Shown here one piece after another: positions 1-64,000 of a stretch of DNA of 64,000 nucleotides (its first letter is position 1; the number at the start of each line of letters is the position of its first letter). The stretch covers positions 12,083-76,082 of the forward strand of contig CAKZTQ010000032.1 in the NCBI GenBank assembly GCA_937921735.1, written 5' to 3'. Source of the DNA: an uncultured archaeon (lineage in GTDB: Archaea > Hadarchaeota > Hadarchaeia > Hadarchaeales > Hadarchaeaceae). The notes beneath the pieces are model-generated. The model was not told where the DNA came from and made no database searches. It was given only the letters and a program-made list of their open reading frames with translations. The position numbers and the translations under genes were made by a program.

Positions 1-82
1 ACTCCGGCAAGGTGGGGGTGTGGGGCTTCAGCACGTCGAGCACCAGCCTGCGAAGCTTGGCTGAATTCGACTTCCTACCCAC
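1..82 (-). CDS. DUF211-family protein, N-terminal part (runs off window edge)
   Basis: Minus-strand frame from GTG at 82 reads MGRKSNSAKLRRLVLDVLKPHTPTLPE. RRLVLDVLKPH is the typical DUF211 N-terminus. Not in the ORF track. Confidence 0.7.
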   Translation of the reverse strand, partial: MGRKSNSAKLRRLVLDVLKPHTPTLPE

Positions 83-160
83 GGGATCATCGCCTTTTAT
101 ATATTCCGAAACGCTTATTAAGTAGTAGTTGGCCTCGATTTAAAACTTTTGGGCGAAAGG

Positions 161-427
161 ATGCGAAGGTTAGGTAAGGTAGTCCACTTCACCAAGCGCG
201 GCTTGGTGATACGCCTCGAGCGCGAGCCCAAGCTCGGGGAAGCCATATATAATGGGGAGCGCAGGCGGGTGGGCCAGCTGCTGGACATATTCGGGCCCGT
301 GAGCAGCCCCTACGCGCTGGTGAGGCCCGCGCGCGAGATCGCCACCGAAGAGCTGGCCGCGCTGGTGGGCGAGGAGTTGTTCACCTCGGAGGGGAAATCC
401 CATGGAAAGGGTAGAAAAGCAAAATAA
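161..427 (+). CDS. gar1: H/ACA RNP protein Gar1/Naf1
   Basis: LGKVVH...[18 protein letters not shown] motif; conserved gar1-tfb gene order. ATG at 161 preferred over TTG at 149. Confidence 0.85.
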
Positions 428-1322
428 GTGCCCGGAATGCGGCGGGACGAAGCTCGTGCGCGATTACGAGCGAGCCGAGCTAGTCTGCGCTAGCTGCGGC
501 TTGGTCATCTACGACAAGATCATGGACATGGGACCGGAGTGGAGGGCCTTCGACCAGGAGCAGAGGGATAAGAGGGGTAGGGTAGGCGCGCCCATGACGT
601 ATACCATCCACGACAAGGGGCTCTCGACGATGATCGACTGGCGGGATCGCGATAGCCACGGCAAGGACCTAACGCCCAAGCGGAGGGCGCAGATCTACCG
701 CCTGCGCAAGTGGCAGCGCCGCATCCGCGTCTCCGACGCCACCGAGCGCAACCTCGCTTTCGCACTCTCGGAGCTCGACCGCATGGCCTCGCACCTCGGG
801 CTGCCGCGCAACGTCAGGGAGACGGCCGCGGTGATCTACAGGCGGGCGGTGGAGGAGAGGTTGATCCGAGGGCGGTCGATAGAGGGGGTCGCCGCGGCGG
901 CGCTCTACGCGGCTTGCAGGGAGTGTAAGGTCCCCCGCACGCTCGATGAGATCGCCGAGGTCTCCCGCGTGGGCAAGAAGGAGATCGGGCGCAGCTACCG
1001 CTTCATCACGAGGGAGCTGCTGATGCACCTGCGACCGACGAGCCCAATGGACTACGTCCCCCGCTTCGGCAGCGAGCTCGGGTTGAGCGGGGAGGTGCAG
1101 TCGAAGGCGATAGAGTTGCTGAAGGAGGCGAGCAAGAAGGGGCTGACCTCAGGGCGAGGTCCTACGGGCGTGGCGGCGGCGGCGATATACATCGCGAGCG
1201 TGCTCTGTGGCGAGCGGAGGACTCAGCGCGACGTCGCGGAGGTGGCGCGGGTTACGGAGGTCACAGTGAGGAACCGCTACAAGGAACTTTGCGAGAAGCT
1301 GGGGCTAGATGTTGAGCTTTAG
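402..1322 (+). CDS. tfb: Transcription initiation factor IIB
   Basis: Zn ribbon CPECG...CASCG, B-reader GPEWRAF, two cyclin repeats, [10 protein letters not shown]. Confidence 0.97.
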
Positions 1323-1373
1323 GGCCCTTGCGGAAGGCAAAATAGGTCAGCCGCCAGAGATTAATCGAGCACC

Positions 1374-1799
1374 ATGCGAGGAACCTACGCCCTTCTCGTG
1401 CACGTGCCCTACGACCTAGCCATCACCGTGGGCGAGCTGGGCACGCTCAGCTTCAGGGCGGGCTACTACGTTTACGTCGGCTCGGCTCTAGGGGGCCTCG
1501 AAGCCCGCGTGAGGCGCCACCTTAGAGCAGAGAAGGCGCTGCGCTGGCACATCGACTACCTCCTCGCTAGGGCGCGGGCGGTGGACGTGGTGTTCGCTAG
1601 GTCGGACGAGAGGAAGGAGTGCGAGATCGCCGCCGAGTTGTCGAAGCACCTCGAGGGCGTCCGCGGCTTCGGGTCGAGCGATTGCCGTTGCGAGACCCAC
1701 CTCTTTTACGGCCCCGACCTCAACGAGCTGCTTAGGCGGGTGCTCCTGAGCTTCAAGGCGAGCGGGCTGAAGCCGGCCAAGGGTGGTACCTTTGGGTAG
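1374..1799 (+). CDS. DUF123 / GIY-YIG (Uri superfamily) nuclease-like protein
   Basis: GTYAL, GYYVYVGSA, RWHIDYL and GFGSSDCRCETHL motifs. Confidence 0.85.
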   Translation: MRGTYALLVHVPYDLAITVGELGTLSFRAGYYVYVGSALGGLEARVRRHLRAEKALRWHIDYLLARARAVDVVFARSDERKECEIAAELSKHLEGVRGFGSSDCRCETHLFYGPDLNELLRRVLLSFKASGLKPAKGGTFG

Positions 1800-2406
1800 G
1801 CGTTGGCAGCTCGAGCGAAGGCGTGACCACTTCTACCGCATGGCTAAGAGCGAGGGCTACAGGTCGCGGGCTGCCTTCAAGCTCAAGCAGCTTGACGAGC
1901 GCTACCATCTGCTCGCCCCGGGGCAGGTGGTCGTCGACCTCGGCGCGGCGCCCGGCGGCTGGCTTCAGGTGGCCCGCGAGAGGGTGGGCGACGAGGGCTT
2001 CGTGCTCGGCGTCGACCTTCAGGCGATAGCCGGGCTACCCTACGAGAACGTTGTCACGCTCGTCGGGGATATCACCGACGCCTCCACGCAGGAGCTCATA
2101 AGGGCCAAGTTGCCCAGGCCGGCGGACGTCTTGCTCTCCGATGCCTCGCCCGACATCTCCGGCATCTGGGACGTCGACCACGCGAGGTCGATGGAGCTCG
2201 CCAGGGCAGCGCTGGCGATCGCGGACGCCGCGCTGGTGCCAGGTGGGAAGCTGCTGCTCAAGGTCTTTCAGGGCGCGATGTTTGGGGAGCTTCTGTCCGA
2301 GCTCAAGCGGAGGTTCAGCTCGGTCAAGGTGACGAAGCCGGTCGCCTCCCGCAAGCGGAGCGCGGAGGTTTACATCGTCGCCGAGGGCTTCAGGAGATCT
2401 CGATAG
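1783..2406 (+). CDS. rlmE: 23S rRNA Um2552 methyltransferase RlmE/FtsJ
   Basis: GYRSRAAFKL, VVDLGAAPGGW, LSDASP, KP-ASR-S-E. Confidence 0.95.
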   Translation: MVPLGRRWQLERRRDHFYRMAKSEGYRSRAAFKLKQLDERYHLLAPGQVVVDLGAAPGGWLQVARERVGDEGFVLGVDLQAIAGLPYENVVTLVGDITDASTQELIRAKLPRPADVLLSDASPDISGIWDVDHARSMELARAALAIADAALVPGGKLLLKVFQGAMFGELLSELKRRFSSVKVTKPVASRKRSAEVYIVAEGFRRSR

Positions 2407-2776
2407 CCTGTCCGCGCACCTTGGGCAGGGTCACCTTGAGCACGCCGTTCTCCTGTCTCGCCGAGACTTGCTCGGCCCTGACCGCGCAGGGTAGGGGTAT
2501 CACCCTGTAGAAGCGGTCGACCCGCTCCCTGACTATGGCTTCCTTCGGGGTTTCCCTCCTCGCCTCTAGCTCCAGCGAGTCGCTGAAGGCCCTGAGCCTC
2601 ACGTCCTCCCTCCTCACGCCAGGCAGGTCCACGTAAACCTCTAGGCTCTCGCCCTCGTCGCAGATGTCCACGCTCGGCTCGAAGGGGAACTCGAACGGGA
2701 TGCGCCACGGCCAAGGTCCCCGCGGTATGAGCGGAGGGCGCGGGTAGCCTAGCCCCCAAGTTCTCTCATAAGCCAC
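2390..2776 (-). CDS. Small heat-shock protein (Hsp20/alpha-crystallin)
   Basis: VDLPGV, FYRVIPLP, ENGVLKVTLPK. GTG at 2776 after a GGTGG SD chosen as start. Confidence 0.9.
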   Translation of the reverse strand: MAYERTWGLGYPRPPLIPRGPWPWRIPFEFPFEPSVDICDEGESLEVYVDLPGVRREDVRLRAFSDSLELEARRETPKEAIVRERVDRFYRVIPLPCAVRAEQVSARQENGVLKVTLPKVRGQAIEIS

Positions 2777-2816
2777 ATTGACCACCAATTTTAGAATTGG
2801 CACGGGAAAAGAAAAA

Positions 2817-3995
2817 TTACCTCGACGGAGAAACCTCCTTCAAAAAGCTGAGCACTTCATCCAGCGGGGCGTCGGTCCTTAGCCCGATCGGAGAGAAGTG
2901 AGTGCGCGAGGCGAAGTACCCCTTTGCCTTAAGCCCCTCGAGGAGCCTAGCGAGCTTGGGCGGTGATGCCCCGGCCCTCCTGGCTAGCTCGTGGACGTCG
3001 TAGAAGGTTTGGGGCCCCTCCCCCTCCTCGGCCAACCTGTTCAAGAGCTCGAGGGCGCTCCCGCCGAGCCTGAAGTGGCGCGAGGCCAGGTCCGCGGCCA
3101 CGCGTTCGACGAACCCCTTATCGACCAGGCGTCCTAGCCACAAGGGTCCGGCGTGCGCAAGCCGTTCGCCGCATTCGCAGAAGCTGGGCAGCTCCGCGGC
3201 GATGCCCTTGGTCACCGTCCTCCGTCCGCAGGAGAAGCAGTGGGAGATGTAGCCCTGCTGGGCCATGACCTCGTCCACCCTCTTGGCGCCCGCCGAGGCT
3301 CGAAGGTAGATCCTGAAGTAGTGCATGGTGCTATGGGCCAAAAGCGGGGTCAACGCTAGCTCGTGCTTACCGCCCATCCGCTGGCAGAAGCCGATCAGGA
3401 TCCTGACGCCTAGCTCGTGGCAGTACTCGGTCCTCATCGAGCGTGCCCCGTACCTCCGCAGGCAGGCCTTGGGGTGGGTGCCGCAGAGAGGGGCGGTGTC
3501 GGTTGCGGTTAACATCACCACGCCCCCGCGGGCGATGGCGCTGCAGGCAGCGTCGACGAACGGCGCGGGCGAACCGAAGGGGTCGAGGTCCACGACGTGG
3601 AACTTGGGCTTGAAGCTCCAGAGGAGGGCATTCGCGTCCTCGTTCCTGATCTCCACGAGGTCGGCGAGGTCATTGAGCGCGACGTTCCTGCGGATGAACT
3701 CGAGGGCGTCGGGCGAGCGATCGTTGACCACGACCTTGGAGATGCCCTTCACCTCCCTCGCGTAGCGCAGCCCTCGCGCCCCCACGCCGGCGAGCGGGTC
3801 GCATATGCGGAGGGCCCCGAGCTCGTTAGCGAGAACCTGAACCACGGAGACGGAGATATCGCGGCACAGCTCCATCAAGGGGTTGTAGAACACTCGCGTG
3901 AGGGAGGGGGCATAGTCGCCCGCCGGCGTGCGGAATCGCTCGAGCTCCGGGACCTCGAGCCTTGTGGTGCCTTCCGTTATGAGTTGCGAGGTCAT
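2817..3995 (-). CDS. trm1: tRNA (guanine-26,N2)-dimethyltransferase
   Basis: VFYNP, G-RGLRY, DLDPFGSP, TATD, HE-GVRIL, GPLWLG. Start at MTSQLITEG. Confidence 0.95.
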   Translation of the reverse strand: MTSQLITEGTTRLEVPELERFRTPAGDYAPSLTRVFYNPLMELCRDISVSVVQVLANELGALRICDPLAGVGARGLRYAREVKGISKVVVNDRSPDALEFIRRNVALNDLADLVEIRNEDANALLWSFKPKFHVVDLDPFGSPAPFVDAACSAIARGGVVMLTATDTAPLCGTHPKACLRRYGARSMRTEYCHELGVRILIGFCQRMGGKHELALTPLLAHSTMHYFRIYLRASAGAKRVDEVMAQQGYISHCFSCGRRTVTKGIAAELPSFCECGERLAHAGPLWLGRLVDKGFVERVAADLASRHFRLGGSALELLNRLAEEGEGPQTFYDVHELARRAGASPPKLARLLEGLKAKGYFASRTHFSPIGLRTDAPLDEVLSFLKEVSPSR

Positions 3996-4131
3996 GTTCT
4001 CAAGATTTGTACGTTCGCGCAAGTCTAATTCCTTACGCCGCGGCCTTCGGTCTGCATCCATCCGCCGACTTAATCGAAAGAAAATCGTGAAAAGGGAAAC
4101 CTTAGATAACGAAAGCAAATTATGAGCAAAA

Positions 4132-4377
4132 TTACGAGATTTCTACCTTGCTCCCCACCGCCCAGCCGGGAAGCCCCACCCGGAAGCGGGCGCGATAGCC
4201 TCGGCTGCCGTGGGTGTCCACGATTTCGCCTAGGACCCGGCTGCCCGAGTGCGGGTTGTGCCAAATGACCTTCCTGCCCACGAGCGTCCCTTTAACTTCC
4301 CCCAGAGGCCTGATGATGACCTCTCGCCCGTAGCGCGTCCTGGGCCCGCCTCGAAAGTTCACGATCACCGCTTCCAT
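4132..4377 (-). CDS. rpl35ae: 50S ribosomal protein L35Ae (eL33)
   Basis: IVNFRGG...LVGRKVIW...G-IVDTHG...RARFRVGLPGWAVG; adjacent to trm1. Confidence 0.85.
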   Translation of the reverse strand: MEAVIVNFRGGPRTRYGREVIIRPLGEVKGTLVGRKVIWHNPHSGSRVLGEIVDTHGSRGYRARFRVGLPGWAVGSKVEIS

Positions 4378-4913
4378 CGCAACACCTCCTCCACCATCCT
4401 CGCGAGCTCCTCGGGCAACCTCCCCCTGTTGCTCGGCGTGACCTCGAAGATCCTGACGTCCCGCCTGGACTTGACCTCACCTATGAAGCCGGTGGTCGTG
4501 CGCTGGTGTATCACCGCAAGCAGGGGCTTGGACGAGTTGAGCGCCGCGAGCACCGCGCGCTTGAAGCCCTCGCTGTGGACCTCCATCGGGGCGATCTCGT
4601 CTATCACCACGAAGTCCGCCCCCTCCAGCGCCCGCGCGATTGAGGCCTCGCTCATGGTGTCGACGTTTGGAACGTTTACGCGGTACTTGCTGACCAAGGG
4701 GCCAACCGGCTGGTCCACGTGCGCCAGGATTCGCTCCTCGCCCGTCATGAGGTCCACCATCTTGAAGCCCACGCGCACGCCTCGCTCGCGGATCTCTGGG
4801 CAGTAGAGCCCTCCAGGCTTGTAACCTCGTGACCGCAGCAGCGCCACCGCCCCCTCTATGACCGAGGTCTTTCCGCTTCCTGGGCGCCCGGTGACGAGGA
4901 AGTTGTTGGGCAT
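4365..4913 (-). CDS. THEP1-like nucleoside triphosphatase
   Basis: Walker A GRPGSGKT, EIRERGVRVGF, VIDEIAPME. Confidence 0.92.
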   Translation of the reverse strand: MPNNFLVTGRPGSGKTSVIEGAVALLRSRGYKPGGLYCPEIRERGVRVGFKMVDLMTGEERILAHVDQPVGPLVSKYRVNVPNVDTMSEASIARALEGADFVVIDEIAPMEVHSEGFKRAVLAALNSSKPLLAVIHQRTTTGFIGEVKSRRDVRIFEVTPSNRGRLPEELARMVEEVLRWKR

Positions 4914-4972
4914 CCTCCCGACCCAAAGGTTTGAAATCCACCGGCGAACAATTCTGTACGAGTTTGATAATA

Positions 4973-5704
4973 ATGTTGACGGACGTGCGGTTGAGCAAGC
5001 AGCGGCTGAGGGAGCGCATCTGGGGGGAGCTGGAGGCCAAGGGCGTCGTCTCGTTTCCCAAGCCGGCCCACGGGCGCATCCCGAACTTCGTTGGAAGCGA
5101 CATAGCGGCCGAAAGGCTTCGCTCGCTCCCCGCTTATCTGTCGGCGGACGTCGTCATGGCAAACCCGGATGCCGCCCAGCTGGCCGTCAGGAGGCTAGCG
5201 CTGGCGGACGGCAAGAGGTTGCTGATGGCATCCCCCCGCCTTCGAAAGGGCTTCATCCTCCTCGACCCGAGAGGCATCCGAGACGTAAGGCGGGCGGCCA
5301 CGATTCGGGGCGCATTCAAATACGGGCGCACCGTCGACCTGAGGAAGATAAAGGTGGACCTCGTAGTCGAGGGCTCGGTGGCGGTGGACTTAAGGGGCGG
5401 GCGTTTGGGCAAGGGAGGAGGGTTCGGCGACCTGGAGGTGGCGATCCTCATGGAGGCCGGTGCGATGGACGATGCCACTCCCGTGGTGACAACGGTGCAC
5501 GAGCTGCAGGTCGTCGAGAGCGTGCCGATGGCTGAGCACGACGTACCCGTCGACTTCATCCTGACGCCCGAGAGGACGATCGAGGTCACGCACGGCCATC
5601 GAAGGCCTCGCGGCATAGTATGGCGGCTACTTCCGACCGACGTATTTAAGCGGATGCCGATACTCGCTGAACTGAGGCGAGAGGTTGATAGCCGGCGTGG
5701 ATGA
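4973..5704 (+). CDS. 5-formyltetrahydrofolate cyclo-ligase family protein (COG0212/MTHFSD-like)
   Basis: RIPNFVG, NPD-Q, GSVAVD-RLGKGGGFGDLE, HDVPVD. Confidence 0.88.
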   Translation: MLTDVRLSKQRLRERIWGELEAKGVVSFPKPAHGRIPNFVGSDIAAERLRSLPAYLSADVVMANPDAAQLAVRRLALADGKRLLMASPRLRKGFILLDPRGIRDVRRAATIRGAFKYGRTVDLRKIKVDLVVEGSVAVDLRGGRLGKGGGFGDLEVAILMEAGAMDDATPVVTTVHELQVVESVPMAEHDVPVDFILTPERTIEVTHGHRRPRGIVWRLLPTDVFKRMPILAELRREVDSRRG

Positions 5705-6332
5705 GGCGGGTAGGGGTCCCGTCCTCGGCCCCCTGGTGCTCTGCGGGGTCATGTTCGACGAAGGGGCGCTGGAGGAGCTGAGGTCCGCGGGGGTCAGGGA
5801 TTCGAAGCTCCTAAGCCCGAGGAGGCGAGAGGCCCTGGCCAAGTTCATCGTGGGCAGGGCTAAAGGGGTCGAGGTGATCGAGCTCTCGCCGGAGGAGATA
5901 GACGAATTCAGGCTGGTCAAAAAGGTCAACCTCAACGAGGTCGAGGCGTTGAACGTCGCCAAGATCATAGATCACCTTCGGCCGAGGGTGGCGTTCGTAG
6001 ACTCCGCCGACCCTGACCCGGCGATGTTCGAGGCTAGGATCAGGCGGTACCTCAGGAGCAAGCCCAAGCTGGTGGTCGAGAGCTATGCCGACCGCAGGTA
6101 CATCGCCGTCTCGGCGGCGTCCATCGTCGCCAAGGTCAGGAGGGACGCCAGGATGGCCGAGCTCCGTCGAAGGTACGGGGACCTCGGCAGCGGGTACAGC
6201 TCGGACCCGCGGACCATCGCCTTCCTCGAGCGATGGGTTCGGGAGCGAGGCAAGCTGCCGGAGTTCGCTCGCCGCTCCTGGGAGACCGCGAGGCGCATCG
6301 AGGAGCAGCTGAGGCAGCGGAGGTTGGTTTGA
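5685..6332 (+). CDS. rnhB: Ribonuclease HII
   Basis: GVDEAGRGPVLGP, DSKLL, VSAASIVAKV, GSGY; C-terminal PIP-box-like QRRL. Confidence 0.96.
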   Translation: MIAGVDEAGRGPVLGPLVLCGVMFDEGALEELRSAGVRDSKLLSPRRREALAKFIVGRAKGVEVIELSPEEIDEFRLVKKVNLNEVEALNVAKIIDHLRPRVAFVDSADPDPAMFEARIRRYLRSKPKLVVESYADRRYIAVSAASIVAKVRRDARMAELRRRYGDLGSGYSSDPRTIAFLERWVRERGKLPEFARRSWETARRIEEQLRQRRLV

Positions 6333-6410
6333 GCCCATCCGTTCGATCAGCTCGAAGACGCCTAAAGAGCACAGGCTAACCTGTACCCGAGACCAAAAGG
6401 GTTTTTAACG

Positions 6411-6694
6411 AATGGCCCGCCGTGTTCCCCAAGACACTAACCCCCGGGTTCACCGGCCGAGCGAACGCTCCCTCGCCCGGGTAACCCTCGTGATGGGGTC
6501 TTCGGCGGGCCGCCCACCTGTGCCGCACCAGGGTTGGCTTCAGGGTCATGGCTTTAGGTGCTCCACCACTCGCTCCCCGAAGGACCCAATTTGGCGCGTT
6601 GTCGGTGGGCCAGCTCAGGTGTTCCCGCGGTGATGCACCGGTGTTCACGAATCGCACCAGCTCTCGATTCCCGCGGGTGATATCCCTTCATCGC
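6411..6694 (-). ncRNA. Multi-hairpin box H/ACA-like guide RNA with C/D-type (K-turn/K-loop) motifs
   Basis: Three closed helices: CCCGCGG/CCGCGGG followed by ACA, GCCCACC/GGUGGGC and GGCCCGCCG/CGGCGGGCC. Also GA/UGA K-motifs, UUCG loops, and a TATA box CTTTATAG (6718-6725) about 25 nt upstream. Confidence 0.7.
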
Positions 6695-6783
6695 AGTTAA
6701 AAATTGGCTTCCCGCGGCTATAAAGCTTGGCCCACGTAAAGAGCAAACGAGGCATCGTGGAACACCAACTCTTTTGGCTGGCT

Positions 6784-7191
6784 CTAGCGCGCCTCGAAGA
6801 GGTAGAAGGCCGCCCCCCGGTGGTTCACGAGCTTCCCTCCGGGCAGCACGCTCTCCGCCGCCAGGGGCTTCACGATCAGGTCGGCGCCCACCTTGCGGGC
6901 CAGCTTCAGCAGGTAAGGCTGCAGCTCGGGCGGCGGCCGCATCGCGTATATCAGGGCGGCGTTCTCGTAGATTCGAAGCCTTGGGTTGGTGACGTCGTCG
7001 CGCTCGAACCTCACACCCGGCGGCAGGGGCGGCGGAGGGGAGATGTCGGTGGCTACTATCTCGCAACCGGACAAGCGTCTGCTCAGCTCGATGGCGGTAG
7101 CGGGAAGCGCACCCACGCCCACCTCGACGATCTTCCTCGCGTGGGGATAGCGGGCAGCGATGTAATCCGCGATCGCCTCGAACTCACGCAA
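6784..7191 (-). CDS. UPF0146 family protein
   Basis: KIVEVGVG, DDVTNP, LIYAMRPPPELQ. Confidence 0.85.
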   Translation of the reverse strand: MREFEAIADYIAARYPHARKIVEVGVGALPATAIELSRRLSGCEIVATDISPPPPLPPGVRFERDDVTNPRLRIYENAALIYAMRPPPELQPYLLKLARKVGADLIVKPLAAESVLPGGKLVNHRGAAFYLFEAR

Positions 7192-7196
7192 GGGGA

Positions 7197-8840
7197 TCAG
7201 CCCGCTTGCAGGTCGAGCTCGAGGGCGGCGACGGGGTGCTCCAACTCGAAGTTCAGGATGACCTCGGGGTGGAGCTCGCCGATGATGCCCAAGCGCTTCC
7301 CCTCGGAGACGACCTCGGCCGCCCTCCCCTCGAGGAAGCTCGGGTGCTCAAGGGGTTTGACCTCGTAGCTCACGTTCAGCTCCCTCAGCACCGCTTCAGC
7401 CACCGCCTTGATGTAGGTGAAGTTGCCGACGTCGCCCACGGCGGCGGCGGCGACCCTGCGCACATCCCTAGCCCCGGTCTCAGCGCCCTCGTCGAGCAGC
7501 ACCACATCCCCCACCTCGAAGATGCGCTGGGGAAGCGGGTGGAGCTTGTTCTCCCTGAACACCGACATCAAGCAAGGGATGAGCCAGGTTCGAAGGATGG
7601 TGTACTCCTCCGAGATGGGGTTGGCGATGGTGGCGGCCTCGCCCTCCGCCCTCATGAGCTCGAAATTCGTGCGGGGGTTGGTGAGCGTGAAGGTCATCAC
7701 CTCTAGGAAGCCCAAGCCCGTGAGCACCTTCCTCACCCTCGCGCTCAGCGCCTCCAGCGGGTGCCTCTCGCCGACGGTCGCCACCTTGGGCAAGGTCGGC
7801 TTCAGCCTGTCGTAGCCATATCCCACCGCGAGCTCCTCGATGAGGTCCACCTCGTGCAGGATGTCGGTTCGATAGGGGGGAACGAGCAGGCTTAAGCTGT
7901 CTCCCCGCGCTCCGACGACCCCAAACCTCATCCTGCGCATTATCTCGGCGGCCTCCCTGACCCTCAACTTCAGCCCCAACATCTCATTCGCCGCGCGCAC
8001 GTTCAGGCGCTTGCGCCTTGGCTTGAGGTCTGGGACGCGGAGGCTTCGGCCGGGGTACTTGACCGAGATCGAGCCTAGCTTGAACCCACGCTCCGCTAGG
8101 CCGGTCATCAGGATCACCAGCGCTTGGTTCACCGCCCTCTCGTGGGTACCGGTGACGTCGACGAACAGCCGTCGCGTCCCCGCCGTCACCCTCGTGAGCT
8201 CCCCGTTGATGATGGGGGGCATCGAAAGGACGTTTCCCTTGGCATCGACTATTAGCGGATAGCGGTCGAAGCCCTGGAGGAGGTGGGCGTACCTCACCCC
8301 TTTGGGGTGTTCCCCGAGGATCTCCGCGGGGGTGAGCTCACGATCCATGTCCAGGGGCACGAACCTCACCCCCTCGGGCGAGACGGTGGTGTAACGGAAG
8401 GGCGGTCTAACCCTGTCCAGGTCGTGGATTCCTATCGCTACCCTCCTCCTGTCCCTACCCAAGGTTTCGTGGAGCTTGTCCTGCACCTGCATAAGCTGGG
8501 CCACGGAAGCATCGGTCAATTTCACGTCCTCGACTATGCCGCCGGCGAAGTAAGGCCTCACCCCCCTCGTACTTCGGTCGACCCGCACGACCACGCCCGA
8601 GTTCTTCAGCCCGTAGTTCGGTAGGCCAACCTCGATGCCCAAAAAGCCCCTCAGCGCCCTGGCCACCCCTTCCACGCTCAGCAGGTCCGGGCGGTTATGG
8701 GCCACCTCGAGCTTAAGCTCCCCTCCCGCTGCTTCAGCTTCGATGCCCATCATCATCAGGCTCCTCTTCAGAGACCCCCACCTCACCCGTCTGCCGAGGA
8801 GCTCGCAGAGATCTCGGTACTTGACGGAGATCGTCGGCAT
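7197..8840 (-). CDS. pheT: Phenylalanyl-tRNA synthetase beta subunit
   Basis: NRPDLLSVEG, Q-KLH, SMPPIING, RTDILHEVDLIEE, GELHP. Confidence 0.97.
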   Translation of the reverse strand: MPTISVKYRDLCELLGRRVRWGSLKRSLMMMGIEAEAAGGELKLEVAHNRPDLLSVEGVARALRGFLGIEVGLPNYGLKNSGVVVRVDRSTRGVRPYFAGGIVEDVKLTDASVAQLMQVQDKLHETLGRDRRRVAIGIHDLDRVRPPFRYTTVSPEGVRFVPLDMDRELTPAEILGEHPKGVRYAHLLQGFDRYPLIVDAKGNVLSMPPIINGELTRVTAGTRRLFVDVTGTHERAVNQALVILMTGLAERGFKLGSISVKYPGRSLRVPDLKPRRKRLNVRAANEMLGLKLRVREAAEIMRRMRFGVVGARGDSLSLLVPPYRTDILHEVDLIEELAVGYGYDRLKPTLPKVATVGERHPLEALSARVRKVLTGLGFLEVMTFTLTNPRTNFELMRAEGEAATIANPISEEYTILRTWLIPCLMSVFRENKLHPLPQRIFEVGDVVLLDEGAETGARDVRRVAAAAVGDVGNFTYIKAVAEAVLRELNVSYEVKPLEHPSFLEGRAAEVVSEGKRLGIIGELHPEVILNFELEHPVAALELDLQAG

Positions 8841-8843
8841 CCT

Positions 8844-10406
8844 TCACCCTCCGCTCGGTTTGAGCTTGGTTGTGCGGGAGATCCAGCGAAGGTCGTTGCA
8901 GAAGACATCCCTGATGTCCTCGAGCCCAAGCCTCATCGCGATGAGCCTGGTGAGGCCTATCCCCCAAGCGAGCACCGGGCATCTAACGCCCAAGGGGCGG
9001 AGCACCTCCGGCCTGAACATACCCGCCCCTAAGATCTCGATCCACTCCCGCCTCCTGGGGTGGTACACGTCCGCCTCCACCGAGGGCTCGGTGAAGGGAA
9101 ACATGCCGGGCCTGAACCTCACCCTCTCGAAGCCCAGCTTGTTGATGATCAGCTTGAGGTACCCGAGCATGTCCCTAAGCGTCAGCCCCTCGTCCATAAC
9201 TATGCCCTCCGCTTGGTAGAACTCCGCGAGGTGTTTGTAGTCTATCTTCTCGTGCCTGTAGACGCGCCCGAGGCAGAAGACCTTCGCCGGGGGCTTGGGG
9301 TGCGACGCCAAGTAGCGGATGGTGGCGGCCGTGGTCTGCGAGCACATCACCGGTCTCCGGCTTATGTCGGCATCGAACTTGTAGCCCCAGCCCGTGGACC
9401 CTGCCACCCCCCGCTCGTGCGCGGAGGCCACCCGCTCCACCAGCGCTTCGGGGAGCCTAGCCCTCCCAGGCTTGGAGAGGGAGAGGCTGGCGTGGATTTC
9501 GCGGGCTGGGTGATCTTGGGCTTGGAAGAGCACGTCGAAGTTCCAGAACTCGGACTCCACGAGATTGCTCTTTATCTCGACGAACCCCATCTCCAGCAGG
9601 ATCTCCCTGAGCTCCTCGATGATCTCCTGCTGGGGGTGTAACCTGCCCGGCACGAGCTGCGGTCCTGGGGCGGCGACGTCGTAGCGCCTGAACTTCACCT
9701 CCCTCCAGCGACCGCTCACGAGCAGCTCCTGCGTGAGCTCGCTTACCTCCTCCACCAGCTCGAGGCCCAGCGCCAGGGCACGTTCGCCTGGCTCGGTCAG
9801 CGCGAGCCTTCTCTGCACCCTTTGCTCTACCTCGACCAGCCCTCGCCTCGCCAGCACGGCTAGCTCAGACCTCAAGTGGCTGGGGAGCTCCTCCACCTCC
9901 ACGCTTTTGAGGGCCAGTAGCTCCAAGAGTTCCTCGTCCTGCTGCTTTTTCCCCGCCGCCGCTTCGCCATCCCTCGTGGGGGCAAGCATCGTCCGCCCCG
10001 CCTGCTTGATGAACACCGCCCAGCCCTTCCTGCGCAGCCAACCCAGCGCTATCCGCATTTGTCCCTCCGTGAGCCCAGCGCGGCTAGCGGCCTCCTCGGG
10101 CGTGCAGGGGCCGAGCTCAAGCAGGGATCGAAGCATGCGTCGCTCCGGGAGGCCATCCTTGGCGTAGGCCAAGCCCTCCTCAGTCGCGGCAGCGAGCGTC
10201 CGCTTTCGCTCCTCGATTCTAATGAAGCCCAGCCCTTGAAGTGCGAGGGCCGCCCGCATCGCCGTCGCCGGCTCCAGGGCCGCCCGCCCGGCGACGTCGG
10301 CGATGTCCCCCTCGCCCCCGAGCTGCTGGAGCGCGAGCAGGACCTTCCTCTCATGGGTGCCCATGCTCTTGACGACTGCCTCGAGGTCCAACTTTCGCCC
10401 CCGCAC
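8844..10406 (-). CDS. pheS: Phenylalanyl-tRNA synthetase alpha subunit
   Basis: FWNFDVLFQAQDHPARE, EFYQAEG, FPFTEPS, GAGMFRPE, AWGIG. Confidence 0.97.
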   Translation of the reverse strand: MRGRKLDLEAVVKSMGTHERKVLLALQQLGGEGDIADVAGRAALEPATAMRAALALQGLGFIRIEERKRTLAAATEEGLAYAKDGLPERRMLRSLLELGPCTPEEAASRAGLTEGQMRIALGWLRRKGWAVFIKQAGRTMLAPTRDGEAAAGKKQQDEELLELLALKSVEVEELPSHLRSELAVLARRGLVEVEQRVQRRLALTEPGERALALGLELVEEVSELTQELLVSGRWREVKFRRYDVAAPGPQLVPGRLHPQQEIIEELREILLEMGFVEIKSNLVESEFWNFDVLFQAQDHPAREIHASLSLSKPGRARLPEALVERVASAHERGVAGSTGWGYKFDADISRRPVMCSQTTAATIRYLASHPKPPAKVFCLGRVYRHEKIDYKHLAEFYQAEGIVMDEGLTLRDMLGYLKLIINKLGFERVRFRPGMFPFTEPSVEADVYHPRRREWIEILGAGMFRPEVLRPLGVRCPVLAWGIGLTRLIAMRLGLEDIRDVFCNDLRWISRTTKLKPSGG

Positions 10407-10481
10407 AACTCAAAGCCTACCGTGCTATAAAAACTACCTCCAAAAAGTCTCGTCGAGGGTCAGCGGAGCCTTAACTTGCGG

Positions 10482-11468
10482 CTACGCTCGCCTGAAGTGC
10501 TCGTATCCACGGTCGGGCAATTCCTCCAATTTGCCATCCTTCTCGATGTAGACCCCGCGGCCCCTCTCCACGCGCCCGATCGCGGTCGCCGACGTGTCCA
10601 TGCGCTTCAGCGCCCACCGTATCCCTCGCCAACCCTCAGGGCGAGCCGTGAAGAGGAGCTCGAAATCCTCGCCCCCGAAGAGCGCGAACTCGCCCGCGTC
10701 TAACCCTCGCCGCTCGGCGAACTCCTCGACGAGGGGGTGAACGGGCACCCGCTTGAGGTCCAGGATGAGCTTGACCCCGCTCATCCTCGATATCTGCCAA
10801 AGGTTCGACGCTAGGCCATCGGTCACGTCTATGGCGGCGGTGACGTGGCCGCACTTGGCGAGCGCGATTCCCTCCCTCACCCTCGCTATCGGCTCGAGCT
10901 GGGCTCTGACGAGCTCCTCGTAGCCCCCGCTGGGCAGCTTTTCCAACAATATCCTTAGCCCAGCCGAGGCCGCGCCCAAGCTACCCGTGACGGCGATGAT
11001 ATCACCCGGTCTAGCTCCAGAGCGGGTTAGCAGCCTTCCTTTCCTCGCCACGCCGAAGGCCGCGCCGGCTATGATGATCTCCTCGCTTTCGTCGAGATCG
11101 CCGCCCACCACGTATGCCCCATATTTTCTGGCCGTAGCGTCCATGGTGCGGATCATCCTTTTAACGAACTCCACCTTTAGCTGGCGGGGCAGGCCCACGG
11201 AGAAGACTAGGCCCAGCGGCTCCGCCCCCATCGCGGCCAGGTCGCTGAGGTTGGCGACGACCGCCTTCGCCCCCATCTGCTCCGCGGTTGCGGCGGTTGG
11301 GAAGTGCTGGCTCGCGACCAGCATGTCCGTCGTGACCACTAGGTAGCGTCCGTCGATATCGATCGCAGCGGCGTCGTCGCCTATCCCCACTTCGACCTTG
11401 GGCCCCTTGACGCAGATCCTGCGCGCGAGTTCGATCAGGGCCCTCTCGCCCACATCGCTGAGCTTCAG
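10482..11468 (-). CDS. thiL: Thiamine-monophosphate kinase
   Basis: GIGDDAA, NLSDLAAMG, GGD, DVTDGL, GGEDFEL. Probable CTG start (LKLSDVGE) after a GAGGTGA SD. Confidence 0.93.
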   Translation of the reverse strand: MKLSDVGERALIELARRICVKGPKVEVGIGDDAAAIDIDGRYLVVTTDMLVASQHFPTAATAEQMGAKAVVANLSDLAAMGAEPLGLVFSVGLPRQLKVEFVKRMIRTMDATARKYGAYVVGGDLDESEEIIIAGAAFGVARKGRLLTRSGARPGDIIAVTGSLGAASAGLRILLEKLPSGGYEELVRAQLEPIARVREGIALAKCGHVTAAIDVTDGLASNLWQISRMSGVKLILDLKRVPVHPLVEEFAERRGLDAGEFALFGGEDFELLFTARPEGWRGIRWALKRMDTSATAIGRVERGRGVYIEKDGKLEELPDRGYEHFRRA

Positions 11469-11511
11469 GTTCTCACCTCACCGCTCCAAGTTTGCGCAAG
11501 TTCGCAAGGAG

Positions 11512-11868
11512 CTACAACAACGGCAGGTCGCCGGTTATCCCGTCGACGGCCTCGCTCGGCGCCGGGCCCACGGCCAAGACCGTCGTAGTGTTCGGGGGCA
11601 GCTCCGTCAGCCCGGCATCTCGGATGAGCTCGCATGGCAGGCCAAGTTTCCTCGCCCTTCCGTAAAGCTCCAGGAGCTCCTTTTCCCCCTTCACCTTCAC
11701 CACCACCTTTTTCTGACCCTCGACAAGCCACGCGTCCAGCCATTCCCTCCTTTCCAGCCTCGCTCGTTCAGCCGCCGCTACCGCGCCGTGCGCCACTTGG
11801 ACGGCTAGTTTCCCGGGGCTCATGTTCAGGTCCGTCCTGACGATTATCACTTGCTTGTACTTGAACAC
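11512..11868 (-). CDS. pth2: Peptidyl-tRNA hydrolase Pth2
   Basis: YKQVIIVRTDL-MSPGKLAVQVAH, GQKKVV, DAGLTE, VGPAP. Confidence 0.95.
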   Translation of the reverse strand: MFKYKQVIIVRTDLNMSPGKLAVQVAHGAVAAAERARLERREWLDAWLVEGQKKVVVKVKGEKELLELYGRARKLGLPCELIRDAGLTELPPNTTTVLAVGPAPSEAVDGITGDLPLL

Positions 11869-11869
11869 C

Positions 11870-12307
11870 TCAACCGCCCACCTGTTTTTCGTCCGGGGCT
11901 TGTCCAGCAGCGGGTTCTGGCTTTTGGAGCTCTTGCCCACCCCCTTCTGGCGCGGGTCCTGCTTGTGGCGGGGGTGGGGGTTTGGGCCTGCGCAGGGCCC
12001 GCATGGCAGCGCGCGCATAACCGAGCGGGACAGCGAGGCCCCCTCGCACGTATGCCGCGACTACACAGGCCGCACAGAACAGCAAGACCGTCCCGACGAA
12101 CGGAGCGAGGCGGAGCATCCTGATGTGGGGTAGGGCCAGCAGGACGCCGGCATAGATCACCACGAGCGCGCCGAGCCCGAGACTCAACGCTGCGCGGGAC
12201 CAAGGGTCCAAGCTCTCCCATCTGGGGAAGAGCACAAGGGTGAGCAAGAAGCCTGGAGCGAGCAGCAAGAATAAGCCCAGCAGGATGAGGCCAAATTGCT
12301 CAAGCAT
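11870..12307 (-). CDS. Membrane protein, DUF1616 N-terminal-like, with Pro-rich C-terminal tail
   Basis: PGFLLTLVLFP...R-ALS-GL; three hydrophobic helices. Confidence 0.6.
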   Translation of the reverse strand: MLEQFGLILLGLFLLLAPGFLLTLVLFPRWESLDPWSRAALSLGLGALVVIYAGVLLALPHIRMLRLAPFVGTVLLFCAACVVAAYVRGGLAVPLGYARAAMRALRRPKPPPPPQAGPAPEGGGQELQKPEPAAGQAPDEKQVGG

Positions 12308-12357
12308 TGACCCACGCTAGGTAGGATTATCTACTTGGGCTTTAAAACCATTGTCAG

Positions 12358-13554
12358 ATGTACGACGTCGCGATAGTGGGCGGGGGTCCTGTTGGCTGTT
12401 TCGCCGGCAAGTTGTTGGCCGAGCGTGGTCTCGACGTCGCCGTGATCGAGGAACATGCCGAGATAGGCCATCCCATGTGTTGCGCTGGTGTGGTGGGCGT
12501 CGGCGGCCTCCGCGAGCTGGGGATTAGACCGGGCAAGTGGGTGCTCAACGAACTTAGGGGTGCGAGGCTCTACCCGCCCTCGGGGAGCCCTGTGAGCTTG
12601 AGCCGGGGAAGGGTAGAAGCTCTGGTAATAGACCGTGCCGCTTTCGACAGGGAACTCGCGGCATCGGCTGCAAGGTCCGGCGCCCGCTTTCTCATGCGCA
12701 GCAGGTGCGTGGACATCTCGGTCGGCGAGCAGGTGAAGATCAAGGTCGAAACAGAGGGAAGGCTTCGCGAGATCGCCTCGCGCCTCGTCATAGGCGCAGA
12801 TGGTCCGAACTCCTTGGTCGCGCGCAAGGTCGGCCTTCTGAGGTCACGTCAGTTGATAAATTGCGCCCAGGCGGAGGCGATCGCCGACATCCATGCAGAG
12901 ACTGCCGAGGTGTACCTAGGCCGCAAATACGCGCCTGGCTTCTTCGCCTGGGTCGTGCCCGCTGGCGAGCTGTGCCGCGTAGGCGTCGGCACCGTTGAGG
13001 GTTCGGCCTTGGGGAAGCTCAAGAAGCTCTTGCGCGAGCACCCGGTCGTCTCGGAGAAGGTCGATGGGGACAAGCTCCTGCACCTCACGGCGGGGGCCAT
13101 CCCAAGGCCGTTGACGCGAGGGATGTACGCCGACGGGGTGATGTTGATCGGCGACGCCGCGGGGCAAGTGAAGCCCTTGACGGGGGGCGGGATATACATC
13201 GGCCTATCCTGCGCCAAGTTGGCGGCGGATGTTGCGGTCGAAGCCTTGGAGGAAGGCGACGTGAGCGCTAAGGTCCTGCGCAAGTACGAGGGGGCGGTTA
13301 GGGGGAAATTCGGTGGAGAGTTTGAGCTAGGCATGCGCGCTTGGCGGCTTTTCCTCGAGCTTTCCGACGAGGATCTGAGCTCCCTGCTTCGGGCGCTCGA
13401 GACACCGGATGTGAGGGCTACCCTGTTGGAGCAGGCCGATTTCGATCATCACGCCAAGGTCATCTCGGCCCTCGCGAAAAGGGGGCCGAGCTTGCTCCGC
13501 TCGCTCGGGTTAAGGAGGCTTGTGAGGTACACCAGCCACATGCTTAAAAAATAA
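12358..13554 (+). CDS. Geranylgeranyl reductase family FAD oxidoreductase
   Basis: GGGPVG, C-G, DRAAFD, IGADG, GFFAWVVP, IGDAAGQVKPLTGGGI. Confidence 0.9.
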   Translation: MYDVAIVGGGPVGCFAGKLLAERGLDVAVIEEHAEIGHPMCCAGVVGVGGLRELGIRPGKWVLNELRGARLYPPSGSPVSLSRGRVEALVIDRAAFDRELAASAARSGARFLMRSRCVDISVGEQVKIKVETEGRLREIASRLVIGADGPNSLVARKVGLLRSRQLINCAQAEAIADIHAETAEVYLGRKYAPGFFAWVVPAGELCRVGVGTVEGSALGKLKKLLREHPVVSEKVDGDKLLHLTAGAIPRPLTRGMYADGVMLIGDAAGQVKPLTGGGIYIGLSCAKLAADVAVEALEEGDVSAKVLRKYEGAVRGKFGGEFELGMRAWRLFLELSDEDLSSLLRALETPDVRATLLEQADFDHHAKVISALAKRGPSLLRSLGLRRLVRYTSHMLKK

Positions 13555-13761
13555 GGCGGAGATTCGACCCCTCGACTACTCTTCGGCAGGGCAATTGCAC
13601 CCCACCGCTTTTCGTCTCGGGGCCTTTTTCCCGCGGTTCTTGCCTCCGCGCCCACCACCGGGCGCATTAGCCTAGCCCTTCCCAAGTTCCCTTGGTTCCT
13701 GCAAGGCTCCCCGCCGCCCTTAGGCGCCGGTTCGGCCGTCACCGCGGGCTTCCTCTCCGCC
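13555..13761 (-). ncRNA. Putative structured non-coding RNA of unrecognised family (207 nt)
   Basis: Terminal helix GGCGGAGA/UCUCCGCC, nested CCCGCGGU/ACCGCGGG, CCAAG-GGAA-CUUGG and UGCGCCC/GGGCGCG. A-rich linkers; TATA-like TATTTAAG about 25 nt upstream. Confidence 0.65.
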
Positions 13762-14003
13762 AATTTTATTTTGAAAATTTTCCCTTAAATAACTGGTGGA
13801 ATGTCTTATTTCTGACCAAAGTGGACGATTTTCGCCCTGGATCAATCTGCTGGGGTGTGGCGTTTGTAATTTCCTCCCTTATCACGTCGCTACATCGACG
13901 AAGTTTTTGTTTATCGCAGATAGGCCTTATGCACCCCACGCGGCAGGAGCTGCTGACGGAGTGGGCTCTCCATGAATTTTATCCTTCAAATGCAATAATT
14001 AGC

Positions 14004-15023
14004 ATGATGCCCGCCAACCTACCTCCCGAATATCTGAAGGCGGAGGAGCGATACCTCCGCGCCAGGACGCTGGAGGAGAAGATCCTCGCGACGCAGGAGC
14101 TCATCCGCTTGGCCCCCAAGCACAAGGGCACCGAGAAATTGCTGAAGGTGCTCAAGAGGCGCCTGTCCAAGCTTCGCGAGGAGCTCCGCAGGCGGGAGAT
14201 GCGCCGGGTGGGAGGGGGCCCGAGCTTTCACGTCAAGAAGGAGGGTGTGGCACAAGTTGCGCTCGTAGGCGTCCCCAACTCAGGGAAGTCCACGTTGCTG
14301 AGGCAGCTAACGGGTGCCCAGCCGGAGGTAGCGGATTATCCCTTCACCACGCGCGAACCGGTGCCCGGTATGATGCAGTTCGAAGACGTGCAGGTACAGC
14401 TCGTCGAGATCCCCGCGATAATAGAAGGTTCGAGCTTGGGAAGGGGCCTGGGCGCCCGCCCCTTGAGCGCTGCCCGCAATGCCGATGCCATCGCCCTCGT
14501 GGTGGACGCCTCCAACGAGCCGCTGAGGCAGATGGAAACCCTCCTTTCTGAGCTCTGGGCGGCCGGCGTGCGGCTAAATAGATTTGCGGGAGAGGTAGTC
14601 GATGGGTTCGAGGAGCACAGCGAATCCCTCGTTGACAGACGCGCGGTTATCGTTGCGACGAAGGGGGATCTCCCTGGCGCTGAGGAAGGGTTCGAGTTGT
14701 TGTGCGGCAAATATGGCGAGAGGTTCCCGGCCGTCCTCGTTTCCCCCGTTGCGGGGAGTGGTCCGACGGAGGTCAAGCGTCTGATATTCGAGAGCTTGGG
14801 CCTCGTGCGGGTGTACACCAAGCGCCCAGACGAGCCACCATCCGAGCGCCCGTTGGTGTTGCCGAAGGGCTCCACCATCTTGGATGTAGCGAGGGCCGTC
14901 CACAAGGACATCGCAAGGGGGCTGAAATTCGCTAAGGTGTGGGGGTCCGCCCGCTTTCCCGGTCAACAGGTGCCTCGAGACTACGTGCTCCAAGACAAGG
15001 ACATCGTCGAGCTGCACGTGTGA
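14004..15023 (+). CDS. DRG/Obg-family GTPase with TGS domain
   Basis: PKHKGTEK, GVPNSGKST, YPFTT, VPGMM, C-terminal TGS domain (KVWG..F.GQ). True start about 14004-14007. Confidence 0.9.
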   Translation: MMPANLPPEYLKAEERYLRARTLEEKILATQELIRLAPKHKGTEKLLKVLKRRLSKLREELRRREMRRVGGGPSFHVKKEGVAQVALVGVPNSGKSTLLRQLTGAQPEVADYPFTTREPVPGMMQFEDVQVQLVEIPAIIEGSSLGRGLGARPLSAARNADAIALVVDASNEPLRQMETLLSELWAAGVRLNRFAGEVVDGFEEHSESLVDRRAVIVATKGDLPGAEEGFELLCGKYGERFPAVLVSPVAGSGPTEVKRLIFESLGLVRVYTKRPDEPPSERPLVLPKGSTILDVARAVHKDIARGLKFAKVWGSARFPGQQVPRDYVLQDKDIVELHV

Positions 15024-15032
15024 GGTCATAGC

Positions 15033-15791
15033 TTGCGGTCCTACGTAGACGCATGCGATGTCGAGCTCTTCGAGCTCAAGGGCCGAGAGTTGCCCGTGGC
15101 CATGCTCGGCACGAGTCCATTTTGCGGCGCCGGTCAGTTCGGCCCAAGGGCCGAGTTATATTACAGGACATTTTACGAACATCCCCAGAACATGGTCCGC
15201 CTGATCGTCGCGTCGACCGAGCTCGGCGTGCCTGCCGTCCACGTCGTCGCATATCCGAGGATTTGTTGGGCGGTCGCCGAGGCTTCGAGGGCGTGTGATA
15301 TCAAACTTTGCGTCTTGGGCACGATTGGCTTGCTCGACCCCATGGACGAACTCAAGCGTCTGCTCTCCCTGGGTGCGGTCGGGGTGGCAGTACATGCGGA
15401 CATCGTCGACCGCGACCCTAGCTCCGTGGAGCGATACGCGGCGGCGATACGCGACGGCGGGGCAGCGGTCGGCGTGGCCACACATCGCCCTTGGAAAACC
15501 CTGAGCAGGATCCGAGGGCTCGACTTGGATTTCGTGATGGCCCCCGTGAACAAGTCGGGCTACATGATGGGGCCTAGGCCCGGTGAAACGTTGGAACTCC
15601 TTCGTTCCTTGAAGGTGCCCATAATCGCCATCAAGCCCCTCGCGGCCGGCGAGCTAAGGCCCGGGGAAGCGCTCGAGTTCCTCCGCTCACGCGTCGACGC
15701 GGTAGCTGTGGGTATAGCGTCGGAGGAGGAGCTCATCGAAACTTGGCGGGCGGTAAAGGAGAACTTCACTCGCCGCGGAGGTACCTGGTGA
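15033..15791 (+). CDS. Aldo/keto-reductase-like TIM-barrel protein
   Basis: LGTSPF-GAGQFG, GVATH, APVN, IAIKPLAAG. Confidence 0.55.
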   Translation: MRSYVDACDVELFELKGRELPVAMLGTSPFCGAGQFGPRAELYYRTFYEHPQNMVRLIVASTELGVPAVHVVAYPRICWAVAEASRACDIKLCVLGTIGLLDPMDELKRLLSLGAVGVAVHADIVDRDPSSVERYAAAIRDGGAAVGVATHRPWKTLSRIRGLDLDFVMAPVNKSGYMMGPRPGETLELLRSLKVPIIAIKPLAAGELRPGEALEFLRSRVDAVAVGIASEEELIETWRAVKENFTRRGGTW

Positions 15792-16422
15792 TCTTCAGGA
15801 CGGCATCCGGCTTGCCCACGACCGTCACCAAATCTCCAGCCAATATCTCGGTTTCGCCCCTTGGGGGGATGAGGTCATCTCCCCTCGTTATCATCGCCAG
15901 CGTACAGCCCTTGGGGACGTTTATGTCCTTGATCCTCTGCCCCACCGCCTTGGAGTTGGGTCCGACGGTGACCTCCACCACCTCGCCCTTCCCGCCCCCT
16001 ATCCCTAGCAAGCCGTAGACGCCGGGGCCGCTCACGGCTTTCTCGAACAGCATCACCGCGGCGCTTATCAGGCTGACCGCTATGTCCACGCCCAGCTCCT
16101 CGAACATCCTCGCGTGCTTTTCGTCGTTCACCCTGGCGATGACACGTGGCACGCCCATCTTCTTCGCGAGCTCGCAGGCCATGAGGTTTACTTCGTCCGC
16201 CTGCGTGAGCGCCACTAGGACGTCCGCCCTATCCACCCCGGCATCCTTCAGGACGTCGATGTCGGCGCCATTGCCGTGGACGACGAGCACGTCGAGCTCA
16301 GCTGCAAGCTCGTGCGCCCGCCTCTCGTCCTTTTCTATGACCACCACGTTGTTACCCCTATCCGCGAGCCTCTTGGCGAGCTTTGAACCGGTCTGTCCGC
16401 CGCCTACAATTATAATATACAT
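15766..16422 (-). CDS. trkA: TrkA-family potassium uptake regulatory subunit (RCK N+C)
   Basis: IIVGGGQTG Rossmann motif, DEVNL, TrkA-C domain. Confidence 0.9.
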   Translation of the reverse strand: MYIIIVGGGQTGSKLAKRLADRGNNVVVIEKDERRAHELAAELDVLVVHGNGADIDVLKDAGVDRADVLVALTQADEVNLMACELAKKMGVPRVIARVNDEKHARMFEELGVDIAVSLISAAVMLFEKAVSGPGVYGLLGIGGGKGEVVEVTVGPNSKAVGQRIKDINVPKGCTLAMITRGDDLIPPRGETEILAGDLVTVVGKPDAVLKITRYLRGE

Positions 16423-16485
16423 CGGATCGCCTCTGCATCGGTGCCGTTATAAAGCACGATGTTCATCTATGGTAGGAGGGTTTAA

Positions 16486-17004
16486 ATGCCTATCCGACCG
16501 GCTCGCACCTATAGGTATTTCAGCGGCCCCGCGTACACGCGCAGGGAATACGTCAAGGGCGTGCCGGGGCTACGGGTTACCTTCTTCGACATGGGAAACC
16601 CGAAGGGCGATTTCCCCATCGAGATCTCCCTGATCTCCAAGGAGGCCGGCCAGATAAGGCACAACGCCCTAGAGGCTGCCAGGGTCGCGGCCAACCGCCT
16701 CCTGGAGACTAGGGTGGGCAAGAGCAACTACCACCTCAAGCTTCGCGTATATCCCCACCACGTGTTGCGGGAGAACCCAATGGCGGTGGGCGCTGGGGCG
16801 GACAGGATCTCCGACGGCATGCGCTTGGCCTTCGGCAGGCCCATAGGCGCCGCCGCTAGGGTCCACGCGGGACAAAGGTTGATGACCGTTCGCGTGGGGA
16901 AGGAATTCGCCCCCATAGCGAAGGAGGCGCTGCGCCGGGCCGCGGGGAAGTTGCCGATGCCTTGCAGCCTTCAGGTGGAGAAAGGGCAGGAACTACTCCA
17001 GTGA
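16486..17004 (+). CDS. rpl10e: 50S ribosomal protein uL16 (L10e)
   Basis: [38 protein letters not shown]. Confidence 0.97.
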
Positions 17005-17868
17005 GCTAGCCATCGCCGCGAGCAGCTCATATATTATCTTTGCCGCTGCGAAGGCCGTGGTGCCGTTGTCGTGGGGCGGGGTGAGCTCCACCACATCGAA
17101 GGCGAGGATTTTCAGCTTGCCCAGCTCGCGCACCAGCTTCAGCAGGTCGAGCGTCGATAACCCTCCAGGCTCCGGTGTGCTCACGCCCGGCGCGAAGGCG
17201 GGGTCGAGGACGTCGAGGTCCACTGTCAGGTAAACGGGGGAGCCGCCGACTTGCTCTTTTAGCTCGGCGGCAACTTCGGCCGGGTCTTTCAGCACCTCCT
17301 CGCTCGTATAGGTCTTGAGCTCTATCGAGTCGGCGAATTCCGCCTCCTCCTTGGAACAAGAGCGAACGCCCACTTGGAGCAAACGCTCGGCCGGTAGGCG
17401 ATCGAGGACCCTCCGCATCACCGTCGCGTGGCAGAGCCTATCGCCCAGGTACTCGTCGCGCAGGTCGCGATGGGCATCGAGTTGTATCACGGTCACATCG
17501 TCGAGGGCTTGAAGCGAGAAGTATGTAAGCGTATGCTCCCCCCCAAGCAGGGCCGGTATCTTTCCGTCGTCGTTCACGCGCTTGACCAGCGCCGAGATCC
17601 TCTCCCCAGTTGTCTCTAGATCGGTGGTTGTGATCATGAGATCCCCGAGGTCGGAGATGCTGAGCTTTTCGAAGACATCGAGTCCGGCCGAGGTTACGTA
17701 GGTCTCCAGGTTTGCGGATGCCTCGCGTATCCTCGCCGGCCCGAAACGGCAGCCGGAGCGATAGCTGGAGGTGATGTCGAGCGGGATGCCGGCGAACACC
17801 ACTTTCGCCCGCTCGTAGGGCTCGTCGAAGCCGCCAAAGCCCGGGCGGACGGGCGTCATGGCTTTCAT
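16993..17868 (-). CDS. speB: Agmatinase
   Basis: [35 protein letters not shown]. Confidence 0.93.
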
Positions 17869-17965
17869 CCCATCACCCTTCGAGTGTAGACCTCAAGGGC
17901 TATGAAGCTTTCCAAGACCTAGCAATTTAAAGTCGAACACCTCTACCTAAAGCACGGAGGTGTTC

Positions 17966-18523
17966 ATGGCGAAGATCGATGTGGATGCGAGCCTCGCCCC
18001 GAGGTTGTTCGCCCCTAGGTTGACGGTGCTGGTGACCTCCCTCGACAAAAAGGGCAGGGCGAACATCATAACCCTCTCTTGGGCCATGCCGACCTCCTTT
18101 GACCCACCCTTAGCGGCGATAAGCGTGGGAAAGCGGAGGTACTCCCACGAGCTCATCGAGGGCTGCAGGGAGTTCGTGGTGAACATCCCCTCGCAGGACA
18201 TCTTGGAAAAAGTCCAACTTTGCGGCTCCCGCTCGGGTAGAAACGTGGACAAGTTCGCCGAAAGCGGCCTGACGCAGCTCCCGAGCAAAAAGGTCAAGCC
18301 ACCCAGGATAAAGGAGTGCGTCGCCCACCTCGAGTGCAAGCTCGTCGATAGCCTGAGTACAGGAGATCACACCATTTTCATCGGCGAGGTGGTGGCAGCC
18401 TCCGTCGACGAGGAAGCGTTCGACGGAATGGAAAAGTGCATAAAGTTGGAGACCTTTAAGCCCATCCTCCACCTGACCGGCCCGTACTTCACCACTTCGA
18501 CGAGCGTGAGGCAAATAAACTAG
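17966..18523 (+). CDS. Flavin reductase-like (DIM6/NTAB, flavoredoxin) protein
   Basis: PP-AISV, EFVVNIP, CGSRSGR-VDKF, LEC, GDHTIFIGEV. Confidence 0.9.
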   Translation: MAKIDVDASLAPRLFAPRLTVLVTSLDKKGRANIITLSWAMPTSFDPPLAAISVGKRRYSHELIEGCREFVVNIPSQDILEKVQLCGSRSGRNVDKFAESGLTQLPSKKVKPPRIKECVAHLECKLVDSLSTGDHTIFIGEVVAASVDEEAFDGMEKCIKLETFKPILHLTGPYFTTSTSVRQIN

Positions 18524-18529
18524 ATCTCG

Positions 18530-18543
18530 TAGTGCGGGGGTGG
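18530..18543. repeat. Degenerate copy of the tRNA-Leu 3' end (possible att site)
   Basis: TAGTGCGGGGGTGG versus TGGTGCGGGGGCGG at 20004-20017 (12/14 identical); the two copies bracket a lower-GC segment. Confidence 0.4.
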
Positions 18544-18798
18544 TCAACTAGAAAGAGTTCGAGATACCCCCATCTCCTTAGCTTCGACGTTGATCTGAAG
18601 TTGTTTGAGTTCCTCGTCTATGTTCGTCTCTTTTAATATTCCCGCAAGAATCTCTGGTGCCTTTCGCGTGAATCCCTCAATCACCCGCCACCAGATCGTC
18701 TGCCATGTTGACTTAGCGTGGATGGGACAAAACGATCGCTATGATAGACCGAGAGGCAAAACTTATGTTACGGCTGAGTTTAAACGGATGGATGGTAC

Positions 18799-19842
18799 CT
18801 ATGTTAAGAAAATTTCTTTAGTTGCTCTGCAGAGCCAAACTAAAAAAAGCATGAACGGAACCTCCGTCAAAACTCCGACAACCGTTGCTATAGCTGCCCC
18901 AGAAGCTAAGCCGAAAAGGGTTATAGCGACTGCTATAGCGACATCGAAATTATTGCTTCCGGCTATAATCGCTGTCGGTGCGGCATCCTCATAGGGTAAA
19001 CGAATGATCTTAGAAATCAAATAAGTTATCGCGAAGACGAACAAGATATTGACGAAAATCCCAGTTGCGATCATGCCAATGACCAAGGGTTGTTCAACGA
19101 TCACATGCCCTTGTAGTGAAAATAGCACTATTAATGTGATGAGCAAAGCCACGATAGATGCTTTTTTGAGCAAGGGAGCGATCTTTCGATTGAGCCATTC
19201 GACACCCTTTCCCTCAATGACTCTTTTCCTCGTATAATAACCGGCAATCAACGGTATGACTATATAAACAGTGACCGCAAACGCTATAGTTTCCCAAGGG
19301 ATAGAAATACCAGAAATCCCAAGCAGGAAAACAGCTAGAGGAGCGTACAAAAATACCATCGATAAAGAATTTATAGTCGTCATAACGAGAGTGTGACCCA
19401 TGTTACCTTCCGCCAAATAACTCCAAACGAGAACCATCGCCGTGCAAGGAGCAACACCTAACAGAATCAACCCTGCCCTGTACTGCGAAGAAAGATCGGG
19501 GGACAAAAATGGGCGGAAGATAACGCTCAAGAAAAGCCAAGCGAAGAAAGCCATGGTGAAAGGTTTAACAGCCCAATTGCTGAACAAGGTCACAAATATA
19601 GGCTTAAGCGTTTTGCCCGCTCTCATCACCTGTTTGAAATCTATTTGAACCATTATCGGATAAATCATCGCAAATAAGCAGATGGCGATCGGAATCGATA
19701 CGTGGGCTATGGTCAATTCACCCAACAAGCCAGAAATTTGAGGAAAAGCCTTGCCAAAACATATCCCTAGGATTATGCAAAGAGCAACCCAAAGGCTAAG
19801 ATATTTTTCCCAGATTCCTAATTCTCTTTTTCTTTCAGCCAT
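18799..19842 (-). CDS. acr3: Arsenite efflux transporter, ACR3 family
   Basis: EKYLSLWV, MIYPIM, NW-VKPF, LG-APCTAMVLVW, SNNF, TVVGVL-EVP. Confidence 0.95.
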   Translation of the reverse strand: MAERKRELGIWEKYLSLWVALCIILGICFGKAFPQISGLLGELTIAHVSIPIAICLFAMIYPIMVQIDFKQVMRAGKTLKPIFVTLFSNWAVKPFTMAFFAWLFLSVIFRPFLSPDLSSQYRAGLILLGVAPCTAMVLVWSYLAEGNMGHTLVMTTINSLSMVFLYAPLAVFLLGISGISIPWETIAFAVTVYIVIPLIAGYYTRKRVIEGKGVEWLNRKIAPLLKKASIVALLITLIVLFSLQGHVIVEQPLVIGMIATGIFVNILFVFAITYLISKIIRLPYEDAAPTAIIAGSNNFDVAIAVAITLFGLASGAAIATVVGVLTEVPFMLFLVWLCRATKEIFLT

Positions 19843-20003
19843 ATTTTCGGCCTTGGTTAGTTTATACGAGTAAATAATTTATACATCAGTGCCAGCGATT
19901 TTAGAGCTTGCTCGCACGTCTCGAGCTCTTCAAAGCTAATGCCGGTACCTTTGGCTCCCGTCCGCTTTCTGTGGGCCTTGTTTTCAAGGGGCATCTCAAA
20001 CTA

Positions 20004-20091
20004 TGGTGCGGGGGCGGGGATTTGAACCCCGGAACCCCTACGGGACAGGCTCCTGAAGCCTGCGCCGTTGGCCAGGCTTGGCTACCCCCGC
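20004..20091 (-). tRNA. tRNA-Leu(CAG), CCA encoded
   Basis: GCGGGGGTAGCCAAGCCTGGCCAACGGCGCAGGCTT-CAG-GAGCCTG...GGTTCAAATCCCCGCCCCCGCACCA; long variable arm, no intron. Confidence 0.97.
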
Positions 20092-20190
20092 GATCGAAAC
20101 TTGGCCATCCTAATTCTTTAATGTTAGGTCGGCGCCGTGAACTAAAACTTTATGAAGCTGGAACTGACAACAAAAAATTGATTGGTAAAT

Positions 20191-21372
20191 ATGCCGTTCG
20201 ATTTCAGCTTCGAAGGTCTCCTAGCTTGGCTGGTGTTGATCCTCCTACTTAGCTTTATTACCATGTATCTCATGCCGTACCAGTTTACTTTCCAGACCCG
20301 TTTGATGATAGGGCAGGTGCGCAAGTCGTTGAGCCAGCTCGAGGAATGGGCAAAGGAGGGAAGGAGGATCGCGTTGAGCACGATTACCAAGCATGGCCGA
20401 ACCAAGCGAGATATCGAGAAGGAGTTCGACGATTTCCTCGAATTCTTCACCATAGAGCCAGTCAGCGATGACCCGGCGGGGGTACTTCGGAGGCTGGAGC
20501 ACGTGCTCGACGTGCGGAAGAAGCGCTTCGAGGGGATGGTCGCCCGCTTCGCCCCCAACGCTGATCCCGAGACCGCGGCGAACCTCGAGATGACTATCGA
20601 GGGAGCGATGGCGAGCAACTTGGTCTTCCGCTTGGTGCGCCACTACATGTTGCTCGCGGAGAAGACCAAGAGCTATCAGCTGATAATGGCCCTCCAGATG
20701 CAGATGCCCATCCTAAAGGAGTACGCCAAGGCCTTCCTCGACGCTACTAAGGCCTTCGCCGAAGGGAAGCCGATCGGCGACGGCGTTGGCGCGATGGTGG
20801 CGACCAAGTTGGCAGGCGGCGCGAGCTGGAGGGAGCTCGTGGAGGACACCGTGTACGCGGAGACGAAATTCGACGGGCGAAAGCTGATAGTGGTCAAGGC
20901 AAAGGGTCCGGGAGGCAGGGTCGGCAAGCCCGGTGAGCTCATTAAGCGTTTGATGGAGAGGAGGAAGGTGGACAGGATCATAATGATCGACGCCGGGCTG
21001 AAGCTTGAAGGCGAGGAGAGCGGTCACGTCATCGAAGGCGTCGGCGCTGCGATAGGGGGCCCGCCGACCGAAAAGTACAAGATAGAGGAGATCGCGGTCA
21101 AGAAAGGCGTGCCCGTCGATGCCATAATCGTCAAGGAGTCATTCAAGGAGGCCATCACGCCCCTCAACAAGCGCTTGGCGAAGGCGGTCGACGCCACCGT
21201 CGAGCGGGTTAAGCAGGCCATCCGAGAGCGCACCAAGCCGGGCGAGGTGGTGATCGTAGCCGGTATAGGCAACACTATAGGAATAGGCCAAAACCCCGAG
21301 GAGCTGCCTAAGGATTTCCCTGAGCCTAAAGAGGAAAAGGGGATAGAGTCCGACAAGCTGCTCTTTCGATAG
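20191..21372 (+). CDS. DUF1512 family protein
   Basis: N-terminal TM helix, I-PV--DP-G, PIGDG-G, GPGG-VG, IDAGLKLEGE, G-G-AIGG, GIGNTIGI. Confidence 0.85.
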   Translation: MPFDFSFEGLLAWLVLILLLSFITMYLMPYQFTFQTRLMIGQVRKSLSQLEEWAKEGRRIALSTITKHGRTKRDIEKEFDDFLEFFTIEPVSDDPAGVLRRLEHVLDVRKKRFEGMVARFAPNADPETAANLEMTIEGAMASNLVFRLVRHYMLLAEKTKSYQLIMALQMQMPILKEYAKAFLDATKAFAEGKPIGDGVGAMVATKLAGGASWRELVEDTVYAETKFDGRKLIVVKAKGPGGRVGKPGELIKRLMERRKVDRIIMIDAGLKLEGEESGHVIEGVGAAIGGPPTEKYKIEEIAVKKGVPVDAIIVKESFKEAITPLNKRLAKAVDATVERVKQAIRERTKPGEVVIVAGIGNTIGIGQNPEELPKDFPEPKEEKGIESDKLLFR

Positions 21373-21440
21373 GTTTTAATATCCTGCGGTTATTTTTTAC
21401 CGATAAATCTCATAACATAAGTCAGACACGAGGGAAAGGC

Positions 21441-23627
21441 ATGAGGCGCTACAAGCACCTTGCGGACGTTCAAAAGCTGATGTGGCAGCTGGAGCAGATA
21501 CGCAACATAGGCATAGTGGCCCATGTCGATCACGGCAAGACCACGTTGACGGACAGCTTGGTCGCAGCCTCCGGCATCATAAGTTTCGAGCTCGCCGGCG
21601 AGCAGTTGTTCACCGATTTTCTGGAGATCGAGCAACAGCGAGGCATCACGATCCAGACATCCGCGGTGAGCCTCGCCCACACCTACGAAGGGAAGGAGTA
21701 CCTGATCAACTTGCTCGACACGCCTGGCCACGTGGACTTCAGCGGGGACGTGACCAGAGCCCTGCGCGCCATAGATGGTGTCATCGTCGTCGTCGATGCC
21801 GTCGAGGGGGTCATGGTGCAGACGGAGACCGTGCTGCGCCAAGCCCTGCGAGAGCGAGCGCGTCCAGTACTTTTTATCAACAAGGTCGACCGGCTAATAG
21901 ACGAACTCAAGCTCACGCCAGAAGGCATGCAGGAGCGCTTCATCAAGATCATAACCAAGTTCAACCAGCTCATACGCAGGTATGCACCGCCTGACGTCGC
22001 TGAGCGATGGCAGGTGAGCGTCGAGGCCGGTTCCGTTGCGTTTGGCTCGGCTAAGGAAAAATGGGCGCTGTCAATAACGCAGATGAAGAAGAAGAACATC
22101 ACTTTCAAGGATATCATAGAAGCGTACAGGAAAGGGGAACAGGCGAGGTTGGCCGAGGAAAGCCCGCTCTACGAGGTCATCCTCGACATGGTAGTTAAAC
22201 ACCTGCCCGATCCGAAGCAGGCGCAGTCCGATAGGATACCTGTCATATGGAAGGGCGAGATAAATAGCGAGCTCGGAAAGGACATGCTTACGTGCAACCC
22301 CAACGGCAAGATCTGCATGGTCATAACGGATATTATCGTGGACGAGCACGCCGGTGTGATATCCACGGGCAGGGTTTTCTCCGGCACTTTGGAGAAGGGG
22401 AAGTCGGTTAGGCTGGTCGGCTTGGGTCAGGAGGCACGAATACAGCAGGTAGGCATTTACATGGGGCCAGATCGGATAATCGTGGACAAAGTGCCCGCGG
22501 GGAACATAGCCGCGATCGTTGGCATGAAGGAAGCGGTGGTCGGCGAGACGCTCATCGAGTCAGGAATTGAAGGGGCAGGATTTGAGGAGCTCAAATACGT
22601 AAGCGAGCCGGTCGTCACGGTGGCGGTCGAGCCCAAGAACTTCCAAGACTTGCCTAGGTTGATCACCGCGCTGAAGAACATCTCGCGCGAGGACCCCAAC
22701 GTCCACGTCAAGATCAACGAGGAAACCGGCGAATACCTCGTGTCCGGCATGGGCGAGTTACACTTGGAGATAGTCGAATACAAACTTAAGGAGGCCGGGC
22801 TTGAGGTCAAGACCTCCGAACCGATCGTGGTCTACCGGGAAACTGTCACGGGCAAGGCCGGGCCCGTGGAGGGCAAGTCGCCGAATAGGCACAACAGATT
22901 TTTGATCTCCGTGGAGCCGCTCGAACCTGAGGTGATCAAGGCGATCGAGGAGGGCAAGGTCAACATGAAGCAAGATCGCAAGGAGCGCGCGAACGTGCTG
23001 CGGGGGCTCGGATGGGACACGGACGCCGCTAGGGGGGTCGTGACGATAGTCGGGCCGAACATCCTAACCGATGTCACGAAGGGGGTGCAGTACATGAGGG
23101 AGGTCGAGGACTACGTCATCGAGGCCTTTACAGAGGTGGTGAACGAAGGGCCGTTGATGCGGGAACCCATGCGAGGGTTGAAGGTGCTGATCGTGGACGC
23201 GATGCTTCACGAGGACTCGGTCCACCGCGGTCCGGCACAGATAATCCCCGCGGTCAGGCGAGCGATTCAGGCGGCGGTCCTGATGGCTAAACCACAGGTG
23301 CTCGAACCTATCCTCAGGTTGGAGGTCCGCGTGCCCCAAGAGTTCTTGGGTAGCTGTACCAAGGTAATCCAAGGTCGACGTGGACGCATCATCTCCATGG
23401 AATCCGAGGAGGATATCGCCGTGGTTAAAGCGCTGTTGCCCGTGGCGAACTCCTTTGGGCTTGCGGCCGAAATGCGATCGGAGACGGAAGGGCGGGCAAT
23501 ATGGGGCACGGAGTTTGAGAAGTTTGACCCCATACCCAGAGAACTGCAGGAGCAGACGATCTTGGAGACCCGCAAGCGCAAGGGTCTCAAGCCGGAGCCA
23601 CCCAAGCCCGAGGACTTTTTAGATTAG
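21441..23627 (+). CDS. fusA: Elongation factor 2
   Basis: AHVDHGKTT, RGITI, DTPGH, NKVD, GMGELHL, diphthamide loop HEDSVHRGPAQ. Confidence 0.98.
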   Translation: MRRYKHLADVQKLMWQLEQIRNIGIVAHVDHGKTTLTDSLVAASGIISFELAGEQLFTDFLEIEQQRGITIQTSAVSLAHTYEGKEYLINLLDTPGHVDFSGDVTRALRAIDGVIVVVDAVEGVMVQTETVLRQALRERARPVLFINKVDRLIDELKLTPEGMQERFIKIITKFNQLIRRYAPPDVAERWQVSVEAGSVAFGSAKEKWALSITQMKKKNITFKDIIEAYRKGEQARLAEESPLYEVILDMVVKHLPDPKQAQSDRIPVIWKGEINSELGKDMLTCNPNGKICMVITDIIVDEHAGVISTGRVFSGTLEKGKSVRLVGLGQEARIQQVGIYMGPDRIIVDKVPAGNIAAIVGMKEAVVGETLIESGIEGAGFEELKYVSEPVVTVAVEPKNFQDLPRLITALKNISREDPNVHVKINEETGEYLVSGMGELHLEIVEYKLKEAGLEVKTSEPIVVYRETVTGKAGPVEGKSPNRHNRFLISVEPLEPEVIKAIEEGKVNMKQDRKERANVLRGLGWDTDAARGVVTIVGPNILTDVTKGVQYMREVEDYVIEAFTEVVNEGPLMREPMRGLKVLIVDAMLHEDSVHRGPAQIIPAVRRAIQAAVLMAKPQVLEPILRLEVRVPQEFLGSCTKVIQGRRGRIISMESEEDIAVVKALLPVANSFGLAAEMRSETEGRAIWGTEFEKFDPIPRELQEQTILETRKRKGLKPEPPKPEDFLD

Positions 23628-24456
23628 ATGCGATGTAGTTCGAAATGGAGCCCAGCTCTTCGGGCGTGAGGTCCATCACCCTCCTGTTCGCTAGATCCTT
23701 TGGGATCGTCTCGTCCACGATCCTACGCCTTTCCGACTTAGGCTTTGGTTGTGGAAACACCTCATTAAACGAGTGAAATAGGGCATTGCGCACCTTTTGC
23801 CGCTTGTGCTGGAACAACGCGCGGACTACATCGAAAAATAGGGCTTCATCGATTACGTAAAAGGGCGGACTTCGTGGCCTCAACCTCACCAACATGGACG
23901 AGACCTTTGGTCTTGGGAAAAATGCAGAAGGCTCGACCTCCTCCAACAACTCGACTTCCGCACGATAGTATACGCCAACCGTCAAACGACCATAGTCCTT
24001 GGAGCCGGGTTTGGCGATTAGCCGTTGGGCGAACTCCTTTTGATACATCAAAACAGCAAGCTCGAAGTCATGCTCGAGCAATTTGAACGTGATCTCGGAC
24101 GATATCGCGTAGGGCAAGTTCGCGACTACCTTATTGAAAGGCGGAAGCTCCATCTGCAAGATGTCTGCGTTCACCAGATCCACATTCGCGAGGCCCTTCG
24201 CCTGCTCCCGAAGGACTCGGAACAGCTTCGCGTCCCGTTCCACCGCTATTACCTTCCCCGCACGTTCTGCGAGCAGCTTCGTCAAGTTCCCCATCCCCGC
24301 ACCTATCTCGAGCACAAGATCGCGAGAAGAGACGCCCGCGTAATCGACCATCCTCCTTAACAAGCTAGGGTCGATCACGTGGATTTGACTGCCGCGTTTG
24401 TTTAACCTTATGCCATATCTTCGCAAGGTCACAAGCAACTGGTGCATGCGATCCAC
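23587..24456 (-). CDS. rsmA: 16S rRNA dimethyladenosine transferase
   Basis: VLEIGAG-G-LT, VANLPYAISS, MYQKEFA, F-P-PKV-S. Confidence 0.94.
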   Translation of the reverse strand: MDRMHQLLVTLRRYGIRLNKRGSQIHVIDPSLLRRMVDYAGVSSRDLVLEIGAGMGNLTKLLAERAGKVIAVERDAKLFRVLREQAKGLANVDLVNADILQMELPPFNKVVANLPYAISSEITFKLLEHDFELAVLMYQKEFAQRLIAKPGSKDYGRLTVGVYYRAEVELLEEVEPSAFFPRPKVSSMLVRLRPRSPPFYVIDEALFFDVVRALFQHKRQKVRNALFHSFNEVFPQPKPKSERRRIVDETIPKDLANRRVMDLTPEELGSISNYIASNLKSPRAWVAPA

Positions 24457-24497
24457 GCTTTTTATAGTTCGACCCTAGGAAATAGAATTAACGCCGG

Positions 24498-24860
24498 ATG
24501 TGCATGGTCTCCGAGGTCTTTTTGCGAAAAAGAAACGAACTGTTCAAAAAACTGAAGGAGGTCGGCTTACTGACGGATGAAGTCAGGCAGACGATCGTGG
24601 ACACCTATGGTTCAAGGGGGAGAAAGGCCCTAGAGGTGATAGACAGGGGAGGTGTGGTAAAGCGAGGAAGGCGTTGGTTCGTACGCGGCAAAGGCGATGA
24701 GTACGAGGTGGTCCGAACTTACTGCACCTGCCGCGATTACGTCTTAAATGTGGTCACCGAAAAAGTAGACGTCGATATGTGCTACCATGTGCTGGCGAAG
24801 GTGATATGCGAGATGTTGGACGCTTACTACATGGGTGGTGAGGGTGCGCCTAGTGATTAA
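24498..24860 (+). CDS. SWIM zinc-finger protein
   Basis: CTCRDY...MCYH (CxC...CxH). Confidence 0.75.
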   Translation: MCMVSEVFLRKRNELFKKLKEVGLLTDEVRQTIVDTYGSRGRKALEVIDRGGVVKRGRRWFVRGKGDEYEVVRTYCTCRDYVLNVVTEKVDVDMCYHVLAKVICEMLDAYYMGGEGAPSD

Positions 24861-26262
24861 GTTCGGTGGGGTACCGGTCAAGGACGGCAGGAGCATTCGT
24901 AACGCCGCGCAGCTCGTCGTCGCCCGCTATCGAAGGGGAGACGAGGTGGTCGCCGTCGTCTCGGCCATGGCAGGCATCACAGACGAGCTAGTAGCAATAG
25001 CTCATCGCTTGCTCGAGCCCGGGACGAACGCCGAGCAATTGATCTCCGACTTCATGGACCGTATTTCGGGTAGGCATCTACAAGCTTGTAAAGATGCCAT
25101 CGATGATGAGGCCACGTTGAGTCGTACTTCCAGGGCGGTGGAGAACGCACTCGAAAACTTGGAGAGGGTCCTGACGGGCGTAGCGTATTTGGGCGAGCTC
25201 TCGCCCCGATCGCAGGATTTAATAATGTCCTTTGGCGAACGCCTTTCGGCGCCGATTCTAGCAGGCGCGATCCAATCGCTCGGGGTTCCCGCTCGTTACT
25301 TAACCGGCTTCGAGGCCGGCATCGTAACCGATAACCGCCACACCGAGGCCAGGCCCATTTTTGAGCTGACCCGAAAGCTCGTACGGCAGCGGTTGGGCAA
25401 GCTGTTGGCAGCCCGAAAGGTCCCGGTGGTGGCTGGCTTCATAGCTGGTACGGAAGACGGCATCGTGACGACGCTTGGGCGAGGAGGCTCGGATTACTCC
25501 GCTTCCATCATAGGTGCCTCAATAGGGGCCGACGAAATATGGGTGATGACGGATGTCGACGGCATCATGACCGCAGATCCGAGGGTCGAACCCGACGCTA
25601 AGGTGATAGACACCATCTCCTATCTTGAGGCCACCGAGCTGGCATATTTCGGAGCCAAAGTGCTACACCCGAAGACCATCGAGCCAGCGATGGAGCTGGA
25701 CATCCCCGTTCGCGTGCGCAGCGCGTTCAACCTCTCCCATCCAGGGACGGTGATAGTCAGGAAGCCGAGAAAGGTGAAAAACACGGTGAAGGCCATCACA
25801 ATGAGCAAGGAGGTGGCGGTGATAACGGTCGGTGGTCCGGGCATGATCGGGATGCCAGGAGTGGCCGCCGCGGTGCTCGACATTTTGGCTAGGGCGAATA
25901 TCAAGGTTTTAATGATATCTCAAAGTTCTTCGCAAGCAAACATAAGCTTCGTCGTCCCCAGGGCCGAGCTGGAGGCCGCGTTGAAGGCGTTACGCGTCGA
26001 GTTCGCCGAGCGCCGCATCGACTGGCGCATAGACTACGATCGAAACGCTAGCATCATCGCCACCGTGGGCGCTGGCATGAAGGGTACCCCTGGCGTGGCC
26101 GCGCGGGTCTTCGGGACGATGGGCCGCGAGAACATAAACATAATCATGATAGCCCAAGGCTCATCTGAACTGAACATATCGTTCGTGGTCGCCGAAGAAG
26201 ATGCTATAAAGGCTGTGCGTGCCCTGCACGCCGAGTTCGGGTTGGGTCGAGGACCCCGCTGA
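24835..26262 (+). CDS. lysC: Aspartate kinase with ACT domains
   Basis: KFGG, VVSAM-G-TD, TTLGRGGSDYSA, TDVDG-TADP, GAKVLHP, QGSSE. Confidence 0.95.
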   Translation: MVRVRLVIKFGGVPVKDGRSIRNAAQLVVARYRRGDEVVAVVSAMAGITDELVAIAHRLLEPGTNAEQLISDFMDRISGRHLQACKDAIDDEATLSRTSRAVENALENLERVLTGVAYLGELSPRSQDLIMSFGERLSAPILAGAIQSLGVPARYLTGFEAGIVTDNRHTEARPIFELTRKLVRQRLGKLLAARKVPVVAGFIAGTEDGIVTTLGRGGSDYSASIIGASIGADEIWVMTDVDGIMTADPRVEPDAKVIDTISYLEATELAYFGAKVLHPKTIEPAMELDIPVRVRSAFNLSHPGTVIVRKPRKVKNTVKAITMSKEVAVITVGGPGMIGMPGVAAAVLDILARANIKVLMISQSSSQANISFVVPRAELEAALKALRVEFAERRIDWRIDYDRNASIIATVGAGMKGTPGVAARVFGTMGRENINIIMIAQGSSELNISFVVAEEDAIKAVRALHAEFGLGRGPR

Positions 26263-26263
26263 T

Positions 26264-26530
26264 TTAAGGGAGGAAGGATTCCTTTCTGGAATCGGGTATT
26301 CGCCTGCTGAGCAATTGCCCGCAGCGATCGCACTTGAGGAGTACCCAAGTCCCCCGTCTTTCGATGGGTTCCATAGATCTCCCACAGCACCGTGGGGCGG
26401 TGCTGCCGTCTAGCCCCTTTGCTCGTAGACGGTCCGTCAAGCGCTCTCGCATCGCCTTAGTCTGCAGTCTCCATAAAGCGTAGCCTGCGGCGGCTATGGA
26501 AAGAATTCCTATCCCCAGCTCGATGAGCAT
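26264..26530 (-). CDS. Small membrane-anchored Zn-ribbon-like hypothetical protein
   Basis: N-terminal TM helix; CCG...CDRCG; GGAGGAGG SD. Confidence 0.55.
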   Translation of the reverse strand: MLIELGIGILSIAAAGYALWRLQTKAMRERLTDRLRAKGLDGSTAPRCCGRSMEPIERRGTWVLLKCDRCGQLLSRRIPDSRKESFLP

Positions 26531-26588
26531 CCTCCTCCCGCTCCTCCGTTTTTTATTTTTCCTTTAAGGGGAAAAATATTTTTCGCTT

Positions 26589-27269
26589 TTATTCAAACCG
26601 GGGCAAGTGGCGCTTTTGTTCATCTGAAGGGTAAAAACAAAGGTCACGGATCGGGCAATTTCCACATAAGGGTGCACGCGCGCGGCAGTACCGCCGGCCG
26701 TGTTGTATCAGCAGGATGTGCGCCTCCCCCCTGCGGCCGCTCGGGACGAGGGCTTCAAGCTTCGCCCTGACCTCTTCATAGCCATCCCCGGCGCTCGTGA
26801 AACCGAGCCTTTCCGATATCCTGAAGATATGGGTGTCGATCGGCAGCACATCGCGCCCTCCCGCGAACAGCAAAACGCAATCGGCAGTTTTGAACCCCAC
26901 GCCAGGTAATGCCAAAAGCTCTCGCCGCGCTTCTTCAACGGGTTTGCGGATAACCTTTCGGAGATCGCCGCCATATTTCTCGCAAACGATTTGAGCTATC
27001 TGCTTCAACCGCGCGGACTTCATTTGGTGAAGGCCGGCCGGTTCTATCAAACGTTGGATCTCCTTTGGGTCGGCTTGGGCTAGTTCTTCAGGCTTTTTAA
27101 ACTTCTGCATCAAGCGATCGAACGCCAGTTTGGTGTTGCGCCAGTTGGTATTCTGTGACAGCACCGTCTGCACGAGTACTTCAAATGGGTTCTTGCTTCG
27201 ATATTTCCAGAGCTGGAACTCCGCGCTCAGGCGGTTGAGTATTTCGATGATTCGCCAGCGATCGTCCAT
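26589..27269 (-). CDS. nth: Endonuclease III (HhH-GPD, 4Fe-4S)
   Basis: LSQNT, LPGVG-KTA, PIDTH, Cx6Cx2Cx5C. Confidence 0.93.
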   Translation of the reverse strand: MDDRWRIIEILNRLSAEFQLWKYRSKNPFEVLVQTVLSQNTNWRNTKLAFDRLMQKFKKPEELAQADPKEIQRLIEPAGLHQMKSARLKQIAQIVCEKYGGDLRKVIRKPVEEARRELLALPGVGFKTADCVLLFAGGRDVLPIDTHIFRISERLGFTSAGDGYEEVRAKLEALVPSGRRGEAHILLIQHGRRYCRARAPLCGNCPIRDLCFYPSDEQKRHLPRFE

Positions 27270-27362
27270 GGGCGGCCCTCAGCGATGTCGGATATTCGTC
27301 ATTCCGCTACCCTTACCTCTTAAATTTTGGAGCTAGTTTATCATTTTTGGGATGAGGTGAAC

Positions 27363-27755
27363 ATGGGGTTGACTTATGTCGTTTACCTTATGCTCATCTT
27401 GGGTTCCTTCACCTTCGGGTTTGAAGCCCTTCTCCTCGGCTTGGGAGGGCGGCTTTTCGTGCTTTATCGCGAAAATCGCTCGCGCACGCTCAAGCTGGCG
27501 TTATCGCTTGGGCTAGCGATAACATGTTTGTCGATCGCCATCTCGAGCCTACTCGGCTTACAGCTCATACACTTATGCGCATCCGTGCTCGCGTGCACGC
27601 TGCTCTTGAGTTTGATCGTCGGGCGTTGTAAGAAATTCGTAAAAACACCGCTGCCCGTGCCTCCACCCATTGCAGACGATGAAATTAAAAAGATGCTTAA
27701 TAAGCACGGCCTGTGCGAATTCAAGGAGGAAGACGAAGCCAGTAGCAAGAGCTAG
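27363..27755 (+). CDS. Hypothetical membrane protein
   Basis: Three hydrophobic segments; GAGGTGA SD before ATG at 27363. Confidence 0.6.
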   Translation: MGLTYVVYLMLILGSFTFGFEALLLGLGGRLFVLYRENRSRTLKLALSLGLAITCLSIAISSLLGLQLIHLCASVLACTLLLSLIVGRCKKFVKTPLPVPPPIADDEIKKMLNKHGLCEFKEEDEASSKS

Positions 27756-27851
27756 TTTTCCGCGCCCCTTGTGGTTTGGCTTCCCCTGTCGCAGGGTGGG
27801 GAAAATTTTTTAAACAACAAAAGAGTTTAGTGTGGATACCAAGGGATCATC

Positions 27852-29843
27852 ATGGAGCAAAAGCATGGGAAGATCGCGGAGCCTATTAAATGGGTCGTAG
27901 AGGATCCTGAACGCAAGGAGGTTTGGTGGCCTTCCCCGGAGCTCAAGAAAAGGGCTTGGGTAAGCGATGAGTCGATATATGAACAGTCCGGGAAGGACCC
28001 GATCGCTTTTTGGGCCGCCCTGGCCCGGGAGGGGCTGCACTGGTTCAAGGAATGGGACAAGACCTACGAACAGGACCCGCCATATTTCAGATGGTTCATC
28101 GGTGGAAAGATAAACGCCTCGTACAACGCCGTCGATAGGCACATAAGCACCGAGAAGAGGTACAAGGCAGCGATTATATGGGAACCCGAGCCCCTCGACG
28201 AGCCGGCTAGGGTGTTGACGTACTATGATCTCTATCGTGAGATCAACAAGTTCGCGAACGCCTTGAAATCGTTAGGCGTCGGGAAGGGCGACAGGGTAGG
28301 CATCTACCTGCCCATGATACCCGAAGTTCAAATCGCCATGCTCGCGTGCGCCCGCATAGGAGCTATACACAGCGTCGTCTTCTCGGCCTTCAGCGCCGAC
28401 TCCTTGAGGTCTAGGTTGATGGACGCCGAGGCCAAGGTCCTCATCACCGCAGACGGCTATTACCGACGTGGTAAGATCATCAACTTGAAGGCGGAGGCTG
28501 ATGAGGGGATAAAGGGAACCACCGTGGAAAAGGTCGTTGTTGTGAAGAGGGCGGGCCTCAACGTTCCGATGCTTGAGGGCAGGGATCTTTGGTGGCACGA
28601 GTTGATGAAGGGGGCCGCTGCTTATTGCGAACCGGAGCCAATGGATAGCGAGGATACATTATTTATACTCTACACGAGCGGCACCACGGGCAAGCCCAAG
28701 GGTGTGGTCCACACCACCGGTGGGTACCTTACCCAAGCTTACTGGACGACTAAGTGGGACTTCGATATCCACGACGATGACTTGTTCTGGTGCACTGCGG
28801 ACATAGGGTGGATCACCGGCCACACCTACGCTTGCTATGGTCCCCTCCTGCTTGGTGCCACGATGCTCATGTACGAGGGAGCTCCCGACTACCCTGAGCC
28901 AGATAGATGGTGGGCGATAATCGAGAAGTACGGCGTAAGTATATTTTACACCGCCCCGACGGCGATAAGGATGTTCGTGAAGTACGGCGAGGAGTGGCCG
29001 AGGAAGCATGACCTCAGCAGCTTGAGGATACTGGGCACGGTAGGCGAGCCAATAGACCGCGAGGCCTGGCTTTGGTACTTCTACAACATAGGCGGTGGAA
29101 GGTGCCCGATCATCGACACGTGGTGGCAAACCGAGACAGGTGGAACGCTGATAAACTCTCTTCCAGGTATAGGCCCGTTTATCCCCACGGTCGCCGGCAG
29201 GAGCTTTCCGGGCACTAGACACGTGGTGCTCGATGAGAACGGCAGGAGGGTGGGCGTGGGCGAGACGGGAAGTTTAGTCCAGCTGAGCCCGTTCGCGCCG
29301 GGGATGCTTAGGGGAATTTACAAGGACCCGGAGAGGTACAAGGAGCTTTACTTCAGTAAATACGGCGACGAGATTTATTACACCCACGACGGGGCGAAAG
29401 TGTGGGATGAGACATATAATATCCGCTTGGGAGGCAGGGAGGATGACGTGATGAAGGTAGCCGGTCACAGACTGGCGACAGCAGAAGTGGAGACGGCGCT
29501 TACGGATCACGAGGCGGTCGCTGAAGCGGCGGTCGTTCCTGCCCCTCACGAGATCAAGGGAGAGGTGCCGGTGGCGTTCGTGGTGCTAAAGAAGGGCTGG
29601 GAACCATCGGAGGCGCTCGAGAAGGAGATAGTGGCCAAGGTAGTCAAGGCCATAGGTCCCACGGCTAAGCCCCAAGCGGTCTTCTTCGTGCACGATTTGC
29701 CCAAGACGAGGAGCGGCAAGATCATGCGGAGGATACTTAGGAGCTTGATGAAAGGCGAGCCCGTCGGAGATACCACAACGCTCATGAATCCAGAGGTCGT
29801 GGAGGAGTTAAAAGCGAGGGTCGCTGGAGCGGCTTCTAAATAA
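27852..29843 (+). CDS. acs: Acetyl-CoA synthetase (AMP-forming)
   Basis: [46 protein letters not shown]. Confidence 0.96.
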
Positions 29844-29884
29844 TTTCGATGATTTACGGCTTGCTCAGCTCCAAAGCGGCGCTT

Positions 29885-30478
29885 TTATCGATGGGAAAGT
29901 TTTGCGTAGCGCTTGTCGAGTTCTTCTACCAGCTCCTTTACCTCCTTGATTTCGGCAGCGTAGGGGCCTAGGTCTGCGTGCACGGCTCGCCAGAGCTCGT
30001 CTAACTCGCGCGCGCGATTTCCACGTTCTCGATACTTAATAGCTTGAATTAGCATAGAGAGATAGTCAGCCGCGTGGACGATCTTCGCCTCAAAGGTGTA
30101 CTTCTCCGAGTACTCCCGCCAAAGTTCCATAAGCATTTGTTGATTGGGCAGACCGGCGACGAGATCCCTCATCGCCTTGCCCTCCATTTGTTTCTTAGTT
30201 CCGGGTTCCCCCAAATACTTCAAAGCCGTGTAGGGAAAGTCCGCAACCATCGCCTCTGCCCAGTCATGCAGAAGCGCCATGCTGAGGGCCCTTTCGACAT
30301 CTAGCTCGCGGCCGCCGCGCTTTGCCTCGTCCGCTAGCAGGAGCGCGATCGCCGCTACCTCAAAGGTATGCTGTGCAACGTCTTCGACTTCGTTCAATGG
30401 CACATTGCACAGCAGCCAACCCGTTCGGGGTATACGCTTGAGGTCGTTAAGTTTTTCCAAAAGCTCGCTCAGTTTCAA
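29885..30478 (-). CDS. HD-domain phosphohydrolase (YfbR/5'-deoxynucleotidase-like)
   Basis: LKRIPRTGW, E-VAQH, ALLHD-AE, AD. Confidence 0.88.
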   Translation of the reverse strand: MKLSELLEKLNDLKRIPRTGWLLCNVPLNEVEDVAQHTFEVAAIALLLADEAKRGGRELDVERALSMALLHDWAEAMVADFPYTALKYLGEPGTKKQMEGKAMRDLVAGLPNQQMLMELWREYSEKYTFEAKIVHAADYLSMLIQAIKYRERGNRARELDELWRAVHADLGPYAAEIKEVKELVEELDKRYAKLSHR

Positions 30479-30879
30479 ACTACCACCAACTTAGCCTGCT
30501 TAACGCCCCGCATGGCTCCGATGCGGTCGACAAGCTTGCGGATTTCGTCCGCCGCTCCTTTCACGACGATGATCTCTAGGCAATTCTTGGCATCGACGTG
30601 CAAGTGCTGGGCGGCGCTTATCACCTTCGAGTGCTGGTGCTGGATGTCCATGAGTTCGTCCACCAACCCCCTGACGTCGTGCTCGTAAAGCACCATGATG
30701 GCCCCCAGCTGCTCACCCTTCAACTCGCTCCTCCACTTGTAGTTCGCCAAGAAATCGCGAAGGGCGTCCCTAATGGCTTCCGAGCGGCTCGCGTAGCGTT
30801 GAGCCCTAAGCACGCGATCGAGTTCGTCGAGCAGCTCACAAGGCAGGGTGAGGCTTATGCGAGCTATTCTCGAAGACAT
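30475..30879 (-). CDS. nikR: Nickel-responsive regulator NikR
   Basis: RHH domain (RISLTL...SRSEAIRDA); Ni-site pattern QH...HLH-x5-C. Confidence 0.95.
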   Translation of the reverse strand: MSSRIARISLTLPCELLDELDRVLRAQRYASRSEAIRDALRDFLANYKWRSELKGEQLGAIMVLYEHDVRGLVDELMDIQHQHSKVISAAQHLHVDAKNCLEIIVVKGAADEIRKLVDRIGAMRGVKQAKLVVV

Positions 30880-30929
30880 GATGGCACGATTGAATTTGCA
30901 AGATTTGGACATTTATGTTTTGCCGAAAC

Positions 30930-31223
30930 TCAGCACTTTGAGCGGGGTCTCGAGAGGACGACTGCGAAACCCCAAATGACGAGCACCGGGATGAGCATCA
31001 CGATTCCAAGTATGATCCCGCTAGTGATAGCCCCTTCCGTGGTCACCCGTATGAATTCCCCTCCTTCGTGCAGGTATCCGAGCACGTGGTCGACGAGTAT
31101 CATCACCGTTGCTCCCCAAAGCATCAGACTCAGCATTCCGAGCTTGTATTCCCTGATGCCTAGAATTCTTAGCACCGTCACTAGACATGCCGCGATCAAC
31201 GTCGTTATCAGCCACATGCTCAT
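30930..31223 (-). CDS. Small 3-TM membrane protein (paralog of 31226-31552), NikR operon
   Basis: Three hydrophobic helices; LWGATVMILVDH motif. Confidence 0.75.
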   Translation of the reverse strand: MSMWLITTLIAACLVTVLRILGIREYKLGMLSLMLWGATVMILVDHVLGYLHEGGEFIRVTTEGAITSGIILGIVMLIPVLVIWGFAVVLSRPRSKC

Positions 31224-31225
31224 GC

Positions 31226-31552
31226 CTACCTACGGATACCCAATCTCGTTTCCATCGTCTTTATCAAGTTGAGCCGCGGGGCGATCGTCAGCATGCCTGT
31301 CCAAAGGAGAGTGCATGCTAGGGCCATTGGAACTCCGATCCGAACCATTTCCGGCAGGACTTCAGATAGTCCGGCGGTCAAGAAGGGCGGATATGGCACG
31401 ATTTCTCCGTGAGCTAAATGTTCGACCGCCAACATCGCCACGCCGCCCCACAGTAGAGCGTTTAGCCAGTTTATGTTGTACCTCGTCGGGAACTTTTTCC
31501 TGAACAGCGTGGTTATCGCGCCCAGCGCCATGGGAACGAGGAAACAAGCCAC
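31226..31552 (-). CDS. Small 3-TM membrane protein (MACFLVP...), first gene of the NikR operon
   Basis: GTG start after a GAGGTGA SD; LWGGVAMLAVEH-x2-HGE, PPFLTA. Confidence 0.75.
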   Translation of the reverse strand: MACFLVPMALGAITTLFRKKFPTRYNINWLNALLWGGVAMLAVEHLAHGEIVPYPPFLTAGLSEVLPEMVRIGVPMALACTLLWTGMLTIAPRLNLIKTMETRLGIRR

Positions 31553-31572
31553 CCTTTCACCTCTTGCTTTTT

Positions 31573-31600
31573 GTAATACTTTTCCATATTTAAATATTAC
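31573..31600. promoter_or_regulatory. Putative NikR operator overlapping a TATA box
   Basis: Perfect inverted half-sites GTAATA (31573-31578) and TATTAC (31595-31600) with a 16-nt spacer that contains the minus-strand TTTAAATA. Same geometry as the E. coli NikR site GTATGA-N16-TCATAC. Confidence 0.75.
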
Positions 31601-31687
31601 CAATTCGATAGTAAAGCGCCAAAGAATTTTGCAGCCCAAAAGAAAAGGCATAAATTGACGAAAATCCACCGTAATCCGGTGAGGTGA

Positions 31688-31954
31688 ATGGAAAAGGAAC
31701 CTGTTGAGAAGAAACTCGTAGGAAAGGTTACCCACTACTTTACGAGGATTGGGGTAGCAGTCGTTGAGTTGACAGACGAGTTAAAGATAGGCGACAGGAT
31801 TTCCATAGAGGGCGCGACCACGAATTTTCAACAGGTAGTGGGCTCCATGCAGATCGAACATAAAGACGTAAAGGTCGCTACGGCTGGGCAATCGATAGGT
31901 CTGAAGGTCGACCAAAGGGCACGTGAAGGGGACCTCGTCTACAAGATCCTTTAA
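31688..31954 (+). CDS. Translation-factor-like beta-barrel small protein
   Basis: VGKVTHYF-IGVA, L-IGD-I-I-G-TTNF-Q-V-SMQIEH, G-KV. Confidence 0.8.
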   Translation: MEKEPVEKKLVGKVTHYFTRIGVAVVELTDELKIGDRISIEGATTNFQQVVGSMQIEHKDVKVATAGQSIGLKVDQRAREGDLVYKIL

Positions 31955-32823
31955 GCGGTTAGATCTAGCTTAAAAAGCAGGATTTTCGCCTTTCTTATAT
32001 TTTCGGGAAGATTTCTGCAGTTCTTACAAAGGCCCATAGTTTGGGCGATCAAATCGCGATACCCTGAGAACTTCTCCTTTTTTTCCAGTATTCTGTCTAA
32101 GGTTCTCTCGAGTTGGGGGGTCGGCGCGAAAGTACTTCCGCATGCTGAGCATCGCCGCAGCTCTATCTTGGCTTCAGCCCCGATCGCTTTTCTATCCCCA
32201 GTTGCTCGTGGGCGCTCGGCCCCAAGCTCCACTGCCTCCTCCGGGCAGGCCTCCTCGCAGGAGGCACAGGAAATGCACTTTTCGTATCTGAACCTCACCT
32301 TTCGTTCGTTGCCTTCGTCGACCATCTCTATTGCTCCAGTCGGACAAACCTGCACACAGGCCCCGCATCCGGTGCACTTCTCCGCGTCGATATTGGGCAT
32401 TCCCCGAAAGCCACCGGGCACCTCCCAAGCTTTTGACCCCAGCTTTAAAACGTCAACGAGAGCCTCGACGATGGCGTGAGGGCTTGGAGGACACCCAGGC
32501 ACATATGCGTCCACGTGAATTATTTCGTCCACCATGCCGTCCACGCTATAAGAGCCCTCGAAGGCCTCGCCGGACAGGGCACAAGCGCCGACCGCGATGG
32601 CTAGCCTCGGCGGCTTCAACCTTTCGTATACTTCTCTGAGCATATCTCGCGTCTTGACCGTCGGTACCCCTGTGACGATGAGCACGTTGGCCTCACTTGG
32701 GTCCCCGACGAGCTTTACCCCCAGCTCCTCTAACCCGAACCTTCTCGCAAATGCGCTGAACACTTCGATGTCACATCCGTTGCACGAGCCTACGTCCAGA
32801 CGATAAACGTTGACCTGCCTCAA
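31951..32823 (-). CDS. Group 4 [NiFe]-hydrogenase small subunit (NuoB-like) fused to a 2x[4Fe-4S] NuoI-like domain
   Basis: GSCNGCDIE, GACA, VPGCPP; then GFRG-P, two CxxCxxCxxxCP motifs and extra C-terminal CxxC pairs. Confidence 0.9.
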   Translation of the reverse strand: MRQVNVYRLDVGSCNGCDIEVFSAFARRFGLEELGVKLVGDPSEANVLIVTGVPTVKTRDMLREVYERLKPPRLAIAVGACALSGEAFEGSYSVDGMVDEIIHVDAYVPGCPPSPHAIVEALVDVLKLGSKAWEVPGGFRGMPNIDAEKCTGCGACVQVCPTGAIEMVDEGNERKVRFRYEKCISCASCEEACPEEAVELGAERPRATGDRKAIGAEAKIELRRCSACGSTFAPTPQLERTLDRILEKKEKFSGYRDLIAQTMGLCKNCRNLPENIRKAKILLFKLDLTA

Positions 32824-33959
32824 ACCCCTCTCCTGAGCTCCGACAGCTCCACCTGATGCTTTTTTCCAGTTCGTTGATCTACGAGCGTCAGACGATTTGT
32901 GCAGGAGATGCAGCGGTCTATGCTTTCTAAAATCAAGGGAAGGTCACTTAACCTCTGTCCCCGCAACATCTCAGGGAGGCTGCGCTCGTTCATGTAGGTG
33001 GGCGTTCTGATCTTTACCCTCTCAGGGATGTTCGTGCCGTTCGACTTGACGAAGTAGATCAATTCGCCTCGCGGCGCTTCCACCCTCCCAACCTCTTCCT
33101 TTTCCTTTGGCGGCTCGCCAACTTCGGCCGCGATGTTGCCGGATGGGAAATCGTCTAATAGCTGCCGTATGATCTCGATGCTTTCAAAAGTTTCCTTTAC
33201 CCTGACAAGCGTTCTCGAAAGCACGTCTCCCCCGTCCTCCACCTGCACCTCGAAGTCTACCTCTTCGTATGCGGCGTAGGGATCGTCCTTGCGAACGTCG
33301 CTCTCAACGCCGGATGCCCTCAAAACGGGCCCCACGACACCTAACGCCAGCGCTTTCTCCCTTGGCAATGGGCCTATCCCCGAAAGTTTCGGGGCAAGTT
33401 CCCGCGTGGCACGGGCGATGTACCCTGAGAGGCTTGTTAAATCGTCTAGCGCGTGTCTAAGTCTTCTGATCATCTCCACGCTTAGGTCCCCCCTCACCCC
33501 ACCTATCGCGTTGATCCCATAATGGACGCGGTTGCCGCACATCAGCTCGATCAGATCCATGATTTCCTCCCGCGCATCGACGATTTTGATGAAATGTTCC
33601 TTTTCGCCGAGGGTGTGAAACAGTAACGCGGTCCATAGATAATGGCTCTGGAGCCGCTCAAGTTCAAACATAATCGTTCGAATGTACTTGGCCCTCTCCG
33701 GTGGCTCAACCTCGAAGACCTTCTCTACGGTTTGACAGTAACAAGTGGTGTGGGCATGTGAGCAAAATCCGCATATCCGCTCGCATAGGAAAACGCCTTG
33801 GGCATAGGTCTTTGTGGCGAGGAGCCTCTCGATGCCCCTATGCGTGTAACCTTGCTTTATGTCCACGTCGACGATCTTCTCGTTGCTCACCGTAACTTCG
33901 TAGAGTTCGGGCTCTACCAAGGCAGGATGATAAGGACCTATGACTACTATTTTCGACGT
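32820..33959 (-). CDS. Group 4 [NiFe]-hydrogenase large subunit
   Basis: GPYHPALVEP, HRGIE, L1 ERICGFC, ELERL-SH, EAPRGE, RTPT, L2 DRCISCTNR plus C-terminal extension. Start uncertain (ACG at 33959). Confidence 0.9.
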   Translation of the reverse strand, partial: TSKIVVIGPYHPALVEPELYEVTVSNEKIVDVDIKQGYTHRGIERLLATKTYAQGVFLCERICGFCSHAHTTCYCQTVEKVFEVEPPERAKYIRTIMFELERLQSHYLWTALLFHTLGEKEHFIKIVDAREEIMDLIELMCGNRVHYGINAIGGVRGDLSVEMIRRLRHALDDLTSLSGYIARATRELAPKLSGIGPLPREKALALGVVGPVLRASGVESDVRKDDPYAAYEEVDFEVQVEDGGDVLSRTLVRVKETFESIEIIRQLLDDFPSGNIAAEVGEPPKEKEEVGRVEAPRGELIYFVKSNGTNIPERVKIRTPTYMNERSLPEMLRGQRLSDLPLILESIDRCISCTNRLTLVDQRTGKKHQVELSELRRGV

Positions 33960-33962
33960 ACG

Positions 33963-34829
33963 CTACACCCCCATTTTCTCGATCAACTGTGAAATGGGGC
34001 TGCGGTGGAACTCGAGCTTGAGCTCGTTTGTAGGGACGCCCACCGCCAAAGCCAATAACTCAACTATGTGGAGGCACGGAAAGTTGTATTTCAAGCCATA
34101 TTTCCTTAGCGAGATCTGGCCCGTCTCAAACTGGAGGATGCACATTGGACAAGCGGTAATGATGCCGTCAACCATAAGTTCCTCGTAGCATCTCAATTTG
34201 AGGTGCAGCCTCTCTTTAAGTGCCGCTTCTTCGTTTACTTGCATCATTGGGAATCCACAACACATGCGATCTAGTTTGCAGCTGACCACGTCGGCGCCGG
34301 TAGCTTGTACCAGCTCCGTCAACATCCCCGGTTTTCTCCAAATGTCCCCCCCGTCGGCCTCGCGAAAGAGATGACATCCAGGATGAACCGCAGCCCTGAA
34401 CGTCAGTGGTTTGGCGATTTCCTTTATTCGGCTGATCCCAATGTCTTCGTATAGAATTTCAACGATGTGTTTCACGTTTACCGTGCCCTCATACTTTCTC
34501 CCGACCTCCGAAAGTAGTCCGTTCACCTCTTCTCTCAGTCCACTTTCTTGCTTCATCGCTTCGTTCGCTTCCCAAAGCGTTTCGTAGCACCCGTTGCACA
34601 AGGTTATGATATCCAAACCAAGTTGCTCGGCTAAGCTTAGGTTTCTAGCGGAGAGCGCGAGGGACATCCGCCTGTCGGCTAAACGTGCCACCACAGGATC
34701 TGGACAACAGGAGTAGCCGGAAAGGTCCAATACCTCAACACCTAGCCTCTCGAAAAGTTTTCTGGCTGCAAGTTCCACGCTGGGGATCCTCTGAGGGATG
34801 AGACAACCTAAGAATAGTGCGTATTTCAT
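33963..34829 (-). CDS. Heterodisulfide reductase subunit B-like (CCG domains)
   Basis: MKYALFLGC, SCCP, TLCNGC, HPGCH, CCG, TACPMC-QF. Confidence 0.9.
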   Translation of the reverse strand: MKYALFLGCLIPQRIPSVELAARKLFERLGVEVLDLSGYSCCPDPVVARLADRRMSLALSARNLSLAEQLGLDIITLCNGCYETLWEANEAMKQESGLREEVNGLLSEVGRKYEGTVNVKHIVEILYEDIGISRIKEIAKPLTFRAAVHPGCHLFREADGGDIWRKPGMLTELVQATGADVVSCKLDRMCCGFPMMQVNEEAALKERLHLKLRCYEELMVDGIITACPMCILQFETGQISLRKYGLKYNFPCLHIVELLALAVGVPTNELKLEFHRSPISQLIEKMGV

Positions 34830-34834
34830 GAAAT

Positions 34835-35491
34835 CTACCCTCGCCTCAACTTTTTCCTCTCCCAATCGTATCCTGCTTTTTTATCGAAGGCAACCCGTTT
34901 CATCAGTTCCTGAAGTTCGCGGAGTGCTTCCTCGCTCGCGTAGCTGGCAGGGGGAGATGCCGGCAGACCGGCTTCGTCTCTCTTCCGCTGCATGTGAGGT
35001 GAAAGCGGGGCGGTCGTGCCAACCGATATCAGGGACTCGGCCACCGGACATATTTTAGCAGGAAGCTCCCCCTCGAAGGGGCCTCTCAGGGGTGGACTCC
35101 CGGACCACCCCTCCGGTAATAGTAAGGGAGCAGGTCTTGGATGGGCTTTGAACCTCACTCCGAAAAGCTCAGCGGTTTCCCTCTCCGCCCACTCCGCGGC
35201 TGGCATTAAATCCGAGATGCTGTCGATTTCACTTGTTTCCTTCGCGATCACCGCGCGCAAGACCACAACTGTGCCATCGACGTCGAAGTTGTAAAGCAAT
35301 TCGATGTCTAGACCTTCGTCGACGGCAGCTAGCATCATAAACCTTCCCTTATTCGATAGTATCTCGACCGCCTTCCGAATCGACCGCGGCTCGATTTCGA
35401 CAACCGCCCTCCTTTCGCGAGAGTAAATGACCCTCGCCTTGACTTCCCTCGTGAGACCCTCGAGGATTTCATCCACGGCCAGATCGGTCAC
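34835..35491 (-). CDS. NuoC/MbhK-like (complex I 30-kDa) subunit
   Basis: ELLY-F, IDSIS, AEWAERE-AELFGV-F-HP, LLLPE-W, PPLR. Confidence 0.85.
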   Translation of the reverse strand: MTDLAVDEILEGLTREVKARVIYSRERRAVVEIEPRSIRKAVEILSNKGRFMMLAAVDEGLDIELLYNFDVDGTVVVLRAVIAKETSEIDSISDLMPAAEWAERETAELFGVRFKAHPRPAPLLLPEGWSGSPPLRGPFEGELPAKICPVAESLISVGTTAPLSPHMQRKRDEAGLPASPPASYASEEALRELQELMKRVAFDKKAGYDWERKKLRRG

Positions 35492-35954
35492 CCTCTATAG
35501 CATACATGCGTCTGTTAAATTCCTCCGCCTCGGCTCGGCTTACCACTCTCAAAGCTCCGGGCGAACAATACTTCGCGCATACCGGATCTCCATCGCAGAA
35601 ATCACATTTCGCCGAAACTCGATGTTCCTCGTCGAACCATGGGCATGATAGGGGACAAGCTAGGATGCAGGACCGGCAACCAATGCACTTCATCGGATTT
35701 ATCTTCACCCATCCGCTCTCATCGCTTTTGGTTATCGCTTCCTCGGGGCAGGACGCCAAGCAAACCGGCTCCTCGCAGTGTCTGCAGTTCGTTGCCTCAA
35801 ATCTCGCCACACGTTCATCGAGCGAAATATGGATGTGAGATTTAGCTGGATCTAGGGTGCCATAGTGCTGAAAAGCACAAGCTATTTCACAATATCCGCA
35901 GCCCGTGCATCGCTCTGGGTCGTAAATCAAAACTTTCTGATGGGCTGCTTTCAT
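35469..35954 (-). CDS. 4x[4Fe-4S] ferredoxin-like protein (HycB/CooF/DmsB type)
   Basis: CTGCGYCEIAC, CRHCEEPVC-CP, CIGCRSCILACP, KCDFC-P-C-C. Confidence 0.92.
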   Translation of the reverse strand: MKAAHQKVLIYDPERCTGCGYCEIACAFQHYGTLDPAKSHIHISLDERVARFEATNCRHCEEPVCLASCPEEAITKSDESGWVKINPMKCIGCRSCILACPLSCPWFDEEHRVSAKCDFCDGDPVCAKYCSPGALRVVSRAEAEEFNRRMYAIEGDRSGRG

Positions 35955-36006
35955 TTAGGCCTCGCTCCACACCGGGTGCTGGTTCAGGTCCATCTAACCA
36001 TCGGAT

Positions 36007-36252
36007 CTATGTGAGGACCTCAACCTCCGCATCTTTGACCACGGATTCAGCCGCTGACTTCACCTGTTTGACTAAATAAGCTATCAGAGGACATCCGGGG
36101 ATAGTTGGCCTAAATAATATTTTAGCTTTGTCCCCCTTCACTGTTATTCCTTCGATCATCCCCATGTCAACCACGTTTATGCCGGTCTCTGGGTCTATCA
36201 CATCGCGAAGCTTTTCCCTTATCTGCTCCACCTTGTCCATCCCATCGCTCAT
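36007..36252 (-). CDS. DUF59/SufT-like Fe-S cluster assembly protein
   Basis: VIDPETGINVVDMGMI, PT-PGCP. Confidence 0.88.
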   Translation of the reverse strand: MSDGMDKVEQIREKLRDVIDPETGINVVDMGMIEGITVKGDKAKILFRPTIPGCPLIAYLVKQVKSAAESVVKDAEVEVLT

Positions 36253-37190
36253 ACCAACTCCTCGCCTGGCCTCCACTCAAATTGCTCCTGTAGTACAACA
36301 TAAGCCGCAGATGGTGGGATTATGCCTCGCTCAGTTATTATCAGGTCTATGTATTCTGGAGGAGTAACGTCGAAGACCGGGTTGCGGATTTTAACGCCGG
36401 GAAATCTCTTTGGGTTCACTATCTCATTTGGTGGTCGCTCTTCGATCTCCACCAATCTCCCGACGAGGGTGCCTGGATGGAACTTATAGCTCTCCGCCGC
36501 CACGAAGAACAGCACCCTAGCTTCATTCGCGGCCAACGCTAGTTGGGAGGTACCAATCTTGTTTATCACCGCGCCGTTCGCTGCTATGCTGTCGGCACCG
36601 ACTATCACCTTATCGACATCTCTTATGAAGTGCCTTACCGCAGAATCGACTATCAGCGTCGTCGGGATACCGGCCCTGCTCAGCTCGCGCGCGCTTATCA
36701 ATCCCTGCCTCATTGGTCTAGACTCCGTTACGAATACTTCGAGGCGTTTCCCTTGTTTAAAAGCGGTTTTGATAACAGAGAGGGCACAGTCGCTGTTACA
36801 ATGTGTCATTATTACGTCTCCATCGGATATCCTGCGCGAGCCGATCTCTCCGATCCTCTTAACGGCCTCCAGAGACGTTTTGATGAACTCATCAGCTTTG
36901 GAGATCACCATCTTCCGCAATGTCTCCAAATCTAGGTCTTTCGATACCATAGCTTTGTGCGTAACAAATCGTATCGCATTGGGCAACGACACAGCGGTCG
37001 GCCGCGTGTTCAATAAGAACCTAGAAACCTGTTCGAGTTCTTTCAAGAATTCAGCAGATGTCCTAGCTTTCGTTGTCTTAGCCGCTATCTTAAGTGCCCT
37101 AGCGGCAGCTCTCGCTATCCTACCGGCCCCCCTTATTCGCATTTTTCGGATATCCTCAGCAATTTTCTCGATTTGGGCTTGTGCCATCAT
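36249..37190 (-). CDS. Ribose-1,5-bisphosphate isomerase (eIF2B-like family)
   Basis: IRGAGRIA, TRPTAVSLPNA, THCNS (catalytic Cys), ESRP, GAD, NKIGT, NP-FDVTP. Confidence 0.9.
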   Translation of the reverse strand: MMAQAQIEKIAEDIRKMRIRGAGRIARAAARALKIAAKTTKARTSAEFLKELEQVSRFLLNTRPTAVSLPNAIRFVTHKAMVSKDLDLETLRKMVISKADEFIKTSLEAVKRIGEIGSRRISDGDVIMTHCNSDCALSVIKTAFKQGKRLEVFVTESRPMRQGLISARELSRAGIPTTLIVDSAVRHFIRDVDKVIVGADSIAANGAVINKIGTSQLALAANEARVLFFVAAESYKFHPGTLVGRLVEIEERPPNEIVNPKRFPGVKIRNPVFDVTPPEYIDLIITERGIIPPSAAYVVLQEQFEWRPGEELV

Positions 37191-37237
37191 CTCCCCTTTT
37201 TATTTTCCACTTAGTTTAAATATTGGGTGAAAATGGG

Positions 37238-37474
37238 TTAAGTAACGTGTTTCCGCAATTCGTTGAAAAAAATCCGCAAGTCGGTCTTGTGGACGGGGTC
37301 CGTTTCGGCCGAGATCTTATCCCTTAATTTTTCCATAAATGTTTGTAAGCCTTGGCTCTCGTTTAATAGCTCCTGAATTACTTCGCGAAGCTCGTGCGGA
37401 TAAACCAAATAAGCCATAGTTGAGGAAAATGAGTCCCATATTAGTTTTGTTTCAGCTTCTCGCATCTTTGGCAC
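37238..37474 (-). CDS. Small helical hypothetical protein
   Basis: ORF abutting the Lrp stop codon; GGTGA SD. Confidence 0.55.
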   Translation of the reverse strand: MPKMREAETKLIWDSFSSTMAYLVYPHELREVIQELLNESQGLQTFMEKLRDKISAETDPVHKTDLRIFFNELRKHVT

Positions 37475-37948
37475 CTAGAGATTCACCAACGTTTCCTTTA
37501 CGGTTTCCATAACTACTACAGTTCTGACATTTTTCACGGGATCGAAGGAATAAATATGTTCTTTGATGAATTTATTAAGGCTTTCGAGATCCTTAACCCG
37601 GATCTTTATCATTAGGTTATGGCCTCCCGTTGTGCGGTGGAGCTCACAAACCTCATGAGACTTGGAAAGACGCGAGATAAGCTTTTGCATGCTTGGAAAA
37701 TCGATATCGACGCTCACAAATGCTAGAAGTCCTCGGTCAAGTTTTTTGGGATCGATGATAGCAGTGTATCCCTTGATAAGACCCGAACGCTCCAACAGTT
37801 TTATGCGCCTCCGAACCCCGGATGTGCTTAGCCCAACTTCCCTGCCCATTTTACTGATAGGTATGCGGGCATTAGCGTTTAACATCTTCAAAAGTTTTAG
37901 ATCAACGCTGTCCAAAATTTCGCCTCCGACCCTTCGTGCAAGTTTCAT
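37475..37948 (-). CDS. Lrp/AsnC-family transcriptional regulator
   Basis: LD-VD, NAR, HTH (VGLS...RRIK-LE-G-I-GY), TG, RAM domain. Confidence 0.92.
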   Translation of the reverse strand: MKLARRVGGEILDSVDLKLLKMLNANARIPISKMGREVGLSTSGVRRRIKLLERSGLIKGYTAIIDPKKLDRGLLAFVSVDIDFPSMQKLISRLSKSHEVCELHRTTGGHNLMIKIRVKDLESLNKFIKEHIYSFDPVKNVRTVVVMETVKETLVNL

Positions 37949-38038
37949 CTCTTTAATTATTTATTTTTTGCGTGTTCAATTTTGCGCATCCTTGTTCTTT
38001 CGAAGATTTTATTTTCTCAGGCTTGACAAGTTTTTAAC

Positions 38039-38836
38039 ATGTTGAATGCCGAGATCCTTTCGTTGGGAAATGAGCTCATCGAGGGCCTACGAACTAACAC
38101 GAATGCGACATGGCTCGCGAGGGAGCTCACGCGATTGGGCATCCGGGTGACCCGCATCACTTGCGTCGGAGACGAGCAGGGTGAGATAAAAGCTGCCATC
38201 GGCGAGGCCCTTGCTAGGAAACCTAATGTGCTCATCATAACGGGTGGACTCGGGGCGACTCCAGATGATAGAACTCGCGAAGCTCTCGCGCTGGCTATGC
38301 GACGGGGGCTGATTTTGAATTCCGTAGCCCTTAAACTTGTGGAGTCAAGCTATAGACGCTTGGGACCATCGCGATCGATAAAACGCGAGGCTTTGGCCCA
38401 GGCGAAACAGAAGATGGCGAGGATTCCAAAAGGTGCAATCCCTTTGCCAAACCAAGTTGGTTTGGCACCGGGCATTAAGCTCAGGCACGGAAAAACTTTA
38501 ATATTTTGTTTACCCGGCGTCCCGGCCGAGGCGAAGGCGATCTTCCGGACCTCTGTTCGGCATAACCTAGCCGAACTGGGTGGACAGGTGATGTGCAGCC
38601 GCACGGTGCTAGTAAAGGGTATCGATGAGACGACGTTAGCACCCCTGCTGGAAAGGTTGGCCCATGCGTTTCCTAGCGTCGATGTTCGTTCTTATCCTTC
38701 GTGGAAGGGTACACAAAGCCAAATCAAAATAATGTTGGTGGCCCCGACGGCGGAGCAAGTAAAGGCTGCGGCCGAATTCTTTGAACGTTCTTTAAAGGGA
38801 TCTCGCGCATCAACCAGTCGGCGTGACCACCGTTAA
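38039..38836 (+). CDS. CinA-like molybdopterin-binding domain protein
   Basis: GNEL-G-NTN, VGD, TGGLG-T-DD-T, N-G-APG, LPGVP-E. Confidence 0.88.
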   Translation: MLNAEILSLGNELIEGLRTNTNATWLARELTRLGIRVTRITCVGDEQGEIKAAIGEALARKPNVLIITGGLGATPDDRTREALALAMRRGLILNSVALKLVESSYRRLGPSRSIKREALAQAKQKMARIPKGAIPLPNQVGLAPGIKLRHGKTLIFCLPGVPAEAKAIFRTSVRHNLAELGGQVMCSRTVLVKGIDETTLAPLLERLAHAFPSVDVRSYPSWKGTQSQIKIMLVAPTAEQVKAAAEFFERSLKGSRASTSRRDHR

Positions 38837-40324
38837 CTTCTCTCGAACGACTTCACAAGCGTCTACTAGCGACTTTCCCCAACGCGCGGGGTCATCGAAC
38901 AGAAGAACTTTTTCATATCGGTGTCCAAATCTTCGCAGGTAGCTTGAAAGAGAATCGACCACTGTTTGCTTTTGGCGTTCATCCAGCTCCTGCGGTACTT
39001 GAAATTGCCCAAGTGGGTAAACATCTTCAAGCTCCTCCGGCACCACGCCGAAAGGAGGTATCAACCTGACTAAGTGAGTTCGATCCGGATCTTCCAATTT
39101 CGGTCGCTCCTTCTCGAACGCGGGTACTATGGCCAAGATCGGCAAGGCAGGTGGTTCGTAGCGCTCCGCAAATCTTCGGATGTAGCGCACGACCTCCGGG
39201 CGATCTGCTGACTCGGGTCCCAGGTAAAAGAACGCGGATGGCTTGGTCACGGGATCGAAGCGTTCAATGAAATCGCGGTAGACCGCTAACCTGCGCAGGG
39301 CGTTCAAAAGCCTAGGATGGGCACGACATTTCATCTCCACGTATTCCAATAGTCGCCCCTCGACAATCGCTTGTCTTATCCTCCTGAGTTCTCCGAAGAT
39401 AACGCTCAAATTATGTTTGGCCAACAACTTGACGCGCTCCTCCCGTGAGGCTCCTTTTATTTCGTCTAAAGTGTACTCGCTGCAGATGGGACATTCGCAG
39501 GGCAAGTAGGCCAAGTCGTTCAACTTCAGCGTCTTGTCTGGCGTGATGTACCTGTCATCCTTCGCGTACAGTACGTAAGCGGCGGAATCGAAAAGGTCGC
39601 AGCCCATCGCGACCGCTAGTGGCAACATCATGGGATGACCGGCGCCGAATAGGTGCGTCGGGCGTTCCGGTGGAAGGTTTTGTTTTGCGGTCATCACTAA
39701 ATCCACGATTTCAGCATAGCGATATTCCTCGAGCAGCTCCACTGGGCTACCTATGGCATGTAGTTGATAATCCAATTTTCCGATCTCCCTCGCGCATTTC
39801 GCCACTAAGTCATAAAAGGTCCCGCCTTGGACGGGGCCACACCACGCCACCTTTGGGTTGGACCTGAGTCGGATGGCCTGCTTGGCTCGCTCCAGCGTTA
39901 TCTCGACGGTCTCAGCCGCGCGTCCTCTGTCCACTCCTATGCCGGTTGGTATGTCCAGTATCGTCGCGATATCTGGGGCAATTGCATCTTGGTAAAGCAC
40001 GATCTCTTCCGGTCCAACATCGATCGTCCCGTAGCGTAAGATCTGATATCCCCCGCTATCCGTCATTATCGGACCATCGTAACGAAGTATCCTATGAACG
40101 CCTTGTCTTGTAGCCTTCTCGCCATAGTGACGTAGTATCAGATATGCGTTTGTTATCACGATCTCCGCTCCGAACTCCCGACGCATCTCGCGAGGGGTCA
40201 GTACGATGTCCCTGGGATCTATCACTGGCATGAGCGTGGGAGTCGTCACCTCGCCGTGGGCCGTGGTGAGCTTACCGATTCTCCCCATGCCGTCTCGGTG
40301 AAGTATTTGAAAAATTTTAACCAC
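38810..40324 (-). CDS. tgtA: Archaeosine tRNA-guanine(15) transglycosylase
   Basis: TP-MPV, TDSGGYQ, LDIP, QGG, HLFGAGHP, FDSA, C-C-C...H Zn site. No obvious PUA domain. Confidence 0.93.
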   Translation of the reverse strand: MVKIFQILHRDGMGRIGKLTTAHGEVTTPTLMPVIDPRDIVLTPREMRREFGAEIVITNAYLILRHYGEKATRQGVHRILRYDGPIMTDSGGYQILRYGTIDVGPEEIVLYQDAIAPDIATILDIPTGIGVDRGRAAETVEITLERAKQAIRLRSNPKVAWCGPVQGGTFYDLVAKCAREIGKLDYQLHAIGSPVELLEEYRYAEIVDLVMTAKQNLPPERPTHLFGAGHPMMLPLAVAMGCDLFDSAAYVLYAKDDRYITPDKTLKLNDLAYLPCECPICSEYTLDEIKGASREERVKLLAKHNLSVIFGELRRIRQAIVEGRLLEYVEMKCRAHPRLLNALRRLAVYRDFIERFDPVTKPSAFFYLGPESADRPEVVRYIRRFAERYEPPALPILAIVPAFEKERPKLEDPDRTHLVRLIPPFGVVPEELEDVYPLGQFQVPQELDERQKQTVVDSLSSYLRRFGHRYEKVLLFDDPARWGKSLVDACEVVREKLTVVTPTG

Positions 40325-40334
40325 CGTCGGCGAG

Positions 40335-41546
40335 CTAACAGAGCGGGATTTTCCCGTATGCTAAATCCATGCAAAACTTATCTATATTTTCGAGCTCAGA
40401 GTTCATGATTTCCTCTATGTCCTCTCGGACCTCCTCGATGGTCACCCCTGGTTGTGGGATCACCTGTGCAATGGCGATGGCCGGTTGATCTATAGGTTGG
40501 CCTATTTTGCTCAGCAACCAAACGTAAACTTCTTCCAAGCCCGGCACCTGCTCGTATATTTTTTCTGCCATACGGTGCGTTAGAACGTTGTAGATCTTGC
40601 CAACGTGGCTTATCGGATTTTTGCCTGTTGCGGCCTCGGAGCTCACGTGTCTGTTCAATGGGATCACACCGTTAACTCGGTTGCCCCTGCCGACTTGACC
40701 CGAATCAGCGCCATCCGCGCTTGTGCCTAGCACAGTTAGATAAATCCCGTCTACACCGCGTCCGGGTACATCTAACGTATTGAGGTGAATGGTAACTTTT
40801 TTGAAGTTTGCATTTTCTTCAACGAACGAGTTCAAGTTCTCGAGGACTTCTGATTTTTTCCTGAAATAATCATCTTCGCTTTCGATAAACCTGTCAACGA
40901 AAGCTATTGAGATAGTCAAGTTCAACTCATCGTTTTTTCGAAATCCCATTACTTTTACATCCTCACCTGTTTCTTGGAACTCCTTTTTGAATTCCTTTGA
41001 ATTTATGTATTTTTCTACCATGAGAACGAGTTTCTCGGTGTTGGTCATAGGCGCATAGCCAACCGCCGCGGATGTGTCGTTTGCGCTTAGGACCCTTCCT
41101 TTTCTCTTGAAGATATCCGTGAGCGCCGCCGATCCCGGTTTCAACTCAACTTGGTATCTCACGTGCTCCTCGGGGTCAACGAATCTGAGATTTTGCCTAA
41201 ACCACTCCTTGGCAGCTTCGATGGCTATTTCCTCAACCGGGATGCTGATGCCCTCCACCTCACAGGTTGCCCTATCTCCGAATATCAAAAGCATGGGTTG
41301 TTTTACCGTCCCCCCTCCAAACTTGGTTTCGACTTCGCCGGCGACGAGCAGCGATTTATCGGCATTGTAATGCATTATCCTTCCAAACTTTTTGAGGTAT
41401 TCCATGTTCAACATTATGGAGACTCGATCTAAGATAGCATCGCAAATCGTATCTGGGTGCCCAAGACCTTTTCTTTCCACTATTTCAAATTTTTGTTTCT
41501 CCAGCGGCGTTTGTTTGAAATCCTCCACAATAATATTTCGGTCCAA
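40335..41546 (-). CDS. mat: S-adenosylmethionine synthetase (archaeal type)
   Basis: EIVERKGLGHPD, ANDTS, GEDVKVMG, GTSA-DSG-VGRGNR, GKNP-HVGKIYN. TTG start at 41546. Confidence 0.95.
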   Translation of the reverse strand: MDRNIIVEDFKQTPLEKQKFEIVERKGLGHPDTICDAILDRVSIMLNMEYLKKFGRIMHYNADKSLLVAGEVETKFGGGTVKQPMLLIFGDRATCEVEGISIPVEEIAIEAAKEWFRQNLRFVDPEEHVRYQVELKPGSAALTDIFKRKGRVLSANDTSAAVGYAPMTNTEKLVLMVEKYINSKEFKKEFQETGEDVKVMGFRKNDELNLTISIAFVDRFIESEDDYFRKKSEVLENLNSFVEENANFKKVTIHLNTLDVPGRGVDGIYLTVLGTSADGADSGQVGRGNRVNGVIPLNRHVSSEAATGKNPISHVGKIYNVLTHRMAEKIYEQVPGLEEVYVWLLSKIGQPIDQPAIAIAQVIPQPGVTIEEVREDIEEIMNSELENIDKFCMDLAYGKIPLC

Positions 41547-41622
41547 ATCCGCACCCGCGGTTTTCGGTTCACTATTCAAATATTTATAGGTTTTTCTGAT
41601 AAATATAACTGATAGGAATGAC

Positions 41623-42201
41623 ATGCGCTTAATGAGGCCTACAGAGATACGTAACTTGCGCATTAAGCTAGGCTTGACGCAAGCACAGCTCGCCGAGTTG
41701 GCGGGAGTGACCCAAGCCTACATAGCCAAAATCGAGGCGGGAATCGCCGATCCTAAGGTCTCAACGCTCGAGAGGATATTGACGGCGCTTGAGGGGGCGA
41801 AAGCCAAGAGGCGCATTACGGCGAGCCAAATAATGAACGCACCGATAATCTCAGTTAAACCTAACGATAAGGTCGAGAAGGCAATCCGACTGATGGAGTC
41901 CCACGACATATCTCAACTCCCGGTGCTGGAGGGCTCAACGCAAATAGGTTCGATATCGGAGGCGACGATCCTCCGCAAGATCGCTGAAGGCGAGGACATG
42001 TCCAAGCTTGTGCGAAGCGACGTCGAGGAGATCATGGAAGATCCGTTTCCGACCGTGGGCAGGGACGCGGATGTCGACACTATCTACCACTTGCTCGAGC
42101 ACAATCCCGCCGTCCTCATCGTTGACCGCAATAAGGCGATCGGGATAGTGACTAAGGCGGATGTGCTTAAGCTGGTGAACGAGTTCAAGAGGATCAAATA
42201 G
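41623..42201 (+). CDS. HTH-XRE plus tandem CBS-domain regulator
   Basis: LGLTQAQLA-AGVTQAYIAKIE; two CBS domains (ISQLPV). Confidence 0.9.
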   Translation: MRLMRPTEIRNLRIKLGLTQAQLAELAGVTQAYIAKIEAGIADPKVSTLERILTALEGAKAKRRITASQIMNAPIISVKPNDKVEKAIRLMESHDISQLPVLEGSTQIGSISEATILRKIAEGEDMSKLVRSDVEEIMEDPFPTVGRDADVDTIYHLLEHNPAVLIVDRNKAIGIVTKADVLKLVNEFKRIK

Positions 42202-42282
42202 TTGATTACAATCAACGCGGTTTGTTAACCGCCCTGAAATGATTTATCCCCGGCGGTAATAGTAGAAACGGCGGTATAATCC

Positions 42283-43002
42283 ATGTTCAAGGACCCGATT
42301 AGGGAAAGGGTCGGGCGGTGGATAGCCGGGGACATAGCGCTGTCCGAGGACCCGGGCGGCGCCATAAAGCGATGGCGGGAGATCTTCGGCATGAGCCAGA
42401 CCTCGCTCGCCGAAGTTTTGGGCATCTCCCCCTCCGTCATAAGCGACTACGAAGCCGGCAGGCGTAAATCCCCTGGCGTGGGGACGGTGAGGCGCATCGT
42501 CGAGGCTTTTGTCGAGTTCGACGAACAACACGGGGGGAAGGTGAAGAGGGCTTTTGCGCACATGTTTGGCACTCAACTACCGCCCGACATCGTGCTAGAC
42601 ATCCGCGAGTTCAAGGAGCCAGTAGACGGGAGGACGATTTGTGAGGTCGTGGCGGGAGAGGTAGCGGCGAACGAAGAGCTGTTGGATCAAAAACTCTTCG
42701 GTTACACCGTCATCGATAGTTACAAGGCGGTGCTGGGGCTCTCGGCAGACGAGTTCACGAGGCTGTATGGTCTGACGACTGAGAGGGCGCTCGTGTTTAC
42801 GGGTGTCACGACTGGACGCTCGCCCATGGTCGCGATAAAGGTTATAGGCATCACACCCGGCATGGTGGTACTTCACGGGAGCCTTCAGACGGTTGACCCC
42901 TTGGGTATCAAAATAGCGGAAATCCTACGGATGCCGCTCGTCGTATCGAGGCTCCCATCAGTGAGCGATCTCATCGAGAAACTGCGCAAATGCGCGATTT
43001 GA
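42283..43002 (+). CDS. Predicted archaeal HTH transcriptional regulator (COG1709-like)
   Basis: IAGDI-LS, KRWREIF, SVISDYE-GRRKSPG, GYT-IDS, RALVFT-V-GRSPMVA. Confidence 0.85.
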   Translation: MFKDPIRERVGRWIAGDIALSEDPGGAIKRWREIFGMSQTSLAEVLGISPSVISDYEAGRRKSPGVGTVRRIVEAFVEFDEQHGGKVKRAFAHMFGTQLPPDIVLDIREFKEPVDGRTICEVVAGEVAANEELLDQKLFGYTVIDSYKAVLGLSADEFTRLYGLTTERALVFTGVTTGRSPMVAIKVIGITPGMVVLHGSLQTVDPLGIKIAEILRMPLVVSRLPSVSDLIEKLRKCAI

Positions 43003-43098
43003 TACGACGATCGTCGAAATAATTATAGACAATCGAAAAATATTTAATGTTCGCGCCAGACGATTAGCATAAATCTAGGAGGAGGACGGCGAAAATTT

Positions 43099-44142
43099 AT
43101 GGATGTCGGAATTGTCGGTTACGGGGTCTATATCCCAAGATATCGGCTAAAGATAGAGGATATAGCCAAGGTATGGGGGGCCGACGCGGGGAGGGTAAAG
43201 CAGGGGCTGTTGGTGGAGGAGAAATCCGTCCCCGGACCGGACGAGGACACCGTCACCATCGCCGTGGAGGCGGCCAGAAACGCCATGAGGCATGCGAGAA
43301 TTAACCCCCAGGACATCGGCGCCATCTACGTCGGCTCCGAATCGCATCCGTACGCCGTTAAGCCCACCGCAACTATGGTTGCTGAGGCAATAGGGGCCAC
43401 GCCTAACCTAACTGCGGCGGACTATGAGTTCGCCTGCAAGGCAGGCACGGCGGGCATCCAAACGTGCATGGGCATGGTCGAGGCGGGGATGATAAAATAC
43501 GGCATGGCCATAGGCGCCGACACCGCCCAAGGTGCTCCCGGGGACCCACTCGAATACACCGCCGCAGCCGGTGGGGCAGCGTTCATAATCGGAAAAAACG
43601 GGGGAGAGACGATTGCCGCGATAGAGGGGACCTGCTCTTATACCACGGACACCCCCGATTTCTGGCGTAGGGACATGCAACCATACCCAAGGCACGGGGG
43701 GAGGTTCACGGGCAAGCCCGCCTACTTCAAGCATGTCCTCTCGGCAGCGGCGGCCCTTCTCCAGCAGCTACAGCTTAGGCCTCAGGATTACTCGTATGTG
43801 GTATTTCATCAGCCGAACGGCAAGTTTCCGCTTCAGGCTGCCAAGGAGCTAGGTTTTTCAACAGAACAGGTGATGCCGGGGTTGCTTGTGACCAAGATAG
43901 GCAACACATATTCCGCGTCCACCTTACTTGGGTTAGCTGCCATTTTGGATCAAGCCAAGCCTGGCGAGAGGATCCTCGCCGTTTCTTATGGCTCAGGCGC
44001 CGGGAGCGATGCTATAAGCTTGCTAGTGAGGGACGCCATAGAGGAAAAGCGGAATTCGCCAAAGGTGTTGGACTACGTGAACAAGAAAATAATCATCGAC
44101 TATAGCACCTACGCGAAGTTCAGGCGGCTGTTGGTGAAGTAG
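43099..44142 (+). CDS. Hydroxymethylglutaryl-CoA synthase
   Basis: [43 protein letters not shown]. Confidence 0.95.
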
Positions 44143-45306
44143 ATGAGAGAAGTGGCGATAATAGGGGTGGGACTAACCAAGTTCGGCGAGCTTTGGGACG
44201 TTTCGTTCAGGCAGATGATCGTCGAGGCCGGTGCCCAAGCCATAGAGGATGCCAACGTGGACGGCAAACAAATCGACGCGATGTACGTGGGAAATATGTC
44301 CGCCGGTCAATTCATTCGCCAGGAGCACGTGGCCTCGCTCATCGCCGACCACGCTGGCTTGGTGCCAATACCGTGTACTAGAGTAGAGGGCGCCTGTGCC
44401 TCCGGCGGGCTTGCCCTGCGTCAGGCGTTCATAGCCGTGGCCTCAGGGATCCACGACATAGTGGTGGCGGCCGGAATAGAGAAAATGACGGATATCTTGA
44501 CAGAGCAGACCACCGAGGCGCTCGCGACGGCCGCGGACCAAGAGTGGGAGGCGCAGATAGGTGCCACGTTCCCGGGACTCTACGCCCTCATGGCGAGGCG
44601 CCACATGTACGAGTACGGCACGACGGAGGAGCAGATGGCCATGGTCGCGGTTAAAAACCATCACAACGCCTGCTTCAACCCGTGCGCGCAGTACCACATG
44701 AAGATAACCGTCGAAGATGTTTTGAACTCCGCACCCGTTACCTATCCGCTCAAGCTGCTCGATTGCTCGCCCATCACCGACGGTGCTGCATGCGTTATCC
44801 TCGCCCCAGCTGAAAAGGCGAGGCGATTCACTGACACGCCAATCTTGATCGCGGGAAGTGGGCAGGCTAGCGATACCATTTCTCTACACGATAGACCGAC
44901 GTTGACAGGCATAAGGGCGACGACCGAGGCAGCGAGGGTCGCTTACAAGATGGCCGGCGTAGGGCCACGAGACATAGACCTCGCGGAGGTCCACGATTGC
45001 TTCACGATAGCCGAGATAATGGCGATAGAGGACCTGGGCTTCTGCAAGAAGGGCGAGGGTGGCAGGGTCACCGAGCAGGGTGAGACAGCGCTTGGGGGGA
45101 GGATACCCATCAACACGAGCGGTGGCCTGAAGGGCAAAGGGCACCCCGTCGGTGCAACCGGCATCGCTCAGGCCGTCGAGATCGTGCAACAGCTCCGAGG
45201 CGAGGCCGGCAAGAGGCAGGTAGAGGGTGCGGAAATCGGTCTCACCCATAATGTGGGTGGAACAGGCGGTACCGCGGTCGTGCACATATTTAAGAGGGGT
45301 GACTAG
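44143..45306 (+). CDS. Acetoacetyl-CoA thiolase (archaeal)
   Basis: E-ACASG, DCSP-TDG, EVHDCF, SGGL-KGHP-GATG, HNVGG. Confidence 0.95.
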
Positions 45307-45699
45307 GTGGGCGTTCCAAGGTTTTGGCGGGAGATACCCAATCGCTACAACTTGATCGGCACTAAGTGTAAGAACTGCAATAAGGTTTTCTTCCCGCCAC
45401 GCTACATCTGCCCGAATTGCAGGCGCGTCGGCAAGCTTGAGCCGTACAAGCTGAAGGGGCGCGGCAAGATCTACTCCTATACCATTACATACGTGCCATC
45501 GAACGGCTTTGAGGACCAAGTGCCCTACGTGCTGGCGATAGTTGAGCTCGAGGATGGACCGAAGATTACGACACAAGTCACGGACTGCGATCCGAACGAC
45601 ATCAAAATAGGCGATGAGGTGGAAATAGTTTTCAGGCGGATGGGCGAGGAAGGAGAAGAAGGAGTAATTTACTACGGGTACAAGGCGAGGAAAATCTAA
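45307..45699 (+). CDS. DUF35 Zn-ribbon/OB-fold scaffold protein
   Basis: CKNC...FPPR-CPNC, OB fold, YGYK; third gene of the conserved HMGS-thiolase-DUF35 cluster. Confidence 0.93.
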   Translation: MGVPRFWREIPNRYNLIGTKCKNCNKVFFPPRYICPNCRRVGKLEPYKLKGRGKIYSYTITYVPSNGFEDQVPYVLAIVELEDGPKITTQVTDCDPNDIKIGDEVEIVFRRMGEEGEEGVIYYGYKARKI

Positions 45700-45708
45700 A
45701 CTGACCGA

Positions 45709-46464
45709 TCATACCCGTCGCGCGAAGGTCAGGTATCCGGTATGAGCGATCATTCGAGTCTTCGGCCTCGTGCTGCCTGGTTTGACCTCGAATTCCCTGA
45801 CCAGGCATTCTATGGTTTGGTAGTTGACGAAGCTATAATTGGGCAGTTCCGCGTGTAGCCTCTGAATGTGCTCGATGCATGGGGAGAAGACCGCGAGGTA
45901 ACCCCCTGGCTTAAGTGCCGCTTCAGCATGGGGTAATACCCGCTCGGGCTGGGGCAAATCTAGCGCAACGAGGTCAACGTCTCGTTCCTCTATTCCCTCG
46001 TAGATATCTTTGAGCTTTATCGTCACGATATCGCTCAGCCCGGCCGAGCGGATGTTGTCCTCGGCTAATCGAGCGAAGTCCTCCCTGACCTCGTAGCTTA
46101 TCACTCGGCCGTTCGGCCTCACCAGATTTGCTAAAAACATCGCCAGCGCCCCCGAGCCGGCCCCCGCGTCCACCACGATATCGCCAGGGCCTAGCCCAGT
46201 GTAAGCGATTATCTGCGCCGCGTCCTTTGGGAGCACTATCTGAGGGGCGCGTTTCATCTTCTGCAAAAAGTCCGTGATTCTTGGCCGCAAAAGTACGAAC
46301 TCTTTGCCGGTGTGCGATTTCAACCTCTCGCCTGGTTTTTTGCCGATCGCGGCGCCGAGGTCGATGGCACCTAAATCGGTATGTAGTTGTCTGGGCTCCG
46401 CTGCGACGAGATATTTTCTGCCTCTTTCATCGATCAGTATTACCTTCTCTCCCCTTTGGATCAT
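45709..46464 (-). CDS. trmI: tRNA (adenine-57/58-N1)-methyltransferase
   Basis: QIVLPKD, DAGAGSGAL, YE-R, LDLP-P, HTGYL. Confidence 0.94.
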   Translation of the reverse strand: MIQRGEKVILIDERGRKYLVAAEPRQLHTDLGAIDLGAAIGKKPGERLKSHTGKEFVLLRPRITDFLQKMKRAPQIVLPKDAAQIIAYTGLGPGDIVVDAGAGSGALAMFLANLVRPNGRVISYEVREDFARLAEDNIRSAGLSDIVTIKLKDIYEGIEERDVDLVALDLPQPERVLPHAEAALKPGGYLAVFSPCIEHIQRLHAELPNYSFVNYQTIECLVREFEVKPGSTRPKTRMIAHTGYLTFARRV

Positions 46465-46527
46465 CCAATCGCCAATTTTGTTGTCGAGCTTATATATCCC
46501 CTGTTAAACGTTGGATAAGGGGGCGTC

Positions 46528-47418
46528 ATGCGCATGAGTTTGCCGTTCCTCTACATGCGGCCGCGGCAAATGATCGCCATACCCGCGATCCTTTCCGTCA
46601 TCTTCTTGATCGCAATTTTGATTCGTGGGGTTCCCATTGGCATGGAGTTCACCGGTGGCACGTTGGTCAGGATTCGCGGGCTTGATGATCGGCCCGACCT
46701 TTCGATGGTCGAGCCTGCGGTTGAGAATTTTTTAGGCTCGAAGATATATCTCAAGATAACTGAGGACCGCACCCGTCAAACTGGAAGGTTTGGATTGGAC
46801 TTGGAGACCAGCAAGGTGTTGAGCGAGGAGGAAAAGGTCGAGCTTCAGAAGTTTTTGGAGAAGAAATTTGGCATAACGGGGAACTACGGCGCGGAATGGT
46901 TTGGTTCTATACTCACGGGCATCTATCGAGAGCAAGCGCGTCGGGCGATAATTGCTGCGATCATCGCGATGGCCATCATCATCTTCATCGCGTTTAGGCG
47001 CAAGGTGGTGGTCGGTGCCATCCTCCTTTGCCTAGGCCTTGACATGCTCGGGACACTTGGATGCATGGCGATATTTGGAGTTCCCCTCACCTTGGCATCG
47101 ATCGCTGGACTCCTGATGCTCATAGGTTATGCCGTCGATACCAATATCCTGCTGTCGGTTCAAACCGTGAAGCGCTTGGGAGGTGAGGTAAGGGAACGGA
47201 TCCTCACCGCCATGAAAACTGGGCTGATGATGAGCGGCACCACAGCGCTGGCGATGATCATCATTAATGTCATCACCGTTGCTCCGGCCCTCTACCAGCT
47301 CTCCGCGGTTCTTATATTCGGTATCTTGGTCGACATCGTCAACACTTGGTTCTTGAACGCAGGGATTTTGTTGTGGCATTCAAGCCGAATTAAGGAGGAG
47401 TTCTATGTCAGCGAGTAG
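46528..47418 (+). CDS. secF: Protein translocase subunit SecF
   Basis: G-EFTGG, AGLLMLIGYAVDTNILL, TG-M-TT, N-GIL. Confidence 0.9.
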   Translation: MRMSLPFLYMRPRQMIAIPAILSVIFLIAILIRGVPIGMEFTGGTLVRIRGLDDRPDLSMVEPAVENFLGSKIYLKITEDRTRQTGRFGLDLETSKVLSEEEKVELQKFLEKKFGITGNYGAEWFGSILTGIYREQARRAIIAAIIAMAIIIFIAFRRKVVVGAILLCLGLDMLGTLGCMAIFGVPLTLASIAGLLMLIGYAVDTNILLSVQTVKRLGGEVRERILTAMKTGLMMSGTTALAMIIINVITVAPALYQLSAVLIFGILVDIVNTWFLNAGILLWHSSRIKEEFYVSE

Positions 47419-49138
47419 GGACTGGCACATTTGGTTGCTCGTGCTCGTTACATTGTTTTCGGCGATGTTGCTCATAAGGCCGGGTATAAAATACGGGGTA
47501 GACATCGCCGGCGGATCTAGGATAACTTTGCGGTTGGAGGCATCTCACGTTACCATCAAAATAGAGGATTTGTCCAAGTTGGACAACCTCGTCAGAACGC
47601 TCGAGGACAACTTGCTTTCGACGGTCAAGGTAGTGGCCTACAACGAAAACGTAAAACAGATCACGCTGGAAGTGGGCAGGGCTGTGACCGAGGACATGAT
47701 ATCAGGCATCATCGACAACCTTGGACAGCTCGTTGGGCTCGAGGAAAATAAGGTCAGCGATGAAACACGCGACGAGATCATGCATATACTTCAAGCTAGG
47801 GTGGATCCGTACGGTACAATTGGGGCCCAGTTCAAGCCGCTCGGGATGAACTTCATCCTTTTTGAAATATCAGGCATCGAGCCAGAAAGGGCCAAGGAAC
47901 TGCTCGGGAGGCAAGGCATGCTGGAGGCGTTCGTGGACAACACGCTCGTCTTGAGGGGGGGAGACATCTTGCGCGTGGGCCTGATCAGGATCGAGCTAGA
48001 AGCTGGAGGATATAAGTACCATGTCCCGTTTGAGATTTCGGAGGATGGCGCTCGGAGATTCGCGCAAGCATCCGTTGGAAAGGCCGGCCATTGCTTGGCG
48101 ATTTACTTAGATCGTCCGGACGATGCAGTTTTGATCTTTAATAGACAGCTCTTGGGAGAGCTGGAGGCCTTTACCTACGACGAGAACTTGAGGGTATTCA
48201 TCCACCGCACCGGCGGATTTCCGGTCATGGTCCCTGCGGCGGCAGTGACTCCAGGGTCGCTGGAGGTAGAGGTTCTAGAATTTCTGCAGAAACAGCGCGA
48301 GTCCGCGATTCGGGCGATTTTTTTGGGTGAAGAAAAGGACTTTTCTCCAGTGATTGTTGATAAAATAAGGGAGCTTTTTTCGATCGTTGAGAGCATACCG
48401 AGACCCGCGGATCAAATAGCAGACGAATGGGTGCGCCGAGCCTGTGGATTAGAATCTTGGCCACAAATTCAAGCGGATATCGCCGGAAAAGCGGTGACGA
48501 ACGTCGAGATAACCGGCGTTCGAAGTTCTAGGGATGATGCGGAAAGGGACGCGAGGGATCTGCAAATATTGTTGTCTCAAAGATTGCCAGTAAAAATCTC
48601 GTTTGAAGGGGAGACGGCGATCGAACCGAGACTAGGCGCCGAAATAAAGGGCGAGGCCATGAGGGCTGCGGTGGGGGCGATCGTCGGCATTTGGGCGATG
48701 CTTTACATCCGCTATAGACGCCTTAGGATCGCTGTAGCCATCGTCGGAACGATGCTGTGTGAAGTGATTATTACGTTGGGGCTGGCTTCCGCGATTCGCT
48801 GGACGATTGGTTTGCCGGAGATAGGTGGGTTGATCGCGGTCATAGGCAGCGGCGTCGATCATCAAATAGTCATCACCGATGAAATCTTGAGAGGAGTGGC
48901 ACCTCAGGCGAAAAAGGTGAGCATCAGAGGTCGGATCGGTAGGGCCTTCTCGGTGATTTTTGCTGCAGCTGCGACGACCATCGCGGCGATGGTATGCTTG
49001 GCATCGCTCGGCTTTGGTGTGATGAGGGGCTTCGCTCTGGTAACGATCATCGGCGTGTTATCTGCGGTTCTAGTCACCCGCCCGGCTTATGCTAGACTGA
49101 TCAGCGCATCGTTGGCGAAGGAACTTAGCGAGGGTTAG
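47405..49138 (+). CDS. secD: Protein translocase subunit SecD
   Basis: G-D-AGG, R-DP-G, LP, LG, IGSGVDHQIVITDE, GFA. Confidence 0.9.
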   Translation: MSASRDWHIWLLVLVTLFSAMLLIRPGIKYGVDIAGGSRITLRLEASHVTIKIEDLSKLDNLVRTLEDNLLSTVKVVAYNENVKQITLEVGRAVTEDMISGIIDNLGQLVGLEENKVSDETRDEIMHILQARVDPYGTIGAQFKPLGMNFILFEISGIEPERAKELLGRQGMLEAFVDNTLVLRGGDILRVGLIRIELEAGGYKYHVPFEISEDGARRFAQASVGKAGHCLAIYLDRPDDAVLIFNRQLLGELEAFTYDENLRVFIHRTGGFPVMVPAAAVTPGSLEVEVLEFLQKQRESAIRAIFLGEEKDFSPVIVDKIRELFSIVESIPRPADQIADEWVRRACGLESWPQIQADIAGKAVTNVEITGVRSSRDDAERDARDLQILLSQRLPVKISFEGETAIEPRLGAEIKGEAMRAAVGAIVGIWAMLYIRYRRLRIAVAIVGTMLCEVIITLGLASAIRWTIGLPEIGGLIAVIGSGVDHQIVITDEILRGVAPQAKKVSIRGRIGRAFSVIFAAAATTIAAMVCLASLGFGVMRGFALVTIIGVLSAVLVTRPAYARLISASLAKELSEG

Positions 49139-49425
49139 CTGCTTAAAATTAGGCCCGCCGATATGGCTGCGAATGTCGCCATGGCCGCTACGAGGCATAA
49201 AAACTTCCTTCCTATCCCGAGTAAATCTAACACCGGTTTTGAGGTCGCATAAACTGCCGCCGCGCAGATGAAATAGAACCAAAGGACCACTGCGGATACC
49301 ATCAACAATGGAAATTTCAACAGGAGTAAGATGAATGCGATGAAGCCAGCTGCGCACGCCGCTAAAGCTAGTGGGTAGAAAAGGACCAACAGTAGGACTC
49401 TCTCCCTAGTAGTCATGTCCGTCAC
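49135..49425 (-). CDS. Small hydrophobic hypothetical protein
   Basis: Three TM-like segments; overlaps the upstream ORF stop codon. Confidence 0.55.
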   Translation of the reverse strand: MTDMTTRERVLLLVLFYPLALAACAAGFIAFILLLLKFPLLMVSAVVLWFYFICAAAVYATSKPVLDLLGIGRKFLCLVAAMATFAAISAGLILSS

Positions 49426-49817
49426 ACCATGAAGAAGTATTGGGTCACCGTCGGAAGCTTTCTTCTAAGGGAGGCTATCTCCGGGAGGTATACGAGAAGT
49501 TCTCCACCAGCACATTTTTTCCCCAATAGTTGGCTCACCACCTTCGCTTCAACTTCTCCAGTTATCTTTGCCGTCCCCCTGCCAAGCTTTGGATCGAAAG
49601 ATACCAAAATAGGGAGAAACAGGCTATCCCATTCGCTTTCAGGTAAAATGCTTGCTAGCAGTTCAAGCTCGTCACGTTCGAACTCGTGGACCGATCCGTT
49701 TCTGCCGACGACTTGCGGTTTTTTTGACTTCAGGGCCTCGCTCAGCGAGATCCGCTTCATCGGGAGGTGGGCATTTAGCTTGGCCAGCTCCCGCTCGATC
49801 CAGCGCTCAGAGTTCAT
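49422..49817 (-). CDS. DUF61/UPF0216 family protein
   Basis: LN-HLP-R-SL, G-H-F-EL, LPT-TQY. Confidence 0.8.
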   Translation of the reverse strand: MNSERWIERELAKLNAHLPMKRISLSEALKSKKPQVVGRNGSVHEFERDELELLASILPESEWDSLFLPILVSFDPKLGRGTAKITGEVEAKVVSQLLGKKCAGGELLVYLPEIASLRRKLPTVTQYFFMV

Positions 49818-50452
49818 ATCCTCGCCTCGAGCATCGCTTTGATCCGTTTGAGGCGCGAGAAGTTTTCCCTTTCCATCTCACCCAGTCTCATTGTTATGAA
49901 TTTTATTGTCGCTTCCAGGCGGGGGATTATTATATACTCCAGCGCGTTGGCCCTTCGCTTCGTCTTCTCCAGTTCCCTAGCTATCGCTCGAGCAGACTCC
50001 TCAAGTTCGGCCAATTCGACTAGGAGCTCGAGGGTTTTTTCGAACTCCCTCGCCGCATCGTCTAAGGCGGAGGATGTGAAGTGAATGCTATAACCCCTTT
50101 CCAAAACCGTGCGCTCTACTCTTTCGATCCTCAAGGCCGGGGTCATGATCCCCATTATATAGCGAGTGGACGCATCCAACTGGATCTCCCGTCTAGCCTC
50201 CCGAGAGGCTTGCTGAGTTTCGATCGTGCCGACGACGGCGAGGCAAACGGATAGCGCCCGATGGGCAGCGGATAATTGCCGCAGGGCATTCGTCCTCGCC
50301 TGTTTTACCCTTTTGAGCACCTCAAAGAACTCGATGATGAGGGCATCCATTTTTTCGGTGAGTAAGTCATGTCCCCTCTGCGCCAAGCTGATTCTCCTCC
50401 TCAGTTTTATGAGTTCCATCCTAGTTGGGGAGATCGCCATTGGTGCGGCCAT
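49814..50452 (-). CDS. atpD: A1AO ATP synthase subunit D
   Basis: PTRMEL, A-RGH-LL-K, KT-RRANALE, E-EREN-F-RLK. Confidence 0.95.
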   Translation of the reverse strand: MAAPMAISPTRMELIKLRRRISLAQRGHDLLTEKMDALIIEFFEVLKRVKQARTNALRQLSAAHRALSVCLAVVGTIETQQASREARREIQLDASTRYIMGIMTPALRIERVERTVLERGYSIHFTSSALDDAAREFEKTLELLVELAELEESARAIARELEKTKRRANALEYIIIPRLEATIKFITMRLGEMERENFSRLKRIKAMLEARI

Positions 50453-50453
50453 T

Positions 50454-50792
50454 TTAACCTCCCCCAACTTTTTCTGTCACCCTCGCCCCGACGGCACGTT
50501 TAATAAGTTCATATAACTCATCCACCGCCGGTACATAGCCGGTCTTATCAGGTATCGCGAGCACCACCGGAAGAACCCCTTTGGCCCTCATCAACAGCTT
50601 GAACTCTTCTCCCAAATCATCGATGGTCCGATGAGTGATCAACAATAGCCCCATATCCTTCTCCATCAAAAAACTCTTGAGTTTGGATAGGGTTTCCTCC
50701 TTGCTTACGTGTATGTGGGTATGCCGCACGCCGGCAAGCGCAAAGCCGGTCACCGTGTCAGCGTCGCCGATCACCGCGATTTTATAGCTCAA
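50454..50792 (-). CDS. atpF: A1AO ATP synthase subunit F
   Basis: IAVIGD-DTVTGF-LAG, IP, I-RAVG. Confidence 0.93.
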   Translation of the reverse strand: MSYKIAVIGDADTVTGFALAGVRHTHIHVSKEETLSKLKSFLMEKDMGLLLITHRTIDDLGEEFKLLMRAKGVLPVVLAIPDKTGYVPAVDELYELIKRAVGARVTEKVGGG

Positions 50793-51921
50793 TTTTAGGC
50801 ACCCTCACCAGCAATTCCTTAATCCTCTCCGGCTCGACTCCATCCACCTTAAGTCTAATGATTGTACGTAGGTTCTTGATCTCCGTTTCCTTCATGTAAA
50901 TGTAGGAGAGCACAGGGGCTAAGCTGAGCAATTTTACTATTGACATCCATTTGCATATCCTCAGCAGCCCTTCGTCCAGCGATTTTTCCATCGCCAAAAG
51001 TGAGCCAGTGGATTCGAAGTGGGGCATGGCTCCTGTAAGGATGGGGCCATAACTGGTGTGCGATACCGCCTCAACAGATGCTGACACATCCTCAGCGAGG
51101 ATCATGGACCTCAGCACCTCCTCCGATAGCTCGTGCGACGGCCTGATCACGAATTTATCTATTTCATCTGGCGGTACCCCTTCTTTTTTGAGCCGTAATA
51201 TCAGCTTAATATTCACCGCGTCTATCTCGTAGCCGATCACCGCCTTCAGGATTTGGCGCTGGCGTTTCGCCTTCAACACCTCTGCCCACAAACTCGAATA
51301 ATAATGCTTGTCCAAGGCGGAGGTCAGGGCGATCAACCCCAACTTCTCATAGGCCTGAAGGGCTTTAGAAGCGGCTTCGAAGTACTCGGTGCCCTCCAAA
51401 TACTTGAGGAATTCCTCGAGACCCTCTGCGGCGGCCAGCAGCTCGAGCCTATGGAGGGGGAGAGTCGGAGATGGTATGAGGTCCTTCATCCTCTCCTCTT
51501 TCGGAAGCTTATCGTGGATCGCGGCGAGTAGGACCTTGAGGTTCCAAAGATCTATTCGCTGGATCAACTTGGCGATCACCCCTCTCCCCTCTCTCGGTAC
51601 CATCTGGAGGAGCTCCCGATAGCGCTCGCTGACGCTCATCTTCAGGGCCCGTTCGATCGCGATGACGTCGATCCTTTCGGACCTCGGAATATCCTTGAGG
51701 TATGGGCCATAATCGGTATCGTCTAAGCCGGCTAGAATATTGACGACCTTGGCCGCATCCGCGAACTCAAGGAGGCGGGACTCAGGGATGGACCTTGCCT
51801 CCCAAGCACTGATCTTCGCGCTGCAGTAAACGTATGGCGTCGTGCGTTTGGCGTGGGCGATGATCAAGACTAAAAAAATCCCCATGAGCGCGAATACCAG
51901 CATCAAAGCCAGATCACTCAT
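50782..51921 (-). CDS. atpC: A1AO ATP synthase subunit C
   Basis: Y-Y--A-I, D-WN-K, LD-HYY, E-KNLR; N-terminal hydrophobic helix. Confidence 0.9.
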   Translation of the reverse strand: MSDLALMLVFALMGIFLVLIIAHAKRTTPYVYCSAKISAWEARSIPESRLLEFADAAKVVNILAGLDDTDYGPYLKDIPRSERIDVIAIERALKMSVSERYRELLQMVPREGRGVIAKLIQRIDLWNLKVLLAAIHDKLPKEERMKDLIPSPTLPLHRLELLAAAEGLEEFLKYLEGTEYFEAASKALQAYEKLGLIALTSALDKHYYSSLWAEVLKAKRQRQILKAVIGYEIDAVNIKLILRLKKEGVPPDEIDKFVIRPSHELSEEVLRSMILAEDVSASVEAVSHTSYGPILTGAMPHFESTGSLLAMEKSLDEGLLRICKWMSIVKLLSLAPVLSYIYMKETEIKNLRTIIRLKVDGVEPERIKELLVRVPKIEL

Positions 51922-52538
51922 GTGGACCCTTCGAAAAGTACCTTTGCTACTTTTATTCGGAGAGCTTCGAACTCTCTCTTCATCCTAGTCTCGAGGGTAT
52001 CGTCGATTTCCATCTTACCATCCGGCGTTCCAACCCTCACCCCGCCCATCGTCTGAATTGGCTCGCCCAGCGATACGCTTGTGAGCTCTCCCACAGCCCG
52101 AATAATTTCACCCATGTGCCTTTCGAGGAGCTCGAGATCCCTTTTGTTAGCACGGATGATTACCTTATCCGAATTGAGTTTTTTGCACGCCTCGGCCGCG
52201 ATGCGGATGAGGTCCTTTTTGTACCTCTCGGAAGACGCGTATTTCGCGAGTCTCTCCTTCGCTTGCTCGAACACCTCGTTTACCAGTTCTTCTCTCTTCC
52301 GTAGGATCTCCTTCTTTGCTTTCAACCTACCCTCCGCGAGCATCGCCCTGTAAAGTTGTTCGCCTCTCGCCCTCGCTTCTCTCATCTCTCGTTCTATTTC
52401 CTCCCTCGCGGCGAGGCGGGCCCTGTTCAGGATAGATCTCGCCTCGTTCTGCGCGGCCTCCATGAGCTGAGCTGTTTTTTCTCTAGCCTCTTTGAGTATC
52501 TCATCTACTATCAATTGTGCACCTTCTTCGCCCTGCAA
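51918..52538 (-). CDS. atpE: A1AO ATP synthase subunit E
   Basis: Coiled-coil N-terminus, GG, D-T-E-R, LF C-terminus; operon position. Confidence 0.9.
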   Translation of the reverse strand: MQGEEGAQLIVDEILKEAREKTAQLMEAAQNEARSILNRARLAAREEIEREMREARARGEQLYRAMLAEGRLKAKKEILRKREELVNEVFEQAKERLAKYASSERYKKDLIRIAAEACKKLNSDKVIIRANKRDLELLERHMGEIIRAVGELTSVSLGEPIQTMGGVRVGTPDGKMEIDDTLETRMKREFEALRIKVAKVLFEGST

Positions 52539-52550
52539 CTTTTCGACCCC

Positions 52551-53018
52551 TTACCATACGCCGATGCTTATCAGCAGCAGGAACGTCGCTAGAAAGCCCA
52601 AAATGGCGTAAGTCTCGACCATCACCGTGTACATGACACACTTCCCGAATACTTCCGGCTTTTTAGCAATTGCCGACACGCCAGCCGTGGCTGCCAACCC
52701 CTGCGCATAGGACGTGAATCCTTGGAAGATCACCGGAACAGCCGCCGCCAGCACCGCTAGGCCACTTATGCCAGGTCTGAGCTCTCCGCCCAGTAAACCC
52801 GTTCCAATTATTATCAACATCGCCGCGATGAAACCATAGAAGCCTTGGGTCCCCGGGAGTACCTCTAGCACGAAAGCCTTGGAGAACTTCGTCGGATCCT
52901 CGCTCGTCACGCCAGCCGCTGCAACGCCCGTCATCCCGACCCCAATCGCCGCGAATATTCCCGGGATGCCAACCGCTAACCCTGCCGCCAATGCAACCCA
53001 AGCAATGTCGGCTACCAT
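52551..53018 (-). CDS. atpK: A1AO ATP synthase subunit K (c), 4-TM duplicated, Na+-type
   Basis: LPGTQGFYG, QG, MVETYA (NtpK-like Na+ ligands). Confidence 0.95.
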   Translation of the reverse strand: MVADIAWVALAAGLAVGIPGIFAAIGVGMTGVAAAGVTSEDPTKFSKAFVLEVLPGTQGFYGFIAAMLIIIGTGLLGGELRPGISGLAVLAAAVPVIFQGFTSYAQGLAATAGVSAIAKKPEVFGKCVMYTVMVETYAILGFLATFLLLISIGVW

Positions 53019-55075
53019 TTATTCACCCCTTTTAATTTGGTGAAAGTCCTTTTAGCTTTAAAGGGAGAGAACTTCAAGCCCCCGGCCTCGTAAAATTTGC
53101 CAAAGAATTCAGCGAAGTGAAGCCTCATGCTATGAATGAACCCTCCCAAGCTATTGATAAATATGTTAAAACTGTGTCCAACGATGAACAAAAACGCTAG
53201 GATGGCGATCAACGGGATAGCAACAATCGCCGTGAGCACGGAAAGTTCGGAAGGAAACATTGTTTGGTAAATGAATTTGATGATGTAATTTATTAGGAAT
53301 GCTATAACACCTGTCGCTAGTCCCAACGCCATAAGTCTCGAATAGGAGACCACATCGGCCACCATTCCTATTATGCCGTAAATAACATTCATCGAGCCGC
53401 CGATCCTCTGTGAGATTCCCTCCTTCGTCAGGATTTCTCCGGCAATCCCAATCCCGAGACCTGAATAAAAGAAGGCACGGAAAGCCAGGACAATGGATTG
53501 AGTTGGCACGAATGGATTAAACGCGTCAAATAAACCCATTTTCGGAAAGGTAAAGTCTATGCCAAGCGATGTCATGCTCATGCCGAGGACGCAGAAGGCT
53601 AGACCGAAGAACCCAACGATGATTAACGTTCGAGAAATCCGGATAAATATCAAGCTCCTCCAATTCCGCCTAAATATATCTTTGAGGCCACCAGCTAGGC
53701 CGAACGCGATGAGGAGGTGAAGGACGCCTATGAGCAGCGCCAGCTTCAGCAACGGCAGCGGGTCCTCGATCGGGTTGGTCCAATGTGCCCTGAAAAATGG
53801 ATGCACGTTTGCTAGGGCGTCTCCAAACCATCCGCCCATGAGGAAGCCGGCCACCACGGTGAACACGGCGCACAGGATCATGATCCGCTTAAGCTCTAGA
53901 GGGAATATCCTCACGATCCAGAAGTTCGAGGCGAGGAATAAAGCCAGCGCTATTCCATAACCCGCGTCTGACAGGCAGATGGCGAAGAAGATGGCGAAGG
54001 TGATCGCCAAAACCGGCGTTGGATCTACCTCATCGTATCTCGGCAAGCCGTACATCTCGGTGATGTACTCGAAGTCCTTGATGCCGCTCGGGTTCTCAAG
54101 CTGGATTGGGGTCCTTTCGATCTCCATTTGTTCGGGCTCGTAGGTCCTAACGACATATCGCCCTTTGGTCGCCGCGGTGAGTGTCGATTCGAGTTCACCC
54201 ATTTTTTTAGCTGGGACCCACCCCTCTACGACGACGGTCGCATCCGTAAAGCCAAATATCGAGTCGCAGCTTAACCTGTCCCTTTGGATCTCGAGTAGTT
54301 CCGCCATGCAGTTAAGCTGGGATGCTTTGGCCCTCGCCAATTTCCTCTTCCTTTTTTCTAGGTCCTCGGCTTGTTTTTGCAGCTCCTTCAGTTGACCTTC
54401 TAGGTTCTTCAGCACCTCACGCGGCAGCCCCTTTAGGGGGGGAAGCTCGATCGGCTCGACCTCATATTTGTACAACACCGGCAGGAGTTTCTGTTGATCC
54501 TTTGTCCTACATATCACCACTAACGTGCGCGTCCTACCTTTTCCTAGCAGGGACATTGCCATCCTTCCCGAGAGGGCATCGCTTGCCGATTTTAGGAATT
54601 CGGATACTTTTTCCGCCGCGATCCTCCCGGTTGCTACGTAGATCTCTTCAGTCGAACGGAGATATTGCAATGGGATCCTAAACTCGCGGAAGTCCTCAAG
54701 CACAGCAATTTGGGAAATCACCTCTTGTTTCTTATCCATCAACCACTTCTCCTTAGCCTTCAGCGCTTCTACTTTAGGCTCGAGCCCGAGGAGAAGCTCT
54801 TTGGCCTGCTTTAGTAACTGCTCATGAGTGAGTTCTCTGACCTCAACCGGGCGACCATAGCTCAAGGTCTCTAAAAATCTTTGTATCTCCTTGACCCTAG
54901 CCAGCGCGGAGGAGATCTCGTAAAATTTATCGCTCAACATCCTCCTTGCTACCCCGACGTCGGAGACCTCCTTCAGCTGGACTACCCCTGCCTCATGTAA
55001 TCTGGATACAACTTCGTCGCGATCGCGCTGGAGGATCACCGCGCGAAACTTTTGCATCTTGGCGGTCCTGAACAT
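53012..55075 (-). CDS. atpI: A1AO ATP synthase subunit I (a)
   Basis: P-Y-E-DPT, D-GYG, SYSRL-ALGL, HS-RLH-EFF-KFY. Confidence 0.95.
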   Translation of the reverse strand: MFRTAKMQKFRAVILQRDRDEVVSRLHEAGVVQLKEVSDVGVARRMLSDKFYEISSALARVKEIQRFLETLSYGRPVEVRELTHEQLLKQAKELLLGLEPKVEALKAKEKWLMDKKQEVISQIAVLEDFREFRIPLQYLRSTEEIYVATGRIAAEKVSEFLKSASDALSGRMAMSLLGKGRTRTLVVICRTKDQQKLLPVLYKYEVEPIELPPLKGLPREVLKNLEGQLKELQKQAEDLEKRKRKLARAKASQLNCMAELLEIQRDRLSCDSIFGFTDATVVVEGWVPAKKMGELESTLTAATKGRYVVRTYEPEQMEIERTPIQLENPSGIKDFEYITEMYGLPRYDEVDPTPVLAITFAIFFAICLSDAGYGIALALFLASNFWIVRIFPLELKRIMILCAVFTVVAGFLMGGWFGDALANVHPFFRAHWTNPIEDPLPLLKLALLIGVLHLLIAFGLAGGLKDIFRRNWRSLIFIRISRTLIIVGFFGLAFCVLGMSMTSLGIDFTFPKMGLFDAFNPFVPTQSIVLAFRAFFYSGLGIGIAGEILTKEGISQRIGGSMNVIYGIIGMVADVVSYSRLMALGLATGVIAFLINYIIKFIYQTMFPSELSVLTAIVAIPLIAILAFLFIVGHSFNIFINSLGGFIHSMRLHFAEFFGKFYEAGGLKFSPFKAKRTFTKLKGVNKW

Positions 55076-55079
55076 CGCC

Positions 55080-55391
55080 TCACCGCAAGACAGCTTCTAA
55101 AATTAGCTTAATCGCATCCTCATATCTCGCCTTGGCCTTCCTCTCCAACGATTGGACCTGCGCTTGAGTCTGCTTGAACAGCCGCTCGATCTCGGCTTGG
55201 GCCCTCGATCTATACTGGTCCATTATCTCTTCAGCCTTGGCCCTCGCCTCGTCCCTCGCCCTCTCCTTTATTTGCTCTGATTCCGATCGAGCCGAATCCA
55301 CGATTTTTCTAGCCCTCGCCTGTGCGTCCTCAATTAACCTCTTGGCCTCCCTTTCGGCCTCGAAAATCGCTTTGAGGCTTTGTTCGACCAC
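55080..55391 (-). CDS. atpH: A1AO ATP synthase subunit H
   Basis: Short coiled-coil (I-EAE--A...A) at the head of the operon. Confidence 0.85.
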   Translation of the reverse strand: MVEQSLKAIFEAEREAKRLIEDAQARARKIVDSARSESEQIKERARDEARAKAEEIMDQYRSRAQAEIERLFKQTQAQVQSLERKAKARYEDAIKLILEAVLR

Positions 55392-55528
55392 CCAAGCGCC
55401 CTCCTTTATTGGTTCATTCGGCCCTTTAATGTCGACGGTTCATAAACATTCTGATTTTGCAATCATTTTTTATGGCGGCATGTTCATATTCAAAAAAGTA
55501 ACCATTTCGTCAGAACGAGGGTGTAAGT
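55392..55528. promoter_or_regulatory. Divergent promoter region between atpHIKECFD and atpAB
   Basis: AT-rich 137-nt intergenic region with a TATA-like TTTTTTAT on the plus strand and SD sequences in front of both starts. Confidence 0.55.
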
Positions 55529-57313
55529 TTGGGCAAGATCATCAGGGTCACCGGCCCCGTGGTAATCGCCGACGGCATGAAAGGTTCAGAGATGTATGAA
55601 CTCGTCAGGGTCGGCGAGGAGGGGCTCATAGGTGAGATAATCGGGCTGGCCGGAGATAGGGCAACGATTCAAGTCTATGAGGAGACCTCGGGCATCCGAC
55701 CGGGTGAGAAGGTCGAGGGTACGGGTAGGCCGTTGTCGGTAGAGCTCGGGCCCGGCCTGATCGGGGCAATCTATGATGGTACGCAGAGGCCGCTGACGAT
55801 CATCCGGGCCAAGACCGGCGATATGATAACCCGCGGCGTTTTCGCGCACGCTTTGCCAAGGGACAAAAAGTGGAAGTTCGTGCCGAAGGTCGAAAAGGGG
55901 GCGAGCGTCGTAGAGGGCGACGTTTTAGGTGTAGTGAAGGAAAGCAAGCTGGTCGAGCACCGCATCCTCGTGCCTCCAGGGTTGAGCGGCAAGGTGCTCG
56001 AGATCTCGGAGGGGGCTTATGGTGTCCAGGACGTCGTGGCATCGATCGAGACCAGCGAGGGTAAGAAAGGGATCAGGATGATGCAGATGTGGCCCGTCAG
56101 AAAACCTAGGCCGCATAAGGGGAAGCTCGAGCCTCGGGAGCCGCTGATCTCCGGGCAGCGCGTCATAGACTCACTGTTTCCCATCGCTAAAGGGGGGACG
56201 GCAGCTATACCCGGAGGCTTCGGCACGGGGAAGACCGTCATGCTACACCAGTTCGCGAAGTGGGCCGCGGCGGACGTTGTCGTCTACGTCGGATGCGGCG
56301 AGCGCGGCAACGAGATGTGCGACGTGCTCACCCACTTCCCGGAGCTCAAGGACCCCAGGACCGGCGAGCCTCTGATGGAGCGGACCGTGCTCATCGCCAA
56401 CACCTCAAACATGCCGGTCGCAGCAAGGGAGGCCAGCGTCTATACCGGCATCACCATCGCCGAATATTTCAGGGACATGGGCTACGACGTCGCCCTCATG
56501 GCGGATTCAACTTCTCGCTGGGCCGAGGCCATGCGGGAGATCTCGGGCAGGTTAGAGGAGATGCCAGGCGAGGAGGGCTTCCCGGCCTACTTGGCTTCGA
56601 GGCTGGCGGAGTTCTACGAGCGGGCGGGTAGGGTGAGGACGTTGGGCTCCGAGGAGAGGTTCGGTTCGGTCACGGTGATCGGCGCGGTGTCTCCGCCGGG
56701 AGGCGATCTATCCGAGCCGGTTTCTCAGAACACGTTGCGCGTGGTCAAAGTTTTCTGGGCGCTGGATTCGAGTTTAGCGGACAGGCGTCACTTCCCCGCC
56801 ATCCACTGGCTCAACAGCTATTCCCTCTACGTCGATGCCGTCAAGGATTGGTGGGGGCAAAAGCTGGGCATGAATTGGAAAGCGATGAGGGACGAGGCGA
56901 TAGCCATGCTCCAGGAGGAGGCCGAGCTCCAAGAAATAGTGAAGCTGGTCGGTCCCGATGCCTTGCCCGAGCGGGACCGAGCCGTGCTCGAGGCGGCCAG
57001 GATCATGCGCGAGGACTTCCTTCAGCAGTTCGCCTATCACGAGGTAGACACGTATTGTCCGGTGGAGAAACAGCTCCGCATGCTCGACGTGGTGCTGGAC
57101 TTCTACCGCAGCGCGATCGAGGCGACGAGGCAAGGGGTTTCGGTGGATGAGATAAAGAAACTGCCGGTGAGGGAAAGGATAGCGACGATGAAGCGAGTTC
57201 CACCAGCGGAGTTCGAGGCCGAATACAGGTCCATCAAGAAGCAGTTGAAGGAGCAATTCTCGGAGCTACTCAAGGCGAAGAGGGTTCTGGTGAGGGGGAG
57301 CGAGGGTGGTTGA
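55529..57313 (+). CDS. atpA: A1AO ATP synthase subunit A
   Basis: [39 protein letters not shown]; no intein. Confidence 0.98.
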
Positions 57314-58700
57314 CGAGGCGATAAAGCATCGGGAGTACCGAACGGTCACTAAGGTCTCAGGTCCCTTGATAATAGTTGAGGGGGTGAGCGGCGCAGCTTA
57401 TGGGGAAGTTGTGGAGATAATGACCCCCTCCGGCGAGGTCAAGCGCGGGCAGGTGCTCGACGCCTACGAGGACCGCGCGGTCGTGCAGGTTTACGAGGGC
57501 ACTAGGGGCATCGATACCCTGCAGACGAGGGTCAGGTTTACCGGTGAGACGGTGAAGTTCGGCGTGGGGCTTGAGCTTTTGGGCAGGATCTTCAACGGTA
57601 GGGGCGAGCCCATCGATGGCGGTCCTAGGCCCCTGTTCGAGGATAAATGGGACGTGCACGGAGCGCCGATCAATCCCTCCGCGAGGGAGTACCCGAGCGA
57701 GTTCATACAAACCGGCATCTCGGCGATCGATGGCATGAACACGCTCGTGAGGGGGCAGAAGTTGCCGATCTTCTCGGGCTCGGGCCTCCCCCACAACGAC
57801 TTGGCGGCACAAATAGCTAGGCAGTCGAAGGTCTTGGGCGAGGAGGAGGAGTTCGCGGTTGTATTCTGTGGGATGGGCATCACCCACGAGGAGGCCGCCT
57901 TCTTCATGAGGGACTTCGAGAGGACGGGGGCGCTGGAGCGGGCCTGCATGTTCTTGAACTTGGCGAACGACCCGGCGATAGAGAGAATACTGACGCCGCG
58001 GCTTGCCCTTACGGCTGCCGAGTACCTTGCGTTCATCCAAGGCATGCATGTGCTGGTCATCCTCACCGACATGACCAACTACGCCGAGGCCCTCCGCGAG
58101 ATCTCGGCCGCTCGAGGGGAGGTGCCGGGTAGGCGGGGGTATCCCGGTTACCTCTACACGGACTTCGCGACCATCTACGAACGAGCGGGTAGGATAAAGG
58201 GGAAGAAGGGCTCGATCACGCAGATGCCGATCTTGACCATGCCCGGGGACGACATCACCCACCCCATACCCGACCTAACCGGCTACATAACTGAAGGGCA
58301 GTTGGTGATGGACAGGGAACTCCACCACAAGGGCATCTACCCCCCGATCAACGTGCTGCCCTCGCTTTCTAGGCTCATGAAGGACGGCATAGGCGAGGGT
58401 CACACGCGCGAGGACCACAGCGACCTCTCGAACCAGCTTTACGCCGCCTACGCCGAGGGCAAGGACCTTCGCGCGCTGGTGGCGGTGGTGGGGGAGGAGG
58501 CGCTGATGGAACGCGACCGCCGTTACCTCGAATTCGCGGATAGATTTGAGCGGGAGTTCATCAACCAGCGCAGGGACGAGGATCGCCCGATCGAGGTCAC
58601 CCTAGATCTGGGCTGGGAGCTGCTCCGCGGGCTGCCCGAGGCGGAGCTGAAGCGAGTAGATCCCAAGTTCATAGCTAAGTACCTCCACAAGCGGGGTTAG
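57306..58700 (+). CDS. atpB: A1AO ATP synthase subunit B
   Basis: [41 protein letters not shown]. Confidence 0.98.
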
Positions 58701-58701
58701 C

Positions 58702-59118
58702 TTGGTCGAGATCAGGGACTTCAGGAGCGAGGACGTAGATGAGGTCCTCTCCATCCTGCATGCCTGCTTTGGCCCGACCGGACTCGAGGACGTCGATCGC
58801 GTGAACCTGTTGGGCTGGCATTACCAGTTCCCGGGCGGCATGAAGGTAGCGCTTGAAAAAGGGCGGATAGTGGGCTTCGTCTTCGCGTTCAACTCTTACA
58901 GGGTGGGCTGGATCACGCTGCTCTGTGTCAAGCCCGAGCTCCGAGGTAGGGGGATCGGGACGAGCTTGCTCAGGAGCGCCATCGAGCATCTCCGCGAGCG
59001 TGGCGTGGAGGTGATCAAGCTGGATGTCGAGCCTGACAACCCCGCCTTGGGGCTTTACAGGAAATTCGGCTTTGAGGTCGAGCGAACGTTGCTACGACTG
59101 CGGAAGAAGCCGCCGTGA
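58702..59118 (+). CDS. GNAT acetyltransferase (RimI/Ard1-like)
   Basis: V-P-RGRGIG, N-A-LY-K-GF. Confidence 0.9.
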   Translation: MVEIRDFRSEDVDEVLSILHACFGPTGLEDVDRVNLLGWHYQFPGGMKVALEKGRIVGFVFAFNSYRVGWITLLCVKPELRGRGIGTSLLRSAIEHLRERGVEVIKLDVEPDNPALGLYRKFGFEVERTLLRLRKKPP

Positions 59119-59119
59119 T

Positions 59120-59178
59120 GCGCTCGGGGACTCAAAATCCTCATCACGTGGTCAGTTGGGTCAGACTCGTCATCGCGC
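59120..59178 (-). ncRNA. Box C/D methylation-guide sRNA
   Basis: Layout: GCGAUGA (C), CGAGUCUGACCCAA, CUGA (D'), CCAC, GUGAUGA (C'), GGAUUUUGAGUCC, CCGA (D), with flanking GCGC/GCGC complementarity. Confidence 0.8.
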
Positions 59179-59202
59179 GTTCGACTTTCTTTTTCTGGAG
59201 GG

Positions 59203-60333
59203 TTAAAACCCTTTCGCGCCACGAGGTGAATAAATTTCCTCCGCGAGCTTCTTCACTTTAGCTCTGATCCTCTCCCGCTCGAGGCGATGCGAGTTTAAAA
59301 ATTCGGTCATGGCCTCGATCGCGCGCGATTTACAATCGCCGCAGATCATCGCTCCGGATTTACATGCCTCCCTTATGCTTAAAAGTTCCTCGTCGTCGGG
59401 CGCGAGGTGGTAGAGGTAGAGCTTGTACACCGTGCACCTATCTGGGTCCCCGCCCAGCCTGCGCTGTTCTTCCGCCGTGGGCTGACCACCCGTAAACGCA
59501 TCCCTGATTTTGTGCTTCACCTCCTCGACGCCATCGGTCAGGAAGATGGCCGTCTCCGGCCTGCTGCTCGACATCTTCTCGCCCGTGAGGCCGGGCATGA
59601 GATAGTGATAAGTTGAGGATGGCGGTATAAACCCGAACTCGTTCTGGAACCTAGCCGCCACGTCTCGGGCGAGCCTTATGTGGGGGTCTTGGTCCACCCC
59701 CACCGGAACGACGGTTGGGCATGGTCCCTCGAATTCGCTCAACTGCGGATGCAGGATGTCGGCCACGTCTATCATCGGGTAGAAGATGTGTGCGATATTC
59801 GAGTCGCCGGCGAACCCGTAAATCGCGCGCATCTCGTTGAAGTTCACCTTCTTCGCGAGCACGTATGCTAGGTGGCGCACCGCATTGCTTCGGGACTGGA
59901 AGTAAACGTGACACCTTTCGAGGTCCAGGCCGAGGGCTTGGTAGTTCACGAGATACTCGTCGACCGCGAGTCGATAAGCCTCTTGAAATGTCACGTTTCT
60001 CGCCGAATAAGCCTCGAGGTCGGCGATGCACAGGTAAATTTTTGCCCCTAGGTCCTGGTACCAGATGAGCTGGTCGATGACCAATTTGTGGCCGATGTGC
60101 ATGCGGCCGCTGGGCATCAAGCCCGTCATCACGACGAACTTCTCGCCCGAGAGCATCGCGTCCAGCACGCGCCCGAAATCGCGGTGGCCGAAGATCACAC
60201 GTCGGCGCATGAGGTGATGCGCTTTCGGCAAGCGATCGAGCAGGTCCGTGAACGGCTCTATCCCAAACTCTTCCATCAGTTTGGCATAGTCCTCCGGAAC
60301 GGCTGTGCCCCATGGATCGATCTTGATCGGCAT
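59203..60333 (-). CDS. trpS: Tryptophanyl-tRNA synthetase
   Basis: IDPWG, HRDF, TG-MPSG-MHIGH, VG-DQDPH, KMSSS, CG-CK. Confidence 0.96.
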   Translation of the reverse strand: MPIKIDPWGTAVPEDYAKLMEEFGIEPFTDLLDRLPKAHHLMRRRVIFGHRDFGRVLDAMLSGEKFVVMTGLMPSGRMHIGHKLVIDQLIWYQDLGAKIYLCIADLEAYSARNVTFQEAYRLAVDEYLVNYQALGLDLERCHVYFQSRSNAVRHLAYVLAKKVNFNEMRAIYGFAGDSNIAHIFYPMIDVADILHPQLSEFEGPCPTVVPVGVDQDPHIRLARDVAARFQNEFGFIPPSSTYHYLMPGLTGEKMSSSRPETAIFLTDGVEEVKHKIRDAFTGGQPTAEEQRRLGGDPDRCTVYKLYLYHLAPDDEELLSIREACKSGAMICGDCKSRAIEAMTEFLNSHRLERERIRAKVKKLAEEIYSPRGAKGF

Positions 60334-60334
60334 C

Positions 60335-60883
60335 TCAGGGCCTCTCACGCTTCAACGAGTAATAGGTAATATCCCCTTCGTCGTCCACTATCGCGAAGAG
60401 CATCTCCTTCCGCACGCTGTGCGCCAACCTCACCGCTCGAGCGAGCTCTGCGGGCGTCAACCTCGCCCCCTCTGGCAGTGCGTGCACTAAGTACTTGGAG
60501 TGGGTCTCGCCCGGTCTCTCGCCCCTATCGTAGACCCGGAAGTGCGCCCCGAACTTCAGCCCGGTCTTGACGATGTAGCCGCGAGAGCGCAGGTCGGAGT
60601 ACAACAGGTACTTGAGCATGAGGTCGGGGTCGTGTCTCGCCAGCCTCGCGGCGAGCTCGTTGAACTTCAAGGGTTGTCCCGTCTCCCTGTCCACGACCTT
60701 GATCTTACCGCAGTCGAGCAGGTAGAGCGCCTCCACCGGCGCCAGCTGGAGCTTCCCTCCCGAAAGGGGCTTGCCGTACGCTCCGCGTTGGTAAAGTTGG
60801 TTTGCTTGGGCTTCGTCCCACACCATTATCTTATCCTTGTACCAGTAGGCCTCCGCCGGCGCCTCAGGGATCTCGGCTTCCAT
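60335..60883 (-). CDS. endA: tRNA-splicing endonuclease (single-unit, alpha4-type size)
   Basis: L-VEA-YL, Y-DLR-RG, GLKFG-HFRVY, H, RLAHSVRK (Tyr/His/Lys triad). Confidence 0.94.
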   Translation of the reverse strand: MEAEIPEAPAEAYWYKDKIMVWDEAQANQLYQRGAYGKPLSGGKLQLAPVEALYLLDCGKIKVVDRETGQPLKFNELAARLARHDPDLMLKYLLYSDLRSRGYIVKTGLKFGAHFRVYDRGERPGETHSKYLVHALPEGARLTPAELARAVRLAHSVRKEMLFAIVDDEGDITYYSLKRERP

Positions 60884-61076
60884 ACCGTCCCCTAGGCTAT
60901 GATTGCAGGTATCCGTTAAGAAGTTGTCGCTGGGGGCTCTTATCCAGCCGCCTTCTTTCAGCTCTTGGTAGCTCGAATTCCTCGAGATGGACTTTGCCCT
61001 TAAAATAGCCGATTTTTAAACTTACCTCAAATTTTAAATATGGGTTCTCTAATATAATATATTGCCAAAATGGCGC

Positions 61077-61216
61077 TAATACCGGGCGGAACGGCCGAGA
61101 CGATGGCGAAAACCTGAGGCTGAGGGGGTGGTTTTTCTCCATTCCTGCCGGCCTTCGAGCAGGGGGGAAGATGAGTCACCTCCATCTAAGTCCATGTGGC
61201 TGCCCGCCCGGTATTA
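61077..61216. other. 140-nt long imperfect hairpin (structured RNA or MITE-like element)
   Basis: Perfect 13-bp terminal inverted repeat TAATACCGGGCGG/CCGCCCGGTATTA, with further internal pairing. Confidence 0.55.
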
Positions 61217-61299
61217 ACTGAAAATTTTGGTCATTGAGCGACGCTTGAATGGCTTATCGCTTCGATAGGCTCCGCGATTTTTAAACGTCCGCGGGGACA

Positions 61300-63108
61300 A
61301 TGAAATCAGCGGTGTTCATGAAAAATCCGAGCTCCTTAGGTGACATGACGAAAGTTTTGGTCTCGACGGCGTTGGGTAGGGAGAAGGCAGACCTTGTGGT
61401 GAGGAATTCGAAATTGGTGAACGTCTACACCCGCGAGCTTCTTGTGGGCATCGATGTGGCAGTGAAGGGAGACAGGATAGCCCTCGTCGGCGACGCCACC
61501 CATGCAATTGGCCCGAGCACCGTCGTGATGGACGCGACGGACAAGTACCTCGCGCCGGGTTTTCTCGACGGCCACGTGCACGTGGAAAGCAGCATGTTGA
61601 CGGTGACCCAATTCGCCAGAGTCGTCTTGCCGCGAGGGACGACCGGGGTATTCATCGACCCGCACGAGATCGCGAACGTCCTCGGCCTAGACGGGGTGAG
61701 GATGATGCTGGAGGAGTCGAGGGGTCTGCCGCTGAGGGTTTTCATCTGCATCCCGTCTTGCGTCCCCGCTATCTCGCCAGAGTTCGAGACGGCCGGGGCG
61801 GAGATCGGCCCGAAGGAGATAGGGGAGGCGCTCGGCTGGGAAGGCGTGGTCGCCTTAGGTGAGGTGATGAACTATCCCGGCGTGTTGGCGGGCGACGAAA
61901 GGATGCACCTCGAGATCCGAGCTGCGCTAAAGGCGGGAAAGGTCGTCGAGGGACACTCGAGCGGCCTCCTCGGCAAGGAGCTCGCCGCGTACGCAGCGGC
62001 TGGCATGAGCTCGTGCCACGAGTCGACTCAGGAGCTCGAGGCCCTGCAGAGGGCTAGGTTAGGGATGTGGGTGATGGCTAGGGAGGGCTCGGCCTGGCGC
62101 GACCTCGCCGACGTGATAAGGGCTTACACCGCGCGGGGCATCGACGGCAGGAGGTTCGTGCTGGTGAGCGACGACCGCCACCCGGAGGACCTCCTGCGGG
62201 AGGGCCACATGGACCACATACTTAGGCGCGCGGTCGAGGAGGGGGTCGATCCTCTTGCCGCCATTCAGATGGCCACCCTAAACACCGCCGAACACTTCGG
62301 GCTCGATCGTGACTTAGGAGGCATCGCTCCCGGCAAGTTCGCGGACATGGTTCTGTTGAGCAACCTCCACGAGTTCTCCGTCGACGCGGTCATCGCCGGC
62401 GGTAGGATGGTCGCTAAACGAGGAAGGCTCCTCGTTGACCTGCCTCGCTTCAGGTACCCCCAGCGAGCGAGGAGGACGATGAACGTGGGGGGTCGACTCA
62501 CCCCTCGAGATCTAACCGTGAGGGCCCCTTTAGAACGAGGGAAGGTCAGGGTTCACGTGATCGGCGTCAGCGAGGGCAAGGTCACGACGAGGCACCTCGT
62601 GGAGGAGCTCGAGGCGATCGACGGCGAGGTATCGCCGGACGCACGAAAGGACATCGCGAAGGTGGCCGTGGTGGAGAGGCACAAGGCGACGGGGAACATC
62701 GGCTTGGGATTCGTCAAGGGGTTTGAGCTCGAGCGCGGCGCCTTGGCCTCGACCGTCGCGCATGACAGCCACAACCTGCTGGTGATGGGTGTGAACGACC
62801 ACGACATGGCGTTCGCAGCGAACAAGCTGATCGAGGTGGGGGGAGGGATGGTCGCGGTTGGCGAGGGCAAGGTCCTAGCTCTGGTCGAGCTTCCGATAGC
62901 CGGGCTGATGTCGGAGAAGGGGGCGGAGGAGGTGAGCGAAGAAGTGGTGGCGCTGAAGGAGGCCTGGGCGAAGCTGGGGTGCAAGATGGTCTCGCCGTTC
63001 ATGACCATGTCCTTGCTCGCCCTGCCCGTGCTGCCCGAGCTCAGGATCACCGACAAGGGGCTAATCGACACCGTCGAATTTAGGAGGATTTCCACGTTGG
63101 TTCAATGA
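61300..63108 (+). CDS. ade: Adenine deaminase
   Basis: PGFLDGHVHVESS, DPHEIANV, PSCVP, GEVMN, EGH, HE, REGS, DD, STVAHDSHN. Confidence 0.96.
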   Translation: MKSAVFMKNPSSLGDMTKVLVSTALGREKADLVVRNSKLVNVYTRELLVGIDVAVKGDRIALVGDATHAIGPSTVVMDATDKYLAPGFLDGHVHVESSMLTVTQFARVVLPRGTTGVFIDPHEIANVLGLDGVRMMLEESRGLPLRVFICIPSCVPAISPEFETAGAEIGPKEIGEALGWEGVVALGEVMNYPGVLAGDERMHLEIRAALKAGKVVEGHSSGLLGKELAAYAAAGMSSCHESTQELEALQRARLGMWVMAREGSAWRDLADVIRAYTARGIDGRRFVLVSDDRHPEDLLREGHMDHILRRAVEEGVDPLAAIQMATLNTAEHFGLDRDLGGIAPGKFADMVLLSNLHEFSVDAVIAGGRMVAKRGRLLVDLPRFRYPQRARRTMNVGGRLTPRDLTVRAPLERGKVRVHVIGVSEGKVTTRHLVEELEAIDGEVSPDARKDIAKVAVVERHKATGNIGLGFVKGFELERGALASTVAHDSHNLLVMGVNDHDMAFAANKLIEVGGGMVAVGEGKVLALVELPIAGLMSEKGAEEVSEEVVALKEAWAKLGCKMVSPFMTMSLLALPVLPELRITDKGLIDTVEFRRISTLVQ

Positions 63109-63319
63109 ACCTCAGTTTCACCGGTGCCTTAACGTTAACGACGAGCGAAACGTGGTACCACATCCAAATTGGCGGCGGGGGCATATTCTTTTATCACTGT
63201 TTTATATCTTTCCCGTGCCAAACTTTCTATAATCGCTTTAAACACATTTTCGGCTTTTTCTTTGTCTTGGCATAATTTGCAGAAGAAATCAATAGCAAAA
63301 TGAGCATGTTTGAGAATGA

Positions 63320-63592
63320 CTAGGCTATCCTATAGCCATTTTCATCGTAGCAACGGGAAATCATCTTATTAAGCTTTCTATAAAATTTTACAACAGCAGA
63401 CTCATTTTTACCTTTCCGTGGAATTACGTTCATTATTTCACACCACCCGTTCCCTGTGTCCCAATATACAACATCTACAGATTTACCACTTGCTTTCCAT
63501 GCACGCCATCCATATTCTGGAACATGTTTATGAAGTCCATTACAGCCTATTACTGCAGAAAGTATTTCACTTTCCACTTCTACCATATTCAT
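63320..63592 (-). CDS. Hypothetical protein in the AT-rich island
   Basis: ORF with GGAG SD directly after the nuclease gene; no recognisable motif. Confidence 0.55.
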   Translation of the reverse strand: MNMVEVESEILSAVIGCNGLHKHVPEYGWRAWKASGKSVDVVYWDTGNGWCEIMNVIPRKGKNESAVVKFYRKLNKMISRCYDENGYRIA

Positions 63593-63597
63593 CGCTC

Positions 63598-64000
63598 CTA
63601 GTCTACTCTCGAAATTTGAAGATTAAATAATAACTCGCTAACCGAATACTGTTTTTGCAAATCAAAATTTTGAAAGGAATAGAGGAAGCAATCAATCATC
63701 TTGTTTTTTGCTTCTTTCATAACTTTTTTCGATACTTTTCTGCCTATCAGAATTCCTTTTTCGCATTCTTCCCCCAATTCAAACATATATTTTTTAAGTT
63801 GTTCAACATCTCTTTTTTGTAAAGCACCCATTTTAATCTCGGCAATCAATTTTTTGCAATACCCTTTGGGCGAACTTTCTTTAATTAAGATATCAACGTG
63901 GCCTTCTGGAAAGGCTTTTTCGCCCAATACCTCGAAATCCTCCGCGGAAAGTGCACTAAGTCCTAAAGAGTTGAAAATTTGTTGGAGGTTTTCTCTTTGA
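63598..64000 (-). CDS. PD-(D/E)xK nuclease, NucS/DUF91-like C-terminal domain (5' end outside window)
   Basis: Frame is open to the window edge; GHVDIL...AEIK...EQL-Y. Confidence 0.65.
   Translation of the reverse strand, partial: QRENLQQIFNSLGLSALSAEDFEVLGEKAFPEGHVDILIKESSPKGYCKKLIAEIKMGALQKRDVEQLKKYMFELGEECEKGILIGRKVSKKVMKEAKNKMIDCFLYSFQNFDLQKQYSVSELLFNLQISRVD

Follow-up and report, generated by a model that had tools for sequence, protein, structure and literature searches.

To our knowledge, very few structured RNAs are known in archaea beyond rRNA, tRNA, RNase P RNA, SRP RNA, guide RNAs, and a handful of riboswitches. In bacteria, orphan structured non-coding RNAs that stand on their own include the raiA motif and the OLE, ROOL, and GOLLD RNAs. 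These RNAs are lineage-restricted and strongly covarying, have their own promoter and terminator, and have functions that cannot be deduced from their neighbours. In these respects they are like the RNA described here, which was found in the window (the whole 64,000-nt stretch of DNA that was analysed, from an uncultured archaeon of the Hadarchaeota). By contrast, the new RNA is unrelated to them in sequence and fold (no Rfam match), is archaeal, and occurs as several diverged paralogues per genome. It is also shorter than the OLE, ROOL, and GOLLD RNAs.

A second point of comparison is the bacterial Moco/Tuco riboswitch (RF01055). This RNA has multiple stems with conservation centred on junctions, a GNRA (GAAA) tetraloop on P4 that docks into a receptor bulge in P2, and tandem arrangements with a terminator after each unit (Regulski et al., 2008, PMC2408646). 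The family described here is similarly multi-stemmed with junction-centred conservation, and it is associated with moeA/AOR-type genes in one group of paralogues (S2, see below) and some other copies. Unlike the riboswitch, it is an archaeal RNA with another arrangement of helices and a promoter and T-run of its own, and it lies mostly outside 5' leaders; in addition, the copy in the window has no cofactor-related neighbour. A cofactor-related gene follows immediately in the same direction at only two of 70 copies (one AOR, one radical SAM), and moeA is divergent at 11 of 70. Our alignment contains no GAAA-capped helix paired with a CCUAAG...UAUGG receptor loop, and the CCUA(A/C)G of this family forms a hairpin loop together with the pair that closes it. 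The RF01055 model gave no match at E ≤ 10, whereas the E. coli moaA leader, used as a control with the same tool, scored 103.6 bits. On the lack of a model match and of the tetraloop-receptor pair, we rejected membership in this class.

Among the universal RNAs, archaeal RNase P RNA (type T, RF02357; types A and M, RF00373) is alike in having about 200 nt, paired termini, purine-rich linkers, and an archaeal host, but the new RNA matches no RNase P model, has no P2/P3 before its GGAAG, has no P4 pseudoknot, and is multi-copy. The long-range P4 helix between CR-I (GAGGAAAG...) and CR-V is absent: GGAAG is the unpaired J1/2 segment and is followed by helix 2, which is nested and covaries. Canonical RNase P and SRP RNAs, the presence of which the initial annotation had left to be checked, are both found elsewhere in the same genome: a full-length RNaseP_arch at G000:C21:46305-46592 (201.2 bits) and an SRP RNA at G000:C11:129656-129963 (154.8 bits). 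Archaeal SRP RNA (RF01857) was rejected because of this canonical copy and the lack of a model match. The likeness to 5S rRNA (RF00001) consists of a three-way junction closed by paired ends and, as read from the sequence, a loop-E-like loop of AGUA/GAA type in the 3' arm. However, the new RNA is nearly twice as long and has a four-way junction in its 5' arm. It was excluded as a 5S rRNA on its length of 207-232 nt, the absence of a model match, and the canonical 5S genes of 121-122 nt present elsewhere in all five relatives searched; no canonical 5S gene was found in the source genome, which is 83% complete.

Local Rfam cmscan runs at E ≤ 10 on the RNA in the window and on two other forms of it (one S2 and one L copy) gave no plausible family, with no match to any RNase P, SRP, 5S, tRNA-like, riboswitch, or ribozyme model. 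The element, which the initial annotation had called unrecognised, thus has no family match in the local scans. A scan of the whole window at gathering thresholds also gave 0 matches, but we give this blank little weight, since a tRNA-Leu with 50.5 bits in a local scan went undetected there. We found no published description in the literature on Hadarchaeota/Hadesarchaea or on archaeal structured ncRNAs, as searched by titles and abstracts with subscription journals and supplements outside the search. What is new here is the division into three paralogous clades, the second copy in the source genome (a truncated L form), empty syntenic sites, a contrast between strains, and promoter and terminator counts with controls, as well as the exclusion of 5S rRNA and the Moco riboswitch and a lead toward AOR and moeA.

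The RNA gene occupies 13555-13761 on the minus strand (207 nt), as supported by the fold, by BLAST and covariance-model boundaries, by covariation, and by identity between strains. In the minus-strand reading from 13761 to 13555, it is GGCGGAGAGGAAGCCCGCGG...GGGGUCGAAUCUCCGCC. Its minimum free energy (MFE) on this strand was -116.4 kcal/mol compared with -85.6 ± 4.4 kcal/mol for 200 dinucleotide shuffles (z -6.99), none of which folded as well. By comparison, the plus-strand fold of the same interval was -89.4 kcal/mol (z -4.53). Because of this difference in z we favour the minus strand, as had been proposed from the sequence, and the pairings listed at that time (the two ends, domain 1, the GNRA arm, and the other arms) are all present both in the sequence and in the MFE fold.

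The fold is built on a three-way junction closed by helix P1 (helix 1), in which the 5' strand GGCGGAGA at 13754-13761 (minus strand) pairs with UCUCCGCC at 13555-13562, corresponding to RNA positions 1-8 with 200-207. Domain 1 (13630-13748, minus strand) is closed by the 8-bp helix P2, which joins 13741-13748 to 13630-13637 (CCCGCGGU/ACCGCGGG; RNA positions 14-21 with 125-132). Beyond P2, a purine-rich internal loop is followed by a 3-bp helix leading to a four-way junction, from which three hairpins extend (13711-13730, 13669-13708, and 13648-13665). In the MFE fold, the hairpin CCAAG-GGAA-CUUGG stands on AGCCU/AGGCU and a further arm is formed by GCGCCCG/UGGGCGC. Domain 2 (13566-13624, minus strand; RNA positions 138-196) consists of stacked helices pairing 13619-13624 with 13566-13571 (GGCCCC/GGGGUC), 13614-13616 with 13574-13576, and 13599-13607 with 13584-13592, the last being an inner 9-bp arm. 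A conserved internal loop, GAAAA opposite GAGUAG, lies between helices of this domain.

Conservation is concentrated in unpaired segments. In all three clades of the family, near-invariant unpaired sequences are GGAAG after P1, the strands GAA, GGAG, (A)UAA(G/U), and GA of the four-way junction, GGGAAAAAG between the two domains, GAAAA opposite GAGUAG, and UCGAA before the 3' strand of P1. By eye, we take the GAAAA/GAGUAG loop of domain 2 to be possibly a sarcin-ricin or loop-E motif (AGUA/GAA), and AUAA/GA at the four-way junction presumably resembles a UAA/GAN-type junction. Several loops were also compared by eye with K-turns, K-loops, and T-loops and did not fit the consensus sequences. 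No stacked, non-nested covarying pairs that would indicate a pseudoknot were seen in a scan of 50 sequences.

Signals flanking the RNA are consistent with independent transcription. The TATA-like box that had been noted upstream is present as TTATTTAA at 13785-13792 (minus strand), 24-31 nt before the first G of the RNA. Directly after the last C, a T-run, TTATTTTTT, lies at 13546-13554 (minus strand) and overlaps the last codons and the stop codon of a convergent GGR-like gene. Oligo-T terminates transcription in archaea, and this T-run is a likely terminator. Both signals recur in the family among the 69 distinct copies with enough flanking sequence. A TATA-like word at -38 to -22 (near -27) occurs in 64 of the 69 as opposed to 73 of 2100 random positions from the same loci (3.5%), and a T-run within 25 nt downstream of the 3' end occurs in 63 of the 69 as opposed to 305 of 2100 random positions (14.5%), the patterns used for both counts being loose regular expressions of our own. 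From its flanking sequence, 13555-13761 thus looks like a transcription unit of its own.

To evaluate the fold comparatively, we used blastn with 13540-13800 as the query. Matches occurred in 19 of 41 related genomes, and the full-length matches covered query positions 38-246, which are the coordinates of the RNA. The alignment made from these matches contained 25 copies and left out a near-identical copy from a sister genome (L004), a partial match (L025), and a further locus covering the same DNA (L026). From this alignment, RNAalifold predicted 54 pairs, 40 of them with compensatory changes. With the inner hairpin of the long form of the RNA added, a 60-pair structure was tested on the 25 sequences. 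In this structure 95.0% of 1452 cells held standard pairs compared with 77.3% after shuffling, and 43 of the 60 pairs were changed on both sides compared with 29.0 ± 2.0 in shuffles; no shuffle among 500 reached the observed value in any of five covariation measures. The shuffles do not take out the effect of relatedness, but it is retained in controls in which the partners were slid by 1-3 columns, where pairing fell to 32-45%. In P1, seven of nine pairs were changed on both sides and 99.1% of cells were paired.

The window was also compared with contigs of a related strain. There are 0 differences within 13555-13761, whereas in the flanks 19 positions of 13300-13554 are substituted, and 13762-13891 has six indels besides 13 or more substitutions. 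The RNA is under purifying selection, being identical between strains while its flanks differ.

A covariance model (R1) gave 125 matches in 51 of 66 Hadarchaeota genomes, with one to six per genome. The match in the window scored 179.8 bits (E 1.3e-50) and its boundaries coincide with the coordinates of the RNA. The homologues and covariation on which the functional claim of the initial annotation had been made to depend are thus both at hand, and its proposal of a free-standing ncRNA of a new class is supported by the promoter signal, the T-run, the lack of a same-strand gene after the RNA, the strong covariation, the occurrence in 51 of 66 genomes, and the absence of an Rfam match. These data support the assignment of 13555-13761 to an uncatalogued family of structured RNAs. 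A scan of one genome per prokaryote species with an exact pattern of the 26 most conserved letters returned 19 stretches, of which 18 are assigned by their titles to Hadarchaeota, Hadarchaeales, Hadarchaeum, Hodarchaeaceae, or Hadesarchaea, the remaining one being labelled 'uncultured archaeon'. This pattern matches only 18 of 70 family copies, so absence outside the phylum does not follow from it. As far as searched, the family appears to be restricted to Hadarchaeota.

A tree of 70 distinct copies resolved three clades, which we call L, S1, and S2. The L form is about 230 nt long (41 copies), and its domain 2 contains an extra hairpin whose loop, GUGGUCGAGA, is invariant. Families f2 and f5 have no other form, and in them a single copy lies 30-40 nt upstream of PolB; L copies upstream of PolB have their T-run at the position where the TATA box of a leaderless PolB mRNA would be expected. 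The S1 form, to which the RNA in the window belongs, lacks the extra hairpin, is about 207 nt long (nine copies), and occurs at a locus with a DRG-type GTPase and a GGR-like gene, either by itself or as the 5' member of a tandem with an L copy. The S1+L tandem pairs occur in one genus. S2 copies are about 198-212 nt long (20 copies) and lie at a moeA ... glnA/AOR locus. L is the older form and S1 and S2 are shorter paralogue groups. Decayed or internally deleted S1 copies, scoring 76.1, 28.5, and 24.2 bits, occur in one genus. In the source genome (1.06 Mb), an L copy upstream of PolB is cut off by the end of contig C4, so that only its final 82 nt are present; the genome therefore has at least two members of the family. 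Genomes of about 1 Mb rarely keep 2-6 copies of anything without use. Against the short list of archaeal structured RNAs, this RNA of 200-230 nt stands out by covariation of SRP and RNase P grade, 125 matches in 51 of the 66 genomes searched, three old paralogue groups, and full identity between strains with differing flanks.

The gene neighbourhood argues for a free-standing RNA. The 3' end of the RNA at 13555 abuts the stop codon of the ORF at 12358-13554, as had been noted from the sequence. This plus-strand ORF encodes a 398-aa FAD-dependent oxidoreductase that is GGR-like (FAD_binding_3, 1.4e-16; Lycopene_cycl; DAO) and convergent with the RNA, and a GGR-like neighbour occurs at 16 of 44 family loci. 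On the other side, a divergent DRG-type GTPase gene (MMR_HSR1 and TGS domains) lies at 13971-15023 on the plus strand, with such a neighbour at 14 of 44 family loci. The observation that no same-strand gene follows the RNA holds, since the next gene is convergent, and a free-standing RNA is therefore favoured over a leader. Thus, the arrangement generally expected of a cis riboswitch or leader is absent at this locus, while the picture across the family is mixed.

We surveyed the contexts of all 70 copies with flanks of 1.5 kb (early loci) or 3 kb (later loci), so that the counts are lower bounds. A DRG-type and/or GGR-like gene was found at no fewer than 25 copies, PolB downstream and co-directional at at least 13, AOR within the flank at at least 14, glnA at at least 12, moeA at at least 11 (all of them S2, 11 of 20), and nifU/nifS at at least four. 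The gene after the RNA is convergent at the DRG/GGR locus (25 of 70) and the NifU/NifS locus (four of 70). A co-directional gene directly downstream is PolB at 13 of 70 copies, a cation-efflux gene at four, AOR at one, and a radical-SAM gene at one; a Zn-phospholipase-C-like gene holds this position at two copies by the neighbour search and at three by ORF position. Most of the neighbours have ordinary housekeeping roles, and inheritance largely accounts for the arrangements. Paralogues directly upstream of co-directional genes may have effects in cis, but it is unlikely that the RNA acts as a cis leader of a neighbouring gene.

On balance, we think it probable that the RNA at 13555-13761 is a compact scaffold that acts in trans and whose invariant junctions serve for its recognition. 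According to this model, the minus strand of 13555-13761 would be transcribed independently into a compact non-coding RNA with a three-way junction and paired ends, a four-way junction in domain 1, and a loop-E-like loop in domain 2. The RNA would then serve in trans as a stable structured scaffold, with a protein, or possibly a small ligand, recognising its invariant junctions and internal loops. The data show the fold, its conservation, the promoter and terminator signals, the copy number, and the paralogy, whereas transcription, action in trans, and the existence of a partner are what we infer. No partner protein emerged: the one candidate profiled across the 66 genomes, a multi-copy protein of 158 aa, is present in 28 of them and does not track the RNA.

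An alternative, which we consider doubtful, is that the family is tied to Tuco/Moco (molybdopterin) metabolism, either as a sensor of the cofactor or a precursor or as a regulator of an AOR/moeA regulon. It would then be a functional analogue, not a homologue, of the bacterial Moco/Tuco riboswitch and would act in trans, or in cis for some paralogues. The idea comes from the contexts of the copies: moeA is found in the flank of 11 of 20 S2 copies, in four genera, for the most part divergent and 93-236 nt away; AOR is within the flank of 14 of 70 copies from all three clades, and the single copy of family f4 has an AOR gene on either side; another copy is placed between moeA-mobB and a radical-SAM gene; and four are next to nifU/nifS. 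However, the moeA/AOR adjacency largely reflects one or a few inherited syntenic loci and not independent events, and by rough arithmetic an AOR gene would already be found within 1.5-3 kb of 4-6% of random positions in the source genome. There is no cofactor link in the context that is oldest and most widespread, L upstream of PolB, and the copy in the window lies between a GTPase and a GGR-like gene. The tandem occurrence with terminators in between recalls the bacterial Moco RNAs (PMC2408646), but RF01055 gave no match at E ≤ 10 and there is no pair of GAAA tetraloop and receptor.

Gene content was also compared between G016, which has the RNA, and its congener G009, which does not. ORFs of G016 that also match the source genome and are missing from G009 gave 85 candidates after overlap filtering, a list too long to single out a partner of the RNA and dominated by one metabolic module, and the 67 best of these were scanned against Pfam. 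The largest coherent set consists of seven AOR paralogues, two moeA, mobB, moaC, and two ThiS/MoaD-like genes, plus NifS/NifU. Other candidates are hydrogenase/complex-I-like subunits, a pyruvate-ferredoxin-oxidoreductase-like enzyme, and dehydrogenases. However, this is a single pair of genomes differing in more than 100 genes. Across the 66 genomes, AOR occurs in all 51 that have the RNA, and the four AOR-negative genomes all lack the RNA (hypergeometric p about 0.002, with relatedness ignored). This association is tempered by the near-universality of AOR (62 of 66 genomes) and by the 11 genomes that have AOR and not the RNA, including G023 (five AOR copies) and all seven of genus g15. We therefore treat the moeA/AOR association as a weak lead only. 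The fuller version of it, in which the diverged L, S1, and S2 forms, with a fold unrelated to that of the bacterial riboswitch, would sense or handle a molybdopterin-type cofactor (or tungstate status) and coordinate a large Hadarchaeota AOR regulon, each at different loci and either in trans or through local effects, is equally doubtful in our view. If the lead were true, this would be the first archaeal RNA dedicated to tungsten/molybdenum-cofactor biology and the first RNA-level control of that metabolism in archaea, and a second, independent RNA answer to the problem solved by the bacterial Moco riboswitch. If it fails, the RNA is still a well-defined orphan, fit for structure determination and partner hunting.

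It is improbable, although the close packing of the genes invites the idea, that the RNA acts through its position, as a cis-antisense partner or a bidirectional terminator or insulator for the gene convergent with it, which is GGR-like in the window and AOR, glnA, or nifU at other loci. If that gene were read through, its transcript would be complementary to the whole RNA. At many loci, no more than 1-40 nt separate the 3' ends of the two genes (GGR +3 to +16, AOR +1 to +29, glnA +32 to +40); in the window, the T-run overlaps the last codons of the GGR-like gene, and the opposite strand is also structured (z -4.53). By contrast, conservation of the junction sequences and G-U pairs specific to one strand indicate that it is the minus-strand RNA itself that is selected, and the sequence is conserved far beyond what a terminator needs. 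Moreover, copies upstream of co-directional genes and those in tandem pairs have no convergent partner.

We see even less reason to regard the family as a catalytic RNA, that is, a new class of ribozyme or a processing RNA. Ribozymes can likewise be of this size, with a compact fold of several junctions, unpaired purines that do not vary, and conservation throughout a lineage. Nevertheless, no Rfam ribozyme model matched, no pseudoknot is supported by covariation, and no conserved feature resembling a cleavage site and no substrate was seen. Multi-copy paralogues with dispensable members would also be unusual for an essential ribozyme. Finally, the suggestion in the initial annotation of a highly divergent RNase P-like RNA is hardly credible. 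In its favour are a length of about 200 nt, an archaeal host, the pairing of the two ends, and a GAGGAAG close to the 5' end. Against it, none of the RNase P models matches, and the genome has a canonical RNase P RNA elsewhere (201.2 bits). GAGGAAG is a linker, being the junction strand before a locally paired helix, and no P4-type long-range pairing covaries. The family also has one to six copies per genome and was not found in 15 of 66.

The absence of the RNA from some genomes weighs against the reading as a trans-acting scaffold. Two of the 15 genomes (of 66) without a match in the R1 search are 90-95% complete, and the RNA is therefore not essential everywhere. A more sensitive rerun on five of the R1-negative genomes gave two weak matches only. 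These are in g15 and were rejected as family members, one lying within the PolB coding region and the other being without features of the family. At the syntenic site in G009 (95% complete, nine contigs) and in G023, both RNA-lacking congeners of G016, the gaps between the GGR-like and DRG genes are 41 nt and 15 nt, respectively, with no RNA between; as a comparison, the gap at the locus in the window is 416 nt. A mobile-element origin was considered and rejected: a degenerate core pattern gave 0 matches in viral contigs, blastn with an L copy gave no match in plasmid and phage collections, and there were no repeats or transposase genes among the neighbours.

Absence should nevertheless be read with caution, since the position upstream of PolB is occupied by other elements in some of these genomes. 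There is an element of about 148 nt in G009 and G062 and a GC-rich element of 192 nt in G023; the latter matches nothing in Rfam, and blastn gave no relative of it among the other 65 genomes. These elements may be decayed or fast-evolving descendants of the family; all have a family-like terminal helix, GGCGG(A/G)G...C(U/C)CCGCC, that encloses unrelated interiors.

The source genome holds at least two copies of the RNA family, because part of an L-type RNA (the paralogue group of about 230 nt) lies outside the window at the end of another of its contigs (C4, about 67059-67140, minus strand). Only the 3' 82 nt of this copy are present and the 5' part is missing where the contig stops. The 3' end is followed by a T-run and the PolB gene lies directly downstream. 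This partial copy also indicates that our covariance-model search, which gave one match in this genome, counts too few copies.

In the window copy, the probable T-run terminator (13543-13554) is encoded opposite the last codons of the GGR-like gene, Leu-Lys-Lys-stop, so that 12 bp of signal are common to the two convergent genes. Where the RNA lies upstream of PolB in family f2, its T-run occupies the place expected for the TATA box of a leaderless PolB mRNA.

At the DRG/GGR locus of one genus, we found S1 copies that have decayed, are truncated or carry internal deletions (L068:1815-2022, L067:1323-1472, and L046:2300-2380, which equals L063:1330-1410). These have model scores of 76.1, 28.5, and 24.2 bits and all lie on the 5' side of L copies that are intact. 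This genus seems able to dispense with the S1 paralogue.

In three genomes (G023, G009, and G062) the model finds no family member, yet the site upstream of PolB holds other GC-rich elements. These are a 192-nt element in G023 (L242:2069-2260, minus strand), one in G009 (L097:14935-15082), and one in G062 that is cut by the contig end (L243). Their terminal helix is of the RNA family's type, GGCGG(A/G)G...C(U/C)CCGCC, but their interiors are unrelated. The G023 element has a TATA-like box and a fold of -108 kcal/mol; it has no Rfam match and no relative among the other 65 genomes. Just upstream of the GC-rich elements, G009 (C1, about 74810-74890) and G023 (L242) share a conserved element of approximately 78 nt, GGGG.G...CCAAGCUGGCUGGGAC.GGUGUUGG.CAACGCU..GGAUGA.CAGCU...ACCAG.C.CCCC, which may be a small guide-type RNA.

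When applied to the whole window at gathering thresholds, the Rfam scan overlooked a tRNA-Leu(CAG) identified by ARAGORN (20004-20091, minus strand) that scores 50.5 bits in a local Rfam scan (cut-off 29), so that empty results obtained in this way are unreliable.

A protein of 158-185 aa that matches no Pfam family at E <= 0.0001 occurs in up to six copies per genome in 28 of the 66 genomes of the phylum (G016 C1:43339-43812 and paralogues; source genome C4:45271-45735) and is missing from G009. Its distribution across the 66 genomes does not agree with that of the RNA family. No aldehyde ferredoxin oxidoreductase genes were found in G009 or G062, both of which belong to the same genus as G016, and the moeA, mobB, moaC, and MoaD-like genes of G016 are also absent from G009. 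It looks as if the whole tungsten/molybdenum-cofactor module has undergone a lineage-specific loss.

Follow-up and report, generated by a model that had tools for sequence, protein, structure and literature searches.

Two small membrane proteins, A and B, encoded side by side next to nikR in an uncultured archaeon of the Hadarchaeota, probably belong to a new family of permeases that take up Ni(II), consist of two subunits and are repressed by NikR; a conserved Met-x-Cys N-terminus and (D/E)H motifs would make up a metal site on the outer side of the membrane. The genes lie in a 64,000-nucleotide stretch of DNA (the window; Table 1), for which an earlier sequence-only reading had proposed a NikR-controlled family of pseudo-symmetric heterodimeric permeases. 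That proposal is now supported by the paralogy of the two subunits, by their adjacency in 78 of 80 loci, by natural fusions and by linkage to nikR. Paralogy, obligate pairing, fusions, topology signals, sequence conservation, linkage to NikR and other nickel genes, and phyletic complementarity are the observations from which we infer transport itself, its direction, a preference for Ni over Co, metal binding and repression.

Table 1. Coordinates of the A/B locus and adjoining genes (positions in the window).
Feature	Position	Strand	Description or basis
Subunit A	31226..31552	-	ORF of 108 aa, GTG start, three predicted TM helices
Subunit B	30930..31223	-	ORF of 97 aa as called; three-TM paralog of A
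nikR, nickel-responsive ribbon-helix-helix repressor	30475..30912 (as called)	-	Pfam and NCBIfam
Candidate NikR operator, 28-bp inverted repeat	31573..31600	.	Sequence read; pattern scan of window and genome
TATA-box-like TTTAAATA, inside the operator spacer	31587..31594	-	Sequence read
Shine-Dalgarno-like GAGGTGA, 4 nt 5' of the GTG of A	31557..31563	-	Sequence read; putative role
HD-domain phosphohydrolase (YfbR-like)	29885..30478	-	Pfam HD_3 1.1e-28, YfbR-like 6.7e-18
Group-4-type [NiFe]-hydrogenase, small and large subunits	31951..33920	-	Pfam domains and motifs

The gene order is as first read: two adjacent proteins of about 100 aa with three TM helices each, followed on the same strand by nikR. 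Two of the start codons probably need to be moved, judging by alignment with homologs. B presumably starts at the second ATG, at 31217, giving 95 aa, because its homologs begin MWL..., and nikR at the ATG at 30879 rather than at 30912, because NikR homologs begin near "..KITRVSLTLP". The start of the HD-domain gene overlaps the nikR stop codon, and in many Hadarchaeota loci an HD phosphohydrolase gene likewise lies 3' of nikR. It is probably the last gene of an A-B-nikR transcription unit; its place in the functional module is uncertain. The [NiFe]-hydrogenase that had been recognised next door is confirmed by its Pfam domains, Oxidored_q6 and Fer4 in the small subunit (31951-32823) and Complex1_49kDa and NiFeSe_Hases in the large subunit (32820-33920), and its translation carries the motifs RICGFCSHAH and DRCISCTNR. 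Judged by synteny alone, it is plausible that imported Ni serves this hydrogenase, which would be the likely consumer of what A and B bring in.

The nikR product matches, in Pfam, the C-terminal, ACT-like domain NikR_C that binds nickel at 6.4e-28 (97.2 bits against a cut-off of 22) and the N-terminal DNA-binding domain RHH_1 at 8.4e-8 over residues 18-56, as well as the NCBIfam models NF002169 (162.4 bits against 111) and NF003381 (133 against 105). Its translation reads ..IQHQHSKVISAAQHLHVDAKNC.., that is, H-x10-H-x-H-x5-C, which we take to be the spacing of the high-affinity Ni ligands H76, H87, H89 and C95 of the E. coli protein. A perfect GTAATA-N16-TATTAC palindrome had been described some 20 nt upstream of the first gene, over the TATA box, and it is indeed there: GTAATAT-N14-GTATTAC, or equivalently GTAATA-N16-TATTAC, covers 28 bp and ends 20 nt 5' of the GTG of A. 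The NikR signal described in PMC545781 lies 5' of Ni-uptake genes and measures 27-28 bp; it is an inverted repeat whose 7-bp half-sites flank a spacer of 13-14 bp. The window operator has this geometry, and its half-sites differ from the GTGTTAC and GTATGAT given there; related loci carry GTAACAC, GTGTTAC or GTATTAC versions of the half-site. The left half-site coincides with the expected position of a BRE; the right one falls after the TATA box and before the expected start of transcription. By analogy with the general layout of archaeal promoters, TTTAAATA may serve as the TATA box.

No other perfect copy of the palindrome occurs in the window or in the 1,059,088-base, 83%-complete genome. 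When up to two mismatches are allowed, the window holds three matches, a number that 0 of 100 shuffles reach. The same palindrome recurs in three other Hadarchaeota loci (L001, L002 and L037), where it is placed at -44 to -47 relative to the start of A and the A homologs are 94, 64 and 56% identical to that of the window; near-perfect versions are found in a further seven loci (L008, L009, L011, L017, L026, L036 and L053). Two copies with one mismatch elsewhere in the genome were considered as members of the regulon and rejected, as nothing supported either. (One is inside a deoxyhypusine-synthase-like gene and the other between two genes of unclear function.)

Might the palindrome and the nikR neighbourhood be coincidental, and A and B unrelated small membrane proteins? 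Short palindromes are common in AT-rich archaeal promoters, and most members of the family are annotated as hypothetical only. However, 15 of 77 loci have a perfect 6-N16-6 repeat no more than 120 nt 5' of the pair, compared to 3.0±1.6 (maximum 6) in 200 shuffles, with N16 as the peak among spacers of 8 to 23. A NikR-box class, chosen after the sequences had been viewed, is present in 26 of the 77 upstream regions (0.35 in shuffles, maximum 3) and in none of 66 downstream control regions. In bacterial operons with the order nikR-porin-B-A, a GTGTTAC-N13-GTAACAC-type box precedes nikR in 18 of 19 cases (shuffle mean 0.20, maximum 2), and this type is the NikR consensus given in PMC545781. With enrichment so far above shuffles and the downstream control, with linkage that recurs over phyla in varied gene orders, and with four independent kinds of Ni genes co-localising with the pair, coincidence is barely credible.

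A survey of gene neighbourhoods, which the sequence-only reading had suggested, ties the homologs to nikR, NikR boxes and Ni-cofactor genes across phyla. In 53 of 80 loci, nikR falls inside the flanks that were fetched: 28 loci have it no more than 700 nt from the pair, and 24 at a distance of 700-2500 nt. Its orientation is divergent in 26 loci, and in 25 it precedes the pair on the same strand. (Among the 27 loci with no nikR in their flanks, 16 have one flank shorter than 3 kb.) This linkage recurs, with changing gene order, in Hadarchaeota, Thermoplasmatota, DPANN lineages, Omnitrophota and others. An OprB-family porin is placed between nikR and B in 20 loci, while hypF is among the neighbours in 10 of the 80 and hypA in 5. 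When the neighbours were clustered over 80 loci, the only recurrent genes beyond nikR were the outer-membrane porin, in diderms, and Ni-cofactor genes; there was no third conserved membrane or ATPase partner, and neither a Q (T-component) nor an O (ATPase) gene was conserved next to the pair. Among 80 loci from gut and rumen metagenomes, blastp found no NikR, and 64 had no recognised Ni-related neighbour. A larB, larC or larE-like neighbour accompanies the pair in 15 of these 80, as it does in three Thermoplasmatota loci. In L148, the sole urease case, the pair sits inside a urease operon, ureA-ureB-A-B-ureC-ureF-ureD. (It was a ureB sRNA match in Rfam, the only relevant one, that led to this operon.)

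The substrate of the family, or of some of its branches, could also be a metal chelate or a divalent metal other than nickel, such as cobalt, with the linkage to NikR reflecting one part of the family only. In one locus (L129), CysG/HemD, Peripla_BP_2, FecCD and ABC ATPase genes, a BtuF/FecCD-type ABC system, lie directly 5' of A-B, which points away from nickel and towards cobalt or corrin in some members, and ZIP, ABC-3 and FeoB genes are found in some Omnitrophota flanks. Known families offer a precedent, as both NiCoT and CbiM/NikM are split into Ni and Co branches. On the other hand, the specific markers around the branch to which the window belongs are all nickel markers (NikR, NikR boxes, hyp, lar and urease), and an Rfam scan of 20 of the 80 gut and rumen loci found no riboswitch, neither NiCo nor cobalamin. 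A substrate other than nickel is quite improbable.

How does the pair relate to the established importers? Among 66 Hadarchaeota genomes, A/B is present in 12, CbiM/NikM in 14 and NiCoT in none, and a single-gene paralog, C, is present in 19. Like the pair, C adjoins nikR, being within 1.5 kb of it in 12 of its 19 genomes, and nikR adjoins CbiM in 6 Hadarchaeota genomes. A/B never coincides with CbiM or with C in this set, and C and CbiM occur together in one genome (G038), so that A/B, C and NikM/CbiM are almost mutually exclusive among the 66. For A/B or C against CbiM, a one-sided Fisher test gives p 0.0006, with kinship ignored; the genome counts are phylogenetically non-independent, and many of the MAGs are incomplete. 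The window's own genome, at 83% completeness, has no match to CbiM, NiCoT or HupE/UreJ. In one class of Omnitrophota, 101 sampled genomes include 7 with A and 35 with CbiM but none with both. The exclusion has exceptions: besides G038, one Omnitrophota genome (G069) has A/B and CbiM on a single contig. Ten Hadarchaeota genomes have NikR and none of A/B, C or CbiM. Three of the contigs concerned end right at nikR, others have binding-protein or ABC-type neighbours as judged by eye, and the 11 regions together hold no further members of the family.

This pattern also bears on the direction of transport. A and B could export or detoxify Ni or Co: direction is not readable from sequence, small metal exporters exist, and NikR can activate genes as well in some organisms, such as H. 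pylori. However, the operator brackets the TATA box, which would be a repressing position in archaea, and the pair replaces the importer NikMNQO phyletically. Furthermore, it is embedded in Ni-consuming biosynthetic clusters (lar, urease and hyp), it shares operons with an outer-membrane porin in diderms, and no NiCo riboswitch turned up in the 20 of 80 gut and rumen loci that were scanned. Taken with these points, export is very unlikely.

A and B are paralogous, as seen from BLASTP (E 8e-5) and from a profile-profile comparison with hhalign (probability 96.8%, E 2.4e-10, 85 columns). They are also consistently paired. Of 80 genome loci, 78 have B no further than 200 nt from A (16 in the order A-B and 62 in the order B-A), and a B-type ORF follows A on its 3' side in at least 71 of the 80 gut and rumen loci. 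Moreover, seven representatives (195-233 aa) carry A and B in one chain as natural fusions. In six of the seven, the B part begins at model position 17-24 and is thus without TM1 of B, a loss that the predicted topology demands. The His of the "DH" in the B part is often replaced in these fusions (D-R, D-C or D-A), so that this His is not essential everywhere. (L072 also looked like a candidate fusion, but was rejected because a stop codon separates the two genes.)

The family is large and nameless. A has 746 homologs, all named hypothetical and none with a Pfam assignment, and B has 309; the superfamily comprises 573 clusters at 50% identity, and its gut-type branch has at least 7,978 matches. 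Profile searches, which had been proposed as a check, matched A and B to no Pfam, NCBIfam or PDB entry. Against Pfam and NCBIfam, A has no match at E<=1, and B matches only Vpu, at a chance-level E of 0.84. No Pfam match below 0.001 was found for 23 members of the superfamily, the best E in a PDB sequence-profile search was 0.12, which is no match, and the homolog P0110 falls only in unnamed clusters, with no Pfam, in the protein Atlas. That the family had not been recognised as NikM/CbiM, NiCoT or HupE/UreJ is borne out, as no profile of these matches A or B. The family is not described in the literature searched, which included passages of PMC2667541, PMC545781 and PMC13524815. A/B look like a widespread kind of nickel importer that has so far gone undescribed, extending from hot-spring archaea to human-gut bacteria.

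What could such small proteins use to handle a metal? A starts M-A-C-F and has the motif E44-H45-x2-H48-x-E50, followed by an invariant YPPFLTAG and P-E-M. B has an invariant D45-H46 and a motif E-G-G-x-F, and is without the N-terminal Cys. The common core that had been pointed out (LWGGVAMLAVEH in A, LWGATVMILVDH in B) is present, as are the N-terminal Cys (C3 of MAC) and the second His (H48) of A. An M-x-C start is found in 116 of 120 A matches and 116 of 119 Lachnospiraceae-type matches, EHxxHxE in 119 of 120 and 118 of 119, respectively, and VDH in 117 of 120 B matches, while H45 shows no variation among A, B and C. In all three proteins, loop 1 and the C-tail have a mean of 2.3-5.7 K+R, compared to about 0.2 in loop 2, which has 3.5-5 D+E. 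The (D/E)H had been read as a conserved intramembrane motif; conserved it is, but by the charge distribution it lies where TM2 reaches the outer face of the membrane and not in the interior.

With these features, A and B together would make a small Ni(II) uptake permease to which each subunit contributes three TM helices (3+3), arranged in parallel and with pseudo-symmetry. In either subunit, the N-terminus and the loop between TM2 and TM3 would face outward, and loop 1 and the C-tail would be on the cytoplasmic side. The metal site on the outer face may consist of the free N-terminus and Cys of A (M-A-C, or A-C if Met is removed), completed by E44, H45, H48 and E50 of A at the outer end of TM2 and by D45, H46 and the acidic loop of B. 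From there, Ni would move through the interface of TM2 and TM3 without the help of an ATPase, presumably driven by the membrane potential and by sequestration in the cytoplasm, as assumed for other secondary Ni permeases. In Ni-replete cells, Ni-NikR would bind the 28-bp repeat that brackets the TATA box and block TBP/TFB, shutting off A, B and probably also nikR and the downstream HD gene.

Alternatively, A and B might form a Ni-handling membrane module rather than a pore, either a capture or delivery subunit of some other transporter, like NikN, NikL, NikK or CbiN, or a membrane Ni sensor or chaperone. Three TM helices per subunit are few (six per pair and five in the fusions), there is no energy-coupling partner, and the conserved site faces outward, as would befit a capture device. 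There is also precedent in the small accessory Ni components NikK, NikL and NikN, which occur beside a core transporter according to PMC545781 and PMC2667541. However, no third conserved membrane or ATPase partner recurs across the 80 loci, and the obvious cores are missing: Hadarchaeota with A/B are without CbiM (0/12), and none of the Hadarchaeota searched has NiCoT (0/66). In urease and lar clusters, the pair furthermore takes the slot that is usual for a complete importer. A non-pore role is accordingly unlikely, and a permease is the preferred reading. Structure prediction does not add to it. The AF2 model of A (pLDDT 82.3) has helices at 2-16, 27-47 and 62-93, and Foldseek against the PDB gave chance-level best E values of 5.1 for this model and 2.5 for that of the natural fusion P0245, with all TM-scores <=0.34. 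Since neither model resembles a solved transporter, the fold gives no support for an importer. Prediction of the A+B complex (alignments A1 and A2) reached a score of 0.11 against a mark of 0.32 and was counted neither way.

Several known systems resemble the proposed permease in part. HupE/UreJ (PF04955), with about six TM helices and a conserved His near the outer face, is likewise small, independent of an ATPase and found in hydrogenase or urease clusters, and Ni import is likewise inferred for it. However, PF04955 matches neither A, B nor the 23 superfamily members, and it is absent from the genome. HupE/UreJ is one six-TM chain, whereas A/B would be a heteromer of two gene products with 3+3 TM helices, or is a five-TM fusion, and where HupE has a processed His-rich N-terminus, A has M-x-C. 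NikM/CbiM (PF01891) is controlled by NikR, as A/B would be, and shares with A/B, in Hadarchaeota, an adjacent nikR, in a complementary phyletic pattern. In its solved structures, the extreme N-terminus, which is conserved to the residue, helps to bind the metal. NikM/CbiM has a His at position 2; A has a Cys at position 3 instead. NikM/CbiM also has seven TM helices, while A and B have three each, and PF01891 gives no match to A/B at E<=1, nor to the 23 superfamily members at E<=0.1. NiCoT (HoxN/NixA/NhlF; PF03824) is a single chain of eight TM helices. Its members are secondary Ni/Co importers and NikR targets in several organisms (PMC2667541), that is, secondary importers under NikR, as A/B would be, but PF03824 does not match A/B and is absent from both the genome and the 66 Hadarchaeota genomes. 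CbtA/CbtB, too, is made up of two small membrane proteins with an importer role that comes from comparative genomics alone. CbtAB goes with B12 riboswitches and the synthesis of cobalamin, not with NikR, its subunits are not mutual paralogs, as A and B are, and A/B has no Pfam match to either Cbt family. (CbtA/CbtB is listed among predicted Co transporters in PMC2667541.)

A bolder and more tentative reading, which we hold to be possible but rather doubtful, is that A/B, C and the five-TM fusions constitute a categorically new minimal superfamily of metal permeases, with a selectivity filter made of a free N-terminus, the Cys next to it and one TM2 (D/E)H per protomer. The X-Cys "hook" in such a filter might be chemically analogous to the N-terminal Ni site of NiSOD or to that of NikM. 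The superfamily would then be the main entry for Ni in many uncultured archaea (Hadarchaeota, Thermoplasmatota, DPANN and Asgard), in Omnitrophota and CPR bacteria and in the abundant Lachnospiraceae of the human gut, feeding [NiFe]-hydrogenases, urease and nickel-pincer (Lar) enzymes.

In any event, the pair is a concrete and testable candidate for a nickel importer, and its small size, some 200 residues for the two subunits, makes expression easy. Its family spans archaea and bacteria and is tied to four nickel systems, namely NikR, the maturation of hydrogenases, the nickel-pincer cofactor pathway and urease. If A and B do import nickel, thousands of proteins now called "hypothetical" could be annotated, the metabolism of uncultured hydrogen- and CO-metabolising archaea could be better reconstructed, common gut Firmicutes would have a known route of nickel supply, and there would be a new minimal scaffold on which to study metal selectivity. 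Contigs of relatives about 94% identical are present in hot-spring data sets (four runs, two of them labelled metatranscriptomic and flagged as probably DNA).

A, B and nikR follow one another on the minus strand of the window, as the sequence-only reading had proposed, and both the ORF table and the matches of NikR to Pfam and NCBIfam bear out that arrangement. The regulator is identified by Pfam (NikR_C, 6.4e-28; RHH_1, 8.4e-8) and by NCBIfam NF002169 (162 bits against a cut-off of 111), and its translation contains H-x10-H-x-H-x5-C, the spacing of the high-affinity nickel ligands in the E. coli protein. Judging from the N-termini of homologs, B probably starts at 31217 and nikR at 30879, rather than at the called positions. 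The other two elements claimed for the locus, a palindrome upstream of A and a neighboring [NiFe]-hydrogenase, are likewise present, the adjoining hydrogenase genes being of group-4 type. By best matches, the window groups with Hadarchaeales.

Features of the A/B locus in the window (positions in nt)
Feature	Position	Strand	Description
A	31226-31552	-	ORF, 108 aa, GTG start
B	30930-31223	-	ORF, 97 aa as called
nikR	30475-30912	-	ORF after B; Pfam and NCBIfam matches
HD-domain YfbR-like phosphohydrolase	29885-30478	-	start overlaps nikR stop
88-aa protein	31688-31954	+	divergent from A, from one intergenic region
Palindrome GTAATA-N16-TATTAC	31573-31600		20 nt upstream of the A GTG

Two further genes flank this group. 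The 88-aa protein has weak Pfam matches to EF-Tu domain 2 and to the Peptidase_U32 C-terminal beta-barrel (6e-5 and 2e-4, both under the cut-offs) and is conserved in Hadarchaeota beside A, nikR or C, a single-gene paralog of A and B (L086, L088, L089, L090, L091, L093, L095, L181). The intergenic region that it has in common with A may be controlled by NikR. On the other side, the pair of nikR and the HD phosphohydrolase is repeated in many Hadarchaeota loci, as judged by eye from conserved N-termini. E. coli YfbR prefers Co2+, so this may be a metal-dependent enzyme, possibly co-regulated with nikR.

What kind of proteins are A and B? Their shared ancestry, suspected from a common core motif, was confirmed by BLASTP (8e-5) and by hhalign (96.8%, E 2.4e-10 over 85 columns), and the earlier impression that they are none of the usual NikR targets held up when both were searched against Pfam and NCBIfam: at E≤1, A had no match and B only a chance-level one to Vpu. 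Nor did 23 members of the wider family match Pfam under E 0.001; a sequence-profile search of the PDB gave a best E of 0.12, and no solved structure resembles the models of A or of an A-B fusion. Homologs are nevertheless numerous. A word-indexed search returned 746 for A and 309 for B, all titled "hypothetical", and of the 573 clusters (50% identity) gathered by the superfamily profile, 224 score E≤1e-10. Lachnospiraceae of gut and rumen, such as Agathobacter and Acetatifactor, are rich in one branch, in which the first loop is long and for which there are at least 7,978 matches. Identity between archaeal and bacterial sequences is unusually high, at about 60%. No description of the family was found in the full-text literature searched. 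A and B would appear to be a new protein family doing a known job, NikR-controlled nickel import; all of the support is comparative, and most of the genomes are MAGs.

The two proteins keep close company. Of 80 loci on contigs from a set with one genome per species, 78 have B no more than 200 nt from A, 16 in the order A-B and 62 in the order B-A; one exception is at a contig edge and the other has no B. In gut and rumen metagenomes, at least 71 of 80 loci have a B-type ORF after A. An A part and a B part are naturally fused in seven representative proteins (195-233 aa), which is Rosetta-stone evidence, from sequence comparison, for A and B acting as a single unit. The B part starts at model position 17-24 in six of the seven, so that the first B helix is missing, as the topology demands with the C-terminus of A inside and TM2 of B starting inside; in this way the fusions independently favor a parallel arrangement of A and B. 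C, on the other hand, stands alone: in the 10 loci where the ORF table included it, no second family member was found beside it. It has about 105 aa (MVCY...GPAGWWLN..YGG..VDHLWxGELFL), retains the M-x-C start and the DH..GE motif, and probably acts as a homodimer.

The palindrome, with TTTAAATA inside its spacer, is the only perfect GTAATA-N16-TATTAC in the window and also in the genome (1.06 Mb, 83% complete). With up to two mismatches the window has three copies, a number reached by none of 100 shuffles. Two 1-mismatch copies elsewhere in the genome were set aside, as they have no nickel context. One of these, at G000:C12:1479-1506 (L083), has a 201-aa gene on one side and two small genes on the other; judged by eye, the C-termini of the two small ones resemble a ribbon-helix-helix, and no link to nickel was apparent. 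PMC545781 describes the NikR signal as a 27-28-bp inverted repeat, GTGTTAC-N13/14-GTAACAC in delta-proteobacteria and GTATGAT-N13/14-ATCATAC in enterobacteria, with half-sites that are sometimes reversed. Across the family, a perfect 6-N16-6 repeat occurs upstream of the pair in 15 of 77 loci (shuffles 3.0±1.6, maximum 6), N16 being the commonest spacer among those from 8 to 23. Boxes of the class GTAATAC, GTATTAC, GTAACAC, GTGTTAC and GTAGCAC are found upstream of the pair in 26 of 77 loci (shuffles 0.35, maximum 3) and downstream in 0 of 66, a contrast inflated by choosing the class with the sequences already in view. Free of such after-the-fact definition is the count for bacterial loci with nikR, an outer-membrane channel gene, B and A on one strand, where a box of the published consensus type lies within 200 nt upstream of nikR in 18 of 19 (shuffle mean 0.20, maximum 2). 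All 10 of the Hadarchaeota loci with a box have GTAATA(T/C)-N14-(G/A)TA(A/T)TAC-like sites, placed 31-50 nt upstream of the start codon.

The neighborhoods point the same way. In the 80-locus sample, nikR is present in the retrieved flanks of 53 loci; its distance is within 700 nt for 28 and 700-2500 nt for 24, and it is oriented divergently in 26 of the loci and lies upstream in the same direction in 25. Of the 27 loci lacking it, 16 have a flank shorter than 3 kb on one side. For C, the distance to nikR is at most 1.5 kb in 12 of 19 Hadarchaeota genomes. In 20 loci, mostly from Omnitrophota, an OprB-family porin (Pfam 2e-30) is encoded between nikR and B, and in seven a Phenol_MetA_deg-type channel takes its place; an outer-membrane channel with an inner-membrane pair is the layout expected for uptake in diderms. 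Of the 80 loci, 10 have hypF as a neighbor of the pair and five have hypA. One or another of larB (AIRC), larC (Ni_insertion, 3e-137) and a larE-like gene of the PP-loop type is found beside A-B in 15 of 80 gut/rumen loci and adjoins nikR-B-A in three loci from Thermoplasmatota. L148 has the pair within a urease operon, ureA-ureB-A-B-ureC-ureF-ureD. (At L148:1892-7835, ureD is followed by another ureA-ureB gene, a fusion of 230 aa with gamma and beta domains, and there is an Rfam 5_ureB_sRNA match on the opposite strand.) In known lar and urease clusters, the slot taken here by A-B normally holds a nickel importer such as LarMNQO, UreH/UreJ or NixA. That the nickel linkage is mere coincidence can be excluded for practical purposes. 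Some branches might carry a different metal, since in the metagenomic locus L129:792-6748 A-B comes directly after CysG/HemD and a BtuF/FecCD-type ABC system (Peripla_BP_2 binding protein, FecCD permease, ABC ATPase), making a cobalt or corrin link possible for part of the family. However, Rfam scans of 20 of the 80 gut/rumen loci showed no riboswitch of the cobalamin or NiCo type, and a different metal for these branches is very unlikely.

How might such small proteins import nickel? The AF2 model of A (pLDDT 82.3) has helices at 2-16, 27-47 and 62-93 and a short loop helix. In every branch, K/R residues are concentrated in loop 1 and the C-tail (2.3-5.7 per protein), while the loop between TM2 and TM3 averages about 0.2 K/R and 3.5-5 D/E, a distribution that would place the N-terminus and loop 2 of A, B and C outward. 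All of the most conserved features are on this outer face: the M-A-C-F N-terminus of A (M-x-C start in 116 of 120 matches and 116 of 119 gut-type ones); E-H-x2-H-x-E at the end of its TM2 (119 of 120, and 118 of 119), followed by the invariant YPPFLTAG and P-E-M; and V-D-H of B (117 of 120 matches), followed by E-G-G-x-F. His45 is invariant throughout the superfamily. A and B could form a parallel, pseudo-symmetric heterodimer, in which the free N-terminus, Cys3 and E44/H45/H48/E50 of A, with D45/H46 and the acidic loop of B, would make up an outward site. Because residue 2 is small (Ala in A, Val in C), Met1 is probably removed, and the resulting X-Cys N-terminus could bind Ni(II) through amine-N, amide-N and thiolate-S, ligands that fit its square-planar coordination well. 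Such an N-terminus is akin to the NiSOD hook and to the N-terminal metal site of NikM/CbiM. There is no conserved ATPase nearby, which would point to secondary or channel-like transport. A role as accessory or sensor would suit the small size of the proteins, but they have no conserved core partner that they might serve, and such a role is rather unlikely. In the window, the left half of the operator would lie at the BRE position and the right half between the TATA box and the start site; so placed, Ni-NikR would exclude TBP/TFB and repress A and B, the logic of an importer.

Of 66 Hadarchaeota genomes, 12 have A with B beside it (E<1e-40), 19 have C and 14 have CbiM/NikM; NiCoT is absent from all of them, and 22 are without A/B, C and CbiM. 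A/B is never found together with CbiM or with C, and C coincides with CbiM in one genome, G038 (Fisher one-sided for A/B or C versus CbiM, 0.0006, related genomes being non-independent). In six of the CbiM genomes nikR adjoins cbiM/nikM, and, given its links to A/B and C, it thus adjoins one of three alternative systems in this phylum. CbiM, NiCoT and HupE/UreJ were not found in the window's own genome (83% complete). In a 101-genome sample of an Omnitrophota class, A occurs in seven, CbiM in 35 and both in none (p=0.045), while G069, another Omnitrophota genome, has both A/B and CbiM. Export of the metal by A and B would conflict with the replacement of NikMNQO, with the operator position and with the biosynthetic neighbors and the porin, and is very unlikely.

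A few loci add detail. G038 (1.8 Mb, 4% contamination) has two nikR genes, on contigs C130 and C5, one beside cbiM/nikM and the other beside C, so that it might be either a mixed bin or a genome that truly has both systems. In G006, a C fragment (37760-37924 of contig C1; model positions 41-95, E 1e-24) directly follows the A-B pair, which suggests a remnant of in-place replacement of C by A-B. In genomes of Hadarchaeota genus g14 that are without A/B, C and CbiM, nikR stands, as seen by eye, beside binding-protein or ABC-ATPase genes (L184, L185, L186, L188) and a gene for a protein with the motif GKLHGHxCPFLALGVKAG; these neighbors may be a further NikR-controlled uptake system.

Follow-up and report, generated by a model that had tools for sequence, protein, structure and literature searches.

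In textbook accounts, both complex I and the group 4 [NiFe]-hydrogenases are machines of the membrane. The locus described here, in a 64,000-nucleotide stretch of DNA from an uncultured archaeon (the window), encodes a hydrogenase of this group together with an HdrB-type subunit, and raises the question of whether the redox arm of such a machine can work apart from the membrane. The original prediction offered two possible answers: the complex-I-like parts could make up a soluble H2:disulfide oxidoreductase, or they could be a detachable head that serves a membrane arm whose genes lie elsewhere. From the sequence comparisons made in the present study, the operon probably specifies a [NiFe]-hydrogenase:disulfide reductase that would be cytoplasmic, with five subunits and no membrane arm, and would not pump ions.

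A tight operon of five genes

The five genes lie on the minus strand between positions 31951 and 35954, in the order ferredoxin, NuoC-like protein, HdrB, large subunit and NuoB-NuoI fusion. With overlaps of 23, 31 and 4 nt between neighbours, the operon is a tight one, as was originally proposed, and every one of the five genes is in place. Domains were assigned with Pfam and NCBIfam, and the window gave no Rfam match. The first gene (35469-35954) specifies a four-cluster [4Fe-4S] ferredoxin of 161 aa, a HycB/HydN-like electron wire of the HydN/HybA/DmsB type (Fer4_11). Its four cluster motifs hold 16 cysteines, none of which varies among the 17 orthologues compared, and its best solved relatives are the Fe-S subunits of AOR/WOR5 and the HycB of HDCR and FHL. 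An apparent fusion of the ferredoxin and NuoC-like genes in one relative (L018) was ruled out because its translation has a stop between the two genes, and an apparent long ORF in another (L034) is the product of an over-extended start in a different frame.

The NuoC-like subunit (34835-35491, 218 aa) carries a Complex1_30kDa domain over residues 31-140, and in the protein atlas it is linked to generic NuoC clusters only. Its tail, of about 75 residues, is homologous to the C-terminal part of HdrC. In a profile of 15 orthologues, positions 1-145 match NuoC chains while positions 144-220 match HdrC chains, the latter aligning with residues 107-183 of the 184 in 5odc_C (E 5.6e-11) and also with four more HdrC chains. 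Similarly, positions 84-143 of the 144 in TIGR03290 match residues 146-205 of the NuoC-like protein (34877-35056; E 1.9e-6), and classical NuoC proteins show no match past query residue 162. The tail could be aligned in all 23 HdrB-linked relatives, one of which is truncated at its end, and among the best 80 related loci it is restricted to HdrB-linked clusters; it offers a simple sequence marker for HdrB-coupled hydrogenases in metagenomes. It is also the sole HdrC-family match in the window's own assembly (1.06 Mb, 83% complete), where the two-cluster ferredoxin domain of HdrC was not found.

The HdrB embedded in the operon (33963-34865, 300 aa) is of full length, as expected, with two CCG domains (PF02754 twice) and ten cysteines, in two C...CC...CxxC sets, that are invariant in 20 of 20 sequences. 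Its profile matches the HdrB of the solved HdrABC end to end (5odc_B, E 2.4e-97), and no other solved CCG protein matches it better than E 1e-4. The TIGR03288 score of 274.2 bits lies under the curated equivalog cut-off of 345.15, and no McrA was found in the window's assembly, so a disulfide substrate is assumed here from family membership. Secondary matches were obtained with TfrB and, at 116 bits, with the SdhE-type anchor of methylmenaquinol:fumarate reductase, and a second CCG protein was not found in the window or the 1.06-Mb assembly. The gene ends 15 nt ahead of the likely start of the large subunit.

The group 4 [NiFe] large subunit (32820-33947, from the likely start) contains PF00346 (Complex1_49kDa) and PF00374 (NiFeSe_Hases), and no other [NiFe] large subunit was found in the assembly. 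No ATG, GTG or TTG occurs at the conserved N-terminus and the start codon is uncertain: counted from the first TTG the protein has 366 aa (32820-33920), the open frame reaches 33962, and relatives are around 375 aa long. Both Ni-binding CxxC pairs are retained, in the motifs RICGFC and DRCISC (fitting RxCGxC and DxCxxC), and all 18 aligned relatives have the Ni ligands C50, C53, C337 and C340 (numbered on the 366-aa protein). The arginine in place of the proline of DPC, already pointed out in the original prediction, is genuine but uncommon, as DRC was seen in six of the 81 large subunits examined, all of them among 14 that are linked to a fused NuoB-NuoI, with DPC in the other 75. A tail of 23 residues follows CxxCxxR. 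Among solved chains, HycE (7z0s_E) and MbhL (6cfw_L) come closest.

The last gene (31951-32823) encodes the NuoB-NuoI fusion, of 290 aa, which consists of a small subunit (PF01058, Oxidored_q6; residues 14-124), a two-cluster ferredoxin domain (Fer4 domains; residues 143-199) and a C-terminal CxxC...CxxC module, residues 132-275 being HycF-like. Of its 16 cysteines, 15 occur in every one of 16 sequences and the remaining one in 15 of them; the four-cysteine cluster site of NuoB (C14, C17, C81 and C111) is kept in all 16. Full-length fused homologues make up about 60 clusters. The gene comes directly after that of the large subunit, which is the place of NuoH in membrane-bound relatives.

The genetic context includes a nickel-responsive regulator, NikR (30475-30912, minus strand; NikR_C and RHH, NF002169 at 162 bits), and a NikR homologue is also present downstream of the cluster in L007. 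The suggested search for hyp genes was successful in part, with HypC, HypD and HypF present in the window's assembly and HypE, HypA and a HycI-type protease not found in it at 83% completeness; HycI is present in all five relatives searched. An AIR-synthase-like gene at 10482-11453 was considered as a candidate HypE, and is ThiL. A GC step in the window might have pointed to a chimeric contig, but equally wide GC variation occurs over the whole assembly and the step carries no such meaning. Among four sequencing runs compared, one marine metagenome run contains a near-identical contig and is possibly the source, and in three hot-spring runs the stretch is covered by contigs from relatives, most of them no more than 90-95% alike. 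The libraries of two hot-spring runs are labelled metatranscriptomic, but these runs are marked 'probably DNA'.

Related loci and membrane subunits

Locus counts in this study refer to the best 80 related loci from a scan of a genome collection. Sixteen of these have a fused NuoB-NuoI and no NuoH (the fused form), nine have the same HdrB core together with NuoH/antiporter genes, and 55 are classical and have no adjacent HdrB. In 24 of the 80 the gene just upstream of the large subunit is HdrB, and one more locus is cut inside the large subunit. The nine membrane-bound HdrB loci come from Bathyarchaeia, Desulfurococcales and an Asgard archaeon, and follow the gene order of the window (four-cluster ferredoxin, tailed NuoC-like protein, HdrB, large subunit); their membrane genes were confirmed by Pfam in L017 and L026 (NADHdh and Proton_antipo_M) and in L029 (Proton_antipo_M). 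A tree built from 45 large subunits places the 17 sequences of the fused form in one branch (support 100/100), separate from the membrane-bound HdrB loci, and the window in a set of six Hadarchaeota sequences (support 100/99). Other members of the branch are from Bathyarchaeia, Thermoplasmatota and two bacterial phyla. Synteny and phylogeny were two of the checks that had been called for: the gene set is syntenic across relatives and the NuoH-less form is a single branch. The tree is unrooted, as the use of two distant paralogues as root (end branches of 3.4 and 10) collapsed the backbone, and the form without membrane subunits may be either ancestral or derived. A clade conserved across several phyla, in which the whole redox arm is kept and every membrane subunit dropped, suggests that the arm can stand alone.

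As originally stated, there is no NuoH or NuoL/M/N-type subunit in the window, nor was a NuoK-type one found there (PF00146, PF00361, PF00420), and the widened search found none in the 1.06-Mb assembly at its 83% completeness. The five proteins themselves have no membrane-helix-grade stretch, the highest 19-residue Kyte-Doolittle mean being 1.41. Two small membrane ORFs downstream of the operon (30930-31735; 19-residue means of 1.73 and 2.84) were considered as anchors and rejected, since homologues are found at only one of the 80 loci, about 5 kb off and on the other strand, and a conserved convergent gene stands between the ORFs and the operon.

The genomes of relatives are informative on this point. 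A Bathyarchaeota genome (G001, 1.19 Mb, titled 'chromosome') and three Hadarchaeota genomes (G047, G036 and G012; 92%, 90% and 89% complete) carry the fused form and have no PF00146 or PF00361 match, which argues against a membrane arm encoded elsewhere. Fifteen Hadarchaeota genomes carry the fused form and 11 of them also have NuoH, with one match each. In the five that were compared (G051, G024, G033, G049 and G016), NuoH adjoins a separate NuoB and/or NuoI match, in a classical cluster. The last of these belongs to the same genus as the window organism, and its NuoH and an antiporter gene sit in a separate, classical membrane-bound cluster; with the window's assembly being 83% complete, the absence of a membrane arm in the window organism therefore falls short of proof. 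At one locus (L009) the fused-form and classical clusters lie side by side.

Proposed reaction and competing explanations

In the reaction proposed for the soluble complex, the large subunit would split H2 at its Ni-Fe site and hand the electrons to the single NuoB cluster. From there they would move over the two clusters in the NuoI part of the fusion and then the four of the HycB-like ferredoxin, and end at the non-cubane pair of HdrB, where a disulfide would be reduced to two thiols. Both the order of this wire and the direction of flow are what we infer from the parts. The HdrC-type tail of the NuoC-like subunit may hold HdrB on the hydrogenase, the NuoB-NuoI fusion would fill the gene position that NuoH has in membrane-bound relatives, and no ion pumping would be involved. 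The presumed disulfide is probably not CoM-S-S-CoB, because no McrA was found. Underlying this proposal are the parts themselves, their cofactor-binding residues, the synteny, the clade, and the several genomes without membrane subunits; the presence of HypC, HypD and HypF beside a sole [NiFe] large subunit, and Drh of Methanocellales as a precedent in print (PMC9723716), also count for it. Points against it are that H2-driven disulfide reduction without energy coupling brings no obvious gain for the cell, that the conserved N-terminus of the large subunit has no usual start codon, and that HypE, HypA and HycI were not found in the 83%-complete assembly.

The same soluble complex could instead serve mainly ferredoxin, as a ferredoxin:disulfide/proton oxidoreductase that provides an electron sink for fermentation rather than H2 uptake, with reduced ferredoxin entering at the four-cluster protein and passing its electrons to protons, giving H2, or to HdrB. 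Mbh and FHL, whose large subunits are the closest by sequence (6cfw_L and 7z0s_E), evolve H2 in their hosts, and HycB-type proteins, to which the four-cluster protein belongs, connect the hydrogenase of FHL and HDCR with a donor enzyme. However, there is no formate dehydrogenase, CODH or oxidoreductase donor gene in the operon or conserved beside it, and direction cannot be told from sequence alone, so that we consider such a role rather unlikely. Unlikely too, and placed just behind it, is that the HdrB-type subunit acts on another substrate, such as a protein-bound persulfide or lipoyl group, sulfur or polysulfide, or a quinone-like or organic acceptor. Its full-length match to HdrB is far better than that to any other solved CCG protein (E 2.4e-97 against no better than 1e-4) and all ten cluster cysteines are kept; on the other hand, other CCG-domain proteins do act on substrates of this kind, the TIGR03288 score is 274 against a cut-off of 345, the secondary matches include SdhE-type (116 bits) and TfrB proteins, and no McrA was found in the assembly. 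The disulfide of the related Ehe was likewise left open in the Culexarchaeia paper, with GcvH being suggested (PMC9723716).

The idea that the five proteins form a detachable head, on the membrane arm of a classical group 4 enzyme encoded elsewhere or on the two small membrane proteins, draws on the presence of NuoH in 11 of the 15 fused-form Hadarchaeota genomes (including that of the same genus, G016), on the adjoining clusters of L009, and on the two small membrane ORFs that follow the operon in the window. Each NuoH compared has its own NuoB and/or NuoI match beside it, though, G001 and three genomes that are 89-92% complete have no NuoH or antiporter match, and the small ORFs have homologues at one of 80 loci and are set apart by the conserved convergent gene, making this explanation improbable. 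Of the two alternatives first offered, the head module is accordingly disfavoured (by G001, G047, G036 and G012, the window's own assembly being 83% complete), and the soluble H2:disulfide oxidoreductase is the better supported, by synteny, the one NuoH-less branch and the genomes without NuoH or antiporter.

More tentatively, and with somewhat less than even confidence, the soluble hydrogenase:disulfide reductase may be viewed as an autonomous complex-I-type peripheral arm, in which NuoB-NuoI replaces the NuoH scaffold and a piece of HdrC clamps HdrB, acting as a flavin-free H2:disulfide oxidoreductase that maintains a pool of thiol cofactor in archaea that are not methanogens (Hadarchaeota, Bathyarchaeia) and that has spread to bacteria. 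The complex points to a putative disulfide/thiol couple in abundant subsurface archaea without methanogenesis, and its five soluble proteins would be a favourable target for structural and enzymological study of how HdrB is fed without HdrA.

Comparison with known systems

Hydrogenases of group 4 that work with HdrB have already been published, and PMC9723716 names Ehd, Ehe, Ehg, 'Ehd-like' and Drh. The background given with the original prediction, in which HdrB partners HdrA/C and a group 3c hydrogenase, was correspondingly incomplete; novelty is therefore reduced, and the surprise limited. Drh, the 'disulfide-reducing hydrogenase' of Methanocellales (PMC9723716, PMC6046458), is like the window form in having a group 4-type core with HdrB and no antiporter, and direct reduction of the heterodisulfide with H2, without ion translocation, has been proposed for it (PMC9723716). 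It has also been termed 'putative membrane-associated' (PMC6046458), and its host is a methanogen that makes CoM-S-S-CoB, whereas no McrA was found in the window organism's 83%-complete assembly. Ehd (Methanomethylicia), Ehe (Culexarchaeia) and the 'Ehd-like' enzymes with Bathyarchaeia also combine a group 4 core with HdrB/HdrC parts, but these complexes contain an ion antiporter, as does Ehg, and have been modelled as ion pumps bound to the membrane (PMC9723716). The window form differs from them in having no NuoH, no antiporter, and a NuoB fused to NuoI. It could be a stripped-down descendant of the ion-pumping Ehd-type complexes, or their soluble forerunner.

HdrABC-MvhAGD (5odc) shares with the window an HdrB that matches end to end, and the last 77 of its 184 HdrC residues correspond to the NuoC-like tail; the hydrogenase is of group 3c there but a complex-I-like one of group 4 here, where no HdrC ferredoxin domain was found. 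Flavin-based electron bifurcation is not expected here if the flavoprotein HdrA is indeed absent. FHL (7z0s) and Mbh (6cfw) provide the closest solved large and small subunits, and FHL also has the four-cluster HycB-type wire and a HycF-like counterpart of the NuoI part, but both have NuoH-like/antiporter-like anchors, separate NuoB and NuoI, and no HdrB. Judged by sequence, what is new here is the HdrC-homologous tail of about 75 residues on the NuoC-like protein, and the fused form as a whole is a soluble, widespread and apparently undescribed variant of hydrogenases known to pair with HdrB.

Gene content and ligands of the operon

Gene calling places five genes on the minus strand of the window (31951-35954), spaced along the operon by a 23-nt overlap, a 31-nt overlap, a gap of about 15 nt and a 4-nt overlap. 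By Pfam and NCBIfam matches they specify a ferredoxin of the HydN/HybA/DmsB type (161 aa), a NuoC-like protein (218 aa), an HdrB-like protein with two CCG domains (300 aa; best match TIGR03288, at 274 bits against the curated 345), a large subunit matched by both Complex1_49kDa and NiFeSe_Hases, and a fusion (290 aa) of a NuoB-type small subunit (residues 14-124) with a two-cluster NuoI/HycF-like domain. The four Ni-ligand cysteines of the large subunit are invariant in all 18 aligned sequences, as are the 16 cysteines of the ferredoxin, in four cluster motifs (17/17), and the ten of HdrB, arranged as two C...CC...CxxC sets (20/20). Sixteen cysteines of the fusion are kept in 16 of 16 sequences, except for one that is found in 15. 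Located 3' of its two ferredoxin motifs is a C-terminal CxxC-x37-CxxC module (31951-32200), with three of the four cysteines present in all 16 fused proteins and the fourth in 15; it may be a site for zinc or an additional cluster. The closest solved relatives of the ferredoxin are four-cluster wires such as HycB, those of the large subunit are HycE and MbhL, and HdrB aligns over its full length with its counterpart in solved complexes (5odc_B, E 2.4e-97). A hydrophobic stretch of membrane-helix grade is absent from all five proteins, and on all these points the original prediction, a group 4 [NiFe]-hydrogenase with an embedded HdrB and no membrane arm, described the gene set correctly.

What it missed is that the NuoC-like protein ceases to be NuoC over its final ~75 residues. 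Residues 146-205 correspond to positions 84-143 of the 144-position HdrC model of NCBIfam, and a profile built from 15 orthologues divides in the same way: positions 1-145 match NuoC chains, while positions 144-220 match the HdrC chains of five solved Hdr complexes (e.g., 5odc_C, residues 107-183 of 184, E 5.6e-11). A profile search of the window's genome found an HdrC-family match only in this tail. It could be aligned in each of the 23 HdrB-linked relatives whose NuoC-like gene is in view, with the end missing in one of them, and its terminus has a conserved G[YF]DW.K[KR]KLRY-like motif; in classical clusters, NuoC matches never extend past query residue 162. In the HdrABC-MvhAGD structure paper, the C-terminal part of HdrC is reported to be an extension wrapped around HdrB. 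If that holds, a built-in HdrB clamp would be part of the NuoC-like subunit.

The start of the large-subunit gene is unusual. No ATG, GTG or TTG precedes the conserved N-terminus VIGPYHPAL (33920-33962, minus strand); the codons there are aaa ata gta gtc ata ggt, and the first canonical start, the TTG at 33920, would remove this conserved strand. A 93%-identical relative starts with M where the window has the first gta, which suggests either a non-canonical start or a sequence error.

Downstream of the operon are two short membrane-protein ORFs of 169 and 97 aa (30930-31735, minus strand) that matched nothing in Pfam or NCBIfam. Homologues occur at only one of the best 80 related loci (L009, 15741-16371), about 5 kb from the hydrogenase cluster and on the opposite strand. 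Between these ORFs and the operon stands a convergent gene of 88 aa (31688-31954, plus strand), overlapping the operon end by 4 nt and with weak matches to EF-Tu domain 2 and the peptidase U32 C-terminal domain. It has a counterpart of equal length and place in locus L007, with the same weak Pfam matches, and an ORF of equal length and place is also seen in L008. A NikR gene lies 3' of the operon in both the window and L007. On a larger scale, GC content steps near 18 kb from about 0.63 (1-18000) to about 0.53 (18000-64000). Housekeeping genes flank this step, with TFB, Trm1 and PheRS on one side and EF-2 on the other, and the assembly as a whole is equally uneven in GC (5-kb windows; mean 0.572, sd 0.046).

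Three architectures among related loci

Homologues of the large subunit number in the thousands. The best 120 are about 375 aa long and 53-93% identical, and those with a named source belong to Hadarchaeota, Bathyarchaeia and a single Hodarchaeaceae bin. Scanning genomes, one for each species, gave 589 relatives; the window's proteins were mapped on the best 80 of these loci, and four assignments at loci truncated by contig ends were corrected by hand. Sixteen of the 80 have form A, with a fused NuoB-NuoI and no intervening gene before the cluster. The order ferredoxin, NuoC-like protein with tail, HdrB, large subunit, fusion is kept in 13 of them (Hadarchaeota, Bathyarchaeia and one Thermoplasmatota), and the fusion gene comes first in the three bacterial loci (two NC10/Methylomirabilota, one Baltobacteraceae). 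Form B (nine loci; Bathyarchaeia, Desulfurococcales and an Asgard archaeon) shares the first four genes of form A; next comes a protein of 304-333 aa, predicted to have 6-9 helices, and then separate NuoI and NuoB. Large multi-helix proteins are encoded nearby, and Pfam matches to NADHdh (NuoH) and Proton_antipo_M were found in L017 and L026, and to Proton_antipo_M in L029. The remaining 55 loci are of the classical form C, ordered NuoB, NuoC, large subunit, gap, NuoI, without an adjacent HdrB. HdrB is thus syntenic in relatives, immediately preceding the large-subunit gene in 24 of the best 80 loci, and additionally in L016 (form A) the locus is cut inside the large subunit. In L009 (Hadarchaeales), a classical membrane-bound group 4 cluster of antiporter, NuoB, NuoC, large subunit, NuoH and NuoI genes directly precedes the fused, HdrB-linked cluster in the same orientation (2135-10738).

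A careful IQ-TREE run was made on 45 large subunits, comprising that of the window, those of the 25 A and B loci, and 19 of the 55 C loci (every third sampled, 36 left out). A single branch separates the 17 fused-form rows (support 100/100), the window falls inside a six-row Hadarchaeota set (100/99), and the classical rows lie on one side of another branch (100/99); the backbone collapsed when two very distant paralogues were included. The gene set is real, conserved and clade-forming. The tree is unrooted and fits both loss of a membrane arm and a membrane-less form that came before the membrane-bound type. Of the 81 large subunits examined, six have the DRC variant of the second Ni motif, all among the 14 type A rows, and the other 75 have DPC. 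The three bacterial copies (L023, L034 and L035) nest within the archaeal fused-form clade, and their large subunits end right after CxxCxxR, without the C-terminal tail, suggesting transfer to bacteria and a protease-free maturation. On a contig named Hodarchaeaceae (Asgard), the large subunit and fusion are 67% and 74% identical to those of the window (P0008, P0125), closer than many Hadarchaeota copies; gene transfer or misbinning may account for this.

Maturation, membrane genes and likely reaction

In the window's assembly (G000; 1.06 Mb in 60 contigs, 83% complete), no other [NiFe] large subunit and no other CCG protein was found. HypD and HypC are encoded together on contig 39 and HypF on contig 21; searches of the 83%-complete assembly gave no HypE, HypA or HycI-type protease, and HycI was present in all five relatives searched. 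The alignment of the large-subunit profile with HycE continues across the C-terminal tail, which is consistent with a putative cleavable extension without proving it. Directly 5' of HypD and HypC, in the same orientation, are genes for a glutaredoxin and for a flavoprotein resembling thioredoxin reductase (contig C39 of G000; L005, 117-2821), so that a thiol/disulfide gene pair adjoins hydrogenase maturation genes.

The original prediction allowed that the five proteins might be a detachable head for a membrane arm encoded elsewhere. No NuoH, NuoL/M/N-type or NuoK-type genes were found in the window's assembly which, at 83% completeness, is weak evidence by itself; other genomes offer stronger evidence. 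A 1.19-Mb Bathyarchaeota record titled 'chromosome' (L019) carries form A and has no match to PF00361 or PF00146. Full-length fusions occur in 15 of 66 Hadarchaeota species genomes, and in four of these (G000, and G047, G036 and G012, at 92%, 90% and 89% completeness) NuoH is absent; the last three also lack an antiporter gene. The other 11 have a single NuoH match each, among them G016, a relative of the same genus as the window's organism, which may therefore own a classical membrane-bound hydrogenase missed by its assembly. Such a missed hydrogenase would be a second enzyme and not the missing half of this one. In the five genomes whose gene coordinates were compared (G051, G024, G033, G049 and G016), NuoH adjoins a separate NuoB and/or NuoI, as part of a classical cluster that supplies redox subunits of its own. 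With the fused form present in genomes that have neither a NuoH nor an antiporter match (that of L019, G047, G036 and G012), a head module is highly improbable.

The subunits, ligands, gene order, NuoC-like tail and lack of membrane subunits in several genomes are direct observations, and the other option of the original prediction, a soluble H2:disulfide oxidoreductase, is their best reading, somewhat better than even. H2 would be oxidised at the Ni-Fe site of the large subunit, and electrons would pass from the NuoB cluster through the two NuoI clusters to the four HycB-like clusters of the ferredoxin, and then to the two non-cubane clusters of HdrB, where a disulfide would be reduced. The same soluble complex might instead be fed by ferredoxin, which seems rather unlikely. 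No McrA was found in the window's assembly, making CoM-S-S-CoB an unlikely substrate; that the HdrB-type subunit acts on something other than a simple disulfide is itself unlikely. For the favoured oxidoreductase, flavin-based bifurcation would not be expected, as the operon lacks the flavoprotein HdrA, nor would ion pumping, as there is no membrane arm.

Comparison with published HdrB-linked hydrogenases

Group 4 hydrogenases co-located with HdrB are already in print. PMC9723716 names Ehd (Methanomethylicia), Ehe (Culexarchaeia), Ehg (Nezhaarchaeia) and an 'Ehd-like' clade that includes Bathyarchaeia, all modelled as membrane-bound with an antiporter, together with Drh (Methanocellales), which has no antiporter and is proposed to perform H2-driven heterodisulfide reduction without ion translocation. 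Drh is termed 'putative membrane-associated' and is upregulated in syntrophic co-culture (PMC6046458), and a cultured strain of Methanonezhaarchaeia expresses Ehg (PMC12700198). The form B loci found here fit the Ehd-like description. In the literature searched, neither a NuoH-less form or clade with a NuoB-NuoI fusion nor an HdrC-like tail on NuoC is described, and the primary Ehd and Drh papers and their supplements may hold one. The pairing of a group 4 hydrogenase with HdrB is thus known, and the novelty of the original prediction narrows to the fused, NuoH-less form and its clade, to which the present study adds the HdrC-like tail of NuoC.
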